DNA from: Candidatus Lustribacter sp.
Lineage (GTDB): Bacteria; Vulcanimicrobiota; Vulcanimicrobiia; Vulcanimicrobiales; Vulcanimicrobiaceae
DNA length: 64,000 nucleotides
Assembly (NCBI GenBank): GCA_965277805.1
Contig: OZ255842.1
Coordinates: forward strand, 5,344,001-5,408,000
Direction: 5' to 3'
Shown here: positions 1 to 64,000 of the stretch, piece by piece
How positions within the stretch are numbered: the stretch's first letter is position 1
How the letters are laid out: every line of letters begins with the position of its first letter
The notes under the pieces: generated by a model
What the model saw: the letters and a program-made list of their open reading frames with translations, nothing else
Databases searched by the model: none
What the model was told of the DNA's origin: nothing
Made by a program: the position numbers and the translations under genes

Positions 1-1
1 G

Positions 2-805
2 GGCACGTTGAATTGCGCGGCGTTGCCGCTCGGCGACTCGAAATACAGTACCACGGCGGCAAGTGTCGGCACCGTGTTCGTGTGCAGCGTGCCGAACGGT
101 CAGGCGCCGTCGGGCACGGGTCCCTGGATCAACGCCGCCGCCGGCACGTGGGACGCGCTGACCAAAGACATCGTGTCGGGCAGCGTGAGCTGGTCGGGTT
201 CGTTCAACGCCGTCGTCAGCGGCACGGCACTCGATATCACCGGGAACGGTTTGCCGCTTGCGGGCATCACGACCGGAACGTTTCCGATCGCATCGACCGA
301 TGCGGTCTATCAGTACGACGCCAATCCAAACCGCATCGCGGCGCAATCGCTCAACTACGCGCTGCCGTACAACCCCGTCGCCGCGGCATCGCCGGGATGC
401 CTCAGCGGTGGGCGAATCGGCGTTGCGCTCAACGGCGTTTCGATCTTCGACGCGCTCGATGCAGTGGGCCACGACGCGGTCGCGCGCGAGGGACAGGACA
501 GCTGCCACGGACATCCCGATCAGTCGAGCACCTATCACTATCACGGCTGGCTCTTCGCGTGCGTGCCAGATAGCGGTTCGGCCGGACAGAACTCGTCGCT
601 GCTCGGCTATGCGCTCGACGGCTTCGGCATCTACGGACCGTGGTACAACGGCAAGATCCTAACGACGGCGGACCTCGACCAGTGTCACGGGACGACGAGC
701 CTGGTCACCTGGCACGGCGCAGCGGTCTCGATCTACCACTACGTCGCGACCTACGACTTTCCGTATACGCTCGGCTGCTATCACGGTACCGCCGTTCCGG
801 CCTGA
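2..805 (+). CDS. YHYH-domain protein, 5'-truncated at the window edge
   Basis: Frame is open from base 2. Motifs IGVALNGV, CHGHP...YHYH, LLGYALDGFGIYGP and LDQCHG...YHYV..FPY..GC are typical of YHYH proteins. Confidence 0.8.
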   Translation, partial: GTLNCAALPLGDSKYSTTAASVGTVFVCSVPNGQAPSGTGPWINAAAGTWDALTKDIVSGSVSWSGSFNAVVSGTALDITGNGLPLAGITTGTFPIASTDAVYQYDANPNRIAAQSLNYALPYNPVAAASPGCLSGGRIGVALNGVSIFDALDAVGHDAVAREGQDSCHGHPDQSSTYHYHGWLFACVPDSGSAGQNSSLLGYALDGFGIYGPWYNGKILTTADLDQCHGTTSLVTWHGAAVSIYHYVATYDFPYTLGCYHGTAVPA

Positions 806-808
806 GGA

Positions 809-837
809 TTGACATTAACGATATATCGCGATAGGAT
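809..837 (+). promoter_or_regulatory. Sigma70 promoter with a palindromic operator upstream of the PadR gene
   Basis: TTGACA (809-814), 17 bp spacer, TAGGAT (832-837). Palindrome CGATATATCG (819-828) lies in the spacer. Confidence 0.75.
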
Positions 838-884
838 GGCAACAGATCGCGAATGGTCGCGATTGTATCAAGAAAGGGGAGTGC

Positions 885-1424
885 ATGCGGAAAGCATGGT
901 TCTCTCACGAACGGGGCCCACGTATGGGCTACCAGAAATTCGGCCCGGGTCCGGGCGGCCGCGGCGGCGAGGTCTTCATCCACGCCTGGCGCGGCGGCGG
1001 ACGCGCGCGCCGCGGTGACATCAAGTTCCTCATCCTCGAGGTGCTTGCAGATGGTCCCCGGCACGGCTACGACATCATCACGGAACTCGAGAACAAGAGC
1101 AACGGGCGCTATCGTCCGAGTGCAGGGTCGGTCTACCCGACGCTGACGATGCTCGAAGAAGGCGGCTACATCACCGGCAGTGCTGCCGACGGCAAGCGCG
1201 TCTTCACGATCACCGATGCCGGCCGCGAACTGCTCAAGCAGAAACCGGGCGGCGCAACGCCCGAGAGCGACGACGGCGTCGATCTCCGCAGCTCGGCGAT
1301 GAAGTTGGGTGCGGCGGTCATGCAGGCAGCGCGCGCAAGCGATGCGGCTTCGCAAGAAAAGGTGCGCGACATCCTCGATGGCGCACGCCGCGAGATCTAC
1401 AAGATTCTTGCCGAGAGCGAGTAG
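885..1424 (+). CDS. PadR-family transcriptional regulator
   Basis: RGDIKFLILEVLADGPRHGYDII...PSAGSVYPTLTMLEE wHTH signature; SD AAGGGGAG upstream. Confidence 0.9.
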   Translation: MRKAWFSHERGPRMGYQKFGPGPGGRGGEVFIHAWRGGGRARRGDIKFLILEVLADGPRHGYDIITELENKSNGRYRPSAGSVYPTLTMLEEGGYITGSAADGKRVFTITDAGRELLKQKPGGATPESDDGVDLRSSAMKLGAAVMQAARASDAASQEKVRDILDGARREIYKILAESE

Positions 1425-1468
1425 CTAGCAGAAGGAAAACACCGCCCGGTCGCGCCTAAAGCGCAAGC

Positions 1469-3178
1469 ATGGCGCGACCGCTCGTGGTGATTCCGGCGCT
1501 CGTTACCGCGGCCACGATCCTCGCGTTGTTGGGCTTCGTGATCGTGCTGAGTTTCAGCAAGATCGAAGACGGCATGATCGCGGGGTTTGCCGGTTTCGGT
1601 AATTTCGCAACACTGCTGAGCGATCCGAATGTGCCGCGCATGACGAGCAACACGCTCGTGTTCGCGGCCATTACGCTCGCGGTATCATTCTTGCTCGGCG
1701 TTCCGCTCGCGTGGCTCGCCGAGCGCTCGGATTTACCCGGCCGCTCGATCATCTGGACCGTGATGCTCGCGAGCCTCGTGCTGCCGGGCTTTCTCGTCGG
1801 CATGGGCTGGCTGCTGTTGGCGCACCCGCGCATCGGCGTGCTCAACACCACGCTCGAGAACGTTTTCCACATCTCATTTCCGCCGCTGCCGATCAACAAC
1901 GTGGCCGGTATGGGGCTGGTGGAAGGCTTGCTGTTGACGTCGCTCACCTTCGTGCTCGTCGCGCCGAGTTTGCGCACGATGGATCCGGCGCTCGAAGAAG
2001 CCGCGCGTATGAGCGGCGCTTCCTCGCGCTCGCTCTTGTGGAACGTGACGCTGCCGCTGATCCTGCCGGCGCTCGTCGCGGCCGCGATGTACGTTGCGAT
2101 CGTCGCCGTCGGTGCGTTCGATATCCCGGCCGTCATCGGTTTGGGCAGCCGCATCTACACGTTCAGCACCTTCATGTACGTGCACGCCTATCCGGCCGAC
2201 GGATTTCCCGACTACGGCGCGATCGCGGCCGGCGGAGCTTTCATGATCGTCATCGCGCTCGCGATGACGTTCGCCTACGTGTACGTGCTGCGCCGCGCGC
2301 GCTCGTTCGCGGTGATCACGGGCAAAGCGTACCGGCCGCGACTCACCGAGCTCGGACGCTGGACGCCCGTGGCCTGGGCGCTGGTGGCAATCTACGCGCT
2401 CGGCGCGCTGATCGTTCCTTTTGCGTTTACGCTGATCTACGCGCTCTTGCCGTTCGCCGAACCGCTCGACGCGAGCGTGTTCTCGCACATGTCGTTGTTG
2501 AACTTCGCGCAGATTCCGTGGAGCTTGGTGGGCACCGGTGCACTGCATACGGCCGAACTCGTGCTGGTCGTGCCGCTGGCGGTCGTTGCGCTCAGCTTCG
2601 CGATCTCGTGGATCGTCATCCGGACGACGATGCCCGGCCGGTTCGTGCTGGATGGGATCGCCTTCATGCCGCACGCCGTGCCGAGCATCCTGTTCGGTAT
2701 CGGTGCAACGCTGGCCGCCCTGTTCGTGCTGCAGAAGATCGTGCCGATCTACGGCACCGTCACGCTGATCGGGCTCGTCTATACGATCGGCTGGATCAGC
2801 TTCGGCACGCGCATCGTCAACAGCAGCTTGCTCCAGATTCACGGCGACTTGCTCGAAGCGGGCGCGATGTCGGGCGCGCGCGCCGGCGCGGTGTTTCGCG
2901 ATATCGTCTTGCCGCTGGTGCGCCCGGCGGCATTCGGCGCCTGGATCTACGTCGTGCTGCTGTGCGTGCGCGAGCTGACGCTGGCCGCGTTCGTCTCGAC
3001 GCCGAAAAACATCACGCTGCCGATGGTGGCCTGGTTCGAGTGGAACAACGGGTCGATCCACGCCGGCGCCGCGGTGGCGGTGATCGTCGTTCTCGCGCTC
3101 ATCCCGTTGCTGTTTCTATTCCTGCAGTTCGGGCCTCGCTCCGATGCGATGTTCGGATCGTCCGTCCGTGAGAGGTAG
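1469..3178 (+). CDS. ABC transporter permease, two-domain FbpB/AfuB type
   Basis: Many TM segments and two EAA loops (LEEAARMSGAS, LLEAGAMSGAR). Confidence 0.88.
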   Translation: MARPLVVIPALVTAATILALLGFVIVLSFSKIEDGMIAGFAGFGNFATLLSDPNVPRMTSNTLVFAAITLAVSFLLGVPLAWLAERSDLPGRSIIWTVMLASLVLPGFLVGMGWLLLAHPRIGVLNTTLENVFHISFPPLPINNVAGMGLVEGLLLTSLTFVLVAPSLRTMDPALEEAARMSGASSRSLLWNVTLPLILPALVAAAMYVAIVAVGAFDIPAVIGLGSRIYTFSTFMYVHAYPADGFPDYGAIAAGGAFMIVIALAMTFAYVYVLRRARSFAVITGKAYRPRLTELGRWTPVAWALVAIYALGALIVPFAFTLIYALLPFAEPLDASVFSHMSLLNFAQIPWSLVGTGALHTAELVLVVPLAVVALSFAISWIVIRTTMPGRFVLDGIAFMPHAVPSILFGIGATLAALFVLQKIVPIYGTVTLIGLVYTIGWISFGTRIVNSSLLQIHGDLLEAGAMSGARAGAVFRDIVLPLVRPAAFGAWIYVVLLCVRELTLAAFVSTPKNITLPMVAWFEWNNGSIHAGAAVAVIVVLALIPLLFLFLQFGPRSDAMFGSSVRER

Positions 3179-3182
3179 CCGC

Positions 3183-4259
3183 ATGTCTCGTTGGTGTTCC
3201 GTATTCGTCTTGGCGCTGGTGCTGGCCGCGTTCGCGCGGCCGGTCTTCGCGCAGGACGCCGCCCATTCACCGGAACCGGCGAACCTCGGCGCGCTCGTGC
3301 AAGCCGCGGCCAAGGAAGGCACGCTCGACGTTGCGTGGGGTGACGTCTACGGCGGTGCTGCCGGCGTCAAGCGCGCGCAGGACGAGATCAACAAGAAGTA
3401 CCACCTGAACTTGCAGATCAAGTATACGCCGGTTGCCGTCGGCGCGGCGTTTCAGAACCAAGTGGTGGGCGAGATCCGCGCGGGCCAAACGGCCAGCACC
3501 GACGTGCTCTTTCACATCCGCGATCAGAACTTGGCGAAGGTGGTCATCCCGGTCGACTATCGCAAGTATGTCCCCGGCTTGCCGGCCGACGTGATGTTCT
3601 ACGACAAGCGCGCGGTGATCGTGGTGAGCACGATCCTGGCCGAGGAGTACAGCACGAAGGACGTGCCGCCGAACAAGGTTCCCAACTCGCTCGCCGGTCT
3701 CTTGGCGCCGGAGTGGAAAGGCAAGATCGCAACGATGCCCTACCAGGGCGTCATCGGCTGGTACCTCGGCCTGAACGAAGCGATGGGCAAGGACGGCATG
3801 GTGAAGTTCTACACGGCGCTCTCGCCGAGCATCGGCGGTTTGATGACGTGCGGTGACTCGGATCGCGTCGTCAGCGGCGAGTTCGCGTTCTTCGGTTTGG
3901 ATTGCGGTGATCAGGAAGTGCGCTTGCGTCAGCGTAAGGGCGAAGCGATTGCGGCGTTCTACCCGAAGGAAGGGACCGCGATCTACGCATTTTCACCCGG
4001 CATTCCGCTCACCGCCGCGCATCCGAATGCGGCGCGGCTTTTCATCACCTATCTGCTCAGCCCGGAGGGCCAGAAGATGCTGTGGGACGAGTTCGGCTGC
4101 GACAATTACAAGCTGGCGGGCTCCCGCATGGCGCCGCTCATCGCCGCGGCGAAGAAGAAGGGCGTCAAGTTCATCGACATCTACGGACTCGACGTAGCGC
4201 ACCCCGAACTCAACGACTATGAGAAGACGATCAACACGATCGTGAACCAATCGAAATGA
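3183..4259 (+). CDS. ABC transporter substrate-binding protein (AfuA/FbpA-like)
   Basis: Signal peptide from ATG 3183; AAAKEGTL, LLAPEWKGKI and AAHPNAARLF..YLLSPEGQ motifs. Confidence 0.85.
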   Translation: MSRWCSVFVLALVLAAFARPVFAQDAAHSPEPANLGALVQAAAKEGTLDVAWGDVYGGAAGVKRAQDEINKKYHLNLQIKYTPVAVGAAFQNQVVGEIRAGQTASTDVLFHIRDQNLAKVVIPVDYRKYVPGLPADVMFYDKRAVIVVSTILAEEYSTKDVPPNKVPNSLAGLLAPEWKGKIATMPYQGVIGWYLGLNEAMGKDGMVKFYTALSPSIGGLMTCGDSDRVVSGEFAFFGLDCGDQEVRLRQRKGEAIAAFYPKEGTAIYAFSPGIPLTAAHPNAARLFITYLLSPEGQKMLWDEFGCDNYKLAGSRMAPLIAAAKKKGVKFIDIYGLDVAHPELNDYEKTINTIVNQSK

Positions 4260-5395
4260 CGACGAGCGCACCGATCCTGCGGGATGACCTCGACTTCGCG
4301 CACACCGGCCCCGGCACGCTGGCGGGCCGGTATTTCCGGCGGTTCTGGATTCCCGTCGCCCGCTTGGACGACGTCCCGCCCGGCCGCGCGAAGCCCATCC
4401 AGCTCCTCAACGAAAAGTTCACCTATTATCGCGGCGAGACCGGAACGCCGCATCTCGTCGGTTATTACTGCGCGCACCGCAGCACGCAGATGTCGACCGG
4501 CTGGGTCGAAGGCGACTGCATCCGCTGCTTCTATCACGGCTGGAAGTACGACGAGACCGGCGCGTGCATCGAGCAGCCGGCCGAAGTGGATTCCTTCGCC
4601 GCGAAGATCGCAATCGAAGGCTATCCGACCAAGACGTACTTGGGCCTCGTGTACGCGTATCTCGGCGATGGTGAGCCGCCCGAGTTCTGGCGCTTTCCCA
4701 TGATGGAGCAGCCGGGCGAGCTCGTCGTCAAGTCGTGGGTCCGCACGTCGAACTATTGGAACGGCCTCGAAAACGCAAACGATCAGGTGCACGTCGCGTT
4801 CGTGCACAGCAACAGCGAGTTCCGCGCGGCCGGCGCGACGCGCGAGATCCCGCGCATCGAAGCGCACGAAACCGAGTACGGCATCCTGCGCAAGTGCACG
4901 TTCAGCGACGGCAAGATTCGCCTGCAGCATTCGCTGATGCCGACCGCGTCGCTGGTGACCGTGTACGAAGATGGCGCCGGCTGGATGCCGCACCTTTCCT
5001 ACCGCTTACCGGTCGACGACGAAAGTCACCTCAGCCTTACCGTGAGCTTGGCCCAGGTTGAGGGAGCGAAGGCTGAAGAGCTGCGCGCGAAACATCGGGC
5101 GCGCGCCGCCGCGATGGAGGGCTTGCCCTCGCAGCAAGAGATCGTCGATGCCGTGGTGCGCGGTGAGCTCTACTTGCACGATCTGCAGCGCCCGGACATC
5201 GTCAACATTCAGGACGCGGTGGCGCTTGCCGCGCAGCCGCCGATCGGCGAACGCGTCAACGATCGGCTCGGCAAGTCCGACGTGCAGATCATCGTGTTGC
5301 GTACGATTTGGGCGCGCGAGATGCGCGCGCTCGAAGCGGGGACGCCGCTGAAAACGTGGACGGTGCCGCCCGACCTCGTCGCAACGAACGGGTGA
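4256..5395 (+). CDS. Rieske non-heme iron oxygenase, phthalate 4,5-dioxygenase / LigXa-like
   Basis: HTGPGTLAGRYFRRFW; Rieske CAHR...CFYHGWKYD; EN..DQVH..FVH and QD iron ligands. ATGA overlap with the SBP gene. Confidence 0.87.
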   Translation: MTTSAPILRDDLDFAHTGPGTLAGRYFRRFWIPVARLDDVPPGRAKPIQLLNEKFTYYRGETGTPHLVGYYCAHRSTQMSTGWVEGDCIRCFYHGWKYDETGACIEQPAEVDSFAAKIAIEGYPTKTYLGLVYAYLGDGEPPEFWRFPMMEQPGELVVKSWVRTSNYWNGLENANDQVHVAFVHSNSEFRAAGATREIPRIEAHETEYGILRKCTFSDGKIRLQHSLMPTASLVTVYEDGAGWMPHLSYRLPVDDESHLSLTVSLAQVEGAKAEELRAKHRARAAAMEGLPSQQEIVDAVVRGELYLHDLQRPDIVNIQDAVALAAQPPIGERVNDRLGKSDVQIIVLRTIWAREMRALEAGTPLKTWTVPPDLVATNG

Positions 5396-6441
5396 GCGCG
5401 GTCGCGACCGCTGCAGCGCCGGTCGAGGTCACCGGTCTCGAGAAGCGCTACGCGGACGGCAGGACGAGCGTTGCAGCGGTCAACGGCGTGTCGTTTCGCG
5501 TGCAAGCCGGCGAGTTCTTCACGCTGCTCGGCCCGAGCGGCTGCGGCAAGACGACGACGTTGCGTTGTCTCGCGGGCTTGGAGCGGCCCGACGGCGGGAC
5601 GATCGCGATCGGCGGCCGCGTCGTCTCGTCGTCCGATCCGCCCGCCTTCGTAGCGCCGAACGAACGCGATATCGGCATGGTGTTCCAAAGCTATGCGATC
5701 TGGCCGCACATGACGGTGTTTCAGAACGTTGCGTTTCCGTTGAAGGTCGCGGGTCTCGGCGCGCGCTCGGCCGAGACGACCGCGCGGGTGGAAGAAGCGC
5801 TCGCGCTCGTGCACCTCGACGCGCAAGCGTCGCGCCTCGCAACGCAGCTTTCCGGCGGGCAGCAGCAACGGCTCGCGCTCGCGCGAGCGCTCGTGCGCCG
5901 TCCGCCCTTGCTGCTCCTCGACGAGCCGCTCTCCAACCTCGATGCGCGGCTGCGCGAACAGATGCGGCTCGAGTTGCGCGCCCTGCAGCGCCGTCTCGGC
6001 ATCACGATGATCTACGTAACGCACGACCAAACGGAAGCCCTGAGCATGAGCGACCGGCTGGCCGTGATGCTCGACGGCCGTATCGTGCAAGCGGGTTCGC
6101 CGGCGGAAATGTACGGCGCGCCGGCGAGCGCGTTCGTGGCGGAATTCATCGGCAGCAGCAACGTGCTCGAAGTGCACGTCGCGGCCCGCTTCGGGGTCGT
6201 CATCACCGGGGCCGCGGGCTTCATCAGCATCCGGCCCGAGCACGTGCGGCTACATCCGCATGACGGTAACGGCGAACCCGGCGGCCGCGTCGAGTCGGTG
6301 ACGTTTCTCGGCGAGATGACCGAGTGTGAGGTGACGATCGGCGACCGCCGGCTGCGCTCCCGGATGCTCTCGCCGGTCGGTTTGGCGGTGGGCGACGCGG
6401 TGCGCGTGGAGATGCGGCCGGAGTACGCCACCCCGCTCTGA
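5392..6441 (+). CDS. ABC transporter ATP-binding protein
   Basis: Walker A GPSGCGKTT, signature LSGGQQQR, LLLDEPLSNLD, TOBE-like C-terminus. GTG start overlaps the upstream TGA. Confidence 0.92.
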   Translation: MSAVATAAAPVEVTGLEKRYADGRTSVAAVNGVSFRVQAGEFFTLLGPSGCGKTTTLRCLAGLERPDGGTIAIGGRVVSSSDPPAFVAPNERDIGMVFQSYAIWPHMTVFQNVAFPLKVAGLGARSAETTARVEEALALVHLDAQASRLATQLSGGQQQRLALARALVRRPPLLLLDEPLSNLDARLREQMRLELRALQRRLGITMIYVTHDQTEALSMSDRLAVMLDGRIVQAGSPAEMYGAPASAFVAEFIGSSNVLEVHVAARFGVVITGAAGFISIRPEHVRLHPHDGNGEPGGRVESVTFLGEMTECEVTIGDRRLRSRMLSPVGLAVGDAVRVEMRPEYATPL

Positions 6442-6478
6442 GGGGCCCGGCGACTGCGAAGCCGAAACGCCGAGGGCT

Positions 6479-7595
6479 ATGTCTGACGCCCAACGAGTTG
6501 CGATCGAGAAGTCCCAGGAACGCCTGACCGCGCTCAAGGTGCGTCTTTGACGACGCGGCCAAACGACGGACGTTAGCCGAACTCGAAGGGCGGTCGCAGA
6601 GCGACGGCTTCTGGGATGATGCGCAGGCGGCCCAAGCGACGATGAAGCGCTTGGCCGAGGTGCGGAGCGACGTCGATGCGATCTCTGCCGTCGAGAAGCT
6701 GCTCGACGAAGCGGCGGAAACGCTCGACGTGCTGGGCGATGAACCCGGGGCCGAAGCCGACGTCGATGCCGCGCTCGCGCGCGCGCAGGGCGATCTCGAC
6801 GCGCTCGAGATGGCGGCGAATTTCGATCGTCCCTACGATTCGCACGGCGCGATCGTCACGATTCGCGCCGGCGCCGGCGGTACCGATGCGGCCGATTGGA
6901 CGCAGATGCTCGAGCGCATGTACCTGAAGTGGGCGAAGAATCGCGGCTTCGAGGGCACCGTCGTGGAAGAAGCAGAGGCGGATGAAGCCGGCCTGCGTCT
7001 GGCGACGTTCTTCGTGCGCGGCAAGAACGCATACGGAATGCTCGAGAGCGAACGCGGCGTGCACCGCCTCGTGCGCATCTCGCCGTTCGATCAGCAGCAT
7101 CGCCGCCAAACCTCGTTCGCCGAGGTCGACGTCGTGCCCGAGATCGAGGAAGGCGACGTCGAGGACATCGAGATTCGTCCCGAAGACCTGCGCGTCGAGA
7201 CGTTCAAGGCCAGCGGTGCCGGCGGTCAGTACGTCAACAAGACCGAGTCGGCCGTCCGCATCATCCACGTACCGACCAACACGATCGTCGCTTCGCAGCA
7301 AGAACGCTCGCAGATGCAGAACCGCGACGTCGCGATGAACATCTTGCGCGCGAAGCTCGTGCAGCGCGAACGCGAAGAGCGTGAAGCGAAGCTCGAGGAG
7401 CTGCGCGGCGAGCGGCGCGCCAACGAGTGGGGCTCGCAGATCCGTTCCTACACGCTCAACCCGTTCCAGCTCGTGAAGGATCATCGCACCGGCGTTGAGA
7501 CCGGCAACACCGAGGGCGTGCTCGAGGGCGACATCGAGCCGTTCATCTGGCCCTATCTTCAGGCGCGCGGGCGCCTCTCGCCGAGCGTCGCGTAG
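6479..7595 (+). CDS. prfB: Peptide chain release factor 2 (programmed +1 frameshift at 6545-6551)
   Basis: A 23-codon ORF MSDAQRVAIEKSQERLTALKVRL ends in CTT TGA C. The +1 frame continues into the ORF carrying SPF (RISPFD) and GGQ (SGAGGQYVNKTESAVR). Confidence 0.96.
6536..6551 (+). promoter_or_regulatory. RF2 autoregulatory frameshift cassette
   Basis: AAGGTG-CGT-CTT-TGA-C: internal SD-like element, 3 nt spacer, slippery CTTTGAC. Confidence 0.93.
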
Positions 7596-7597
7596 CC

Positions 7598-8494
7598 GTG
7601 CCGCCGCGCGTCGACGTCGTGATGGTCAGCTGGAACGACAAGGCCAACGTGATGACGGCGCTCGAGTCGGTGTTCGCGCTGAGCGAAGTGCAGGCCGACC
7701 CGGGCTTTGCCAACGTCGTCGTTTCCGACAACGGCTCGACCGACGGTACGCTGGAATTCATCACCGAGCGTTACGGTGCGCGGGTGAGGGCCATCGCGAA
7801 CGGCGCCAATCTCGGCTTTGGCGCGGCCTGCAACCGGGCGTTCGCGCAAACGTCGGCGCCGTACGTCTTCTTGCTCAACCCGGACGCGGAGTTGAAAAAC
7901 CGCGCCCTTGCAGCAATCGTCACGTTTCTCGACGAGCACCCGCGGTGCGGCATCGCGGGCTCCCGGCTCTACAACACCGACGGATCGATCCAGCCCTCGG
8001 CCGGGGAATTCGATACGTGGACGGGCGCGTTCTTGCGCTCGAGCGCGTGGGGTGAACTGCCGCCGTTTCGGCGTTTTGCCAACGGTGCCGGACTGCGTGA
8101 CTTCACCTACGATAAACCGCGCAAGGTCGATCTCGTGATCGGCGCGGCGGTCGGCCTGCGGCGCGCGATGCTCGATGAGATCGGAGCGTTCGACGAGCGT
8201 TTCTTTCTCTATCACGAAGAAGTCGATCTCGCACGGCGGGCGGCGACGGCGGGCTGGGAAACGTGGTTCGTGCCCGCGAGCGAAGCCGTGCATGAGGGAA
8301 TGGGCAGCGCGAAAGGTCAGTACCGCCAAGTCGAAGTGCGCAAACAAAAATCGCGGCGGCAGTACTGGGTCAAGCATCACGGCTACGCGTGGTATATCGC
8401 GCTCGTGGCCGCGCTGATCGGCCGCTTCGCACTCTACCTCGCCGCCGCCGGCGGGTTGCTGTTCGCCGTAGGGCGGATCGTCCGCGGCAAATGA
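7598..8494 (+). CDS. Glycosyltransferase family 2
   Basis: VVVSDNGSTDGT, NLGFGAACN, LLNPD, FDERFFLYHEEVDL. Confidence 0.88.
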   Translation: MPPRVDVVMVSWNDKANVMTALESVFALSEVQADPGFANVVVSDNGSTDGTLEFITERYGARVRAIANGANLGFGAACNRAFAQTSAPYVFLLNPDAELKNRALAAIVTFLDEHPRCGIAGSRLYNTDGSIQPSAGEFDTWTGAFLRSSAWGELPPFRRFANGAGLRDFTYDKPRKVDLVIGAAVGLRRAMLDEIGAFDERFFLYHEEVDLARRAATAGWETWFVPASEAVHEGMGSAKGQYRQVEVRKQKSRRQYWVKHHGYAWYIALVAALIGRFALYLAAAGGLLFAVGRIVRGK

Positions 8495-8829
8495 TCGCGC
8501 CGGAATCGGTCGTCACCTTCGAGCGCGTCGACGGCTTCCGCGTGGTGAAGTCGTACGGCTACGCATACGGACAGGCCACGCGGCCGCGCAACATCTTACG
8601 CGCGACGTTCCGCAGCATCGGCGCGTTCATCGGGCTCGCGCCGGTCGAGTATTTGACGGATGCCGAGCGCTCGCGCACCGATTGCCTCGCGGAGCTGGTG
8701 CGCAAAGCCGAACTGACCGGTGCGAACGGTATCATCGGTTTGCAGTTTCAGGTGTCGGAAGCAGAAGACGGATCGACCAAGGTGCTGGCCTTCGGCGAGG
8801 CCGTGCTGCTGGAGCCGGCGCCGAAATGA
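8491..8829 (+). CDS. YbjQ/UPF0145-family protein
   Basis: ATG 8491 overlaps the upstream stop; GANGIIGLQF...LAFGEAV pattern; about 112 aa. Confidence 0.75.
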   Translation: MIAPESVVTFERVDGFRVVKSYGYAYGQATRPRNILRATFRSIGAFIGLAPVEYLTDAERSRTDCLAELVRKAELTGANGIIGLQFQVSEAEDGSTKVLAFGEAVLLEPAPK

Positions 8830-9485
8830 CGCTAGCCGAACGTGCGACGCGCGAAAGGACGCTCGAAGCGGCCGCGCGTGTCGTCGAAGCCTGCCGGCTG
8901 TGCACGATCGGTTCAACGCGCACGAACAGCGTGTTCGGCGAAGGCGATCCGTGCGCGCCGCTGATGTGCGTGGGCGAAGGTCCGGGCGAAACGGAAGACC
9001 GGCTCGGCCGTCCGTTCGTCGGCCGCGCGGGCGAGTTGCTGGAAAAAATGCTGGCGGCGATCGGCCTCGCACGCGAAGACGTCTACATTGCCAACACCGT
9101 GAAGTGCCGTCCGACGCTCGATGCCGGCCATCGCTTGGCCAACCGCGCGCCCACGCCCGACGAGATGAAGAACTGCCGTCACTACCTCGACGCTCAGATC
9201 GACGTGATCCGGCCGCGCGTGATCCTGGCACTCGGCGCGCCGGCGGCGAAGTCGTTCATGGGCGAGCGTTTCTCGATCACGAAGCAGCGCGGCCAGTGGT
9301 TCGAAGGCCCGTTCGGCATACCGGTCACCGCAACGTTTCATCCGGCCTACATCTTGCGTCAAACCGGCGGCGCGATGACGGAAGTCAAACGCCTCGTGTT
9401 CGCCGATCTAAAGGCGGTCCGCGAGAAGATCGATGCCGCGCCCTCGCCGCCGCCCGCCTTGGAGCAGCAGTCGCTCTTCGACTAA
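8826..9485 (+). CDS. Uracil-DNA glycosylase, family 4 ([4Fe-4S])
   Basis: CRLC, VGEGPG..ED..GRPFVGRAG, NTVKCRP, TFHPAYILR. ATGA overlap. Confidence 0.92.
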   Translation: MTLAERATRERTLEAAARVVEACRLCTIGSTRTNSVFGEGDPCAPLMCVGEGPGETEDRLGRPFVGRAGELLEKMLAAIGLAREDVYIANTVKCRPTLDAGHRLANRAPTPDEMKNCRHYLDAQIDVIRPRVILALGAPAAKSFMGERFSITKQRGQWFEGPFGIPVTATFHPAYILRQTGGAMTEVKRLVFADLKAVREKIDAAPSPPPALEQQSLFD

Positions 9486-9502
9486 ACGCCGAAGCGCGCG
9501 AG

Positions 9503-10291
9503 ATGCAGACGCCCGGCGACGTGCAAGGCATTCAGTCTATCGAACTGGGCGGGAGCGTCTTGCGCGCGCTGATCGATGCAAATGGCGATACGCTGCCGTT
9601 GCGCGATGTTGCCTTAGCGGCGGGTATGTCGGCGAGCAAAGCGCGTCGCTACTTACTAAGTTTTGCGCGGATCGGCCTCGTTTCGCAGGAGGCAGCCACC
9701 GGCTACTACGGGCTTGGACCGTTGGCAATTCGTTTAGGGCTGGCCGCCATCGCCGCGATTGCGGTCGACCGGCTCGCGCCGCCCGTCATCCGTGAACTAC
9801 GCCGGCGTCTGCAAGAGACGGTCGTGATGACGATCTGGAGCGATCGCGGCCCTATCATTTTGCAAGCCGAGGACAGCCAACTCGCGGTCATGGTCAACGC
9901 GCGCATCGGCTCGACGTTGCCGATGATCGGTAGCGCGACGGGCCGGCTCTTCGCAGCCTATTTCGATCCCGCAAGCACCGGACCACGGATCACCGAGGAG
10001 CTTTCCCGGTTGGCGAAGGGCCCGGCACTCCGGCAGGCGCAGCACGATTTCGATCTCCGCTTGGACGAAGTTCGCAAGCACGGCGCCGCGCGCACCGAGG
10101 GCGAGCTGCTCAACGGCGTGAGCGCGCTGGCAGCGCCGGTTTTCGACCATACCGGAACGCTGATCGCCGGACTCGGGGTGCTTGGGCACCGCGGGATTCT
10201 CGACGTAAGCTGGACCGGGACGCCCTGCACGGAGCTCAAACGCTCGGCTGCTACCCTATCCGAGCTCTGCGGGCACACCCCGGCAAAATAA
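9503..10291 (+). CDS. IclR-family transcriptional regulator
   Basis: GIQSIELG...GMSASKARRYL...YGLGP HTH; SATGRLFAA and ALAAPVFD effector domain. Confidence 0.9.
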   Translation: MQTPGDVQGIQSIELGGSVLRALIDANGDTLPLRDVALAAGMSASKARRYLLSFARIGLVSQEAATGYYGLGPLAIRLGLAAIAAIAVDRLAPPVIRELRRRLQETVVMTIWSDRGPIILQAEDSQLAVMVNARIGSTLPMIGSATGRLFAAYFDPASTGPRITEELSRLAKGPALRQAQHDFDLRLDEVRKHGAARTEGELLNGVSALAAPVFDHTGTLIAGLGVLGHRGILDVSWTGTPCTELKRSAATLSELCGHTPAK

Positions 10292-10305
10292 TCTCCGGGC
10301 GTGCG

Positions 10306-10335
10306 TTGCATAATATGCAATGCATGCCTTATACT
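10306..10335 (+). promoter_or_regulatory. Palindromic operator overlapping a putative promoter
   Basis: TTGCATA-A-TATGCAA (10306-10320). TTGCAT, 18 bp spacer, TATACT (10330-10335) just upstream of the esterase start. Confidence 0.65.
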
Positions 10336-10344
10336 GCGGCGGTG

Positions 10345-11973
10345 ATGCCTCGCTTTCTCGCTGCGGCACTGCTCGCCGTCCTTACGCTCGAGCCGACGGT
10401 CGTGCCGGCCCAGACCGCCGGCCCGATGGCATCGATCGACGCCGGCCGTCTCGCCGGCGTGCTCGACGATGCGGGGATCGATTCTTACCGTGGCATCCCG
10501 TTTGCGGCGCCGCCTGTCGGCAACCTACGCTGGCGCGAACCCCAACCGGTCGCAGCGTGGAACGGCGTGCGCGACGCGCGCGAGTACGGCGATCGGTGTC
10601 AGCAGAGCCCGTTTCCGCCATCGACCCCACTCGGTAGCGGTGGTCTATCCGAAGATTGTCTCTTTCTCAACGTATGGGCGGCGCCGGCGGCCGTTCGCGC
10701 ACCGGTGCTGGTGTGGATCCACGGCGGCGGTTTTTCCAACGGCTACAGCAATGCCGTTGGATTCGACGGGGATGCGTTCGCGCAAAAAGGCCTGGTCTTC
10801 GTCAGCATCAACTATCGCCTCGGCGCGTTCGGTTTTCTCGCGCATCCTGCATTGACCCAAGAATCGCCGCACAAAACGTCGGGGAATTACGGGGCGCTCG
10901 ATCAGATCGCCGCATTGCAGTGGGTGAAGCGCAACATCGCGGCGTTCGGCGGCGACCCGGACAACGTCACGATTTTCGGCGAATCTGCCGGCTCCGTCAG
11001 CGTCTCGGTGCTGACCGCGTCACCGCTCGCCAAGGGCCTCTTCGCACGCGCGATCGGTGACAGCGGCGCCGGCCTCGGCTCGAGCGTCGACACGCTGCCG
11101 GTGATGCCGCTCGCGCGGGAAGAACAACGCGGTCTTGCGTTCGCGGGCTTACTCCACGCGCATACCGCGGCGGAACTGCGCGCGATCCCGGCCGACAAGA
11201 TCGTCGATGCCGGCGAGCACGGTGCGGGCACGCTCTTTCAGGCGGGCCGCTTCGCACCGGCAATCGACGGCTACCTATTGCGTGAAACGCCGGAGCGCAC
11301 GTTTGCGCGCGGCGCGCAGAACAACGTTTCGCTGTTGACCGGCTGGAATATGCGTGAAGGTTTGCTGTTCTCGCTCCTCGATCCCGGTGGCGCGTCCGCC
11401 GTCGGTTGCAAACCGGTGTGGGACGACGCGCGCACCGTCACGGGCTTTCCGGAACAAGCAAACCGCTCGTTCGGTGCCGCAGCGCCGGCGTTTTTGCAAC
11501 TCTATCCACACGCAACGACCGACGAAGTCCGCATGTCGGCCGAAGATACCGTCGGCGACCTCGCGATCGATTGGGCCACCTGGAAGTGGGCCGATCTCCA
11601 ATCGAAGAGCGGCAAGACATCGGTTTACACGTATTTGTTCGCGAAAGTGCCGCCGCCCGAGTATCCATTGCACGCGGCAACGCACGGATCGGAAACGCCG
11701 TACGCCTTCGACAATCTGAAATCGCGCAAGTGGAGCTGGGATCAGGCGGACCTCCAAATCGCGCACGGCATGTCGTCGTATTACGCGAACTTCGCGCGCA
11801 CCGGCGATCCGAACGGACCGGGGTTACCGCGCTGGCCGGCGTACACGGGAGCGGTCCCGCAGCGGATGGTCTTTGACGCGAACGGAGTTGCCGCAGCGCC
11901 GGTGTCGCTGGCGCGAGTCCGGCTGATCGACGCGAACCGTGCGGCCGGTCCGTGGTGCCCCGATGCTCGGTGA
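10345..11973 (+). CDS. Exported type-B carboxylesterase
   Basis: Signal peptide; YRGIPFAAPPVGNLRW, SEDCLFLNVW, WIHGGG, GESAG nucleophile, ATHGSE. Confidence 0.92.
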   Translation: MPRFLAAALLAVLTLEPTVVPAQTAGPMASIDAGRLAGVLDDAGIDSYRGIPFAAPPVGNLRWREPQPVAAWNGVRDAREYGDRCQQSPFPPSTPLGSGGLSEDCLFLNVWAAPAAVRAPVLVWIHGGGFSNGYSNAVGFDGDAFAQKGLVFVSINYRLGAFGFLAHPALTQESPHKTSGNYGALDQIAALQWVKRNIAAFGGDPDNVTIFGESAGSVSVSVLTASPLAKGLFARAIGDSGAGLGSSVDTLPVMPLAREEQRGLAFAGLLHAHTAAELRAIPADKIVDAGEHGAGTLFQAGRFAPAIDGYLLRETPERTFARGAQNNVSLLTGWNMREGLLFSLLDPGGASAVGCKPVWDDARTVTGFPEQANRSFGAAAPAFLQLYPHATTDEVRMSAEDTVGDLAIDWATWKWADLQSKSGKTSVYTYLFAKVPPPEYPLHAATHGSETPYAFDNLKSRKWSWDQADLQIAHGMSSYYANFARTGDPNGPGLPRWPAYTGAVPQRMVFDANGVAAAPVSLARVRLIDANRAAGPWCPDAR

Positions 11974-12580
11974 AGTGGGCATCGCGGACTTCATCGACCG
12001 GGCCTCGGTCGCCGACGTGATTGGGCGCGAACGCGCGGCGCGCGACGGCCGGCGGTGGACCGAAATGGCGGCCTGCTACCATCCCGACGCTTTCGTCGAC
12101 GTGTCGTGGTTCCGCGGCGGAGGCGAGGCGTTCGTTGAGGCCAGCCGCAAAGTCGCGGCCGGTCCGACGCTGAGCTTTCACGGCATGGCGCCCGCCGTCG
12201 TTACAGTCAACGGCGATCGCGCGCTGGCGGAGACGGCCTGCTCTTTGCACGGCATGACCGAACTCGAGGGCGTCGATGTTGCGCTGATCGGTTACACGCG
12301 GTTGTTGTGGCGCGCGCTGCGTTCGGGCGACGGCTGGCTCATCGCCGGCTTGCGTGCGATGTACGTCAGCGACATGCTGCTGCCGCGAAATCCGAGCCGC
12401 GTGCCGGCGATCGATGACGAAATCCTGCGGACGTTCAGGCCATCGTACAAATACTTGAGCTACATCATCACCAAAAGCGGACGCACGATCCAAGATGATT
12501 TGCCGGGCATCGATCGGCCCGAAAGCGTCACGGCCTTACGTGCCGCCGAGCAACAGTGGCTCGAAGGGAGCATTTCATGA
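11963..12580 (+). CDS. SnoaL/NTF2-like protein
   Basis: RERAARDGRRW..MAACYHPDAFVDVSWFRG...TVNGDRALAET...GWLI pattern. Confidence 0.75.
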   Translation: MLGEVGIADFIDRASVADVIGRERAARDGRRWTEMAACYHPDAFVDVSWFRGGGEAFVEASRKVAAGPTLSFHGMAPAVVTVNGDRALAETACSLHGMTELEGVDVALIGYTRLLWRALRSGDGWLIAGLRAMYVSDMLLPRNPSRVPAIDDEILRTFRPSYKYLSYIITKSGRTIQDDLPGIDRPESVTALRAAEQQWLEGSIS

Positions 12581-13761
12581 GCACCATACTCGCCGAGCTC
12601 GATGTCGTCGAACGCGCGCGCGCGCTCGTCGAGCCTTTGCGCAGCAGGCACGACGAAACCGATCGTCTGAGCAAGGCCACCGAAGAGACGTCGGCCGAGT
12701 TGGAAGCGGCGGGCCTGTTCAAGCTAACGGTTCCGCGCGCGTACGGCGGTCTCGAAGCGAACATCACGACGTGGATGGAGGCCGTGACCGAGCTCGGCCG
12801 CGGCGACGGCGGCGTAGCGTGGGCCGTGACGCTCGTCAACGCTTGTAATTGGATGGCCGCCGGACTGTATCCGCGCAAGGTGGCCGACGAAGTCTTTGCC
12901 GATCCGAACGCGCGGGTGGCCGGCGTGTTTTCACCGCGCGGCGTCAAGGCGCGCCGCGTCGACGGCGGCATCGTCGTTGAAAAAGGCATCTGGTTCTTCA
13001 ATTCGGGCGTGTACCACGCGCAGTGGGATCTGCTCGGCGTGCCGATGTTCAACGCGGCGGGCGAGGCAATTGGACCTGGCATCGCGCTCGTGCCGATGAG
13101 CGACGTCAACATCCTCAACGACTGGGATACGATCGGGCTGCGTGGCAGCGGCAGTTCGAACGTTACGATGGAGAACGTCTTCGTCCCCGACGAACGCATC
13201 GTCGGTCTGCTTCCCGCAACACACGGAAAGCAGCCGCGCACGTTCCCCGAGGCGGCGCTCTATCGCACGGCGTTCGCGCCGTTGATGGTCGGCATTCTCG
13301 CCTTCCCGGTGCTCGGTATGGGGCTGCACATCATCGAAGAGTTTCTGGAAACGCTTCCGAAGCGCGACATCAAGCTGACCCCGTATATGAAAGCGGGCGA
13401 GGCGGTCGTGACGCAAGTGCAGATCGCGCAGGCGTCGGCCAAAGTGCACGCGGCGAAATGCATCATGGCGGCTGCGTGTGCTGAAATGGATGCGTCGGCG
13501 GCGCGCGGCGAGTACATGCCCGTACACGATCGCGCTCGCATCTGCCGCGATACCGCGTTCTCGGATCAGCTCGTGTGGGAAGCAGCCGACATCATCGCCG
13601 ACGCCGGCGGCGGTTCGTTCGCGCGGCGCGGCAACACGCTCAGCCGCGTGTGGGGTGATATCAAGGTCGCAACGCAGCACCCGTTCGTCGCACTGACGAG
13701 CAACTTTGAAATGTACGGCCGGCTTGTAGCCGGCATCGATCCGCCTTTGATGCCCGTTTAG
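12577..13761 (+). CDS. Flavin-dependent monooxygenase, acyl-CoA dehydrogenase fold (HsaA-like)
   Basis: AGLFKLTVPRAYGG, GRGDGGVAW, W.FNSG, DWDTIGLRGSGS..V..E.VFVP. Confidence 0.82.
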   Translation: MSTILAELDVVERARALVEPLRSRHDETDRLSKATEETSAELEAAGLFKLTVPRAYGGLEANITTWMEAVTELGRGDGGVAWAVTLVNACNWMAAGLYPRKVADEVFADPNARVAGVFSPRGVKARRVDGGIVVEKGIWFFNSGVYHAQWDLLGVPMFNAAGEAIGPGIALVPMSDVNILNDWDTIGLRGSGSSNVTMENVFVPDERIVGLLPATHGKQPRTFPEAALYRTAFAPLMVGILAFPVLGMGLHIIEEFLETLPKRDIKLTPYMKAGEAVVTQVQIAQASAKVHAAKCIMAAACAEMDASAARGEYMPVHDRARICRDTAFSDQLVWEAADIIADAGGGSFARRGNTLSRVWGDIKVATQHPFVALTSNFEMYGRLVAGIDPPLMPV

Positions 13762-13774
13762 AAGAGAGGTCCTC

Positions 13775-14974
13775 ATGCATTCGTTTCGTGCACGCCGGCT
13801 CGGCGTCGCAGCGCTGGCGGCGTTGCTGGCGTTCGGTTCCGGCGGTGTCTCTGCGCAACAGCAGCCGCCGCTGAAGATCGGTTTGGTGTACTCGTACACC
13901 GGCGCGCCGGAATACATCGGTAAGGGCATCGATGCGGCGATCGCCGCTTATCAGGCGCTGCACGGCGACTCGGTCGCGGGCCGCAAAGTCGTGATCGTCA
14001 AGCGCGACGACACAGGCATTGCGCCGGACGTCGCCCGGCGTATGGCGCAAGAACTCGTCGTGCAGGACAACGTCGACATCCTGATCGGCGCCACGTCGAC
14101 CCCTAACGGTGCCGCGATCGCCGACATTTCTACGCAAGCGAAGAAGCCGTTTTTCGCAATCAATGTCGGAACGTCGGGCGCACTCGAGAAAGCGCCGTAC
14201 AGCGTGCGTTTCGGGTTCACCCTCGCGCAAATCACCGGACCGCTCGGGAAGTGGGTCGTACAGCGAAACATGAAGAGCGGTCTGCTGTTGTATCAGGACT
14301 ACGGTCCCGGCGTCGAAGGCGGGCGCGAATTCCGCAAGAGTTTCGAAGCCAGCGGCGGCAACGTCGTCGGCGAGATCAAGGTGCCGGTCACGAACCAGGA
14401 CTACGCCGCCTACGCGCAGCGCGTTCACGACGCCAGAGCCCAGGTGATGTACGCGTTCTTCAACTACCAGGGCGGTTTGTCGATGCTGAAGGCCGCGTCA
14501 ACTGCCGGTGCGCTGCACGACACGCGGGTCGTATCGACGCCCAGCATCATCCCGGATTCCGAAGTCGCGGCGGCCCCGACGGCGCTGGCACTCGGCTTGA
14601 TCAGCGTGCAGAACTACAGCTACACGCACGATTCCAAACTGAACCGCACCTTCGTCGCGGCGTTCCGCAAAGCGTACGGGGATCCGAACGAGGTGCCGAA
14701 TTTCGACGCCGCGGCGGCCTTCGACGTGATGAACGCGATCTACACGATCGCCAAGGCCCAGCACGGAAACCTCGACCCCGACAAAACGATGGCCGCGGTG
14801 CGCGGCCTGCGCTTTGAGAGCCCGCGTGGACCGCTGCAAATCGACGTCCACACGCGGGCGGCGGTCGAAAACGTCTACATCCGCCAGGTCGAGCTACTCA
14901 ACGGTAAACCGGCGCCGATCGAAATCGCAACGGTCCCGATGGTCCCCGACCCCAACGAACACTTCGACCGCTAG
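13775..14974 (+). CDS. ABC substrate-binding protein, LivJ/aromatic-acid type (no partner genes nearby)
   Basis: Signal peptide; LKIGLV.SYTG, VAGRKV..V.RDD, FESPRGP. Confidence 0.85.
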   Translation: MHSFRARRLGVAALAALLAFGSGGVSAQQQPPLKIGLVYSYTGAPEYIGKGIDAAIAAYQALHGDSVAGRKVVIVKRDDTGIAPDVARRMAQELVVQDNVDILIGATSTPNGAAIADISTQAKKPFFAINVGTSGALEKAPYSVRFGFTLAQITGPLGKWVVQRNMKSGLLLYQDYGPGVEGGREFRKSFEASGGNVVGEIKVPVTNQDYAAYAQRVHDARAQVMYAFFNYQGGLSMLKAASTAGALHDTRVVSTPSIIPDSEVAAAPTALALGLISVQNYSYTHDSKLNRTFVAAFRKAYGDPNEVPNFDAAAAFDVMNAIYTIAKAQHGNLDPDKTMAAVRGLRFESPRGPLQIDVHTRAAVENVYIRQVELLNGKPAPIEIATVPMVPDPNEHFDR

Positions 14975-14984
14975 CGGCCGGACT

Positions 14985-15194
14985 TCATTTCTCCGCGCGC
15001 GCTTTGTGCGTCTCGTCGGGACAGTCGCCGGCGCGGTCCCACTGCCAGCCGGCGAGGGTGTGAATGCGGGTGGCCTTGCAGCCGCACGGGTATTCGGCCA
15101 CGGCCGCGACGTTGTCGGGCCGATCGCCCTCTACCCACTCGGTCATCACGTAGTTGGCCTCGTCGTCGAGGACGTCGGCATCGCTCATACTCAT
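14985..15194 (-). CDS. Small acidic hypothetical protein with a C-x-C...C...H motif
   Basis: 69 aa ORF filling the gap; SD AAGGGA 5 nt before the ATG; YPCGC...GDCPDETH. Confidence 0.55.
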   Translation of the reverse strand: MSMSDADVLDDEANYVMTEWVEGDRPDNVAAVAEYPCGCKATRIHTLAGWQWDRAGDCPDETHKARAEK

Positions 15195-15270
15195 GGCGTT
15201 CCCTTACCCATCCGCGCGGCCGGATCATTGGGGGTGCCCGGAGTGACCGGGCATGGTAGAATAGGGCGTT

Positions 15271-16359
15271 ATGGCCGCCCGGACCGCTCAGGAGATTTGG
15301 ATCGACGATAAGGCGCGCTGCGCCGGCTATGCCGACGGGGCGGCGTTCGCGCTTGCCCATGGGCTGAAGAACTACCGGCTCCAGCAGCTCTACCGGGCCG
15401 CGACGAAAGAGCTTCTCGCCGAGGTCGGTGAGGTCAGCGTGCTGCCCAAGGAGCTGCGGGCGGCCTTGGCTGCTGAGAAATTTTCCTTCGATGCGGTCGA
15501 GCCGGTCGTCATCCAGAACTCGAACGACAAGCAGACGATCAAGGGGCTCTTCCGGCTGCACGATGGCAACGAAGTCGAGGCGGTGCTCATGCAGCACTAC
15601 GGCGATCGCAACACCGTGTGCATCTCGAGCCAGTCGGGGTGCGCGTACGCGTGCGCGTTCTGTTCCACCGGGCAGGCGGGCTTTACGCGGCATCTGACGC
15701 CGACCGAGATCTTCGATCAAGCGCGCTATTTTGCGCGCCATCTCGCCGCGCAGGGCCGCAAGATCACGAACATCGTGTTCATGGGCATGGGCGAACCGTT
15801 CCATAACTACGCCTCGGTGATGGACGCGGTGCGACTGCTCAACGACGCGCACGGCTTCGGCCTCGGCCACCGGCACATCACGATCTCGACCGTCGGGGTC
15901 GTTCCGCAGATCGAACAGTTCGCGGAGGAAGGCATCCAGGTCAACCTCGCGATCTCGCTGCACGCGGCGACGGACGACGTGCGTTCGTCGATCATGCCGG
16001 TCAACCACAAGTGGCCGATCGCGCAGCTGATGGACGCCGTCGGCCGTTACATCGAGAAAACCAATCGCAAGGTCTTCTTCGAATACGTGATGCTCGACGG
16101 TGTAAACGATCGTCCCGAAGATGCCGAAGCGCTCGCGCGTTTGATGCGCGGCTCGCTCTATCACGTCAACATCATCCCCTACAACAGCACGCCGGATGCG
16201 AAGCTCGGCGCGACCGGCGATCAGCGCATCCGCGCCTTCAGCGCGATCCTCGAGGCCAAGGGAATCGCGTGCACCGTGCGCATTCCGATGGGCCGCGACA
16301 TCGCTGCGGCCTGCGGCCAGCTCCGCGCTGAAACGCAACCTCGCGCGCACGCGAGCTAG
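15271..16359 (+). CDS. rlmN: 23S rRNA (adenine2503-C2) methyltransferase, radical SAM
   Basis: CISSQSGCAYACAFC, FMGMGEP, AISLHA, FEYVML, AACGQL. Confidence 0.93.
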   Translation: MAARTAQEIWIDDKARCAGYADGAAFALAHGLKNYRLQQLYRAATKELLAEVGEVSVLPKELRAALAAEKFSFDAVEPVVIQNSNDKQTIKGLFRLHDGNEVEAVLMQHYGDRNTVCISSQSGCAYACAFCSTGQAGFTRHLTPTEIFDQARYFARHLAAQGRKITNIVFMGMGEPFHNYASVMDAVRLLNDAHGFGLGHRHITISTVGVVPQIEQFAEEGIQVNLAISLHAATDDVRSSIMPVNHKWPIAQLMDAVGRYIEKTNRKVFFEYVMLDGVNDRPEDAEALARLMRGSLYHVNIIPYNSTPDAKLGATGDQRIRAFSAILEAKGIACTVRIPMGRDIAAACGQLRAETQPRAHAS

Positions 16360-16362
16360 AGT

Positions 16363-17022
16363 TTGGCGCGCCTGAAGATTCGCGACGACGTCGTGGCGGT
16401 CGAACTGACGGCCGGCGACCTGATCGACGAAACGTCGCTTTCGGCGATCAAGTCCGAAGGGGCGCAGCTGAGCGGCGCGGACGTTCGCAACCTCGCGATT
16501 GCGCAATCGCGGCTTACGCGCGCCAACTTCGCCGAAAGCCGGCTGCCGCGTCTGAACCTCACCGATGTCGAGCTGCTCGACTGCAATCTCTCGAACGTCA
16601 AAGTGACCGAAGGTTCGTTCCGCCGCGCGGCGTTCAATACGTGCAAGCTCACCGGAATCAACCTGACCGGCAGCTCGCTCGGCGACATCGAGTTCGTGAA
16701 TTGCCTGATCGATTTCGCCCTGTTCGACCGGGTAGGCCTCAAGCAGGTCACGTTCCGGAACTGTCAGATGCGGGACGCCGATTTCTCGGAGACGGCCTTG
16801 GATCGCGTGCATTTCATCGAGTGCGATCTGGCGCGCGCGACGTTCGATCGCGTACGCCTCACGGCGTCGGACATGCGGCACTGCACGATGAACGGAATGC
16901 GCGGGCTCGGGCAGCTGCGCGGCATGTCGATGGAGTGGAACGACATCATCGGGCATGCCGAGCTGTTCGCGAGCGAACTCGGCATCGTGGTCGCCGGAGA
17001 TCCCGACGGAGATGACGATTGA
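16363..17022 (+). CDS. Pentapeptide-repeat protein
   Basis: Continuous [A/C/S]-x-[L/F]-x-x repeats (ANFAE, CNLSN, CKLTG, ADFSE, CDLAR); TTG start. Confidence 0.85.
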   Translation: MARLKIRDDVVAVELTAGDLIDETSLSAIKSEGAQLSGADVRNLAIAQSRLTRANFAESRLPRLNLTDVELLDCNLSNVKVTEGSFRRAAFNTCKLTGINLTGSSLGDIEFVNCLIDFALFDRVGLKQVTFRNCQMRDADFSETALDRVHFIECDLARATFDRVRLTASDMRHCTMNGMRGLGQLRGMSMEWNDIIGHAELFASELGIVVAGDPDGDDD

Positions 17023-18182
17023 CGGCGAAGGTCCGTGAGGTCGTCACGCACGCGGTTGCGCTGACCGCGCTGTTTTACGCCTGGCGTTCGATGCGCGTGC
17101 TGGCGGGCTGGAAACGTGTGCCGGCGGCTCCGAATGATACGCCGTTGCCGTCGCTCTCGATCGTCGTGCCTGCGCGGGACGAAGAGCGAAGTATCGAGCC
17201 GTGCGTGCGATCGTTGCTGGCGCAGCACGGCGTCGACGCGGAAGTAATCGTCGTCGACGACCGCTCCGGCGATCAGACACCGCTCATCCTTGCGCGCTTG
17301 CAACGCGAATTTCCATTGCTGCAGATCGTGCGCGGTGAAGCGTTGCCGGAGGGCTGGGTCGGCAAACCGTGGGCGTGCGCGCAGGGCGCGCTTCGCGCTC
17401 GCGGCGAGTGGCTGCTGTTCACCGACGCCGACAGCCGGCACGAACCGGACGCCTCGGCATCCACGCTGGCGTTCGCGCGGGCGCAGAAGGCCGACGCGCT
17501 CTCGATCATGACCGGGCAAGATCTCGTGTCGCCGGCGGAGCGGGCGATACTGCCGGCGATCTTGCAGATGATCGTCTTCGCGAGCGGACTCATCACCGAG
17601 ATCAACGACCCGCAGCGGCCCGATCGCGCGCTTGCCAACGGTCAGTATTTGCTTATCTCGCGCGCGGCCTATGATGCGCTCGGGGGGCATGCGGCGGTGC
17701 GCGGCGAGATCGTCGAGGACATCGAGTTTGCGCGCCGGCTCAAACGCGACGGACGGTTTCGTCTGATCGTCGCGGAGGCGACGCAACTGGTGCACGTGCG
17801 CATGTACCATTCGTTCCGCGAAATTTGGGACGGCTTCACGAAGAACATGTACCTCGGCGCACGCGGCGATCTGCGGGCGATTGCGGGCGGCGTTGCCTTT
17901 TGCGCCGCGCTCTCGGTCGCGCCGCCGCTGCTTACGTTGGCGTCACTGCGGCGTGGCGATCGGGCGCGGGCCGCCGAGGCGCTCGCGGTGACGGCCCTCG
18001 TGATCGCCGTTGCGGCCCGAGGTGCGACCTATGTCTCGATGCCGCGCCGGCTCGCGGTGTTCGCGCCGTTCGGCATCGGCATGTTCGGTGCAATCGCGCT
18101 CAATTCGACGCGCCGGGCGCTCACCGGTGCCGGATTCGCATGGCGGGGCCGCGTTTATCCGGCGAAGAACGACGCCGGATGA
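17019..18182 (+). CDS. Membrane glycosyltransferase family 2 (CrtQ/HpnB-like)
   Basis: VPARDEE, VVDDRSGD.T, GWVGKPWAC, LFTDAD, NGQY, IVEDI, RMY; C-terminal TM helices ending in WRGR.Y. Confidence 0.85.
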   Translation: MTAKVREVVTHAVALTALFYAWRSMRVLAGWKRVPAAPNDTPLPSLSIVVPARDEERSIEPCVRSLLAQHGVDAEVIVVDDRSGDQTPLILARLQREFPLLQIVRGEALPEGWVGKPWACAQGALRARGEWLLFTDADSRHEPDASASTLAFARAQKADALSIMTGQDLVSPAERAILPAILQMIVFASGLITEINDPQRPDRALANGQYLLISRAAYDALGGHAAVRGEIVEDIEFARRLKRDGRFRLIVAEATQLVHVRMYHSFREIWDGFTKNMYLGARGDLRAIAGGVAFCAALSVAPPLLTLASLRRGDRARAAEALAVTALVIAVAARGATYVSMPRRLAVFAPFGIGMFGAIALNSTRRALTGAGFAWRGRVYPAKNDAG

Positions 18183-19540
18183 CCTCCGGAGAAACCACCG
18201 AAACCACGCCCCGCGTCACGATGGAAGAAGTCACCGCGCTCGCTAAACGCCGCGGTTTCATTTTCCAATCGAGCGAGATCTACGGCGGCATCGGCGGCTT
18301 CTTCGACTACGGCCCGCTCGGCGCGATCCTCAAGCGCAACGTCAAGGACGCGTGGTGGCGTGAGACGGTGGAACTGCGCGACGACGTCGTGGCGTTCGAC
18401 TCATCGATCATCATGCACCCGCAGACGTGGGTTGCCTCGGGCCACGTGGCGGCCTTTCACGATAAGCTCGTCGACTGCAAAAACTGCAAGCACCGGTTTC
18501 GCGCCGATCACATTGCCTCGCTCGACAAGTGTCCCGACTGCGGGATGAGCGGCACGCTGACCGAGCCGCGCAACTTCAACTTGATGATGAAGACCGCGAT
18601 CGGTCCGATGGAAGATTCGGCGTCGCAAGCGTACCTGCGGCCGGAAACGGCTCAGGGCATCTTCGTCAACTTCAAGAACATCTATCAGAGCGCGCGTAAA
18701 CGCCCGCCGTTCGGTATCGCGCAGATCGGCAAGTCGTTCCGCAACGAGATCACGCCGGGCAACTTCACCTTTCGCGTGCGCGAGTTCGAGCAGGCGGAGC
18801 TGGAGTATTTCGTGCCCGACGACGGCAACGACGTCGCGGTCTACGAGATGTGGGTCGCCGCGCGCAAGAAGTGGTACAGCGACTACGGCGTGCGCGCCGA
18901 CCGCCTGCGTTTCTACGAGCTAACGCCGCAAGAGCGGCCGCACTACGCCAAGGCCGGAACCGACGTCGAATACCTCTTCCCGTGGGGCTGGGGCGAACTT
19001 GAATCGATCGCGCACCGAGGCACCTACGACCTCGACGCGCACATGAAGCTTTCGGGTAAAGACCTGACCTACTTCGATGAAGCCTCGAAGACCAAGTACA
19101 CGCCGATCCTCATCGAAAGTTCGGCCGGCATGGACCGCACGACGCTCACGATGCTGATCGACGCCTACGAGAACGAGACGACGGTCGATCCCGAGAGCGG
19201 CAAAGAGACGAAGCGCGTCGTGCTGCGGTTCCATCCGAAGATCGCGCCGGTTCAGGTCGGCGTCTTTCCGCTCGCGCGGAACAAACCCGAACTGGTCGAG
19301 CGCGCGCAGCGCATCGAGCGCGGGTTACGGCCGTTCTTCCGCACGCAGTACGACGAAGGAAATGTCGGCCAGCTCTATCGCCGTCAGGATGAAATCGGTA
19401 CGCCGGCGTGCATCATGGTCGACTATGACACGCTCGCCGACGGGTCGGTGACCGTGCGCGACCGCGACACCATGCGCCAAGACCGGCTGGCCGAAGACAA
19501 GCTGGCCGGCTATCTCGCCGACCGTCTCGGGCTCCCGTAA
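18179..19540 (+). CDS. glyQS: Glycine--tRNA ligase, alpha2 type
   Basis: KRRGFIFQSSEIYGG, YLRPETAQGIF, GKSFRNEITPGNF.FR.REFEQ, YRRQDEIGTP. Confidence 0.96.
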   Translation: MTSGETTETTPRVTMEEVTALAKRRGFIFQSSEIYGGIGGFFDYGPLGAILKRNVKDAWWRETVELRDDVVAFDSSIIMHPQTWVASGHVAAFHDKLVDCKNCKHRFRADHIASLDKCPDCGMSGTLTEPRNFNLMMKTAIGPMEDSASQAYLRPETAQGIFVNFKNIYQSARKRPPFGIAQIGKSFRNEITPGNFTFRVREFEQAELEYFVPDDGNDVAVYEMWVAARKKWYSDYGVRADRLRFYELTPQERPHYAKAGTDVEYLFPWGWGELESIAHRGTYDLDAHMKLSGKDLTYFDEASKTKYTPILIESSAGMDRTTLTMLIDAYENETTVDPESGKETKRVVLRFHPKIAPVQVGVFPLARNKPELVERAQRIERGLRPFFRTQYDEGNVGQLYRRQDEIGTPACIMVDYDTLADGSVTVRDRDTMRQDRLAEDKLAGYLADRLGLP

Positions 19541-19580
19541 GGCCGAAGGTTTCGGCCGCCGCGAGAGCACAATTGCCGAT

Positions 19581-19919
19581 ATGATCATGCGGCTTTGCGG
19601 CTTTCTCGCCGCTCTCGGACTCATTTCCAGCGTGACCGTTGCGTCGGCCCAGCCGGCGGCAATGAAGATGCCCAAAAAAGTCACCGCGTTCTACATGTGC
19701 AGCGGGCTGCACCAGAAAGCGATTTACGACAACGTAAAAAATCGCGTGTCGTTCGTGTGGGGCGCAAAAGACTACCATCTGCCGCGCGTTCCGTCGGCCG
19801 ACGGTTCACGCTACGCGGGCAACGGCCTCGAGTGGTGGTCGAAGGGCCCCAACGTCACCCTCTCAACCCTCCCCGAACACAACGTCCTCGCCACCTGCAC
19901 CCCCGGTAAGCGCTTCTAA
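19581..19919 (+). CDS. MliC/PliC-family lysozyme inhibitor-like exported protein
   Basis: Signal peptide; Y.C...LPRVPSADGSRY...WWSKG...C. Confidence 0.8.
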   Translation: MIMRLCGFLAALGLISSVTVASAQPAAMKMPKKVTAFYMCSGLHQKAIYDNVKNRVSFVWGAKDYHLPRVPSADGSRYAGNGLEWWSKGPNVTLSTLPEHNVLATCTPGKRF

Positions 19920-19930
19920 CTTTTCCCCAC

Positions 19931-20117
19931 TGTCATCCCGAGCGAGCGCCGTAGGGCGCGTAGACGAGGGACCAGTGATAATCCTCAATATCGGCCGGGG
20001 CAATTCCCCGAACGTGGGTACTTTGGCGTGCACGTTGGTGGAGTTGCCCTGACTGACGTTCCGGAGTTTCTCTCGTCCCTCGTCTACGCGCCCTACGGCG
20101 CTCCGCTCGGGATGACA
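19931..20117. repeat. REP/REPIN-like inverted-repeat element, copy A (187 bp)
   Basis: 42-43 bp terminal inverted arms TGTCATCCCGAGCG(G)AGCGCCGTAGGGCGCGTAGACGAGGGAC, between convergent genes; homologous to 35433-35641. Confidence 0.9.
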
Positions 20118-20125
20118 AATTGTTT

Positions 20126-21346
20126 TTAGGCGAGGGTGGCGGCTATTGTTGAGCGGAGGCGTTGGACGGCGTCGCGGATTTCTTCTTGCGTGATGATGAG
20201 CGGGGGGATGAAGCGTAGCGTGTTGCGGCCGGCGGCGTTGATGATCAGGCCGAAGTCGAGGCCGTGCGGCACGAACTCCGCGGCCTTGCGCGGCTCGCGC
20301 ACGGGCAGGCCCAGCATCAAGCCGTGACCGCGCGGCGGCTCGAAGACGTCGGGCCACTGATGCGCGATCGAGCGCAGCTCGTTCCGCAAGAGGGCGCCGA
20401 CGGTTTCGACGTGCGTGTCGAGATCGAGCACGTCGCGGATGGCCAGGTGCTCGAGCGCTGCCGCGGCGGGCACCGGCGAGCCGCCGAAGGTCGTGCCGTG
20501 ATCGCCGGGCTTGAGGCTCGTGGCGGCATCTCCGCGCACGAGCAGCGCGCCGATCGGCAGACCGTTGGCGAGCGACTTCGCGAGCGTGAACGCGTCCGGC
20601 TGCACTTCGTAAAGCTGCGAGGCGAACAGACGCCCGAGGCGTCCCATGCCGACTTGCACTTCATCGAAGATCAATAGCGCGCCGCGTTGCGTGCAGAAGT
20701 CGCGGGCGGCGGCCAGAAATTCCGGAGTCGCGGGCAGCACGCCGCTTTCACCCTGCACCGGCTCGACGATGAACGCGGCGGTGCGGTCGTCGATCCCCTT
20801 CGAAAGCGCGTCGATGTCGTTGAACGGCGTGAATGCGAAGCCTTCCGGTAACGGCGCGAAGCCTTCTTTGTAGGCCGGCGCGTCGGTGGCAGCGAGCGCG
20901 CCCATCGTGCGGCCGTGGAACGAATCGTTGCAGGCGAGAATCGTCGTGCGCTCTTTTTCGCCCTTGCGCCAAGCGAACTTCCGAGCGAGCTTGATCGCGG
21001 CTTCGTTTGCTTCGGTGCCGGAATTGCAGAAGAAGACCGTATCGAAACCGGACAATTCGGCCAAACGGTCGGCCAGGATGCCGGCCGGTTCGTGGTGGTA
21101 GAGGTTGCTGCAGTGCACGAGCGTCGCCGCCTGATCGGCGACGGCACGCGTGATGCGCGGATGCGCGTGCCCGAGCGCGACGACCGCGAGACCGGCGACC
21201 ATGTCGATGTAGCGGTTGCCCGATTCATCGAAGAGATACACGCCCTCGCCGCGCACGATGTTGATCTCTTGGCGCGCGTAGTTCGCCATGAGATGCGGAT
21301 GCCGCGTCATGATCCGTGCGCCGTGTTGAACTGCGGGAGAAGTCAT
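20126..21346 (-). CDS. argD: Acetylornithine aminotransferase
   Basis: FFCNSGTEANEAAIK, SFHGRT, EPVQGESG, FDEVQVGMGRLG, TLAKSLANG; last gene of the arg operon. Confidence 0.93.
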   Translation of the reverse strand: MTSPAVQHGARIMTRHPHLMANYARQEINIVRGEGVYLFDESGNRYIDMVAGLAVVALGHAHPRITRAVADQAATLVHCSNLYHHEPAGILADRLAELSGFDTVFFCNSGTEANEAAIKLARKFAWRKGEKERTTILACNDSFHGRTMGALAATDAPAYKEGFAPLPEGFAFTPFNDIDALSKGIDDRTAAFIVEPVQGESGVLPATPEFLAAARDFCTQRGALLIFDEVQVGMGRLGRLFASQLYEVQPDAFTLAKSLANGLPIGALLVRGDAATSLKPGDHGTTFGGSPVPAAAALEHLAIRDVLDLDTHVETVGALLRNELRSIAHQWPDVFEPPRGHGLMLGLPVREPRKAAEFVPHGLDFGLIINAAGRNTLRFIPPLIITQEEIRDAVQRLRSTIAATLA

Positions 21347-21359
21347 ACTCTTGTGGCGG

Positions 21360-21383
21360 TCCCTCGACAAGCTCGGGATGACA
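21360..21383 (-). repeat. Solo short REP unit of the same family
   Basis: Minus strand TGTCATCCCGAGC-TTGT-CGAGGGA shares both ends with the arms of copies A and B. Confidence 0.75.
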
Positions 21384-21388
21384 TTGTA

Positions 21389-22609
21389 CTAGGTGCGGTA
21401 ATGTGCGTTAATCCTGACGTAGTCGGTGGAGAAGTCGCAGCCCCAGCCGGTGGCGCAGGCCTCGCCCATGCCGAGGTCGAGCGTGATCTCGATCGTCTGC
21501 TCCTCGAGCAGCAAGTGCGCTTCGGCTTCGCTCAACGCTTCGATCGCGCCGACTTCGACCCACGACTGTCCGCCGAGTTTGAGCGACCACTTCTCCGGAT
21601 CGAGTCCCGCGCGCGCCGCACCGGCCGAAGCGATGATGCGGCCCCAGTTCGGGTCTTCGCCGTAGAGCGCGGTCTTCACGAGCGAGCTGTTGATCACCAT
21701 GCGCGCGATCGTCCGCGCCTGGACTTCGTCCTTGGCGCCGGTGACGTTGAACACGAGCGTCTTGGTCGCGCCTTCGCCGTCGCGCACCATCGCCACGGCG
21801 AGGTCGCGGCACAGCGCGGAGAGTGCGGCGCGGAAGCCCGGCGTTGCGCCGTCGGTGCCGGGACGCGCGAACGCGTAGCACGAGTCGTTGGTCGACATGT
21901 CGCCGTCGACCGAGATCATGTTGAAGCTGCCGTCGACCGCTTCGCGCAGCGCATCTTGCAGGCCGGCGCGTGACATCGGCGCGTCGGTGACGACGAACGA
22001 CAGCATCGTCGCCATCGAGGGGCTGATCATGCCCGAGCCCTTGGCGATGCCGCCGACGACGTAGCGGTGTTCGCCCTCGTGCCACGCATACGCGGCCATC
22101 TTCGGCACGTGATCGGTCGTCATGATTGCTTCGGCCGCTTCGAAGCACGCCTCGGGCCCGTGCGAGAGCGCTTTCACCGCGCGTTCGAGACCCTTGGAGA
22201 GCCGGTCCATCGGTAGATACACGCCGATGACGCCGGTCGATGCGACGACGACTTGAGTCGGGCGCAGACCGAGCAGCGTTGCGGCTTGGCGCGCGGTGGC
22301 GCGCGCATCGCGCAACCCGCGCTCGCCGGTGCACGCGTTCGCGCAGCCGGCGTTGACGACGATCGCGCACATCTGCTCGCCGTCGAATTCGAGATGGCTG
22401 GTCGAAGCGATCAACGGCGCAGCTTTGATCTCGTTGGTCGTCACGACCTCCGCGCACACGTGCGGAACCTCGAGCGCGATCAACGCGAGATCGGTCTTGC
22501 GCTTCTTGATTCCGGCATGAACGCCGGCCAGACGGACGCCCGGCACGGCACCGAGTCCACCCCGGACCTCGATGAGCCGGATCGATTCAGCCGACAGCGG
22601 TGCGAGCAT
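21389..22609 (-). CDS. argJ: Glutamate N-acetyltransferase / ornithine acetyltransferase
   Basis: NAGCANACTG, STGVIG, IMTTD, GIAKGSGMI.PSMATML, VDGDMSTND, NWGRI. Alternative GTG start at 22618. Confidence 0.95.
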   Translation of the reverse strand: MLAPLSAESIRLIEVRGGLGAVPGVRLAGVHAGIKKRKTDLALIALEVPHVCAEVVTTNEIKAAPLIASTSHLEFDGEQMCAIVVNAGCANACTGERGLRDARATARQAATLLGLRPTQVVVASTGVIGVYLPMDRLSKGLERAVKALSHGPEACFEAAEAIMTTDHVPKMAAYAWHEGEHRYVVGGIAKGSGMISPSMATMLSFVVTDAPMSRAGLQDALREAVDGSFNMISVDGDMSTNDSCYAFARPGTDGATPGFRAALSALCRDLAVAMVRDGEGATKTLVFNVTGAKDEVQARTIARMVINSSLVKTALYGEDPNWGRIIASAGAARAGLDPEKWSLKLGGQSWVEVGAIEALSEAEAHLLLEEQTIEITLDLGMGEACATGWGCDFSTDYVRINAHYRT

Positions 22610-23567
22610 CGAGTCCACGTTCCTCCGGGAGTCCCAGCATGATGTTCATGTTCTGCACGGCTTGTCCGGCCGCGCCTTTGCCCAGGTTGTCGAGCGCGGA
22701 GAGGATGTGAATCACCCCGTCACGCTGCGTGACCTTGAGCTGTGCGTTATTGGTTTTCTCGACGGCCGGCAGATGCGGCACGCGCTTGTCGGTGAACACC
22801 GTGACGAACGGGTTGTTCGCGTAGAAACGCAGGTACAGTGCTTCGACCTCGTCGCGCGCGATCGGCGCGCGCGGCACCAGGTACACGTCGGCCAAGATCC
22901 CGCGGCGCAGCGGTACGACGTGCGGCGAGAAGACGATCGGCGCATCGATGCCCGCGGCGCGCGCTTCCTGCGCGATCTCGGGTTGATGCCGATGGCCTTC
23001 GAGACCGTAGGGGTAGACGTCTTCGGCGACTTCGGCAAACAGGGTTTGCACTTTGGGATTGCGGCCGGCACCGGTGACGCCGCTCTTCGCATCGATGATG
23101 ACGGTGGCGATGCGATCGCCCAGCGACCCGAGCGGAATCAGCGCCAGCAGCGAGGCGGTGACGTAACAGCCGGGATTCGCGATGAACGAGCTCTTCGCGA
23201 TCGCGTCGCGATAGCGCTCGGGCAAGCCGTAGACCGCGCCTTCGGATTTGTCCGCGAGCCGGTAGGCGTCGGAAAGGTCGATCACGCGCGCACCGGCCGC
23301 GAGCAGCGCGGGCGCGTGCTCGTGGGCAACTTCGTGATTGCCGGCCAGAAAAACGATGTCGCCCGGGCGCACGCGCTCGCGCACGGCACCGGTCGGCGAG
23401 CAGACGAGTTCGTTCACCGGCAGCGACGGGAACAGATCGCACATGCGCGCGCCGGCGGAGCTGCTGCTCTCGACCGTCGCGATCGTGACGTCGGGATGCA
23501 CGGCGAGCAGGCGGATCAGCTCGGCGGCGGCATAGCCGCTCGCGCCGACGATGTGGACGGTCGTCAT
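22587..23567 (-). CDS. argC: N-acetyl-gamma-glutamyl-phosphate reductase
   Basis: IVGASGY, IDLSDAYR, IANPGCY, SGVTGAGR, HRHQPEI, DNLGKGAAGQAVQNMN. Confidence 0.95.
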   Translation of the reverse strand: MTTVHIVGASGYAAAELIRLLAVHPDVTIATVESSSSAGARMCDLFPSLPVNELVCSPTGAVRERVRPGDIVFLAGNHEVAHEHAPALLAAGARVIDLSDAYRLADKSEGAVYGLPERYRDAIAKSSFIANPGCYVTASLLALIPLGSLGDRIATVIIDAKSGVTGAGRNPKVQTLFAEVAEDVYPYGLEGHRHQPEIAQEARAAGIDAPIVFSPHVVPLRRGILADVYLVPRAPIARDEVEALYLRFYANNPFVTVFTDKRVPHLPAVEKTNNAQLKVTQRDGVIHILSALDNLGKGAAGQAVQNMNIMLGLPEERGLDARTAVG

Positions 23568-24973
23568 GCCAGGCCCTTCGCGATCGTGTCGATCTCGCGC
23601 TGCGTCGAGGCGATAGAGATCGCGACCATATCGGGATTGGGCGAGCCGCTGGTGCGCTTCGCCCGGATCGATGCCGCACCGTCGAGCGGCGCTTCGGCCA
23701 CGCCGATCGCCTCGATGTCGCCGTCGTCGAGCGCGCGGCCCTGCCGTTCGGCCAGCAGCACGCGCTCGCCGACGGCCGCATGCGCTTCGCGCGCCGTCGC
23801 GCCGCGTGCGATCATCGCATCGGCCAGATCGGTTGCCACCGTGTAGCCCTCGGCGGCGCGCGCTTCCATCGCGTCGGCGTTAAAGTGGAGATGCGTGAAG
23901 GCGCGCGCGAAGGCGTCGAGCGCGGCCAGTGCGTGTTCGGTGCCGTGCACGATCTGGGCTTTGGTTTCTTGCAGATCGCGATGATATGAGAGGCCGATGC
24001 CGCTCGTGCTGGCGAGCGCGCCCGCATATGTGCCGAGCGTGCGCGCGGCGGCGGCCCGCACGAGTTCGAACGGATCCGGGTTTTTCTTCTGCGGCATCAG
24101 GCTCGAACCGGTTGCGGCGGCGTCGCCGAGCCGGGCGTAACCGAACGCCGGTGTCGTCCACAGCACGAATTCTTCGCTCGGTCGCGACGCCGCAACCACC
24201 GCGCGCGCGGCGGCGTGCAGCAGGTCGAGCGCGACGTCGCGATCGCCGACCGTATCGAGCGCGTTGCGCGAGGGTTCGCCGAAGCCGAGTTCGCGCGCGG
24301 CCGCAACGCGGTCGAGCGGCAACGACGAGCCGGCGAGTGCCGACGAGCCGAGCGGGCAGAAGCGCGCGGCGTCGCTCGCGACGCGCGCAAAACGGGTCGC
24401 GGCGCGCACGAAACCTTGCGCGGCGGCGTCGAGCCAGAACGCGAGCGAGACGGGTTGCGCGGGCTGCCAGTGCGTGGTGGCGGCGAGCAGCGTGCCGTCC
24501 TCCAGCGCGCCGAGCGCGCGTTCCTCGAGCGCGGCTGCGATGCCCAGTGCCAGCTGCGCACCCTTGGCGGCGCGGTCGCGCGCGTAGAGCAGCAACGTCG
24601 TTGCAACTTGATCGTTCCGGCTGCGTCCGGCATGTAAGGATGCCCCGGCTTCGGGCGCGAGTTCCCGCACCCGCGCGTCGATCGCGCCGTGAATGTCTTC
24701 GAACGTGCCGGCGCGCGCGAACGCGATCAGCGTGCCGTCGGCGATTTCGTCGGCGACGACGTCGAGGGCTGCGTGCAACTCGCCCGCCGCGACGCCGGTG
24801 AGCAAGCCGCCGCCTTCGAGCGCGGTGACGTGCGCGCGCGAACAGCGCACGTCGAACGGCGCCAGGACCAAATCGTCTTCGAGCGAGGAGCCGAAGGCGA
24901 TCAACGCGGCGTCGGGGGCAACGGCAAACCGTCCGCCCCACTGCAGCGCCGCAGCTTCACCCGTCGTAGCCAT
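23564..24973 (-). CDS. argH: Argininosuccinate lyase
   Basis: WGGRF, FEDIH, LHAGRSRNDQV, TH.QPAQP, GSSLMPQKKNPD, YHRDLQE. Confidence 0.94.
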   Translation of the reverse strand: MATTGEAAALQWGGRFAVAPDAALIAFGSSLEDDLVLAPFDVRCSRAHVTALEGGGLLTGVAAGELHAALDVVADEIADGTLIAFARAGTFEDIHGAIDARVRELAPEAGASLHAGRSRNDQVATTLLLYARDRAAKGAQLALGIAAALEERALGALEDGTLLAATTHWQPAQPVSLAFWLDAAAQGFVRAATRFARVASDAARFCPLGSSALAGSSLPLDRVAAARELGFGEPSRNALDTVGDRDVALDLLHAAARAVVAASRPSEEFVLWTTPAFGYARLGDAAATGSSLMPQKKNPDPFELVRAAAARTLGTYAGALASTSGIGLSYHRDLQETKAQIVHGTEHALAALDAFARAFTHLHFNADAMEARAAEGYTVATDLADAMIARGATAREAHAAVGERVLLAERQGRALDDGDIEAIGVAEAPLDGAASIRAKRTSGSPNPDMVAISIASTQREIDTIAKGLA

Positions 24974-25464
24974 TACGTGCCGGCGCGCATGTCTTCGAAG
25001 CGCTGCATGACCATGGTCAGCTTCTCGGGATCGTCGATGATCACGAGAACCGTATCGTCGCCGCCGAGCGTGCCGAGAATTTCCGGCCAGTCGGCCCCGT
25101 CGATCGCCGCGGAAACCATCATCGCGCTGCCGGGCGGGGTGCGCAAGACGATCTGATTCACGCTGCCGCGCACGCTGCCGACCAGCTCGGCGATGATGCG
25201 GTGCAGGCGTGAGGAGAACATCGGTCCGACGTTCGGCTCGATGTACTTGAACTGGTTGCCGCCGCCGCCCTTGAGCGGCACCTTCATCAGGCCGAGTTCC
25301 TTGATGTCGCGTGAAATCGTCGCCTGCGTGACCTCGTAGCCTTGCGCTTCGAGCAGCGCTACGAGTTCTTCTTGCGAGCGTACGGGCCGCGCGGCGATCA
25401 GCGCGAGGATCGCGCGCTGGCGCTTCGTTTTTGGTTGGAGCAGATTCGCGTCGACGACGTTCAC
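24973..25464 (-). CDS. argR: Arginine repressor
   Basis: RQRAI..LI....SQEEL...VTQATISRDIKEL, GTLGGDDT. GTG start overlaps the argF TGA. Confidence 0.94.
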   Translation of the reverse strand: MNVVDANLLQPKTKRQRAILALIAARPVRSQEELVALLEAQGYEVTQATISRDIKELGLMKVPLKGGGGNQFKYIEPNVGPMFSSRLHRIIAELVGSVRGSVNQIVLRTPPGSAMMVSAAIDGADWPEILGTLGGDDTVLVIIDDPEKLTMVMQRFEDMRAGT

Positions 25465-26435
25465 AGATCTTCTCCTAATCCGCGCAAGTCGGTCATCAGT
25501 GCGAGCAGCAGCGCCTTCTGCGCGTGCATCCGGTTTTCGGCCTGGTCGAACACGACGCTTTGCGGCCCGTCGATCACGCCGGCGGTGACTTCTTCGCCGC
25601 GATGCGCCGGGAGGCAATGCATGAAGAGCGCGTGCGGGGCCGCGGCCGCCATCAGTTCTTCGTTGACCTGATAGGCCCGCAGCGCGGCGGCGTTGCGTTC
25701 ACTGTAGGCTTCCTCGCCCATCGACGTCCACACGTCGGTGTAGACGACGTCGACGTCGCGCACGGCCCGCAGCGGGCTCGTGAACGCACGCGCGGTGACG
25801 TTGTAATTCTTGCCGAGCTCGACCACGCGCGCCAGCAGCGCATCCGGCGGGCGGTGCGTGATCGGCGACGCGAACGTGACCGACATTCCGCTCATCGCGG
25901 CGGCTTCGGCCAGCGAAAACGCCATGTTGTTCTTGCCGTCGCCTACATAGGCGAGCCGCAGCCCGTGCAGCGTGCCGAAACGTTCCTTGATCGTGAGCAT
26001 GTCGGCCAGGGCCTGACACGGGTGCGCGGCTTGCGAGAGACCGTTGATCACGGGCACGGTCGACGCGGCGGCAAAGCGCTGTAGGGGTTCGTGCTCGTGG
26101 GTGCGCACGACGATCGCGTCGGCATAGCGCGAGAGCACGCGCGCGACGTCCTCGGGCGTCTCACGCTTGCCGAGCAAGAAGTCGTGCCCGTGCGCCACGA
26201 CGGCGTGCCCGCCCAGCTGCGTCATCCCGATCTCGAACGAAACCCGCGTCCGCAGGCTCGGCTTCTCGAAGAGCATGGCCAGGCTCTTGTTCTGGAGGAA
26301 GTGCTGCTGCTCGCGGCCGGCTTCTTTGAGCGCACGGGCCGTACCGAGCAGGCTCGCCAGCTCGTCGGGGGAGAGGTCCAGCATCGTCAGCACGTTGCGC
26401 CCACGCAGGCGCCCGGCTGCAGGCATCGCTAACAT
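25461..26435 (-). CDS. argF: Ornithine carbamoyltransferase
   Basis: FEKPSLRTRVSFE, HPCQALAD, YTDVWTSMG, FMHCLPAHRG, QAENR. Confidence 0.95.
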   Translation of the reverse strand: MLAMPAAGRLRGRNVLTMLDLSPDELASLLGTARALKEAGREQQHFLQNKSLAMLFEKPSLRTRVSFEIGMTQLGGHAVVAHGHDFLLGKRETPEDVARVLSRYADAIVVRTHEHEPLQRFAAASTVPVINGLSQAAHPCQALADMLTIKERFGTLHGLRLAYVGDGKNNMAFSLAEAAAMSGMSVTFASPITHRPPDALLARVVELGKNYNVTARAFTSPLRAVRDVDVVYTDVWTSMGEEAYSERNAAALRAYQVNEELMAAAAPHALFMHCLPAHRGEEVTAGVIDGPQSVVFDQAENRMHAQKALLLALMTDLRGLGEDL

Positions 26436-26471
26436 TGCATAATTATACATCTTCTGCATATAAAGGGTCAA
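26434..26471 (-). promoter_or_regulatory. arg operon promoter with ARG box
   Basis: Minus strand TTGACC (26471-26466), 18 bp spacer, TATAAT (26447-26442). ARG-box-like TGCATAATTATACA (26436-26449) overlaps the -10. Confidence 0.8.
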
Positions 26472-26515
26472 GCCCGGCATCGGGAGACCCCGGCGGGACG
26501 GCGAAGGCCCCGGCG

Positions 26516-27400
26516 ATGGAAACGTTCGTTCCACTGATCAGCTCCCGGCGCGTCGGTCCGCTCGGCATGGCTCACTTGCCGCGATTCTGGGTGAAAATGC
26601 GCGCCCATGCCGTGGGGCTGCTCGCTGAGGGCTACCGCCACGGCTCGGGTGGCACGGATGAACATCTGCTGACGACGTTCGGGATCGACCTGGACGCGTT
26701 CACCGCCTTCATCGCGACCGCGCCCGACTATTTTCAGTGCGAGGCCTGGGTGCGCGAGAATGCCGCCGATACGTCGCCCGAGAAGATTCGCGCGTTCACC
26801 GACCATTGGCTCACGTTCGATATGCCCGAGCCGCGTCAGTCGGAATGGGCCGCGCGGTTCGGCCTCACCGCCGGCACGTACACCAAGGCGATGGCGCTCA
26901 ACGAACTCGACGACTGGGATCTCGTGCACCAACAGCTGCGCGCGCCGGATGCTCCGAAGACGCCGCTCGTGCCGGCGATCAGCAGCGCGCTAGCCGGTCC
27001 GCTCGGCGCGCTGCACGTGCCGCGCATGTGGATCAAACGTCGCGTGTACGCCGTAGGCCGGTTGCCCGAAGGTTATCGCATCGGCGCGAAGGGCTTCGAT
27101 GCGAAAGTTGCCGAGATCCTCGGGTTCGACTACGATGCGTTCGCCGCATATATCGATGCCGAAGCACCGAGCTATCTTGCCACCGAAGCGTGGCTGCGCG
27201 AGAACGCGAAAACGCTGAACGCCGAAACGATCGCCGCACTCAACAAGCACGTGCTCGCGACGAAACTGCCGGAAGCGTATGCGCCCGGCATGCGCGCGCG
27301 TTTGGGTTTACCCGATTCGTACGTCTTGAGCATTCCGATCAACGACCTCGACGATTGGTTTGAATTGCACGAAGCGCTCAAGGCCGTCGCGCCGGTTTAG
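26516..27400 (+). CDS. Protein with two tandem DUF5069-like domains
   Basis: Internal duplication: VP.ISS...GPLG..H.PR.W.K....G.L.EGY..G..G.D...P.Y...EAW.REN...N.LDDW occurs twice. Confidence 0.75.
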   Translation: METFVPLISSRRVGPLGMAHLPRFWVKMRAHAVGLLAEGYRHGSGGTDEHLLTTFGIDLDAFTAFIATAPDYFQCEAWVRENAADTSPEKIRAFTDHWLTFDMPEPRQSEWAARFGLTAGTYTKAMALNELDDWDLVHQQLRAPDAPKTPLVPAISSALAGPLGALHVPRMWIKRRVYAVGRLPEGYRIGAKGFDAKVAEILGFDYDAFAAYIDAEAPSYLATEAWLRENAKTLNAETIAALNKHVLATKLPEAYAPGMRARLGLPDSYVLSIPINDLDDWFELHEALKAVAPV

Positions 27401-27401
27401 C

Positions 27402-28298
27402 GTGCGGCGCGCGGGGGCGTTCCTTCGTCTCGCGCGGCCGGTCTTTTTGATCGGCGGCTTCGCCGGATTCGGTCTCGGTGCGGCGGTCGCGCGCTTCGAC
27501 GGCTATGCGCTCGACTGGCGCGCCTATCTGCTGGGTCAGCTCATCGTCACGTCGTTTCACCTGATGGTGCATTTCGGTAACGACTATTTCGATCGCGAAA
27601 CCGACATGGCGGGCGCGCGGACGCCGTGGTCCGGCGGCAGCGGCGTGCTGCCCGAAGGTGCGCTGCCCGCCTGGGTTGCGCTCGCCGCCGCGTGCGCGTG
27701 CGCTGCGGCCGGCTGTGCTGCGACGCTCGTCGCCGTCGCGAACGGTGCGTACGCGCTCGCCGGCGTGGGGCTCGCCATCGGAGCGCTGGCCTGGGCCTAC
27801 AGCGCACCACCGTTCCGTTTGCTCGCGCGCGGTCTCGGCGAACTCGATACCGTGACGGTGGTCGCGCTGCTCGTTCCGCTCGCCGGGTACGCTGCGTTCG
27901 CGCACACGCTGGCCGGGCACGCGTTCATCGCGGCGGTTCCCGGCGCGTGCGCGATGTTTGCGATGATGCTCGCGGTGGAGATGCCCGACGTGTCTGCGGA
28001 TGCTGCGAGCGGCAAACGGAATCTCGTCGTGCGCTGGGGTATTGCGAGTGCCGCTGTCGCCGCGCGTACCTTCGCATCGGGCGCCGTCCTGCTGCTGCTC
28101 TTCGTCGGCAGCACGACGTTCGGCGCACCGCCGCCGGCGTTCGTGGCGGTGATTCCGGTTGCGATTGTAGCGGCGGCCTTCGCCGCACCGCAATACGTCG
28201 CGCACCTATCGTTCGCGACGTTTCCGTTTCTCGGAGTAGCGCTCTACGGGCTCACGACGTGCGCCGGTATCGTCATCGTCCTGACGGGCGCGGCCTAA
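27402..28298 (+). CDS. UbiA/MenA-family prenyltransferase
   Basis: NDYFD..TD, SGGSGVL, YSAPP.RL..RGLGE, PD..AD...GKRNLVVR.G; multiple TMs. Confidence 0.85.
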   Translation: MRRAGAFLRLARPVFLIGGFAGFGLGAAVARFDGYALDWRAYLLGQLIVTSFHLMVHFGNDYFDRETDMAGARTPWSGGSGVLPEGALPAWVALAAACACAAAGCAATLVAVANGAYALAGVGLAIGALAWAYSAPPFRLLARGLGELDTVTVVALLVPLAGYAAFAHTLAGHAFIAAVPGACAMFAMMLAVEMPDVSADAASGKRNLVVRWGIASAAVAARTFASGAVLLLLFVGSTTFGAPPPAFVAVIPVAIVAAAFAAPQYVAHLSFATFPFLGVALYGLTTCAGIVIVLTGAA

Positions 28299-28738
28299 CT
28301 CTTGCGGCTGGCGTTCAGCGTGGTCGGAATCGTGTGCAGCGCTTTGCCGATCGGGCAAGATTCCTTCGCCGTTTGAGCGAGCTGCGCAAACTCATCGTCG
28401 AGAATTCCGCCTACCACGACCACCGTCGTCAGTTCGATCGAGGGGATCGCGAAACCGCCGTCCTGACGGTGCAAATGCACCTTTGCGGTCGTATCGATCG
28501 AGGCCGGCGAGTGCCCGGCGCGCGTCAGCGTGGCGTCGAGGGCCATGGTGAAACACGCGGCCAGCGAGGCGCCCAGCAATTCTTCGGGATTGGTGCCGGG
28601 CTCGCCGGCGAAGCGGGTGCCGAACGAGTAGTCGGCTTCGATCTTTCCGCTGCCGGTCTTGATCGTGCCGCGACCTTTAGCTACATCGCCTTCCCAATGA
28701 ACGGAGGCGGTGCGAGCGATATCTTCGGGAACGTGCAT
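28295..28738 (-). CDS. osmC: OsmC-family peroxiredoxin
   Basis: W.GD...G.G, YSFGTRF, GTNPEELLGA..AACF.MAL, AKESCPIGKAL. Confidence 0.9.
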   Translation of the reverse strand: MHVPEDIARTASVHWEGDVAKGRGTIKTGSGKIEADYSFGTRFAGEPGTNPEELLGASLAACFTMALDATLTRAGHSPASIDTTAKVHLHRQDGGFAIPSIELTTVVVVGGILDDEFAQLAQTAKESCPIGKALHTIPTTLNASRKS

Positions 28739-28813
28739 GCCGCCCAAAAGGCGGTCATCGCAGCGCGGGTTGCGCCGCGGTTCTCGTTGCACGACCGGCG
28801 AAGGTAGGCGCCG

Positions 28814-30172
28814 ATGCAGGAGGACCTCGACCGGGCCCGGCGGCTGGCCGATCTCGACCGCACGGATGAAGCGCGCGAAGCCTATCTGCAACTGCTCGCC
28901 CGCGCGCCGGACGATCTGCGCGCGCTGAACGACTTCGGCTCGTTTCTCATGCGGGGCGGTTACCGTGCCGCCGCGCGAACGGTCTACCAGCGCGCGCTCG
29001 CAGTCGATCCGCAGTCGGCGCTGGCGCACGCCAATCTCGCCAACGTGCTCTTCGCCGATACGGCGTACGACGACGCGCGAGCGCACTATGAAGCCGCGCT
29101 CGCGATCGAGCCGAACAACGCGGCCGCGCATCAAGGCCTCAGTTATGCGCTCACGCGGCTCGGACGCGACGCTGAAGCGCTGGTGCACCGGCGGCTGGGT
29201 TTCACCGGCCGCGCGCTGACCACCGCACCGTATCGTGGCGCGGGCCGTCCGGTCGACGTGCTGCTGTGCGTCTGCGCCGGCGGCGGCACGCTCTACACCG
29301 ATACATTCCTCGACGATCGCATCTTCCGCGTCACGACCTTGGTCGCCGACGTCTACGACGGAACGCCCGCGCTGCCGCCCGTTGACGTCGTGTTCAATGC
29401 GATCAGCGATGCGGATCGCGCCGGCGCCGCGCTGACGGCGGTCGACCGGTTCTTGGCGCAGAACGCGCGACCGCTGATCAATGCGCCCGCACGCGTCCTC
29501 GCCACCGCGCGTGCCGCCGGTGCCGCACGGCTGGCCGCGATCGACGGCGTCGTCGTGCCGCGCATCGCGACGGTGCCGCTGGCAGCGCTGCGCAGTTCGC
29601 CGGCGGACACCGTCGCGATGCACGGCTTCGCGTTCCCGCTGCTCGTGCGCGCGCCTGGATTTCACACCGGACAGCATTTCGTGCGCGTTGCGAGCGCCGG
29701 CGAAATCGGCGCCGCGATCGCCGGGTTTCCCGGTGACGATGCGCTCGTGATCGAGTACATCGACCTGCGCGGCGATGACGGGCGGGTGCGCAAGTATCGC
29801 GTGATGATGGTCGGCGGCACACTCTACCCGATGCACGTCGCGGTGTCGCGCGAGTGGAAGGTACACTATTTTAGCGCCGATATGGCATCGGACGCCGCGA
29901 ACCGGGCCGAGGACGAGCGTTTTCTGGCCGATCCGGTGAGCGCAATCGGGGCCCAAGCGTGGGCGCAGCTGGGCCGGATTCGCGAGGCGCTCGGGCTCGA
30001 GTACGCCGGCATCGATTTCGGAATCGACCGCGCCGGACGTGTGGTCGTCTTTGAGGCGAACGCAACGATGATCGTGCTGCCGCCCGGACCCGACACGATC
30101 TGGGATTATCGCCGCGCACCGGTCGCACGCATCGTCGACGCAGTTCGCGCGCTGCTGCTTGCTCCTCAATGA
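28814..30172 (+). CDS. TPR-repeat protein with a C-terminal ATP-grasp-like domain
   Basis: N-terminal TPRs (ALAVDP..A.AHANLA; ALAIEP..AAAH.GL); C-terminal INAP..V, FPLLVR..GFHTG, RKYRVM.VGG, GIDFG...VFEANATM. Confidence 0.72.
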   Translation: MQEDLDRARRLADLDRTDEAREAYLQLLARAPDDLRALNDFGSFLMRGGYRAAARTVYQRALAVDPQSALAHANLANVLFADTAYDDARAHYEAALAIEPNNAAAHQGLSYALTRLGRDAEALVHRRLGFTGRALTTAPYRGAGRPVDVLLCVCAGGGTLYTDTFLDDRIFRVTTLVADVYDGTPALPPVDVVFNAISDADRAGAALTAVDRFLAQNARPLINAPARVLATARAAGAARLAAIDGVVVPRIATVPLAALRSSPADTVAMHGFAFPLLVRAPGFHTGQHFVRVASAGEIGAAIAGFPGDDALVIEYIDLRGDDGRVRKYRVMMVGGTLYPMHVAVSREWKVHYFSADMASDAANRAEDERFLADPVSAIGAQAWAQLGRIREALGLEYAGIDFGIDRAGRVVVFEANATMIVLPPGPDTIWDYRRAPVARIVDAVRALLLAPQ

Positions 30173-30202
30173 GCCCGGACGACCCGTCGCGTATCACCCG
30201 GG

Positions 30203-31378
30203 ATGCACGCTCAAGTCGGAATCGTGGGAGCGGGGCCGGCCGGCCTCGTGCTCTCGCACTTGCTCCATCGTGCCGGCATCGAGTCGGTCATCGTGGAGGC
30301 GCGTTCGCGCGAGTATTGCGAAGGCCGCATCCGGGCCGGCGTGCTGGAACACGGCAGCGTCGATCTGCTCAACGCGACCGGCCTCGGCGTACGGATGACG
30401 CGCGAGGGTTTGGTCCACAACGGCATCTACTTGCGCTTCGGCGGACGCAGCCACCATCTCGACTTTGCCGAACTGACCGGCAAGCAGATCATGGTCTATG
30501 GCCAGCACGAAATCGTGAAGGACGTCATTGCCGCGCGGCTCGCAGCCGGCGGCCAGATTCTGTTTGAATCGAGCGACGTTTCGATCGAACGCTTCGATAC
30601 GGCGCAGCCCTCGATTCGCTTTCACGACGCCGGCGGCAACGCGCAACGACTCACCTGCGATTTCATTGCCGGTTGCGACGGTTTCCACGGCATCTGCCGT
30701 CCGAGCATTCCCGACGGAGAACTGGCGTTCTTCGACCGCATCTATCCGTTCGCGTGGCTCGGCATTCTGGCCGATGCGCCGCCCGTGTGCGAAGAGCTGA
30801 TCTACTCCAACACCGACCGCGGCTTCGCGCTGTTCAGTCAGCGCTCGCCCACCGTACAGCGGTATTACTTGCAGTGCACGCCGGATGAAGACATCAACGA
30901 ATGGCCCGACGCGCGCATTTGGCACGAGCTGCAAGCGCGTCTGCAGGGCGAAGACCCGCCCGAGCTGGTCGAAGGCGTGATCACGCAAAAAGGCGTCACC
31001 GCGATGCGCAGCTTCGTCACCGAGCCGATGCAGTACGGACGCTTGTTTCTAGCCGGCGACGCCGCGCACATCGTGCCGCCGACCGGTGCGAAGGGCATGA
31101 ACCTCGCGCTGGCCGATGTCGTGGCGCTCTCAGCCGGAATCGAGCGCTACTACCGCGACGGATCGATGAGCACGCTCGACGGCTATTCCGCGCAGGTGCT
31201 CAATCGCGTGTGGCGAGCCGAGCGTTTTTCCTGGTGGATGACCTCGATGCTCCACCGCTTCGACAACCAGACCGCGTTCGATCGCAAACTGCAATTCTCC
31301 GAACTCGAATACATCACGAGCTCGCGCGCTGGGGCGCAGAGCCTGGCCGAGAACTACGTTGGCTTCGCGATGATCTGA
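30203..31378 (+). CDS. pobA: 4-hydroxybenzoate 3-monooxygenase
   Basis: RIRAGVLE, VYGQ, AGCDGFHG, LAGDAAHIVPPTGAKGMNLA, RFSWWMT.MLH, AENYVG. Confidence 0.94.
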   Translation: MHAQVGIVGAGPAGLVLSHLLHRAGIESVIVEARSREYCEGRIRAGVLEHGSVDLLNATGLGVRMTREGLVHNGIYLRFGGRSHHLDFAELTGKQIMVYGQHEIVKDVIAARLAAGGQILFESSDVSIERFDTAQPSIRFHDAGGNAQRLTCDFIAGCDGFHGICRPSIPDGELAFFDRIYPFAWLGILADAPPVCEELIYSNTDRGFALFSQRSPTVQRYYLQCTPDEDINEWPDARIWHELQARLQGEDPPELVEGVITQKGVTAMRSFVTEPMQYGRLFLAGDAAHIVPPTGAKGMNLALADVVALSAGIERYYRDGSMSTLDGYSAQVLNRVWRAERFSWWMTSMLHRFDNQTAFDRKLQFSELEYITSSRAGAQSLAENYVGFAMI

Positions 31379-32736
31379 CGGCGTTCGACCGCGAGCGTGA
31401 ACGCGAGGCCGGCCAGCACGAGCGCGCTCGAGATCGCGAAGATCTGAGCGTAGCCCGCGGGGTCGTGCTGCAATACGATTGCCACAAGCGCGGGGCCCGC
31501 GGCGGCGCCCGCGATGCGCAGCAAACTGAAAAAGCCGATCCCCGCACCGTAACGCCCGGCCGCCGTTTGCGTTGCACCGGACGCGCCGGCCGTATATTCC
31601 GCGGCCAACGCGGCGCCGAGCAGCAGCATCGCCGGGAAGAACATCCAGAGACCGAGTTGCAAGTATGCCGTCACGGCGAGCAATGCGGTGCCGGCGGCAA
31701 CCGCGATCAGCCCGAGCTGAATCGTGACGCCGCTGCCGTAGCGCCGCACGAGAACGCTCGAGAACGGTGCGATCAGCGCCATCGCGAGCGGCATCGTCAA
31801 CGTGATGAAGCCCGCCGCCGCAACGGGCACCGCCAGCACTTGCTGCAGGTAGAGCGGAATCCCGAGCAGCGCTGCCGCAAACGCGAGCGTCGAGCCGAAG
31901 ATGCCGATGCAACTCGTGACGTACGATGGTTCGCGGAATGCCTGCGGCGAGACGAACGGCTCGCGCGCCGTGCGAATCACCCAAACGAACGCCAGCAAAC
32001 TCGCGCCGCCGCCGAACGCGATCGCTGCGAGCCACGGCGAATGCAGGCCGAGTTGCGGAATCGCGGTGAACGCGCTGAGCAGCAGCAGCGCGGCGAGGGT
32101 GAGCGAGACCGCACCGCGCCATTCCAGCGGCATCCGGCGCGGTTCATCGCTCGGCAGGTAGCGCCACGCACCGATGCATGCGAAGACGGCGATGAACGCG
32201 GCCGGCAGAAAGATCGAGCGCCAGCCGAAGAGGCTCGTGAAGATGCCGCCCAGCGGCGGCCCGAGCGCTTGTCCCGCGCTGTTCGCCATCGCCCACGCGC
32301 TGAGCGCGAGCGGGCGGTCACCGGGATCGTAGAGTTCGGCCAACAGCGTCAAGACGAGCGGCACGATGCCCGCGGCCGCCGCGCCTTGCACGATGCGCAC
32401 GGCGACGAGCACCGCGAGGTTCGGTGCCAGCGCACCGGCGACGCCGCAGATGCCGTAGACCGCGATGACGATGCAGTACACTCTACGCCGGCCGAAACGG
32501 TTGCCGATCCAATCGCCCAGCGGCAGCAGCGTCGCGAACGTGATGGCCTGCGAGGTGATGAGCAGTGAGGCATCCGCGATCGACACCTGCAGGTCGCGGG
32601 CGATGTTGGCGATCGGCACGTTGAGAATCGTGCTGCCGAGTACGGACATGAAGGTTCCGGAGACGACCGCGATGGTCGCGATCGTGCGCCCGGCGTGATT
32701 CCGGGTCGCCGCTGTGGTGGCCATTGGAACGCTCAT
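31354..32736 (-). CDS. MFS transporter (DHA2-like)
   Basis: GDWIGNRFGRRR motif A, RIVQG, GPPLGG...FGWRSIF; many TMs. Alternative ATG at 32724. Confidence 0.88.
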   Translation of the reverse strand: MSVPMATTAATRNHAGRTIATIAVVSGTFMSVLGSTILNVPIANIARDLQVSIADASLLITSQAITFATLLPLGDWIGNRFGRRRVYCIVIAVYGICGVAGALAPNLAVLVAVRIVQGAAAAGIVPLVLTLLAELYDPGDRPLALSAWAMANSAGQALGPPLGGIFTSLFGWRSIFLPAAFIAVFACIGAWRYLPSDEPRRMPLEWRGAVSLTLAALLLLSAFTAIPQLGLHSPWLAAIAFGGGASLLAFVWVIRTAREPFVSPQAFREPSYVTSCIGIFGSTLAFAAALLGIPLYLQQVLAVPVAAAGFITLTMPLAMALIAPFSSVLVRRYGSGVTIQLGLIAVAAGTALLAVTAYLQLGLWMFFPAMLLLGAALAAEYTAGASGATQTAAGRYGAGIGFFSLLRIAGAAAGPALVAIVLQHDPAGYAQIFAISSALVLAGLAFTLAVERRQIIAKPT

Positions 32737-32786
32737 GCTACGAGCATGCCAGGACGTCCCGCCCCGGCGGTCATACACTAGTGGGG

Positions 32787-33986
32787 ATGAAGGTCTTCGT
32801 CTTTGATCTCTTGCCCTACGGCGAAAATCTCGCGCACCTGCAGGTCGGTAAAGAACTTCCGTATCCGCTCTCGCAAAAGTATTTCAAGCCCGACGTTGCG
32901 GTGCGCACGTATGCGGAACACCTCGACGCGTGGGAGCTGATGGACGAGTTGGGCTACGACGGCGTCGGCTTCAACGAACATCACACCTCGCCGTACGGGT
33001 TGATGAACTCACCGAACTTGATGGCTGCCTCGGCGGCGCAACGGACGAAGAACATCAAGCTGCTGATCTACGGCAATCTGCTGCCGCTGCACGAACCGCT
33101 GCGCTTGGCCGAAGAGCTGGCGATGCTCGACTGCCTCTCGAACGGCCGTCTGATCTCGGGTTTCGCGCGCGGCATCCCGCGCGAGTACAACGTGCACAAC
33201 GTCAAGCACGCCGAATCGCGCGCGCGGTTCGAAGAAGCCTACGACATCATCACGCGCGCCTGGACCGAAGACGTGTTCTCCTACGAGGGCCGGTTCTGGT
33301 CGTATCGCGACGTAGGAATCTGGCCGCGGCCGGTGCAGCAGCCGATGCCGCCGGTCTGGACGCCGATTTCGAGCAGCAAGGAGTCGATCGAGTGGGCCGC
33401 GCGCCACAACATCCCGATCACGCCCGGTCTCGGTTCGCGCGGCATGCGCGAGGACATCACGCGCTACTACGCACAGTGCCTAGCGGCGGCCGGTCACAAG
33501 ATCACTCCCGGCCACCTGACGATCGGCATTGAGGCATACGTCGCCGAGAGCAAGGCGCAGGCCGTGCGCGAGTACGGACCGCATCATCTCTACTTCAACC
33601 GCGTGCTGTTCAGTCACGGCAACACGACGGAACTCGACCTCAACACGAAGACCGGCTATCTCACCGAACAATCGGCGAGCTTCATGCGGCCGGAAAATCT
33701 CGGGGCCGCGGCGCGCTCACGTTCCGACTACCGCGATATGACGATGGCCGATGTCGAGCGGAAGGCCGAGAACCTGCCGTGGGGCACGGCGGAAGAAGTG
33801 CGCGAGCGCATCATCGAGGAGGCGGAGCACGCCGGCGCCGAGACCGTGCTGATGAGCTTTAATCGCGGCGCGATGCCGCACGAGATGTTCGTCGAACAGA
33901 TCCGGCGTTTCGCCAAGGACGTGCTGCCCGCGCTGCAGGCGCATCAGATCACGACGGTGCCGTTGGTAGCGGGGGCCGCGGTTTAG
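32787..33986 (+). CDS. Luciferase-like (LLM) flavin-dependent oxidoreductase
   Basis: GYDGVGFNEHH, PLRLAEELAMLDCLSNGRL..GFARG, PRPVQQPMPPVW, FA..VLP.L. Confidence 0.9.
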   Translation: MKVFVFDLLPYGENLAHLQVGKELPYPLSQKYFKPDVAVRTYAEHLDAWELMDELGYDGVGFNEHHTSPYGLMNSPNLMAASAAQRTKNIKLLIYGNLLPLHEPLRLAEELAMLDCLSNGRLISGFARGIPREYNVHNVKHAESRARFEEAYDIITRAWTEDVFSYEGRFWSYRDVGIWPRPVQQPMPPVWTPISSSKESIEWAARHNIPITPGLGSRGMREDITRYYAQCLAAAGHKITPGHLTIGIEAYVAESKAQAVREYGPHHLYFNRVLFSHGNTTELDLNTKTGYLTEQSASFMRPENLGAAARSRSDYRDMTMADVERKAENLPWGTAEEVRERIIEEAEHAGAETVLMSFNRGAMPHEMFVEQIRRFAKDVLPALQAHQITTVPLVAGAAV

Positions 33987-33990
33987 GCGC

Positions 33991-35457
33991 GTGTCCCTCA
34001 AAGGTATCTTCGCACCGGAGTTCCGTCAGCGGCTGATCGCGCTGACGGTCGCGTGCGCGTTCTTCATGGAAATGCTCGACGGCAGCGTGATCGCGACGGC
34101 GTTGCCGCAGATGGCGCAGTCGTTCCATGAAAACGCCGTCAACCTCAGCATCGGGATGTCGGCCTATCTGCTCACGCTCGCGATCTTCATCCCCGCAAGC
34201 GGCTGGATTGCCGACCGGTTCGGTTCGAAGACGATCTTTTTGAGCGCGATCGCCATCTTCACCGCGGCCTCGGTATTCTGCGGCATTTCGAACACGCTCT
34301 TCGAGTTTACCGTCGCCCGCATCGTGCAGGGCGTGGGCGGCGCTATGATGGTGCCGGTGGGTCGCCTCGTGGTACTGCGCAGCAGCGACAAGCGCGACCT
34401 CGTCAACATGATGCAGTTCATTTCGACGCCCGGATTGATTGCGCCGATGCTCGGCCCACCGATCGGCGGGTTCATCACGACGTATTCATCCTGGCGCTGG
34501 ATCTTTTTCTTGAACGTGCCGATCGGCGCGCTCGGTCTCGCTCTGGTGCTGGCGTTCATGGTCAATCACAAAGCCGAAGAGCGCCGCTCGTTCGACTGGC
34601 CGGGTTTCGTCCTCAGCGGCGCGGGCCTCGCATCGCTGCTCTTCGGACTCGATCAACTCGGGCGCCCGAGTATCTCCTCGACGTTCACCGCAGCCCTGAT
34701 CGGCATCGGCATCGTGATCTGCGGCTTTGCCTACGTGCACTTGACGCGCACGGAGCATCCGCTGCTCGATCTCTCGCTCTTCAAGATTCACACGTTCAAG
34801 ATCTCGACGCTGCTGGCCGGCACGTCGTTCCGCATCGTGATCGGCACGACCCCGTTCCTGTGGCCGCTGCTCTTCCAAGTCGGCTTCGGCATGAGCGCGT
34901 TCGCGTCGGGTTCGCTGACGATCGCCTGCGCGATCGGCGACTTCGTGACGAAGTTCGTTTCGAAGAGGATTCTGCAGCGTTTCGGCTTCCGCCAAACGCT
35001 CACGATCAACGGAATTTTCTGCGCGCTGGCGGTTGGCGCGTGCGCGCTCTTCAACGCCTCGACCCCGGTAATCGTCCTTGCTGCCGTGCTGTTCATCATC
35101 GGCTGTTCGCGCTCGGTGCAGTTCGGCTCGTTCAACGCCTTGACGTACGGTGACGTTCCGCAAACGCGCATGAGCGCGGCCAGTTCGCTCGCCAGCACGT
35201 TGCAGCAGCTGGCATTCGGCGTCGGCGTCGCCTACGGCGCGCTGGTCTTGCACCTCGCGGCGCTCTGGAACGGCCGCAGCGGCGGTTTCACCGTCGCCGA
35301 CTTCCACCTCGCATTCCTCGCCACCGCCGCGCTCGCGCTCTTCTCCGCATTCTCGTTCACCCGCCTCGCCCCCGACGCCGGCGCCGAAGCCAGCGGCCAC
35401 ATCCCCCAACAGCCAACTTCCGCCAATCCCAATGTCATCCCGAGCGGAGCGCCGTAG
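33991..35457 (+). CDS. MFS transporter (DHA2/HsrA-like)
   Basis: FFMEMLDG.VIATALP, GWIADRFG, GGAMMVPVGR, WRWIFFLNVPIG. The stop codon lies inside repeat copy B. Confidence 0.9.
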   Translation: MSLKGIFAPEFRQRLIALTVACAFFMEMLDGSVIATALPQMAQSFHENAVNLSIGMSAYLLTLAIFIPASGWIADRFGSKTIFLSAIAIFTAASVFCGISNTLFEFTVARIVQGVGGAMMVPVGRLVVLRSSDKRDLVNMMQFISTPGLIAPMLGPPIGGFITTYSSWRWIFFLNVPIGALGLALVLAFMVNHKAEERRSFDWPGFVLSGAGLASLLFGLDQLGRPSISSTFTAALIGIGIVICGFAYVHLTRTEHPLLDLSLFKIHTFKISTLLAGTSFRIVIGTTPFLWPLLFQVGFGMSAFASGSLTIACAIGDFVTKFVSKRILQRFGFRQTLTINGIFCALAVGACALFNASTPVIVLAAVLFIIGCSRSVQFGSFNALTYGDVPQTRMSAASSLASTLQQLAFGVGVAYGALVLHLAALWNGRSGGFTVADFHLAFLATAALALFSAFSFTRLAPDAGAEASGHIPQQPTSANPNVIPSGAP

Positions 35458-35641
35458 GGCGCGCAGAGAGGGACGAGATATAGTCCTGAACGTTTACGCA
35501 GGGCAACTCAACCACCCGTGTGCGTTTCACAACGACGCGACAACCTGCGGTACCCACGTTTGTGGAATTGCCGTGGCTCGATTTCGAGATAATCTCTCGT
35601 CCCTCGTCTACGCGCCCTACGGCGCTCCGCTCGGGATGACA
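35433..35641. repeat. REP/REPIN-like inverted-repeat element, copy B (209 bp)
   Basis: Same terminal arms as copy A; 35593-35641 is identical to 20069-20117 (49 nt); the interior matches the reverse complement of copy A's interior. Confidence 0.9.
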
Positions 35642-35651
35642 GTGTGGGGGG

Positions 35652-36965
35652 CTAGGTCGTTTCTAGGGTTTTGAGCAACTCGCGTGGGCCTTCGGTTACG
35701 GCGCGATTGCAGAGTTCGTGCATGGCGGCGGTGTAGGCGGGTGATTTCGCTTGGAGTTGTTCGAACGTTAGCGGGGTTTCCGGGTCGCCGGGCGGGTGTT
35801 CTAGGGTTAGGCTGTGTTCGGTGCCGTTGTTGAGGCGGACGGTGATGCGGGCGGGCCAGAGGCGCGGGTAGACGTTGTCGAAGGCGTCGGTTGCCGCGGT
35901 TTCAACGCGTTTTTCGAAGGCGAGGATGGCGTCGCTGAACGGGCCGGCGCGCACGACGTCGTAGAGCACGTTGCGGTCGAGCGCGGCGGCGGCGACCTGG
36001 AAGGCTTGGCTCGTTGCGGTCGAGAGGCGCTCGCCGGCGCGTGAGGGGTTTTCGATCATCCATGCGTAGTCGCGTGGAACCTCGACGCGCACGTGTGCGA
36101 CGTTCGCCGGATCGATGCGTTCGCGTTCGCTGAGCGCGATGTAGGCGGCGGCTCCCGAGAGTGCCTGACGCGAGGTGCAGAACGGTTTTTGCGCGAGCGC
36201 GGCAATGTCGCCGTCGCCGATCGCGCGCGCGGCGAGTTCTTCGTCCATCACGTTCGGTAGCACGGCCGAATCATCGAGCAGCAAGCCGGCCGCGGCCGCG
36301 TTGGCCGCATCGACGCCGGTCTCTACCGACGCGCCGAAGAGATACCAGCGCGCGGTACGCGTGCCGCTGCGGCCGACGCGTGAGATGGTGCGCAGCGAAG
36401 CGATGCGCAGGGCTTGCGCGAGCGCGGGCGCATCGAGGCCGATCATCACGCCGGCAACGGCCGCGGCGGTAACGGGCGCGACGGCGATCGTGGGCCACGT
36501 ACCGCTGCGCAAGACGCTCGCGCCGCCGACCGCGGCGCCGAAGCGAATCGCAGCGGCGTAACCGGCCGCGAGCCCGCGCCGTAACGTCGCGCCGTCGACG
36601 GGCATGCGCGCCGCGACGGCGAGCGCGGCCGGAATCACGACGGCGCTGGCCGTGACGCATGTGGCGAGGTGGATGTCGTCGATCTCGGTATGCCGGATCG
36701 TCACGGCAAACGCGTTGGTTTGCCGCGGTGTCGCGCGCGTCACGCCGGCCACGCGCGCGGCGGTGCGGCCCTCATCGGTTTCGCGTCCGGCGAGAAACGC
36801 GGCGATCGTATCGCCGAGCCGCCGCGCCGCAATGTCCGATGCTACGTCGGCAGCATCGATTGCGGTGAGGCGTTCGGCGAAGGTCGCGAAGACGCTAGAC
36901 GAGTGCGGGTTGGGCGCGGTGGCAGAAGTCGCCGAAGGCTTCGCCGGGTCGTCGATCGGTGGCAT
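35652..36965 (-). CDS. MmgE/PrpD-family protein (start uncertain)
   Basis: E.DD.H....T.SAVVIPAALA, GTWPT, QKPF, WPARITV, PPGDPETPL. The only upstream ATG overlaps the sulfite reductase gene by 71 bp. Confidence 0.72.
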   Translation of the reverse strand: MPPIDDPAKPSATSATAPNPHSSSVFATFAERLTAIDAADVASDIAARRLGDTIAAFLAGRETDEGRTAARVAGVTRATPRQTNAFAVTIRHTEIDDIHLATCVTASAVVIPAALAVAARMPVDGATLRRGLAAGYAAAIRFGAAVGGASVLRSGTWPTIAVAPVTAAAVAGVMIGLDAPALAQALRIASLRTISRVGRSGTRTARWYLFGASVETGVDAANAAAAGLLLDDSAVLPNVMDEELAARAIGDGDIAALAQKPFCTSRQALSGAAAYIALSERERIDPANVAHVRVEVPRDYAWMIENPSRAGERLSTATSQAFQVAAAALDRNVLYDVVRAGPFSDAILAFEKRVETAATDAFDNVYPRLWPARITVRLNNGTEHSLTLEHPPGDPETPLTFEQLQAKSPAYTAAMHELCNRAVTEGPRELLKTLETT

Positions 36966-38553
36966 ATGCCCGGAAGAGTTCCGAAAGCACGCCGGCGATC
37001 TCCTCGCCTTTGACCTTTTCGCGATAGGCCGTATTGAGGCGCGTCGCGCCGAAATTGCCGCCGACCGAGATGATGTAGGTGTTGAGGCTCATCCCGACGA
37101 TCCCGATTTCGCCGGTAGCGGGCCGCGCGCAACTGTTCGGGCAGCCGGTCATGCGAATCGTAGGCACGCCGTCGCGCAAGCCGGCCGCCTGCCACGCTTG
37201 GCGGATGCCTTCGAGCAGCGTGGGCAAGAAGCGCTCGGATTCCGCCAGCGCGAGACCGCACGTCGGCAAGGCCGGGCACGCGAGCGCGCGGCGTTCGAAC
37301 TCATCGGCGTTGTTGAGCACGCCGTTGGCCTTCAGGATCGCATCGATCGTCGCGCGCTGACCCGCATCGACGTCGACGATCAAGAGCGACTGGCCCGGCG
37401 TGGCTACGAGGTTGCGGCCCGTTTGCGCGACGATGTCACGCAGTGCGGTCTTCAAACGGACCGTCCCGCGATCCGCAATGCGGCCGCTCAGGATGTCGAG
37501 CGCGTAGAAATACTTGCCGTCCCCTTGCGCGACCCAGCCCTGATACTCGGGCACCGTCCACGCGGGCAACGGGCGCCAGGCGCCGAGCTTGAAGCCGGCC
37601 TGCTGTTCGACCGCTTCGCGGAACCAAGCGATGCCGCGATCTTGGATCGTGTACTTGAGGCGCGCGTGTTTGCGGTTCGTGCGATCGCCGTGGTCGCGCT
37701 GCACGATCACGATCGCTTGCATGACCGGGATCAACTGCTCGGGCGTGACGAACGCGAACTCATCGGCCAAGCGCGGGAAGGTCGCGTGCTTGCCGTGCGT
37801 CATGCCGAGGCCGCCGCCGGCCGTAATGTTGTAGCCTTCGATCGTTCCGTCGGCCGCCGTGAGCACGACCACGCCCGCATCGTTCGTGTAGAGGTCGACC
37901 GAGTTGTCGCCCGGCACGGTGACCGCGATCTTGAACTTGCGCGGCAGATACGTCGGGCCGTAGATCGGCTCTTCGACGGGTTCTTCCGTTTGCGTCGTGT
38001 ACGCGAGTTCGCCGTCGCTCCAGAGCTCGGCGTAGGCTTTCGTGCGCGGCGTGAGCGCGTCGGCAATCGCGAACGCTGCGGCGCGCGCCGCATTGTAGTC
38101 GGGCCGCTGCAGCGGGAAAGGCGTCGCCATGACGTTGCGGTTGACGTCGCCGCACGCGGCCAGCGTCGAGCCGAGATGTTCGTTGATTTGGTGGATGACT
38201 TCGTGCAGGTTGCTCTTGAGCACGCCGTGCAGTTGCAGTGCGCCGCGCGTCGTGATGCGGACCGTGCCGTTACCGTAGAGGTCCGTCAGTTTGTCGACGC
38301 CGAGATAGAAGTCGGCCGGCAGAAAACCACCCGGGCTCTTGGTGCGAATCATGCAGCTGTAGTCGCGACCGGCGCCCGTTTCGCGTGCAGACTTGCGCGC
38401 ATCGCGGTCGTCCTGCTGATAGACGCCGTGGAACTTCAGCAGTTGGATCGCGTCTTCGCTGAAGTGATCGACGGGGGCGGCGAGCTCCTCGGGAATCGAG
38501 CCGCGCAGGCCTAGGCTATTGCGCTTCAGCTCTTCGACACTCAACTTACTCAT
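36895..38553 (-). CDS. Siroheme-[4Fe-4S] sulfite reductase hemoprotein (Sir/CysI-like)
   Basis: LKFHGVYQQDDRD, RITTRG..QLHG, ACGDVNRNV, YLPRKFK, CPALPTCGLA, MTGCPNSC. Confidence 0.92.
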   Translation of the reverse strand: MSKLSVEELKRNSLGLRGSIPEELAAPVDHFSEDAIQLLKFHGVYQQDDRDARKSARETGAGRDYSCMIRTKSPGGFLPADFYLGVDKLTDLYGNGTVRITTRGALQLHGVLKSNLHEVIHQINEHLGSTLAACGDVNRNVMATPFPLQRPDYNAARAAAFAIADALTPRTKAYAELWSDGELAYTTQTEEPVEEPIYGPTYLPRKFKIAVTVPGDNSVDLYTNDAGVVVLTAADGTIEGYNITAGGGLGMTHGKHATFPRLADEFAFVTPEQLIPVMQAIVIVQRDHGDRTNRKHARLKYTIQDRGIAWFREAVEQQAGFKLGAWRPLPAWTVPEYQGWVAQGDGKYFYALDILSGRIADRGTVRLKTALRDIVAQTGRNLVATPGQSLLIVDVDAGQRATIDAILKANGVLNNADEFERRALACPALPTCGLALAESERFLPTLLEGIRQAWQAAGLRDGVPTIRMTGCPNSCARPATGEIGIVGMSLNTYIISVGGNFGATRLNTAYREKVKGEEIAGVLSELFRAYATDRRPGEAFGDFCHRAQPALV

Positions 38554-38610
38554 GCGGGCTCGCCGCCGTCCACGTATTCACAACTTCTCCTAATCCGGCC
38601 ACAAGCCGTA

Positions 38611-38640
38611 ACCCTACCATGCTGGACCGGTCCACGTCAA
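38611..38640 (-). promoter_or_regulatory. Promoter with a perfect 12-bp palindromic operator upstream of the sulfite reductase
   Basis: Minus strand TTGACG (38640-38635), 18 bp spacer, TAGGGT (38616-38611) with an extended-10 TG. TGGACCGGTCCA (38623-38634) lies in the spacer. Confidence 0.65.
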
Positions 38641-38675
38641 ACAAGGGTTCATGCGCGGCCGCGGAAGCGCACCTC

Positions 38676-39443
38676 ATGGATTTGGGACTTACCGGGAAAA
38701 CCGCGCTCATTACGGGCGGCAGCGCCGGCATCGGCCTTGCCTGCGCGACCATGCTTGCCGGCGAGGGAGTGGCCGTCGCCATTGTGGGCCGCGACGCGGC
38801 CCGGCTCGCTGCGGCTGCACCGGCATTGCGGGCGCATACCGTTGCTGCCGACCTGTCCAAGGCTGAGGACGTCCTGCGCACCGCGCGCGAGGCGGAGGCG
38901 GCCCTTGGCCGGATCGACATCTTGATCAACTGCGCGGGCTCGGCCATGGGCGGCGACTTTCTCGACGTCGGGGACCAGGCGTATCTGGATGCCTGGAACC
39001 TCAAGCTGCTCGGCTACATCCGCATGACCCGCGCGGTCGTGCCCGGGATGATCGCGCGGCGTGACGGCCGCATCGTGAACATCGTCGGCGGCGCGGGCCG
39101 CTATCCCAGCGCGTCTTTTCTCACCGGCAGCACCAGCAACGCCGCGCTGTTGAACTTCACCCGCGGGCTCTCGAAAGAACTCGCGCAGTACAACGTGCGG
39201 ATCAACGCGATCTCGCCGGGCTCGACCGAGACCGAGCGCAGCGAACGGCAGCTCAAGTCGCGCGTCGCGCCGGGACAGACACTCGAGGAAGCCCGCGAGG
39301 CCAGGCTTGCCTCGATTCCGCTCAAGCGCATGACGCAGCCCGAAGAGATCGCGTCGATGGCGGTGCTGATCGTGTCCGACCGCATGGCCTCGATGACCGG
39401 CAGCGAGGTCCTGATCGACGGCGGCGTGATGCCGGCGGTTTAG
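38676..39443 (+). CDS. Short-chain dehydrogenase/reductase
   Basis: TGGSAGIG, DILINCAG, VRINAISPG, MTG.EV.IDGG. YxxxK is replaced by GSTSN. Confidence 0.9.
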   Translation: MDLGLTGKTALITGGSAGIGLACATMLAGEGVAVAIVGRDAARLAAAAPALRAHTVAADLSKAEDVLRTAREAEAALGRIDILINCAGSAMGGDFLDVGDQAYLDAWNLKLLGYIRMTRAVVPGMIARRDGRIVNIVGGAGRYPSASFLTGSTSNAALLNFTRGLSKELAQYNVRINAISPGSTETERSERQLKSRVAPGQTLEEAREARLASIPLKRMTQPEEIASMAVLIVSDRMASMTGSEVLIDGGVMPAV

Positions 39444-39452
39444 TTCAGGTTT

Positions 39453-39749
39453 CTAATTCAGGTTGATGTTGTCGACGCTGTGACCGCCGCGAGCGCCGAA
39501 GCGCACGAGCATCGCGTCGGCATGGAACGGGCCGATGCGTTCGAGCGGAATGTGCGGCGGCACCAACGGTCCGCTTTGCGGTAAACGCTCGCGCGCAGCT
39601 TGCACGCAGATCGATGCTGCGGCGACGAGCGCGAGGCCCCCGAAGAGTTCCCACATCGGCGTGGGCCAGGGCGGGGCATGTCCCAGCAGCGAGAGGACGG
39701 CGCGAATCGCCGTGATGACGATCAGGGCTTCGAGGAGCACGAGCTTCAT
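39453..39749 (-). CDS. Hypothetical small membrane protein
   Basis: 98 aa ORF with two hydrophobic segments filling the gap; no recognisable motif or SD. Confidence 0.35.
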   Translation of the reverse strand: MKLVLLEALIVITAIRAVLSLLGHAPPWPTPMWELFGGLALVAAASICVQAARERLPQSGPLVPPHIPLERIGPFHADAMLVRFGARGGHSVDNINLN

Positions 39750-39818
39750 AGCATCAGCCGCCGGGAAAGGGGGTGCCGAGTCTTCATTCTGCCCGGCGCC
39801 CTACTTTCTCTCTACCCA

Positions 39819-40610
39819 TTAGAGTTCTTCGCGCAAACTGCTTTCATGCCAATGGCCTAAGAGCGCGTTGTTGAGCGCGACCATCACGAGGTAGAGCGCG
39901 ACGCCGCTGAGCGCGATCAAAAACAGCGCGGCGAACATGAGGGGAATGTCGAGTTCGAAGCCGGCCTGCAGAATCTGGTAGGCCAGGCCCGCGCTGCGGC
40001 CGCCGGTTCCGGCGACGAATTCGGCCACCACGGCCCCGATCAGCGCGAGGCCACTCGCGATGCGCAAGCCGGCCAAGAAAAACGGCAGTGCGGAGGGGAT
40101 GCGCAAACGCACCAGCGTCTCGAGCCGCGTCGCCTTGTTCATGCGAAAGTAGCTCAGCAAACCGGGATCGACGCTATGCAGTCCGATCGTCGTGTTCGAG
40201 ATCACGGGGAAGATCGCGACGACCGCCGCGCAGATGGTGAGCGACAGCGACGTGTTTTTCACGAGGATGATGATCAGCGGCGCGATCGCAACGACCGGCG
40301 TTACCTGCAGCAGGACGGCATACGGGAAGAAACTCGCCTCGATGATCTTGCTCTGCACGAACACGAATGCGATCAGCGTGCCGAGCACGACCGCGATCGC
40401 GAACGCTTGCAGCGTGATGAGCAGCGTCGTGCCGAGCGCGCGCAGCAGTACCGGCCACTCGCGCACGAGCGCGCCGGCAATCGCGCTCGGCATCGGAAAG
40501 AGGTACGCCGGCACGTGCCAGAAACGGCATGCGCCCTCCCAGAGCGTCAGGATCAGCAAACCGACCACGATGGGAGCGCCGGTGCGAAAGGCGGTGTGCG
40601 GTTCGTTCAC
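39819..40610 (-). CDS. NitT/TauT-family ABC permease
   Basis: WE......VP.YLFP.PS.I, LQVTPVVAIAPL, LRIPSALPFF.AGLRI, GAVVAEF. Confidence 0.9.
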   Translation of the reverse strand: MNEPHTAFRTGAPIVVGLLILTLWEGACRFWHVPAYLFPMPSAIAGALVREWPVLLRALGTTLLITLQAFAIAVVLGTLIAFVFVQSKIIEASFFPYAVLLQVTPVVAIAPLIIILVKNTSLSLTICAAVVAIFPVISNTTIGLHSVDPGLLSYFRMNKATRLETLVRLRIPSALPFFLAGLRIASGLALIGAVVAEFVAGTGGRSAGLAYQILQAGFELDIPLMFAALFLIALSGVALYLVMVALNNALLGHWHESSLREEL

Positions 40611-41374
40611 GCTTCGGCTCCCGCGACCGACGCTTCGTGCAAGATCTTCGAGAGATCGCGTGAGAGCTCGGCGAAGCGCGCGCTGGTACGGAAGTCGTCA
40701 CCGCGCGGCTCGGGTTCGTCAACCCGGAACTCGGCAAACACGCGCCCGGGGTTCGCGGCCATCACGATCACGCGCGTCGAGAGAAAGACCGCTTCGTAAA
40801 GCGAGTGCGTCACGAAGATCGTGGTCAGTTTGCGCTCGAACGATAGCCGCAGCAAATCGTCGTCGAGGCGGTTGCGTGTGAACTCATCGAGCGCACCGAA
40901 CGGCTCGTCCATCAGCAGCAGATCGGGATCGGTCACGAGCGCGCGCGCGATCGAGACGCGCATGCGCATACCGCCGGAGAGCTGGCGCGGATAGTGCCGG
41001 CGGAATCCGGTGAGGTCGACATTGGCAAGGGCCGCATCCACGCGCGACGCCGCCGCCGCTTTGGAAACGCGGGCCAGGTCGAGCGGCAAGCGGACGTTGG
41101 TGTCGACCCGCGACCACGGCATCAGCGTCGGCTCTTGGAACACGAACGCCATTTGGCGCCCGGCCTGGACGGCGAGATCGCCGCTGGTCGGCGCGATCAG
41201 ATTTGCAATCAACTTGAGCAGCGTGCTCTTGCCGCAGCCCGAGGGACCGATCAACGTGACGAACTCGCCCGGCTGGACGCGCAGATCGATCGGCGCGAGG
41301 CCGCGCATGCCGTTGGAGAATACTTTGTCGGCGCCGCGGAGTTCGACCACCGCGGCGCCCGCTTCGCCGGTCAC
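40607..41374 (-). CDS. NitT/TauT-family ABC ATP-binding protein
   Basis: GPSGCGKST, VFQEPTLMPW, LSGGMRMR, LLMDEPFGALD; GTG start overlaps the SBP stop. Confidence 0.92.
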   Translation of the reverse strand: MTGEAGAAVVELRGADKVFSNGMRGLAPIDLRVQPGEFVTLIGPSGCGKSTLLKLIANLIAPTSGDLAVQAGRQMAFVFQEPTLMPWSRVDTNVRLPLDLARVSKAAAASRVDAALANVDLTGFRRHYPRQLSGGMRMRVSIARALVTDPDLLLMDEPFGALDEFTRNRLDDDLLRLSFERKLTTIFVTHSLYEAVFLSTRVIVMAANPGRVFAEFRVDEPEPRGDDFRTSARFAELSRDLSKILHEASVAGAEA

Positions 41375-42375
41375 GCGATGACGTTCAGGCCTTTGACGAA
41401 TTTTGTAGTGTAGGCCGTCTGCCACGGCGTCGCGGCTTTGAGCATGTTCGCGCCGACCATGAAGTCGCGCGTCTTTTTCCAGCGCGCGTCGGTCATGATC
41501 CCGATGCCCTGCGTTGCGGCATCGCCGCCGGTGACGCACTTGATCGCTTTGAAGCGCCCGATGCTGAACGCGATCTGATCGTCGCCTTGTTTGGGGTTCG
41601 CTTCCTTGATCAACGCGTTGCCCGCGGCCGGGTGCGCGAGATAGTCCTTCCAGCCCTGCATCGTCGCTTTCATGAACGCCGCGACGGCTTCGGGATTTTT
41701 CTCCATGTACGCGCGGGTCGTCACGAGGGTCGTGCTGTACGGCGGGTAGCCTTGATCGGCGAAGAGGAAGAATTTCGTCTTCACCCCGTTCTTTTGAGCT
41801 TCGAACGGCTCGGCCGTGATGTAACCCTGCTGCGCCAGCGTCGGATCGACGTAAAACGGTTGCAGGTTGAACGTGTACGTGCCGGCTTGGTCGTCGGTGA
41901 AACCATACTTCAATTTCAGCCACGGCCAGAATGTGGAGAACGCCGTGCTCGCGACGAGGATCTTGCGGCCTTTGAGCGCGGCCAGCGACGGCACGTCGGT
42001 GTGCGCCATGATGCCCTGCAGATCGAATTGATTGACGGCGCCGATCGCGACGGCCGGCACGCCCTTCTCGACGCTGTCGAGCACTTCGATGTCGTAGCTG
42101 ACGATGATGTCGGCATCGCCGCCGGCGAGGAGCTGCACGCCGTTGACTTGCGGCCCGCCCATCTGGATATCGACGTCGAGGCCGGCTTTCTGGTAGAGCC
42201 CGGACGCCTTGGCCTGGTAGAACCCGCCGTGTTCGGCTTCGGCGAACCAGTTGGTCAAGAACCGGATTTTCGTGGCCGCGCGCGCCGGAGGAATCCGGGT
42301 TACGGCGGCCGCCACCGCACTCGCCGTTCCGGCAAGCGCCGCGCGGCGCGAAAAGACCATGTCATTCGTAGGCAT
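41371..42375 (-). CDS. NMT1/ThiY-like ABC substrate-binding protein with a Tat signal
   Basis: FSRRAAL twin-arginine signal; TNWFAEAEHGGFYQA, GGPQVN, QQGYITAEP. Confidence 0.88.
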   Translation of the reverse strand: MPTNDMVFSRRAALAGTASAVAAAVTRIPPARAATKIRFLTNWFAEAEHGGFYQAKASGLYQKAGLDVDIQMGGPQVNGVQLLAGGDADIIVSYDIEVLDSVEKGVPAVAIGAVNQFDLQGIMAHTDVPSLAALKGRKILVASTAFSTFWPWLKLKYGFTDDQAGTYTFNLQPFYVDPTLAQQGYITAEPFEAQKNGVKTKFFLFADQGYPPYSTTLVTTRAYMEKNPEAVAAFMKATMQGWKDYLAHPAAGNALIKEANPKQGDDQIAFSIGRFKAIKCVTGGDAATQGIGIMTDARWKKTRDFMVGANMLKAATPWQTAYTTKFVKGLNVIA

Positions 42376-42434
42376 AAGCGATGGTATGGTCGCAACGCCG
42401 CGACGCCCTATGGACAATCCGCTAGCGGAACGCC

Positions 42435-43670
42435 TCAGTCGTTGGGCGCGGTGAATACCAGGGCTGCGTTGATGCCGCCGAAGCCGGCCGAGGCGCTGAG
42501 CACCACGCGCGGCGCTGCGAGCAGCGGTTCCATGAGCACGCCGACCGCGCAGGCGGGATCGCGCTCGTCGCAATTGACGACGCGCGGAGCGATGCCGCGC
42601 TGGATCGCCAGCAGCGAAAGCGCCGCCTCCCACGCGCCCGTCGCGCCGAGTGCGTGGCCATGCTGGCCTTTGGTTGCGGTTAGCGGCACCTGCGGCGTCC
42701 GATCTCCGAACACGAGTTGCAGCGCGGCCGCCTCGCCGGCATCGCCGAGCGGCGTTCCCGATCCGTGTGCGTTGATCAGGTCGACCTCGCCCGGCGCGAG
42801 GTTCGCTTCGCTCAGCGCGCGCTGCATGGCGAGCGCGTTGAACGTGCCCTCGGGTTGCGGTGCCGACATGTGATACGCGTCGTTGGTCAACCCGTAGCCT
42901 GCGATCTCGCCGTAGATGCGTGCGCCGCGCGCCAGCGCATCGTCGTAGCGCTCGAGCATCAGAATGGCGGCGCCTTCGGCCATCACGAAGCCGTCGCGAT
43001 TGCGGTCGAACGGCCGGCACGCGCCCGCCGGATCGCCGTTGTTCGTGGACATCGCGCGGATGACCGTGAACGCGCCGAACACGAGCGGCGCGAGCGGGGC
43101 CTCGCAGCCGCCCGCGAGCGCGGAGCGGATCTCGCCGCGGGCGATCGCGCGAAACGCCTCGCCGATCGCGACGGCGCCCGAAGCGCACGAGTTGCCGTTG
43201 GCGACATTGGGGCCGCGCACGCCGAATTCCATCGCGACGTTGCACGTGGCCGCTCCGCCGAACACCGAGATCGCGAGAAGCGGACGCACCGCCTCCAGAC
43301 CCGACGCGCGAAAGACGTCATGCTGTTCGTCGGCGTAGGCGAGGCCGCCGAGTGCCGATCCGATGTACACGCCGGTGCCGGTGCCGTCGCCCGTCACGCG
43401 AAAGGCGGCATCGTCGATCGCGAGGCGCGTTGCGGCCAGCGCAAACTGCGAGAAGCGGTCGGTCCAGCGCAGGCGTTTGCCGCCGACGAACGCGGACGCA
43501 TCGAAGTCGTCGATCTCGGCCGCGATCGTCGAGCCGTACCCGGCGGTCGGGAACCGCGTGATCGTGCGCACCGCAACGTGTTCGGCGAGCACGTTGGTCC
43601 AGAACGCCTCGATTCCGATGCCGAGCGGCGTCACAACGCCGAGCCCCGTCACCGCAACGCGGTGTTTCAT
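42435..43670 (-). CDS. Beta-ketoacyl synthase, KAS II/FabF-type
   Basis: Cys-His-His triad (NSCASG, INAHGSGT, GHALGA); DRFSQFAL, RPFD..RDGFV.AEG, GFGG.NA. Confidence 0.92.
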   Translation of the reverse strand: MKHRVAVTGLGVVTPLGIGIEAFWTNVLAEHVAVRTITRFPTAGYGSTIAAEIDDFDASAFVGGKRLRWTDRFSQFALAATRLAIDDAAFRVTGDGTGTGVYIGSALGGLAYADEQHDVFRASGLEAVRPLLAISVFGGAATCNVAMEFGVRGPNVANGNSCASGAVAIGEAFRAIARGEIRSALAGGCEAPLAPLVFGAFTVIRAMSTNNGDPAGACRPFDRNRDGFVMAEGAAILMLERYDDALARGARIYGEIAGYGLTNDAYHMSAPQPEGTFNALAMQRALSEANLAPGEVDLINAHGSGTPLGDAGEAAALQLVFGDRTPQVPLTATKGQHGHALGATGAWEAALSLLAIQRGIAPRVVNCDERDPACAVGVLMEPLLAAPRVVLSASAGFGGINAALVFTAPND

Positions 43671-44119
43671 GCCGCACCCGCTTCGGCGAGTTGCTTCATG
43701 CGCGCGAGCGTTTTGTTCGCCACGCCGTGGATGAAGATATCGCTGACGACGTACTTACCGAAGAAATCGGCCGCGACCGGAAATTGGAACGCGAGCCGGT
43801 GCACGATCTGCACGCGCGTGCTGCCCGCTGCGAGCGGCGTGAAGATCCACTCGACGTCCATGCCGCGCGTCGGTCCCTTGATGTGATGGAACGCGATGTG
43901 CGGCCGCAGCGGATCGTTGGTTTGTTCGGCCGTCCAGCGCAACGGAACGAACCCGTGCCGCGCCGCCATCTCGACCGTCCGTGACGGTCCGCTCTGCGCG
44001 ATCACGCGAACGTAACGATAATGCGGTAAGAGTTCCGGCCAGCGTTCGGTGGCGGAGGCGAGCCGATAGATCGCGGCTGCCGGCGCCGCAATGTCGATCC
44101 GGTTTTCGGTGGTGATCAG
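43667..44119 (-). CDS. SRPBCC/START-fold polyketide cyclase-like protein, probable CTG start
   Basis: The frame extends upstream of the listed ORF as (L)ITTENRIDIAAPAAAIYRLASATERWPELLPHYRYV, then F.H..GPT.GM.VEW.F and A.KTL..MK..AE. Confidence 0.82.
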   Translation of the reverse strand: MITTENRIDIAAPAAAIYRLASATERWPELLPHYRYVRVIAQSGPSRTVEMAARHGFVPLRWTAEQTNDPLRPHIAFHHIKGPTRGMDVEWIFTPLAAGSTRVQIVHRLAFQFPVAADFFGKYVVSDIFIHGVANKTLARMKQLAEAGAA

Positions 44120-45288
44120 AGAACGAGCTTTCCGAGGACTGCCGGCGTGACAGTTTGCGGCGGCCGGACGCCGGCCAGCGCGTCGATCATCGTCGCCGCA
44201 AGTCGCGGGTGACGAGCCAGCTTCTTCGAGGCACGGCGCGCCAGCACCGGTACGTCGATGAGCCAGCCGATCGTCGCGCTCAAACCTTTCCGCGCGGCGA
44301 AGTCGGCCCGCCGTTCGTCGGCATAGCTTGCGAAGGCGCTCGATTCGCGCGCGCCATTGCCGGCGGCGGAAACGATCGCGCGGGCTGCGGCTGCGGCCGA
44401 CGTCAGCGCGAGAAAAACACCTTGGCCGGTAAACGGGTTGAGGAAGCCCGCGGCATCGCCGATCAGCACGGCGCCGTTCGCGATCGGCGCGCGCACGCTA
44501 TGCTCCAGCGGCCCGATCGCCGCGCGCGCGCCGATGCGGTGCGCGTTCGCAAACGAACGGTGTCCGCGTCCGAGTTCGGCCGCTTTCCCGGCTACGCCCT
44601 CATCCACGAATCCGGACCACGTTGCGAGCGCGGTTTTCGGTACGACCACCATCACGTTGGTTGTATTCTGACTCAAAGGGTTGAGGGCGAAATAAGCGCC
44701 CCCACCGACATACATTTCGATGAAGCCGCCGAGATCGCCGAAGCCGGTATAATGTCCGCCCACGGCAAATCGCGGCGAACGCCAGCTGTGCCGCACCAGG
44801 CCGGCCTGCCGCGCGACGATCGATCCGCAGCCGTCGGCGCCCACGGTCCAGCGCGCGCGCATTTCGTACGCGGTACCGTCGTCGTTGCGCACCCGCACGC
44901 CGTCGATGCGTCCGCGATCGCGCAACAGGTTCTCGACCCGGCCGTGGACTACGGTGACGCCGGCATACACGGCCGCACGCAAGAGGATCGCATCGAGCGT
45001 CTCGCGTTCGCACGAGAGCGCGCCGTGGGTAAACGGCAGCTCGACCGCCGGCGCATTCGGCGGAACGATCCGCACGCCGCGCAGCGCGTACGCTTGGGCG
45101 CGCACGTCCTTCAGCACGCCGAGGCGATCGAGTGCGGCGACGGCGCCCGAATTGAGATATTCGCCGCAGATCTTCCGGCGCGGAAACGTCGCGCGCTCGA
45201 CGAGCGTTACGGCGAGCCCGGCGCGCGCGAGCAAGAGCGCGCACGACGAACCCGCTGGTCCGCCTCCGACCACGACGGCGTCAACCAT
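44116..45288 (-). CDS. FAD-dependent oxidoreductase (geranylgeranyl-reductase-like)
   Basis: VVGGGPAG, FPRRKICGEYL, VGADG..S.VAR, IGDAAGFLNPFTGQG. Confidence 0.88.
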   Translation of the reverse strand: MVDAVVVGGGPAGSSCALLLARAGLAVTLVERATFPRRKICGEYLNSGAVAALDRLGVLKDVRAQAYALRGVRIVPPNAPAVELPFTHGALSCERETLDAILLRAAVYAGVTVVHGRVENLLRDRGRIDGVRVRNDDGTAYEMRARWTVGADGCGSIVARQAGLVRHSWRSPRFAVGGHYTGFGDLGGFIEMYVGGGAYFALNPLSQNTTNVMVVVPKTALATWSGFVDEGVAGKAAELGRGHRSFANAHRIGARAAIGPLEHSVRAPIANGAVLIGDAAGFLNPFTGQGVFLALTSAAAAARAIVSAAGNGARESSAFASYADERRADFAARKGLSATIGWLIDVPVLARRASKKLARHPRLAATMIDALAGVRPPQTVTPAVLGKLVL

Positions 45289-45964
45289 GCTGCCCGTCGA
45301 CGAGCGTCATGCGGAAGAAGGCTTCACGCTGCACGCGCGGTGACTGCCAGCCCGCTTCGCGCGCCAACGCGAGTGCTTCGGCGGGCACGTATGCGCGTCG
45401 CACCGAGAGCGGCGCATCGTGCAGCGTGAGGCGGTTGCGCGTCGTGGCGCGCGCGTAGAGCCACGTCGCGGCAAACGCGAGACGCGAGCGCGAGAGATCG
45501 GCGACGATCGGGGTGAGGCGCGCGACGCGGCGCATCTCGCGCAGCAGTTCGCGCGCCGCCGGCGGTTCGAAATGGTGCAGCGCGAGCGTGCATGTGACCA
45601 CGTCGAAGGCGGCGTCGCCGAACGGCAGCCGCTCACCTTGACCGCACACGAACGTCAAGCGTTCGTCGCCGCCGGTGCGCCGCCGCGCGATCGCCAGCAT
45701 CGCTTCGGAGCGATCGAGACACGTCACGCGCACGTCGATCCCGCGCCGCCGGCCGTCGCGCACGAGCGCATACGGCACGTCACCGCTGCCGCTGCCGACG
45801 TCGAGAATCGACCGGGCGCCGGTGCGCCGCACCGCGCGCCGAATCGGTGCGATGCCGCCGAGCCAGCGGTTCGTAAATTCGATGTCGGCGAGGTTCTGCT
45901 CGAGTTCGTCCGGCGCGTCGACCGGCCGGTCCATCAATTCGAGCGCTCCGGCAGCGCGTTTCAC
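45281..45964 (-). CDS. SAM-dependent methyltransferase-domain protein
   Basis: ELMD...L..NLADI...NRWLGG, ILDVGSGSGD, FDVVTCTLALHHF, HDAPLSVRRAY; GTG start. Confidence 0.86.
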   Translation of the reverse strand: MKRAAGALELMDRPVDAPDELEQNLADIEFTNRWLGGIAPIRRAVRRTGARSILDVGSGSGDVPYALVRDGRRRGIDVRVTCLDRSEAMLAIARRRTGGDERLTFVCGQGERLPFGDAAFDVVTCTLALHHFEPPAARELLREMRRVARLTPIVADLSRSRLAFAATWLYARATTRNRLTLHDAPLSVRRAYVPAEALALAREAGWQSPRVQREAFFRMTLVDGQHG

Positions 45965-46023
45965 CGCCGAGTCGTACCCCAGGTTCGGCGGAGGACCTGC
46001 GTGCGTCGGCGTACGTTGCAAGC

Positions 46024-46806
46024 ATGCTGATCGTCCTGAAGTACGGCGGGAATGCGATGACGGCCGGGGCCGAAGACCCGGTGCTCGATGAAATCGCGGC
46101 GCTCGCGCAATCCGGGATATCGGTCGTGCTCGTGCACGGCGGCGGTCCGCAGATCGACGCCGCGCTGCGCGCGCAGGGCATCCCAGAAGAGCGCGTCGAG
46201 GGCTTGCGGGTGACGTCGGCGGCGGCGCGCGACGTCGTCGAAGCCGTGCTGTGCGGGAGCGTCAACAAAGATCTGGTGCGCGGGCTGCTCGGTCGCGGCG
46301 CGCGCGCGTTCGGGCTTTCGGGTCAGGACGGCGCGTTGCTGGAAGTGCGGCGGATGCTGATTGCCGGGCACGATCTCGGCTACGTCGGCGAGCCCGTCAA
46401 CGTCGACGTGGGACTGCTCCGCGGTCTGCTCGGCTTGGGGCTGCTGCCGGTGATCGCGCCGATCGGAATCGAACGCGCCGAGGGTGTCGCGCTGAATCTT
46501 AACGCGGACACGGTTGCCGGTGCGATCGCCGCCGCGCTGCACGCCGACGCCTACGTCGTGCTGACGAATGTGGCCGGCGTGCGGCGCGATCGCGACGATC
46601 CGGCAACCGTCATTCCGCGTCTGACGATCGCCCAGGCGCAGAATTTCCTCATAGACGGCACGTTTTCCGACGGCATGCGCCCGAAGATGCGGGCTGCAAT
46701 CGAGGCGGTTGCCGGGGGGGCGCAGCGAGCGGTGATCGGCGCGGCGGCGCGCGACGGAATCGCGGGAGCCTTGGCCGGTTCGGGTACAGAGCTGGTGCGC
46801 TCTTAA
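46024..46806 (+). CDS. argB: Acetylglutamate kinase
   Basis: VLKYGGNAM, VHGGGPQI, GLRVT, GLSGQDG, NLNADTVA, GMRPK. Confidence 0.94.
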   Translation: MLIVLKYGGNAMTAGAEDPVLDEIAALAQSGISVVLVHGGGPQIDAALRAQGIPEERVEGLRVTSAAARDVVEAVLCGSVNKDLVRGLLGRGARAFGLSGQDGALLEVRRMLIAGHDLGYVGEPVNVDVGLLRGLLGLGLLPVIAPIGIERAEGVALNLNADTVAGAIAAALHADAYVVLTNVAGVRRDRDDPATVIPRLTIAQAQNFLIDGTFSDGMRPKMRAAIEAVAGGAQRAVIGAAARDGIAGALAGSGTELVRS

Positions 46807-46923
46807 GACATCGGCCGTAGCGCACCACCCCAGATGGCTGGTAGCCTGTACCCCCCACCCGTTTCGGCAGGAACCTGCCGGCGGTGACGAGATGCCTCTA
46901 TAGCGCGCTCCGACGGAAATAGT

Positions 46924-46952
46924 TTTCAAAGGCACGCAATTAGCGGTATAAC
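46924..46952 (+). promoter_or_regulatory. Putative sigma70 promoter of ppdK
   Basis: TTTCAA (46924-46929), 17 bp spacer, TATAAC (46947-46952) in an AT-rich patch. Confidence 0.5.
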
Positions 46953-46990
46953 ACGGGGGTTCAGCCCACCCACCTGCTGCCCACCACCGC

Positions 46991-49711
<2,721 letters not shown>

Positions 49712-49719
49712 CCGCGGCG

Positions 49720-51144
49720 ATGTCGGGTCACGCGGATCTTCCCGGCAGTGAGGTTCGAGCGAAGCTCGACCATCCCGTCATCGACGCCGACGGCCACACG
49801 ATCGAGTGCGAGTGGCTGCTCGACGAGTATGTCCGCGAAGTTGCCGGCCCGGAGATCCAAGCCCGCTGGCTGAAGCGGCCGGCGCCGTACGGCCCCACCA
49901 AGATGATCTGGTGGGGCTATCCGTCGGCGGCGCACACCGCCGACCGCGCGATGTCGCTCTTCCCGAAGTACTTCGCTGCACGGATGGAAGCGTGCGGCAT
50001 CGACTTCGCGCACATGCTCACGACGGCCGGCCTCGCGACGCTCTACGTGCGCGACGACGAACTCCGCGCCGCCGGTTGCCGCGCGCTCAACACGATGTAT
50101 GCCGACATGTTCCGCGACGTGAAAGACCGTATCCGTCCGGCCGCGGTCATTCCGACGTACACGCCGGAAGAAGCGATTCGCGAACTCGATTACACGGTGC
50201 TCGAGCTCGGTCACAAGGCCGTGATGGTCGGCACCGAGATTCGCAAGCCGTATCCGGAAGTGTTTCGCGATGCGCCGCAATACGGGCAGTTCGCCGAACG
50301 CTGGCAATCGATCGCGATCGACCCGCCGCACGACTACGATCCGTTCTGGCAACGCTGCGTCGAACTCGGCGTTGCGCCGTTGTGTCACACCTCGCACATC
50401 GGTGCGCAGCACCGGCGCTCGGCGTCGAACTACGTGTTCAACCATCTCGGCATGTTCGCCGGCGGTGCGGAGCACTTTTGCCGCGCGCTGTTTTTGGGCG
50501 GCGTGACGAACCGCTTCCCGACGCTGAACTTCGGTATGCTCGAAGGCGGCGTCGCATGGGCCGTGACCCTGCTCAACGACATCGTCGAACATTTCGAAAA
50601 ACGCAACGTGACGGATATGCTCGAGAACCTCGATCCGGGCAAACTCGACATCGACTTGCTGGCGGATTTGGCGGCCGAATACGGTGACGAGCGCATTACG
50701 GCCGCGCGCATTCGGGAGCGCCCGCACTCACGCAGTTCCGAACCCAAGCGTCCCGAGCTTTTCGACGAGTTCGCGGCCAGCGGCATGACGGAGATCCACG
50801 ATCTGCGCCGGCTCTTCTGCGAGAACTTCTATTTCGGGTGCGAAGCCGACGACCGCATGATGTCGGTCGGTTTCAACCGCAAGCTCAGTCCGGTCGGTCA
50901 GCCGCTCAAGGCCGTGTTCGGTTCGGATATCGGCCACTGGGACGTGATGGACGCAACGAGCATTCTCTCCGAAGCCTACGGTTTGATCGGCGCGGGGCTC
51001 ATCACGCAAGACGATTTCAAAGCGTTGACGTGGACGAATCCCGCGTCGCTGCACCTGCGCATGAATCCGGATTATTTCAAAGGCACGGTCATCGAATCGG
51101 AAGCCGAGAAAATTAAAGCGAAGATGAGAATTCCGGCGGGGTGA
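49720..51144 (+). CDS. Amidohydrolase-family protein (Amidohydro_2-like)
   Basis: VIDADGH, YDPFW..C.ELG, GGV..RFP.LNF..LEGG..W, FGSDIGHWD. Confidence 0.85.
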   Translation: MSGHADLPGSEVRAKLDHPVIDADGHTIECEWLLDEYVREVAGPEIQARWLKRPAPYGPTKMIWWGYPSAAHTADRAMSLFPKYFAARMEACGIDFAHMLTTAGLATLYVRDDELRAAGCRALNTMYADMFRDVKDRIRPAAVIPTYTPEEAIRELDYTVLELGHKAVMVGTEIRKPYPEVFRDAPQYGQFAERWQSIAIDPPHDYDPFWQRCVELGVAPLCHTSHIGAQHRRSASNYVFNHLGMFAGGAEHFCRALFLGGVTNRFPTLNFGMLEGGVAWAVTLLNDIVEHFEKRNVTDMLENLDPGKLDIDLLADLAAEYGDERITAARIRERPHSRSSEPKRPELFDEFAASGMTEIHDLRRLFCENFYFGCEADDRMMSVGFNRKLSPVGQPLKAVFGSDIGHWDVMDATSILSEAYGLIGAGLITQDDFKALTWTNPASLHLRMNPDYFKGTVIESEAEKIKAKMRIPAG

Positions 51145-51198
51145 CTCGCCGGGGCCTGCGCGCGCGTTTTATGTCTGTCCAGAAAGGATACGGAGCAG

Positions 51199-51510
51199 AT
51201 GAAATTTTTCGGCAAACATCTTCAACGGTTCGGCGCCGGCGTGGTGCTGACCGGACTCACGTTCTCGCTCGGCGCGGGGATCGCGTCGGCGCAGTGGTAC
51301 AACGGACCGCCGCCGCCGCCACCGCGCTTCGAACATCACCCGATGCGTCCCGGCTACGCCTGGGAAGGCGGACACTGGTACCGCGCGGGCGGCCGGTGGG
51401 TTTGGGCGCCCGGCCGTTACATCGCCGGAGCGCCGGGCCGACACTGGGTTCCCGGTCACTGGCGCATGGGTCCGCAAGGCCGCTTCTGGGTCGCCGGCCA
51501 CTGGTCCTAA
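51199..51510 (+). CDS. Secreted YXWGXW/WXXGXW-repeat protein
   Basis: Signal peptide, poly-Pro, then GYAWEGGHW, WVWAPGRY, HWVPGHW, FWVAGHW. Confidence 0.85.
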   Translation: MKFFGKHLQRFGAGVVLTGLTFSLGAGIASAQWYNGPPPPPPRFEHHPMRPGYAWEGGHWYRAGGRWVWAPGRYIAGAPGRHWVPGHWRMGPQGRFWVAGHWS

Positions 51511-52709
51511 CGCGTAGCCGCAGTTAGTCCGCGGTAGCCGTAGTACCAATCGGACTCGCTGTAGTCCGTGGCGCTGCGCGCTTGCAGCATCGCATCCCGG
51601 CTTGCTTTGAGCGGGCCGGGATGCAAGTGCCAGTAGTCACCCCACGACCGCGCTTGCGTTTGCACGCGTGCGGTGCGCGGTGCGCGTTCGGCTTCGTAAG
51701 CGTGAAAGACCGCGGCGGGATCGGCGCCGGCCGGCAGATCCGCGAGCATCGCACCGAGCACCGCCGTATCTTCGAGCGCCTGGGCCGCGCCTTGCGCCAG
51801 GTACTGCAGCATCGGATGCGCCGCATCGCCGAGCAGCGTCACGCGATTGCGGGTCCAATTCGTCACCGGCAAACGGTCGAACATCGGCCAGCGGCGCTGA
51901 CGGCCCATCTGCGCGATGCCCGAACGCACGAGGTCGGTACCGGTCGCAAACATCTCGTCGAGTTCGTCGGGCAGACCCCAATCGTCGCCCGCGCCGCCTG
52001 CCAGGTAACGGCGGCTCTTGAACACCGCGACCTGGTTGTAGAGTTCGCCGCGGCGCACCGGGTACTGCACGAGATGCCGGTCGGGTCCGGTCCAGACGAT
52101 CACGTTGTCGAAGCCCGCCGACGCGGAAACCTCGCCGATCGGAATCGTGCCGCGATAAGCGACGTAGGCCGAACAGATCGGATCGCCGTCGTTGAAGATC
52201 GCTTTGCGCACGCCCGAGCGCAGGCCGTCGGCGCCGATCACGATGTCCGCTTCGTAGCTCGATCCGTTCGTACACGTGACGACCGTCGTCGCAACGCGGT
52301 CCTCGACCGTCGTTGCCTCGCGGTTCGCTTCCAGCGTAACGTTGGGTTCGGCTTGGCACGCCTTCAACAGCACGTCGAGCAAATCGCTGCGGTGCATCAC
52401 GAAGTACGGATAGCCGTAACGCGCGAGAAACGGTTCGCCGAGATCCATCGACGTGAGCTGCTCGCCGGACGTCGAGTCCATCCAGACCAGGCGCTGCGGG
52501 AACACGGCATAGCTGTGGATTTCCTGGAGCACGCCCAACTGATCGAGCGCCCAGGATGCATTCGGCGCGAGTTGGATGCCGGCACCGATCTCGACGAATT
52601 CGGGAGCGCGTTCGATCACGTGCACCTTGCGCCCGCGGCGTGCCAGGCCGAGCGCAAGGGCAAGGCCTCCGATGCCGCCGCCGACGACGAGAATTTGGGT
52701 ACGTTCCAT
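51507..52709 (-). CDS. FAD-dependent monooxygenase, 3-hydroxybenzoate 6-hydroxylase-like
   Basis: VVGGGIGG, EIGAGIQLAPNA, YGYPY.V.HR.DL, HLVQYPVRRGELYN, GDAAHPMLQYLAQGA.QALED. Confidence 0.85.
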   Translation of the reverse strand: MERTQILVVGGGIGGLALALGLARRGRKVHVIERAPEFVEIGAGIQLAPNASWALDQLGVLQEIHSYAVFPQRLVWMDSTSGEQLTSMDLGEPFLARYGYPYFVMHRSDLLDVLLKACQAEPNVTLEANREATTVEDRVATTVVTCTNGSSYEADIVIGADGLRSGVRKAIFNDGDPICSAYVAYRGTIPIGEVSASAGFDNVIVWTGPDRHLVQYPVRRGELYNQVAVFKSRRYLAGGAGDDWGLPDELDEMFATGTDLVRSGIAQMGRQRRWPMFDRLPVTNWTRNRVTLLGDAAHPMLQYLAQGAAQALEDTAVLGAMLADLPAGADPAAVFHAYEAERAPRTARVQTQARSWGDYWHLHPGPLKASRDAMLQARSATDYSESDWYYGYRGLTAATR

Positions 52710-52789
52710 CCCGGACAATCTTTCACTCGGATTCGCTCGCTCCCGCCGGGAGGCGGGACGTTTGCCGCGCGGCTAACGTATGAGGGAAT

Positions 52790-55471
52790 ATGCAGTTACG
52801 ACAGTGGGCCGCCGGCGGTGTTTTGAGCATGCTACTCGCGGCTACGGCCTTGGCTGCACCGTCCGCCGGGTCGAGCGCGACCGACGTGCTGAAGGCTACC
52901 CTGCGCAACGGCCTCCAGGTCGTGATCGTACGCAACACGCTCGCGCCCGTCGTCTCAACCGATCTGAGTTATCTCGTCGGGTCGCGCGACGATCCGCCGG
53001 ATATGCCGGGAATGGCGCACGCCCAGGAACACATGATGTTCCGCGGGACGAAGAATCTCAGCACGGCCGAGTTGGGCACGATCGCAACCGCACTCGGCGG
53101 GCAGTTCAACGCCGAGACGAGCGAGATGACGACTCAGTATCAGTTCACCGTTCCGGCGGCCGACCTCGATGCCGTGTTACGCATCGAGTCCGATCGCATG
53201 CACGGCGTGCTTGACCTTCAGTCGCAATGGCAGAACGAACGCGGCGCAATCGAACAAGAAGTTGCGCGCGACGAAGCGCAGCCCGGCAGCGACTTCTTCA
53301 GCGACGCGTCGGCACTGGCATACAAAGGCACGGTCTACGAGCATCCGGGGGTCGGTACGAAGGCCGCGTTCGATGCGCTCACCGGACCGCGCTTGAAAGC
53401 ATTTTGGGATCGCTGGTATGCGCCCAACAACGCGGTGCTGGTCATCGCCGGCGACGTCGATCCGGCCGCCACGCTCGCCTCGGTGCGCGCGCATTTCGAA
53501 GGGATTCCCGAAAAGAAGATTCCCGCCCATCAGAGCGCGCAGTTCCAGCCGCTCAAGCGTACGGTGATCCGCCGCCCGACGACGCTGGCCTATCCGCTGG
53601 CCGCGATCGGGTTCCGGATGCCCGGTCTCCAGGATCCGGACTTTCTCGCCTCGTTCGTGTTGCAGGGCGTGCTCGGCGCGGATCGCGGTGCGCTGCACGA
53701 ACTCGGTGACGACGGCCTTGCGCTCGACGGCGAGTGGACGACGATGCCCTACGTCAAAGAAGCGCAACTCGGCTTCGCCGTCGCAGCGCTCGCGCCGGGC
53801 AGCGATCCGGACGCGATGGTCAAGAAGCTCGAGTCGATCATGACGAACTATCGCGATCACGGCGTGCCGGCCGAGTTGTTCGAATCGACGAAACGCCGCT
53901 TGATCGCCGACCAAGAGCTCAGCCGCAACTCGATCTCATCTCTGGCATCGGATTGGGCCGACACGATCGCGGTCGATCGCGAACCCTCGATCGCCTACGA
54001 ACAAGAACTGATCGGCCGCGTCACGCTGGCCGACGTCAATCGCGTCGCGAAGCGCTATCTCGACGTCAACCATGCCGTCATCGGCGCGCTGACGCCGTCG
54101 GTCGGGGCATCGCAATCCGCCGCTCCGGCGCCGGCCGGCCTGAGCCGCGAGAACCCGCTCGGCAAAGAACAGACGGTCACGCATCTGCCCGACTGGGGCA
54201 ACGCGCTCGTGCACGACGTGGCCGTCCCCAATACCGGGCTCGCGCCGGTGCAAACAAAACTCGCCAACGGCATTACGCTGATCGTGCAGCCGGAGACGAT
54301 CTCCGATACGGTGTTCGTCTACGGCTCGGTTAAGACCGCACCGCAGCTCGAAGAACCGCTCGGTCAAGACGGCGTCTCGCGCGTCGTCGAAGGCGTCTAT
54401 CCCTACGGTACGCTCACCCAGGATCGCGAATCGTTTCAGCGCTCGCTCGATGCGATCGACACCGCGCTCGAAGGCGGCAGTTCGTTCGGCATGCAGACGA
54501 CGACGCGCAGCTTCGACCGCGCCGTATCGCTGCTGGCGCAGAACGAGCTGCAGCCGCGTCTGGATCAAGCCACGTTCGACATCGTCAAACGCCGCGCGGT
54601 GGACCAGCTGCAAACCGAGCTCAACAGCACGCATAGCGTTGCCGTGCAGCAAGCCGCAATGAAGCTGCTCCCGTTCAACGACCCCGAGCTGCGTCAGCCG
54701 ACGGTGGCCGGCGTGCAAGGGCTCTCGCTCGACCAGGCCAAGGCGTACTACGCGAAGACGATGCGGCCCGATCTGGCCACGATCGTGGTGGTCGGTAACG
54801 TCACCCCCGCACAGGCGCGGGCATCGATCGATCGCGCGTTCGGCGGCTGGCATGCCAGCGGCCCGGCGCCGGTGGTCGATCTGCCGCCGGTCCCGCTCAA
54901 CCCGCCGGGCGACGTGAAGATTCCGCTGCCGGGCATTCGCCAGGACTACGTGACGCTCGAACAGCTCGTTCCGTTGTCGCGTTCGTCGCCGCAGTACTAC
55001 CCGCTGGTGCTCGGCAACACCGTGCTGGGCGGCGGATCGGTTAGCCCCGAGCAGAGCCGTCTGTTTCGCGACATCCGTCAGAACGCGGGGCTCGTATACA
55101 GCATCGATTCGCAATACGCTTCGAACGGCGCGCGCTCGCGCTTCTCGATCGATTTCGCCTGCGCGCAAGGCAACGAGCCGCGCATCGAGTCGATGATCGA
55201 CGACGAGCTCGCGCGGCTGCGCAAAGAGCCGATCGGCGATTTCGAACTCGGCTTGATGAAGGCGTCGGTCGTGCGTCGCGTGGTGCTCGGCGATGCGTCG
55301 GCGTCCGGGATCGGCGAGATGCTGCTCAACGACGCGGTGAACGGGTTGCCGCTCGACCAAACGCACATCGACGCGCAGCATCTGCTGGCGACCGATGCGC
55401 ACGCGATCCAAGAAGCCTTTGCTGCCAACATCCACCCGGAGAATTTCGTCCGGACGATCGAAGGGCCCTAA
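52790..55471 (+). CDS. Exported M16 (pitrilysin-family) zinc peptidase
   Basis: Signal peptide; TLRNGLQV, inverted zinc motif HAQEH.MFRG, WYAPNNA.LVIAGD; the second half has LFRDIRQNAGLVYSI. Confidence 0.92.
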   Translation: MQLRQWAAGGVLSMLLAATALAAPSAGSSATDVLKATLRNGLQVVIVRNTLAPVVSTDLSYLVGSRDDPPDMPGMAHAQEHMMFRGTKNLSTAELGTIATALGGQFNAETSEMTTQYQFTVPAADLDAVLRIESDRMHGVLDLQSQWQNERGAIEQEVARDEAQPGSDFFSDASALAYKGTVYEHPGVGTKAAFDALTGPRLKAFWDRWYAPNNAVLVIAGDVDPAATLASVRAHFEGIPEKKIPAHQSAQFQPLKRTVIRRPTTLAYPLAAIGFRMPGLQDPDFLASFVLQGVLGADRGALHELGDDGLALDGEWTTMPYVKEAQLGFAVAALAPGSDPDAMVKKLESIMTNYRDHGVPAELFESTKRRLIADQELSRNSISSLASDWADTIAVDREPSIAYEQELIGRVTLADVNRVAKRYLDVNHAVIGALTPSVGASQSAAPAPAGLSRENPLGKEQTVTHLPDWGNALVHDVAVPNTGLAPVQTKLANGITLIVQPETISDTVFVYGSVKTAPQLEEPLGQDGVSRVVEGVYPYGTLTQDRESFQRSLDAIDTALEGGSSFGMQTTTRSFDRAVSLLAQNELQPRLDQATFDIVKRRAVDQLQTELNSTHSVAVQQAAMKLLPFNDPELRQPTVAGVQGLSLDQAKAYYAKTMRPDLATIVVVGNVTPAQARASIDRAFGGWHASGPAPVVDLPPVPLNPPGDVKIPLPGIRQDYVTLEQLVPLSRSSPQYYPLVLGNTVLGGGSVSPEQSRLFRDIRQNAGLVYSIDSQYASNGARSRFSIDFACAQGNEPRIESMIDDELARLRKEPIGDFELGLMKASVVRRVVLGDASASGIGEMLLNDAVNGLPLDQTHIDAQHLLATDAHAIQEAFAANIHPENFVRTIEGP

Positions 55472-56544
55472 GCGAGGAGCGCCTCTAAGACGACGCGCGC
55501 GCGTTCGGGCCCGAGCGCGAGCGTGGCATCGCCGGTGCTTATTTCCCACTTGGTGATGCCGTCGATAGCGGTTGGTGCGGTGCGAAGGATCGTCCACACG
55601 CCGTGCTTCTTCGCGATCGCGGCCACCCGCTTCGCCAGCGTTTCCGGCGCTACGCGCAAATAGCAGTGGAACATGTTGGTGGGCGGCGGCGCCGGCTGCA
55701 CGCGCACCGTCCCTGGCTGCGCCGCGGCGAGTTTCGCGAGCCACAGCGCGGCATCGCGATACGCCTTCATCTTGGGAATGCGCAGGTCGAACGAGGCTTC
55801 GGCAACGTTCGCGTACGGATAGAGCGCCATCAGGTTGCCACCGTGACGGCGTTGCCAAATACGCGCTTCGTCGATCAGCGGCCGCGAGCCGCAGAGCATC
55901 GCGCCGGCGATCGCGCCGATGCCCTTGTAAAACGAGACGTAGACCGAATCGAACAGCGCGGCAATCTGCGCGTAGGTGCGGCCGTAGTACGGGGATGATT
56001 CCCACAGGCGCGCACCGTCGAGGTGCACGTGCCAGCCGCGTTCGCGCGCGAGATCGGTGATCGCGACGAGTTCGTCCCAGGCCGGGAGCAAACCGCCGAG
56101 CTCGCGCTGTGGGAGTTCGAGCAGCAGCGTCGCGACCGGCTCCGCCAACTGCTGCACGTCGGCGAGTGCGATCGGCGTCACCGCTGATGCAAGCGGGACG
56201 AGGTGCAGCCCGTGCAGGCGCGTGATGCCGTCGCGTTCGTGCAGGGTGAGGTGGTTGGTGGGATGCGCGGCGAACGTGCGCAAACCGTCGCGATCGGCGA
56301 CGATACGCAGTGCGATCTGCTGCGCCATCGTGCCGCTCGGCATGAACACCGCGGCGTCCTTGCCGAGCAGCTTCGCGATGCGCGTTTCGAATGCGTTGAG
56401 CCGCGCGCCCGCGCCGTAGAGATCGACGTCGTCGCGCGGCTCACCGAACACGCCCGGTGCTGCGTAGATCTCGGCCGGATCGGGCCGTCCGTGCCCCGCG
56501 ATCGCGTCCTTGCAGTCGAAGCGATCGAGGGCCGCCGTCTTCAT
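55468..56544 (-). CDS. Low-specificity threonine aldolase / beta-eliminating lyase family
   Basis: AVFMPSGTMAQ, HLDGARLW, FDSVYVSFYKG.G. ATGA overlap with the upstream gene. Confidence 0.87.
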   Translation of the reverse strand: MKTAALDRFDCKDAIAGHGRPDPAEIYAAPGVFGEPRDDVDLYGAGARLNAFETRIAKLLGKDAAVFMPSGTMAQQIALRIVADRDGLRTFAAHPTNHLTLHERDGITRLHGLHLVPLASAVTPIALADVQQLAEPVATLLLELPQRELGGLLPAWDELVAITDLARERGWHVHLDGARLWESSPYYGRTYAQIAALFDSVYVSFYKGIGAIAGAMLCGSRPLIDEARIWQRRHGGNLMALYPYANVAEASFDLRIPKMKAYRDAALWLAKLAAAQPGTVRVQPAPPPTNMFHCYLRVAPETLAKRVAAIAKKHGVWTILRTAPTAIDGITKWEISTGDATLALGPERARVVLEALLA

Positions 56545-57638
56545 TGCCAAACAGTTCTCGCGGTGTCGACGACGAGCCCGAGTTTCGCCCACTGCTCGGC
56601 TTCGGTCATCTCGTTTCCTTCCATGACCGAGGCGAAGCCGCACTGCGGAGAGAGCGCGAGATTTTCCAGCGGCACGAATTTCGAGGCTTCCTCGATCCGC
56701 TTGATGAGCTCCGCTTTGTCTTCCATGCGCGGCAGCTTGCTCGAGATCAAACCGAGCACGACCGTTTTGCCCTTGGGAACGAAGCGCAGCGGTTCGAACG
56801 AGCCCGAACGTTCGTCTTCGTACTCGAGCAGAAAGCGGTCGACGTCGAGCGAACCAAACATTTTCTCCGCGATCGCGTCGTAGCCGCCCTCGGCGTACCA
56901 CTTGCTGCGGTTGTTGCCGCGGCATAGATGGATCGCCAGTTCGACGCCGGGCTTCCGCGCCGCTTTGAAGCACGCATTGTCGGCCGCGATTGCTTCGTCG
57001 AGCAGTTTGTCGGGATCGCCGCCCATCTCGGCGCGCAGCCACTCGCGCCACTTCGGATCGAGATAGTAGCTGTAGCGCGGCGCATCGATCTGGATGTAGG
57101 GCACGCCCTCGGCAGCGAGCGTGGCCATTTCGCGCTTGATGATCTCGGTGATGTCGTGCAGCAGGTCCGAGGGCTCCGGATAGGCGTCTGTGCTGGCGCC
57201 CTTTTTCCAGGCGATCGCCGGAAATTGCGTCGCGCTCGGCAGCGTCATCTTGTAGGTGCGGTGCGCGTTGGCTTTGAGGAACGGCACCTCGTGTTCGGTG
57301 AGGCCCCGTTTCTGCTTGAGTTTGCTGGTCACGATCCCGCGCAGCGGTTGGGCCGCGGGCACGCTTCCCTGCGATTTCCACGTGCGCGGGATGCCCTCGC
57401 CGTAATCGAAGCCGTCGACGGCGGCGGTCAGATCACCCATGAAACCGTTGCGCCGAAACTCGCCGTCGCTGAGGACGTCCAGCCCGAGTTCGCGCTGCTT
57501 GTCGAGAACGCGCAGCACGGCGGCGTCCTCCAAGGCGTGCAGATGCTCGCTTCCGTCGTCGCCCTGGTGGCGGGCTTCGAGAATGTCGGCGGGTCGGAGG
57601 AAGCTGCCGATCTGGTCGGCGCGAATGACGGCGCTCAT
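56541..57638 (-). CDS. Cobalamin-independent methionine synthase II family protein
   Basis: RADQIGSFLRP, DGEFRR, YIQIDAP; zinc ligands HLCRGN, LEY, SPQCGFAS. Confidence 0.9.
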   Translation of the reverse strand: MSAVIRADQIGSFLRPADILEARHQGDDGSEHLHALEDAAVLRVLDKQRELGLDVLSDGEFRRNGFMGDLTAAVDGFDYGEGIPRTWKSQGSVPAAQPLRGIVTSKLKQKRGLTEHEVPFLKANAHRTYKMTLPSATQFPAIAWKKGASTDAYPEPSDLLHDITEIIKREMATLAAEGVPYIQIDAPRYSYYLDPKWREWLRAEMGGDPDKLLDEAIAADNACFKAARKPGVELAIHLCRGNNRSKWYAEGGYDAIAEKMFGSLDVDRFLLEYEDERSGSFEPLRFVPKGKTVVLGLISSKLPRMEDKAELIKRIEEASKFVPLENLALSPQCGFASVMEGNEMTEAEQWAKLGLVVDTARTVWQ

Positions 57639-57690
57639 AGATGAGTCCTTTTCAGAGGGCTTTCAGGTTAGCGTGTGAGAGTGGGGGAGA

Positions 57691-58308
57691 ATGAAGCGAC
57701 TAATTACTGCCGGTTTGCTCGTTTTGGGTTTGACGGCCGGCGCATTTGCGCAGGGCGCCGCGCCGGTCTTGAACGTGCGCGGCGTGGTATCGTCACTCGA
57801 CGGCAACGTCCTCACGGTGGCAGCACCGATAGGTACGGCCACAACGAAAATCACCCTCGCGCCGAACTTCAGGGTCCAGTACATCGTCAAGTCGGCCCTG
57901 GCGCAAATCGCCCCGGGCAGTTTCGTCGGCGCAGCGGCCGTGCCGCAAGCCGACGGCTCGCTGCGAGCGCTCGAGGTTCAACTCTTTCCGCCCGGCACAA
58001 CGGCCGGCGCGGGCAGCCGGCCGTACGACCTGACCCCCACCAGCACGATGACCAACGGCACCGTCGATACGATCGGCACCGCCAAGGTCGACACGGTCAC
58101 GGCGAAGACACTCACGGTCAAGTATGAGGGCGGCGAGAAGATTCTCACGGTCACGCCCGACACGCCGGTCGTCGCGTACGAGCCCGCGACTGCCGCTGCG
58201 ATCGTAAAGGGTGTACACGTCAACGTTCGCGCGACCCAAGCCGCCGACGGCTCGTTGAGCGCGACCGGCGTCAACGTCGGCAAAGACGGGCTCGTTCCGC
58301 CGATGTAG
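57691..58308 (+). CDS. Exported beta-rich hypothetical protein (DUF5666-like)
   Basis: SD GGGGGAG; signal peptide; RGVV.S.DG..LTV, A.EV.LFP, S.MTNGTV, V.VG.DG..PPM. Confidence 0.7.
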   Translation: MKRLITAGLLVLGLTAGAFAQGAAPVLNVRGVVSSLDGNVLTVAAPIGTATTKITLAPNFRVQYIVKSALAQIAPGSFVGAAAVPQADGSLRALEVQLFPPGTTAGAGSRPYDLTPTSTMTNGTVDTIGTAKVDTVTAKTLTVKYEGGEKILTVTPDTPVVAYEPATAAAIVKGVHVNVRATQAADGSLSATGVNVGKDGLVPPM

Positions 58309-58310
58309 GA

Positions 58311-59789
58311 CTAGAACGGGTAGGGGTGACCGTGCGCGCGGATCGTCATCCAGCGCCAGGTTGTGAACTCCTCGACGTTCGAGACCGAACCGAACCGGCC
58401 GCCGTTGCCCGATGCGCCGGTACCGCCGAACGGAATGCGCGGATCGTCATTGATCGTTTGATCGTTGATGTGTACGAGTCCGGTATTCAAGCGCTCGGCC
58501 ATCTTCATCGCGCGATCGACGTTGTTGGAATAGATCGCCGCCGAAAGACCGTACTCGGTGCGGTTTGCCAATTCGATCGCTTCTTCGTCGTCCTTGAAGA
58601 TCGTGATCGGCGCGACCGGCCCGAAGATCTCGTCGGTGAACGCAGCCATGTCGGGCGTGACGCCGGTAAGTACGGTCGGCCGGTAGAAGCGGCCTTCGTG
58701 CGTGCCGCCGGTTGACGCTTTGGCACCTGCGGCCAGCGTGCGATCGACGATGCCGGTGACACGTTGGAGTTGCTGGTCGTTGATGAGCGGCCCGAGATGC
58801 ACTTGTTCGGTCGCCGGATTGCCGATGCCGAGTTTGGCCGTGCGCTCGGTGAGTTTCGCCGTGTAGGCTGCGGCGATTTTCTCGTGCACGAGGTGACGGC
58901 TCGACGCCATGCAGATCTGTCCTTGGAAGAAGAACGAGCCGAACGCGCCGGCCGACGTCGCGAGTTCGAGATCCGCGTCGTCTAGCACGATGAACGGTGA
59001 GTTGCCGCCGAGTTCGAGCGCGACGCGTTTGAGGGTGCGCCCGGCCGCTTCGCCGACGAGCCGGCCGACTTGCGTCGAGCCGGTGAAGCTGATCATGTTG
59101 ATGTTCGGGTCGGTGCACAGCGCGGCACCCGGTTCGGCATCACCCGGCAGTACGTGCAACACGCCCTCGGGCAGTCCGGCCGCTTTCAGCGCGGCGAGGA
59201 TGACGAAGCCGCCCGAGACCGGCGTTTGCACGTCGGGCTTCAGCACGACCGTGCAACCGAGAGCCAGCGCCGGCGCGACCGAACGCATCGAGAGGATCAG
59301 CGGCGCATTCCACGGCGAGATCACGCCGACGACGCCGATCGGCACGCGCACGGCGACGCTTTCGACTTCGTCGGTCTTCTCGATCACGCGGCGCTCGCCG
59401 ACGTGCTCGGCCAAACCGGCAGCTTCGCGCAGTTCACCGACCGCGACGCTCACTTCGAAGTCGCCCTTGGGACGAATACCGCCCGTTTCGCGCACGTCGA
59501 AATTCGCGACCTCGTCGTGCGCGGCTTCGAGCAGATCGGCCGCCTTGCGCAGGATCTCCGCGCGCTTCGCAGCGGGCAGTGCAGCCCAGGCCGGCTGCGC
59601 CGCTTTCGCGCGCTTCGCGGCATCGGCGATGTCGGCTTTGTTGGCGACGCCCGTGCGGCCGATCGAGGCCCCGGTCGATTTGTCGGTGACGTCGGTGGTG
59701 CCGCCGGCCGCGTCGCGCCAGCCGTTGCTGTAGATCTTGCCCTGCCACGCGGCGGGGTCGAGCAGGGGGTGTACGCGTTCCTCGATCAT
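58311..59789 (-). CDS. Aromatic (benzaldehyde-type) aldehyde dehydrogenase
   Basis: ISPWNAP, SFTGST, LELGGNSP, QGQICM, EIFGPV, PFGG.G.SG.GGRFG; SD GGAGG. Confidence 0.9.
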   Translation of the reverse strand: MIEERVHPLLDPAAWQGKIYSNGWRDAAGGTTDVTDKSTGASIGRTGVANKADIADAAKRAKAAQPAWAALPAAKRAEILRKAADLLEAAHDEVANFDVRETGGIRPKGDFEVSVAVGELREAAGLAEHVGERRVIEKTDEVESVAVRVPIGVVGVISPWNAPLILSMRSVAPALALGCTVVLKPDVQTPVSGGFVILAALKAAGLPEGVLHVLPGDAEPGAALCTDPNINMISFTGSTQVGRLVGEAAGRTLKRVALELGGNSPFIVLDDADLELATSAGAFGSFFFQGQICMASSRHLVHEKIAAAYTAKLTERTAKLGIGNPATEQVHLGPLINDQQLQRVTGIVDRTLAAGAKASTGGTHEGRFYRPTVLTGVTPDMAAFTDEIFGPVAPITIFKDDEEAIELANRTEYGLSAAIYSNNVDRAMKMAERLNTGLVHINDQTINDDPRIPFGGTGASGNGGRFGSVSNVEEFTTWRWMTIRAHGHPYPF

Positions 59790-59880
59790 CGGGCTGCCTC
59801 CGGAGCATCTGAGATGGGGCTACGCGCCTTCTCCAGCGCCGCGGCAAGCCCATTCGGGCCCGGACGCCGAAGGGGCCGGA

Positions 59881-61488
59881 ATGACGATGACGGTGGAAGC
59901 GCTGCCACAAACCGCCCCGGTCCGCGAGGTCACGATGAACCTCTTGCGCGATCTCGGGATGACGACGATGTTCGGCAATCCCGGCTCGACCGAGCTGCGG
60001 TTCCTCAAGGATTGGCCCGAAGACTTCACCTACGTGATGGGCCTGCACGAGGGCGCGTCGGTCGCAATGGCCGACGCCTTCGCGCAAGTGAGGGGCAATG
60101 CGGCGTTCGTCAGCTTGCACTCGGCGGGCGGCCTCGGCAACGCAATGGGCACGCTCTACACGGCGTTTCGTAACAACGCGCCGCTCGTGATCATGGCGGG
60201 TCAGCAAACGCGCGCGATGCTCGGCATGGATCCGTTTTTGTTCGCCCAAGATGCGGCATCGTTTCCGAGACCGTACGTGAAGTGGAGCGTCGAGCCGGCG
60301 CGCGCGCAAGACGTTCCGGCCGCGATCGCGCGGGCGTACTACATGGCGATGCAGCGGCCGTGGGGTCCGACGTTCGTCTCGGTGCCGGAAGACGATTGGG
60401 ATGCGCTAGCGCCGCTCTTGGCCGTGCGCAAGATCTACGCCGACTTCGTCGCCGATCCGGCCGCGCTCGACGCGCTCGCCGCGGCGTTCGCTGCGAGCAG
60501 CGCGCCCGCGATCGTTGTCGGTTCCGGTGTCGATCGCGACGGTGCAGCGGCGCTTGCCGTGCAGTTGGCCGAGCGCACGGGCGCGCATGTATACTCGAGT
60601 GCGCTCGCGGGACGTGCGAGTTTTCCGGAAACGCATCCGCAGTTCGTCTGCGCCTTGCCGCGCATTCGCACGGGCGTGGTGGAACGCTTGCGCGCACACG
60701 ATCTCGTGGTCGTGCTCGGTGCGCCGGTGTTCAACTACCACATCCATGCGGAAGGGCCGTTCATCGAGCCCGAGACGACGCTGTTCCAACTCACTGACGA
60801 TTCGAACGCTGCCGCGTGGGCCGTGACCGGAACGGCGATCATCACCAGCCTGCGGCACGGACTCGAAGCGCTGCTGCCGCGCTTGAAGACGCGGGCTGCA
60901 GCGCCGGTCGCATCTGCGCACGCGCGGGAGAAGCTGCCGGTCCAAGATCCGATCACGATTGCGTTCATCTTGCAGTCGCTCGGCGCCACGATGCCCGAGG
61001 GCGCGATCATCGCGGAAGAAGCGCCCTCAACGCATCCCGTGCTGCACGATTATTTGCCGATGCGTCCCGGCGGCCACTTCACTGCCGCCAGCGGCAGCCT
61101 CGGCTACGGTTTACCGGCCGCGATCGGCGTTGCGCTCGCGGCGCCCGGGAAACGCGTCGTCGCGATCATCGGCGATGGGTCGGCACATTATGGTATCGCC
61201 GGGATATGGACGGCGGTCGAACACAACCTGCCGATCACGTTCGTGATCGTCAACAACGGCGGCTACGGTGCGATGAAAGACTTTAGCGCGCTCTTCAAGT
61301 CGACGCGCTCGCCGAGCTTCGACATCGGCCACGTCGACTTCGTCGCTCTCGCCAAGGGCTTTGGCTGCGAAGGCAGCCGCGTCGAACGCGCCGCCGATCT
61401 GATCCCGGCCCTGACGGAAGCGCACCGTCACTCTGGCCCAATCCTGATCGATGTCGCGGTGGAATCGAAGGTCGCGAAGCTGTTTTAA
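59881..61488 (+). CDS. mdlC: Benzoylformate decarboxylase (ThDP-dependent)
   Basis: FGNPGSTEL.FL.DWPEDF.YV.GL.E, LHSAGGLGNAMG, AGQQTRAM, FNYH, GDGS...NNGGYG. Confidence 0.87.
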   Translation: MTMTVEALPQTAPVREVTMNLLRDLGMTTMFGNPGSTELRFLKDWPEDFTYVMGLHEGASVAMADAFAQVRGNAAFVSLHSAGGLGNAMGTLYTAFRNNAPLVIMAGQQTRAMLGMDPFLFAQDAASFPRPYVKWSVEPARAQDVPAAIARAYYMAMQRPWGPTFVSVPEDDWDALAPLLAVRKIYADFVADPAALDALAAAFAASSAPAIVVGSGVDRDGAAALAVQLAERTGAHVYSSALAGRASFPETHPQFVCALPRIRTGVVERLRAHDLVVVLGAPVFNYHIHAEGPFIEPETTLFQLTDDSNAAAWAVTGTAIITSLRHGLEALLPRLKTRAAAPVASAHAREKLPVQDPITIAFILQSLGATMPEGAIIAEEAPSTHPVLHDYLPMRPGGHFTAASGSLGYGLPAAIGVALAAPGKRVVAIIGDGSAHYGIAGIWTAVEHNLPITFVIVNNGGYGAMKDFSALFKSTRSPSFDIGHVDFVALAKGFGCEGSRVERAADLIPALTEAHRHSGPILIDVAVESKVAKLF

Positions 61489-61524
61489 CTTACCGCGACT
61501 GAAGTCGCATCTACGCTACAAAGT

Positions 61525-61554
61525 AAGAGCACGCTGAAAATAGCGTGCTCTTTC
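61525..61554 (+). terminator. Intrinsic terminator after mdlC
   Basis: AAGAGCACGCT-GAAAAT-AGCGTGCTCTT 11-bp stem with a short T run. Confidence 0.65.
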
Positions 61555-61659
61555 ACATTGCGCTGTCATCTAACCCAAGGGCCGGCGACGTACTAGATTC
61601 AGTAACACACTTGCGGCCGGCTCGGGCCAAACATCACGAGCAGAAAGAACGGTAATAAC

Positions 61660-61905
61660 GTGAACATCAAGCTCGCAGCGGCAACCCTCGGCGCCGCGCT
61701 CATCCTCGCGGGGTCGCCGGCCTTTGCCGCCGACGTGCCATCGGCGTCGGCCCAGACCGGCAGCGTTCAAGTCGCCAGCGCCAACATCTCGGACCCCAAC
61801 ACCAAGACGACGTCCGATCAGATCAATGCGGCGCAGGCCTACGCGGCCGAGTCGCAATACCTGCGTCCCGCAATTCCGGGCAGCAACGGGGACCTTGAAG
61901 ACTAG
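61660..61905 (+). CDS. Small secreted hypothetical protein
   Basis: GTG start; clear signal peptide ending in AFA; 81 aa with GC3-rich codon use. Confidence 0.65.
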   Translation: MNIKLAAATLGAALILAGSPAFAADVPSASAQTGSVQVASANISDPNTKTTSDQINAAQAYAAESQYLRPAIPGSNGDLED

Positions 61906-61928
61906 CATCCTTGCGAGTCGCGATAAAT

Positions 61929-61965
61929 GAGGAGCAGCAGCACCGCAATGTGTCTGCTGTTTCTT
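61929..61965. terminator. Stem-loop between convergent genes
   Basis: GAGCAGCAG-CAC...GTG-T-CTGCTGTTT imperfect stem with a T-rich 3' side. Confidence 0.5.
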
Positions 61966-61969
61966 GCAT

Positions 61970-62692
61970 TTAGGGAATGAAGTACATCGGGTTTGGTAGT
62001 TTGTAGGCGCGCTCCGCGTGGCCGCCTTCGAGGTCGCTCCATTGATCGCCGATCGTTTCGAGCACCGTGTAGCCGGCGTGCTCGATCTGCGCGCGCGCCC
62101 CGCTCTTGAACGGCACGACCGAATGTTTCTTATCGCTCACCGGACGCAGATACAAGTGCGCGTAGGTGTACCCGACGTCTGCGAGATTCTTGGCCGTTAG
62201 CGCGGTCTGCGGGACGCGGCGGCCGGTGATGAAGAACACGGTGACGCCCTCGGCCTGCGCGTGCTTCGCTAATGCAAGCGTGGCTGCGATCGCGGGAAAG
62301 CCGGGCGAGACGGCATACGCGGCCCACGTTTTCGGATCGTAACCGAATTCGTACTTGAGCTCGTAGCCGACCGTGGAGAGCGCGGTGTCGTCGATGTCGA
62401 GCACGAGGGCGGGTTTCTTGACGCCGGCGGCCACCCGTTTGTCGATGTAACGCGTGGCATCGCTCTCGATGCGGCCGACCTCGGTGTCGTAGCTTCCGTT
62501 GAGGTAGTACGCCTTGATTTCATCTTCGAGCTGGCCGAGGTTTTGCAGCTGCGAGGATTCGATCGGCGCGGTGCACGCCGGTGCGGGGCACGGTCCGGGA
62601 GAAGCCGGCGGCGCCGTAACCTGTGCATTGGCCGCAGCCGGAATGAGAAGCAGGGCAGCCAGAATGGCGCCCGCGATGGTGCGTTTTTCCAT
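61970..62692 (-). CDS. Exported HAD-family acid phosphatase (class B/C)
   Basis: Signal peptide; VLDIDDT, FFITGR, FKSGAR, IGDQWSDL, KLPNPMY. Confidence 0.9.
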   Translation of the reverse strand: MEKRTIAGAILAALLLIPAAANAQVTAPPASPGPCPAPACTAPIESSQLQNLGQLEDEIKAYYLNGSYDTEVGRIESDATRYIDKRVAAGVKKPALVLDIDDTALSTVGYELKYEFGYDPKTWAAYAVSPGFPAIAATLALAKHAQAEGVTVFFITGRRVPQTALTAKNLADVGYTYAHLYLRPVSDKKHSVVPFKSGARAQIEHAGYTVLETIGDQWSDLEGGHAERAYKLPNPMYFIP

Positions 62693-62697
62693 CGACG

Positions 62698-63120
62698 CTA
62701 CTGCTCGTTGAGTAGGAAACGGACCTGCGGCCCTTTCGCGCCCGCCGGTTGGGCGACGACGACGACGTTTTCCGGGGTGACCGTCCAGATCGTGAGTTTG
62801 ATCGACGCCATCCCCTTGACGCTCTGAACGTCGTAGGCGCTGCCGTCGACGCGCGCCACCGTGTCCGGCTGATCGGACGGCGGAAATTCGCAGCCTCGTG
62901 TGATGCAGCGGAAGCGCACCTTGACCTTGGCCGGCGAAACGTTCACCACGAGCGCGGCGTTGAAGTCCACCTCATAACGGTCTGCGCGCGCGGCAACCCA
63001 GGCGCGCGCGGTCTGCGGTGTGCCCGATTTGATCGTCAGGCGCGGCGTGTCTTTGCCGGATGCGGGGGCGAGCGAGAGGCCGGCGAGGATGAGTCCCGGC
63101 AACCACACGCGTGCGTTCAT
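62698..63120 (-). CDS. Exported hypothetical protein
   Basis: ATG after GAAGG; signal peptide; beta-strand-rich with one Cys pair; ends 5 bp before the phosphatase start. Confidence 0.55.
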   Translation of the reverse strand: MNARVWLPGLILAGLSLAPASGKDTPRLTIKSGTPQTARAWVAARADRYEVDFNAALVVNVSPAKVKVRFRCITRGCEFPPSDQPDTVARVDGSAYDVQSVKGMASIKLTIWTVTPENVVVVAQPAGAKGPQVRFLLNEQ

Positions 63121-63198
63121 CCGGCCGCCTTCTCCGCGCGGGCATACGGGCCCCATCCGGCAGGGATTCATCCCGCAGGTGGGCGAGCACTCACAGCG

Positions 63199-64000
63199 AT
63201 GTTGACGATCGAAGGGCTGATCGACGACCGTCCGGCCGACGGCGTCTTCCGGGTGCACCGCGACGTGTTTACCGACGAGCAGATCTTCGCGCTCGAGCAG
63301 CAGTACATTTTCGAGAAGACGTGGGTGTTTCTCGGCCTCGAATCGCAAGCGCCGAACCCCCACGATTTCTTCACCACCTTCGCCGGCCGCTATCCCCTGG
63401 TGGTGATGCGCGGCGGCGACGGTCAATTGCGTTGCGTGGTCAACAGCTGCCGCCACAAAGGCGCGCTCTTATGCCGCACGCAGAGCGGCAACAAGCAAGT
63501 GCATACGTGTCCGTACCATTCTTGGGCGTATGACAGCACCGGCAAGAACGTCGGCATCAAGGCGCGCGCGATCGGGGCCTACGGTTCGGGCTTCGATGAC
63601 GAAGACCACAACCTGCGTCCAGTCGCGCACTTCGAGTCCTACCGCGGCTTTCTTTTCGCCAGCATCAATCCGGAGGTGCCGTCACTGCGCGAGCATCTCG
63701 GCGACGCGGCAACGTTCATCGATCTCGTCATCGACCAGTCCCCGGCCGGCGTCGAGACGATTCCGGGCGACGTGACCTACGTTTACGACGGCAATTGGAA
63801 ACTGCAGATGGAGAACTGCGGCGACGGCTATCACTTCACGTCGGCGCACGCGTCGTACCTGAAACTGATCGAGAAGCGCGACGCCGAGAGCAAGGATCCC
63901 GGGCAATGGCGCGTGGGCCGGCTCGCGCCCGATCAGGCGGCGACGACCGATCGCAGCCACGGTTCGTTCGCGTTTCGCGGCGGTCACAGCGTGCTGTGGT
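63199..64000 (+). CDS. Ring-hydroxylating dioxygenase alpha subunit (benzoate/anthranilate-like), 3'-truncated; absent from the ORF track
   Basis: Hand translation: FRVHRDVFTD..IF.LE..IFEKTW, NSCRHKG, CPYHSWAY, GNWKLQ.EN..DGYH...AHASY. Confidence 0.9.
   Translation, partial: MLTIEGLIDDRPADGVFRVHRDVFTDEQIFALEQQYIFEKTWVFLGLESQAPNPHDFFTTFAGRYPLVVMRGGDGQLRCVVNSCRHKGALLCRTQSGNKQVHTCPYHSWAYDSTGKNVGIKARAIGAYGSGFDDEDHNLRPVAHFESYRGFLFASINPEVPSLREHLGDAATFIDLVIDQSPAGVETIPGDVTYVYDGNWKLQMENCGDGYHFTSAHASYLKLIEKRDAESKDPGQWRVGRLAPDQAATTDRSHGSFAFRGGHSVLW

Follow-up and report, generated by a model that had tools for sequence, protein, structure and literature searches.

It is hard to recognise Rho-dependent terminators from their sequence, and what REP-type repeats do has been disputed for decades. 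The rut sites of Rho consist of C-rich, G-poor, weakly structured RNA, ~80 nt or more in length, and lie upstream of the release site. Classical rut sites are found in untranslated RNA and are individually idiosyncratic. REPINs (Bertels and Rainey) are reportedly inverted REP-like doublets that carry the tag GTAG, form a long hairpin, occur in many copies, are inherited within a lineage and are mobilised by RAYTs. Another group of REPs has an unpaired terminal tag that reads CGTC, or TGTC in many of the repeats (Di Nocera et al. 2013, PMC3733652). As far as the available part of that report goes, these repeats have an 8-9 bp stem with A-T pairs at positions 1-2, a 4-5-nt loop and a CCA-like tail, and they frequently occur as inverted dimers able to fold as one large hairpin. 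Most of them lie no more than 20 bp from the 3' ends of convergent or co-directional ORFs, sometimes overlapping them, and no dedicated transposase is given as known there (PMC3733652). In E. coli, the available parts of two sources report REP/BIME elements to be partial Rho-dependent terminators and blocks to 3'-5' exonucleases (bioRxiv 10.64898/2026.03.23.713779; Dar & Sorek 2018, PMC6061677). According to the same partial texts, the E. coli REP motif does not have the C>G skew that characterises Rho-dependent terminators (bioRxiv 10.64898/2026.03.23.713779), and Rho-dependent ends show a mild C>G signal downstream of the protective hairpin, in untranslated RNA (PMC6061677).

The repeat described here was studied in a window of 64 kb, the whole stretch of DNA that was analysed, and across the genome to which it belongs (G000). 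A profile search with nhmmer found 97 genomic copies of a 43-nt hairpin module, and a second nhmmer profile found 142 further copies of a short form of 31 nt. Together, the long and short modules constitute one REP-like family. A separate profile was built for the short form, which the long-module profile had missed, and comparisons were run with controls purged of it. Both forms have a 5' consensus beginning TGTCAT, and a few copies begin with CGTC. In each module this head is unpaired. It is joined by a stem of 4 bp with covariation, a tandem G.A/A.G that is conserved, either a loop or a nested hairpin, and the tail CCGCCAC, which includes CCA. In other words, four Watson-Crick pairs are followed by the tandem mismatch and then by one G-C pair. 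The 5' arm begins with AT, and the first stem position is an A.C in 124 of the 142 short copies. The short form has a loop of 5 nt, and the long form has a nested GC hairpin within its loop. Inverted pairs are common to both forms (24 long-long and 10 short-short genome-wide). The median distance from a stop codon to the module is 14 nt for the long form and 7 nt for the short one. The gene ends next to the modules in the window are rich in C and poor in G on the sense strand, and such a zone is called a halo below. The features of the window are as follows.

19931..20117: element A, an inverted pair of long modules at 19931-19972 (+) and 20075-20117 (-), found by nhmmer and as an inverted repeat (genome positions 5363931-5363972 on the + strand and 5364117-5364075 on the - strand).
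35433..35641: element B, an inverted pair of long modules at 35433-35474 (+) and 35599-35641 (-), found by nhmmer and as an inverted repeat with 38-nt arms that are 95% complementary.
19680..19919, + strand: left halo of A, the C-rich, G-poor last ~80 codons of an MliC-like gene (19581-19919; Pfam MliC) that runs into the left module of A.
20126..20365, - strand: right halo of A, the last 80 codons of a class-III aminotransferase gene (20126-21370).
35218..35457, + strand: left halo of B, the last 80 codons of an MFS transporter gene (33991-35457; Pfam MFS_1).
35652..35891, - strand: right halo of B, the last 80 codons of an MmgE/PrpD-family gene (35652-36965; Pfam MmgE_PrpD N and C domains).
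21353..21383, - strand: a third module, of the short 31-nt form, from the short-module nhmmer set, at a co-directional junction.

The modules of element A are separated by a spacer of ~100 nt, and the element is flanked by convergent genes. Element B as a whole is predicted to fold into a single long hairpin (RNA fold -142.3 kcal/mol, z = -13.6), and its arms are terminal inverted repeats. By eye, neither A nor B, the only two copies inspected in this way, is flanked by a direct repeat such as the target-site duplication of a MITE. No Rfam family matched the element in a cmscan search of window positions 19500-36200 with E up to 1; one chance-level match fell elsewhere in the stretch. The modules are REPIN-like in their inverted doublets, long hairpin and many copies. 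Unlike REPINs, they carry a TGTC tag and are not accompanied by a match to the Y1/RAYT transposase domain PF01797 in G000, a genome ~95% complete in which this leaves absence unproven; among 14 control genomes, 6 gave a match in this search. The tag, high copy number, inverted dimers and location near ORF 3' ends are shared with the CGTC/TGTC-tagged REPs (PMC3733652), again as far as the available text describes them. The modules differ from these repeats in an imperfect stem (the tandem G.A/A.G and the A.C at its base) and in the long form with its nested GC hairpin. They differ further in an effect on the composition and codon usage of the flanking genes, for which the available part of that report has no counterpart (PMC3733652).

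The compositional effect had been noticed in an earlier note on this DNA, from hand counts on the + strand that proved to be exact: 46 C and 16 G to the left of B (35341-35430), 106 G and 45 C to its right (35641-35880), 39 C and 9 G to the left of A (19851-19930), and 54 G and 20 C to its right (20121-20240). Over the last 120 nt, the skew is -0.259 in the MliC-like gene and -0.373 in the MFS gene, whose stop codon falls within the left module of element B. For the two genes on the - strand, the + strand skew over the same length is +0.447 (aminotransferase) and +0.343 (MmgE/PrpD family). Convergent junctions of the window that have no element (~28295, ~31370 and ~55470) are weaker, as had been judged by eye, with absolute skews of 0.01-0.17 against 0.26-0.45 at A and B. 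The halos had also been described as mirror images centred on the element. Skew is indeed present on both sides of A and B, but the mirror image does not belong to the element centre: a halo is one-sided and lies on the 5' (TGTCAT) side of each module. A and B look mirrored because each consists of two inverted modules, each of which faces one of two convergent genes. The third module lies directly after the stop of a gene on the - strand (21389-22618) whose halo is short, with 15 C and 2 G at the third positions of its last 20 codons.

The halo is a genome-wide property of genes that run into a module. Genes were taken from a hexamer-based caller with start trimming (5297 genes, 93% density), whose calls agreed with Pfam for the genes of the window, to which the check was confined. 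About 155 genes run into a module head, i.e. have the TGTCAT end towards them, 79 of them facing a long module and 76 a short one. The junctions concerned are convergent in 83% (long) and 64% (short) of cases, compared with 33% for all genes. Sense GC skew over the last 120 nt was -0.264 in genes facing a long module and -0.214 in those facing a short one, whereas module-free ends had -0.059 (1454 convergent ends) and -0.027 (3275 tandem ends; Mann-Whitney p 3e-29 and 3e-22 for facing versus module-free ends). The skews of the facing genes, -0.21 to -0.26, mean a C/G ratio of ~1.5-1.7 across these 120 nt. Facing genes are 155 of 4980 genes and yet supply 18 of the 30 gene ends with a skew below -0.4. 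The 5' flanks of 96 long modules had a median skew of -0.26 over 90 nt, and 69% of them were below -0.2 as compared with 3.9% of random windows (for random 90-nt genome windows the sd is 0.11, and 0.1% lie under -0.4). Thus, both expectations in the earlier note hold: element-free convergent ends are less skewed, and other copies of the element carry the halo.

It is the sense strand of the gene reading into the module that carries the halo. At 59 convergent junctions where a module faces only one gene, the skew was -0.239 in the facing gene and -0.068 in the other (p 7e-6). No halo was found in genes that face the back of a module or lie downstream of one. At 39 tandem junctions, the end of the upstream gene had -0.212 and the start of the downstream gene -0.021, which is what the earlier note had predicted for selection on Rho loading. 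These results bear on one of two origins that the earlier note had put forward, namely strand-specific mutagenesis triggered by the element. One strand next to it would become exposed through nicking, extrusion of the hairpin or polymerase stalling, and its substitutions would be biased. Such a process would suit the smooth decay of skew with distance over ~300 nt (the gradient as a whole extends ~300-400 nt from the module). It would also suit a weak shift seen in those 5' flanks that lie antisense to the start of a gene (n=50; skew -0.054, baseline +0.011, p 0.004). However, the antisense effect is ~4x weaker, and the halo occupies a single side and goes with the sense strand of the gene. 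Deamination of the non-template strand during transcription is known and would enrich G over C on the sense strand, a sign opposite to that of the halo.

Which changes make up the halo? The effect is almost all in third positions, where G and T both drop (0.35 to 0.16 and 0.10 to 0.05) and C and A both gain (0.46 to 0.65 and 0.09 to 0.20); codon positions 1 and 2 are nearly unchanged. In other words, the last ~80 codons have been recoded to high C and low G/U with the protein unchanged. The A-ending codons that the earlier note had picked out are more frequent in the halo, with CTA going from 0.02 to 0.14, AAA from 0.34 to 0.72 and TCA from 0.04 to 0.15. Fourfold sites go from 0.41 to 0.67 in C and from 0.10 to 0.09 in A. 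Fourfold differences in the forward and reverse directions numbered 115 and 29 for G-to-C, 47 and 5 for T-to-C, and 36 and 15 for A-to-C. This spectrum of G-to-C transversions plus T-to-C, in which A does not rise, is not that of cytosine or adenine deamination. Furthermore, spacers of at least 25 nt between stop and module (n=37), which are under low constraint, show only a mild skew of -0.144 and are less skewed than fourfold sites. Mutagenesis is left unsupported because the spectrum is not transition-driven, the effect follows gene orientation and the unconstrained spacers are less skewed; we regard triggered mutagenesis as very improbable and a mutational footprint as an unlikely origin of the halo. 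The other proposal of the earlier note, selection for C-rich, G-poor Rho-loading RNA, fits every test run.

Two further candidates were rejected. Translational optimisation was discarded because the codons of the halo differ from those of the ribosomal-protein cluster (AAA is 0.26 there and 0.72 in the halo, CTA 0.01 and 0.14). Run-on of ORFs through G-poor sequence was rejected as the main cause because the halo lies inside conserved Pfam domains and in C-termini that align with orthologues in G005, a genome of the same genus with few modules. The right halo of A, for example, falls inside Pfam Aminotran_3, which spans residues 34-408 of 414.

Comparison with relatives suggests that the halo was acquired along with the module. 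In G000, 30 facing genes that have G005 orthologues had a skew of -0.225, whereas the orthologues themselves had -0.011 (Wilcoxon p 9e-9), against -0.014 for other genes. A module core was present downstream of none of the 30 orthologues. At element A, module-free orthologues of the MliC-like gene in G007, G002 and G005 are G-richer at the gene end, and those of the aminotransferase gene are less skewed, both as judged by eye. Modules also occur in other genera (G010, G013 and G016), and in G016 the halo is weaker (mean -0.138 over 30 modules). The modules themselves vary between close relatives. In G003, which is 96% identical, site A has a single short module where G000 has the long pair, and the flank on the back of that module is still C-rich. 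At site B, the modules of G003 form a short pair, and the element of G004 is mixed.

The turnover of module variants at A and B in G003 and G004, much faster than halo evolution, is what one would expect if the halo came first and the modules, or whatever mobilises them, landed preferentially after gene ends that were already C-rich and G-poor. There are also 58 module-free gene ends with a skew below -0.3. Their excess is small, though, at 39 against ~26 and 19 against ~11 expected by a normal-tail estimate from the means and sds, and some of these ends bear degenerate modules. The background skew of the G005 orthologues indicates that halos are no old property of the facing genes. Insertion preference would moreover leave the origin of the halos without explanation, and we consider it improbable.

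Gene tails that adjoin modules diverge between G000 and G003 far beyond the 4% background, a point in favour of mutagenesis. One specific form of it would be a halo written by the element, in which a strand-specific process tied to the module, for example repeated nicking and gap filling, would preferentially place C in the strand lying 5' of the TGTCAT head and so recode neighbouring gene ends. The residual antisense halo and the very fast divergence of gene tails are compatible with such writing, to which we assign a very low probability. If it were true, host coding sequence would undergo local, oriented mutagenesis under the direction of a family of non-coding repeats.

The reading we favour, with moderate confidence and from sequence comparisons, is that the halo may result from selection for rut-like, C-rich RNA ahead of the hairpin, the two forming a candidate composite Rho-dependent terminator. 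The end of the coding RNA, once free of ribosomes, would take up Rho at the C-rich stretch; the hairpin just past the stop would pause the polymerase and later protect the RNA 3' end. Acting jointly, stretch and hairpin would make a compact Rho-dependent terminator and 3'-end signal, and paired modules would serve both convergent genes. We infer both Rho as the reader of the signal and the pausing or protecting role of the hairpin. Like rut sites, halo RNA is C-rich, G-poor and at least 80 nt long, lies upstream of the hairpin and is predicted to fold weakly (MFE -31.8 compared with -42.2 kcal/mol per 120 nt). Unlike classical ones, the ~155 candidate sites lie inside the last 80 codons and are tied to one repeat family. 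Within the halo, no specific sequence motif rose above second-order expectation. Rho is encoded in the genome: PF07497 (Rho_RNA_bind) matched with 115.7 bits within an open frame of 464 aa (G000:C1:2824732-2824947). Sites resembling intrinsic terminators follow 4-8% of gene ends as compared with 3% in the control, and the window has fewer of them than its shuffles. A hairpin with a T tract within 110 nt was found at 8 of 154 facing gene ends. The module itself is followed by CCGCCAC and sequence with no T runs, so that it lacks the U tract of an intrinsic terminator. As extragenic hairpins without a U tract that follow gene ends and are enriched between convergent genes, the modules resemble the E. 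coli REP/BIME elements in so far as the available texts describe them. In contrast to the E. coli situation given there, the strong C>G zone here is upstream of the hairpin, within coding sequence, and arises from synonymous codons.

Some results sit less well with Rho as the reader. Ribosomes should hinder Rho loading, because the halo lies inside translated sequence, and U is depleted as strongly as G, which fits unstructured RNA in general rather than Rho specifically. A rut zone might also be expected to cover the spacers of at least 25 nt, yet these are only mildly skewed. The persistence of a weak halo in antisense contexts, and the weaker halo in G016, are further observations on that side. 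One possibility is that selection acts on the RNA without Rho: a C/A-rich, G/U-poor leader would stay unstructured, so that either the hairpin folds reliably as it is transcribed or some other factor, or a nuclease, can do its work. In that case the module would be only a stabiliser of the mRNA 3' end or a site for another protein. Both G and U, the promiscuous pairers, are depleted, and A goes up where C is impossible. The predicted folding is weaker by ~10 kcal/mol per 120 nt, the halo occurs only on the side transcribed before the hairpin, and protection of upstream mRNA is known for REP hairpins from the part of the literature available. However, a zone of 240 nt is long for guarding a hairpin of 20-40 nt, and fourfold sites favour C, not A. 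A C-rich leader could, moreover, pair with the G-rich 3' arm of the hairpin (GAGGGAC), which would counter the insulation. Rho-free selection therefore appears possible but doubtful.

No earlier description of such a halo effect next to repeats was found in the literature searched. In this genome, one repeat family marks ~155 gene ends that are recoded over ~80 codons, with third-position G halved and C at two thirds of fourfold sites. A one-sided third-position C>G skew preceding a repeat provides a signature with which similar units can be sought elsewhere. If selection for Rho loading is indeed the cause, a terminator can consist of two parts, a hairpin that is mobile and a rut zone spelled out in synonymous codons, and such repeats would shape the codon usage of their neighbours. 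The facing gene ends would then offer many candidate Rho loading sites, natural and uniform, from a lineage that has been little studied and has few intrinsic terminators.

Genes that run into a REP-like hairpin module in the Candidatus Lustribacter sp. genome (GCA_965277805.1, here G000) carry a halo, that is, a C-rich, G-poor stretch of the sense strand in their last ~80 codons. The window (G000:C1:5344001-5408000) belongs to a single contig, 5.53 Mb long, with a G+C content of 64.3%. In the window, modules form elements A and B, each of which lies between convergent genes:

19581-19919, + strand, MliC-like gene flanking element A, a real gene
19931-20117, element A, two 43-nt modules, inverted, spacer ~100-120 nt
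20126-21370, - strand, class-III aminotransferase gene flanking element A, a real gene
33991-35457, + strand, MFS transporter gene flanking element B, a real gene
35433-35641, element B, two 43-nt modules, inverted, spacer ~100-120 nt
35652-36965, - strand, MmgE/PrpD family gene flanking element B, a real gene

Elsewhere in the window, a 624-aa ORF on the - strand (28295-30172) was rejected as a shadow frame, only the last ~165 codons of which form a genuine gene, OsmC-like in kind. On the + strand, a TPR-repeat gene (28814-30172) overlaps the shadow frame.

The long module (43 nt) has the consensus TGTCATCCCGAGCGAAGCGCC-GAA-GGGCGCGTAGACGAGGGAC, and an iterated nhmmer profile (E < 1e-3) found 97 copies in the genome. 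A short form, TGTCATCCCGAGCTTGTCGAGGGACCGCCAC, was found at some strongly skewed genes first classed as element-free, and a second profile identified 142 further copies. The whole genome holds 24 long-long and 10 short-short inverted pairs; the remaining copies have no partner within 400 nt, except for six mixed or same-strand pairs. The stem covaries at its outer pair (T-A in 104 copies, C-G in 26), reads TCCT...AGGA in relatives from other genera, and contains a tandem G.A/A.G conserved in 133/142 and 136/142 copies. The whole of element B is predicted to fold as a single extended hairpin (-142.3 kcal/mol, z = -13.6). The element has no match among Rfam models, and a Y1/RAYT transposase was not found in G000. 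The module lies 7-14 nt 3' of the stop codon, and 25 of 160 facing ORFs (those that run towards the TGTCAT side of a module) terminate within it. The MFS transporter ORF enters the left module of element B (35433-35457), from which its last residues (..VIPSGAP) and TAG stop derive.

This anatomy and location agree with the CGTC/TGTC-tagged REPs. In the portion of Di Nocera et al. (2013, PMC3733652) drawn on here, these have an unpaired tag, often TGTC, a 5' stem arm beginning with AT, a 4-5-nt loop, a CCA-like tail, and inverted dimers, and lie within 20 bp of ORF 3' ends. The imperfect stem of the module is a departure from them. Tandem arrays are also present, made of the module head (TGTCATCCCGAGC plus 8 nt, period 21 nt, at G000:C1:2165287-2165400) or of whole short modules (period 36-40 nt, at G013:C1:414669-414946 and 174425-175216, in another genus). 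Several modules have two to four extra TGTCAT/TTGTCA(T) motifs, 8-12 nt apart, on their 5' side (G000:C1 about 5414140-5414206, 5290930-5290990, 5162869-5162930, and 5014760-5014825), which resemble iterated binding sites or head slippage.

How strong is the halo? The earlier note had counted bases by hand beside both elements, and its counts were exact on recount: 46 C and 16 G at 35341-35430, 106 G and 45 C at 35641-35880, 39 C and 9 G at 19851-19930, and 54 G and 20 C at 20121-20240. In random 90-nt windows of the genome, GC skew has a standard deviation of 0.11 and is lower than -0.4 in 0.1% of cases. The three convergent junctions lacking an element that the note had judged less skewed are so (absolute skew 0.01-0.17 vs 0.26-0.45 at A and B, 120 nt). 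Independently of gene calls, the sequence 5' of 96 long modules (module strand) shows a skew that strengthens from about -0.03 at a distance of 1 kb to -0.29 at 40-80 nt, with A rising to 0.24, C rising to 0.40, and G falling to 0.22. Genes were called with our own hexamer-based caller (5297 genes, density 93%), and their ends were classed by the sequence after the stop.

Mean GC skew of the last 120 nt of genes, sense strand
Gene ends facing a long module, n=79, -0.264
Gene ends facing a short module, n=76, -0.214
Module-free convergent gene ends, n=1454, -0.059
Module-free tandem gene ends, n=3275, -0.027

Both facing classes differ from module-free convergent ends (Mann-Whitney p 3e-29 for long, 3e-22 for short). 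Only 155 of the 4980 genes are facing genes, but they supply 43 of 111 ends with a skew under -0.3 and 18 of 30 with a skew under -0.4. Neither outcome that the earlier note named as refuting therefore holds: module-free convergent ends are more weakly skewed, and other copies of the element carry the halo as well. The halo is alike in junctions of convergent genes (-0.251, n=114) and of tandem genes (-0.208, n=41) and varies little with stop-module spacing, up to 60 nt at least.

The halo had been described as a mirror image about the element centre. This description is wrong, as the halo is one-sided. Gene ends facing the back of a lone short module have background skew (-0.035, n=65), and in 59 convergent junctions with a module turned towards one gene only, the mean skew is -0.239 at the facing end and -0.068 at the other (paired p 7e-6). 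At co-directional junctions (n=39), the upstream gene end is skewed (-0.212), but the downstream gene start, where the mirror model expects about +0.2, shows -0.021. A 5' flank antisense to a gene start (n=50) has a skew of -0.054 vs a baseline of +0.011 (p 0.004), about four times weaker. Elements A and B look mirrored only because each contains two modules, one facing each of its convergent neighbours.

The effect falls on synonymous sites. Among the 124 facing genes with 210 codons or more, third-position composition begins to shift ~80 codons ahead of the stop, with G dropping from 0.35 to 0.16, T dropping from 0.09 to 0.05, C increasing from 0.47 to 0.58-0.65, and A increasing from 0.09 to 0.20. 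At positions 1 and 2 the change is slight and restricted to the last 20 codons, and amino-acid composition shifts little. The A-ending codons noticed earlier are indeed rare elsewhere and used in the halo (CTA 0.14 vs 0.02, AAA 0.72 vs 0.34, TCA 0.15 vs 0.04). Translational optimisation is excluded as the cause, because usage in the ribosomal-protein and EF-Tu cluster is different (AAA 0.26, CTA 0.01, GCG 0.45; halo GCG 0.19). Halo RNA is predicted to be less folded (MFE per 120 nt -31.8, vs -42.2 at other gene ends and -44.1 in interiors of the same genes), and no specific sequence motif is enriched in it.

Among seven other genomes of the genus, six have the module family, which also occurs in some further genera of the bacterial family. 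The module-poor congener G005 gave 16 matches only, with a relaxed pattern. Genes called in 2.0 Mb (51%) of its genome yielded 1017 orthologue pairs (reciprocal best hits with aligning C-termini), 30 of them with a facing gene in G000. These 30 have a skew of -0.225 in G000 vs -0.011 in G005, and a third-position skew of -0.54 vs -0.10 (Wilcoxon p 9e-9). Orthologues of non-facing genes in G005 match at -0.014, and no module core occurs in the first 150 nt downstream of any of the 30 genes in G005. In other words, orthologues without the module lack the halo. An insertion preference of modules for such gene ends is quite improbable as its source. Module-free convergent ends also differ slightly (-0.078 in G000 vs -0.026 in G005, n=219), and the C skew of these G000 ends could reflect decayed or unrecognised modules or formerly occupied sites.

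Module variants turn over quickly at fixed sites, since close relatives carry different variants at orthologous junctions. In G003 (96% identical to G000), a single short module replaces the long pair at site A (L006:3924-3970) and a short inverted pair occupies site B (L012:1380-1470); in G004, site B holds a short-plus-long composite (L009:1350-1545). The flanking genes at variant sites are 88-96% identical. Site A has no module in G007, G002, and G005, where gene ends are visibly G-richer (by eye, uncounted). In G004, site A (L018:1275-1335) is occupied by an unrelated spacer in which a T run follows a GC hairpin, resembling an intrinsic terminator, which suggests that module and intrinsic-terminator signals may replace each other. 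Beside element B (35395-35432 and 35645-35690, compared with L012 of G003), the last ~15 codons diverge by eye far above the 4% background, and many G appear lost in G000 relative to G003.

What force produces the halo? At the 572 fourfold sites of conserved residues within the final 50 codons, base fractions in G005 and G000 are 0.10 and 0.09 for A, 0.41 and 0.67 for C, 0.38 and 0.21 for G, and 0.11 and 0.03 for T. The differences are asymmetric: G in G005 faces C in G000 at 115 sites (reverse 29), T and C at 47 (reverse 5), A and C at 36 (reverse 15), and G and A at 27 (reverse 11). The A fraction at purine twofold sites goes from 0.54 to 0.65, and the C fraction at pyrimidine twofold sites from 0.70 to 0.88. 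Neither interior codons of the same genes nor the ends of a further 300 genes show these shifts. The acting force thus primarily increases C and depletes G and U. Deamination of C or A on an exposed strand should raise fourfold A and keep the purine share constant; instead, transversions predominate. Furthermore, skew is weaker in stop-module spacers of at least 25 nt (-0.144, n=37), where constraint is low, than at fourfold sites, which is evidence against a purely mutational origin. This spectrum, the weak spacer skew, and the one-sidedness argue against the strand-specific deamination suggested earlier, and mutagenesis of any kind is very improbable.

Rho binds C-rich, G-poor, weakly folded RNA, according to the part of PMC6061677 used here, and a rho gene is present in G000. 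Canonical intrinsic terminators seem rare in the lineage: by a strict, simple criterion, a hairpin and T tract follow 4-8% of gene ends vs 3% in a reverse-complement control, and the window has 8 terminator-like sites vs 14 in shuffles (sd 4.7). Because the genome is compact and the module closely follows the stop, there is no untranslated room for a rut site before the hairpin. Together with the halo's traits, these points lead us to read halo and module together as a single compact Rho-dependent terminator and 3'-end unit, a reading to which we give about an even chance. The Rho loading zone would be written into the last codons of the gene, the hairpin would act as a pause and protective end, and paired modules would serve both convergent genes. 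The selection for Rho loading, one of two alternatives proposed in the earlier note, fits the one-sided sense-strand skew, but the mild skew of spacers weighs against it. Also against Rho, ribosomes on coding RNA should compete with it, U is as depleted as G, and a second genus shows a less pronounced halo (30 modules in G016, -0.138 for 5' flanks vs -0.038 for 3' flanks). Selection on the RNA independent of Rho is an unlikely but credible alternative.

The Rho-dependent reading agrees with the roles of E. coli REPs as partial Rho-dependent terminators and mRNA stabilisers, reported in the consulted part of bioRxiv 10.64898/2026.03.23.713779. Unlike the halo-module units here, E. coli REPs are without C>G skew in that part of the preprint, and the mild C>G signal in E. 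coli lies downstream of the protective hairpin in the part of PMC6061677 used, whereas here it lies upstream. REP-like hairpin repeats and Rho-dependent termination are already known as kinds. Full-text literature searches, and the passages used here from the cited papers, gave no earlier description of a repeat-coupled codon halo. The new part is a strong, one-sided synonymous-codon halo of ~80 codons in ~155 genes, coupled to the orientation of the repeat.
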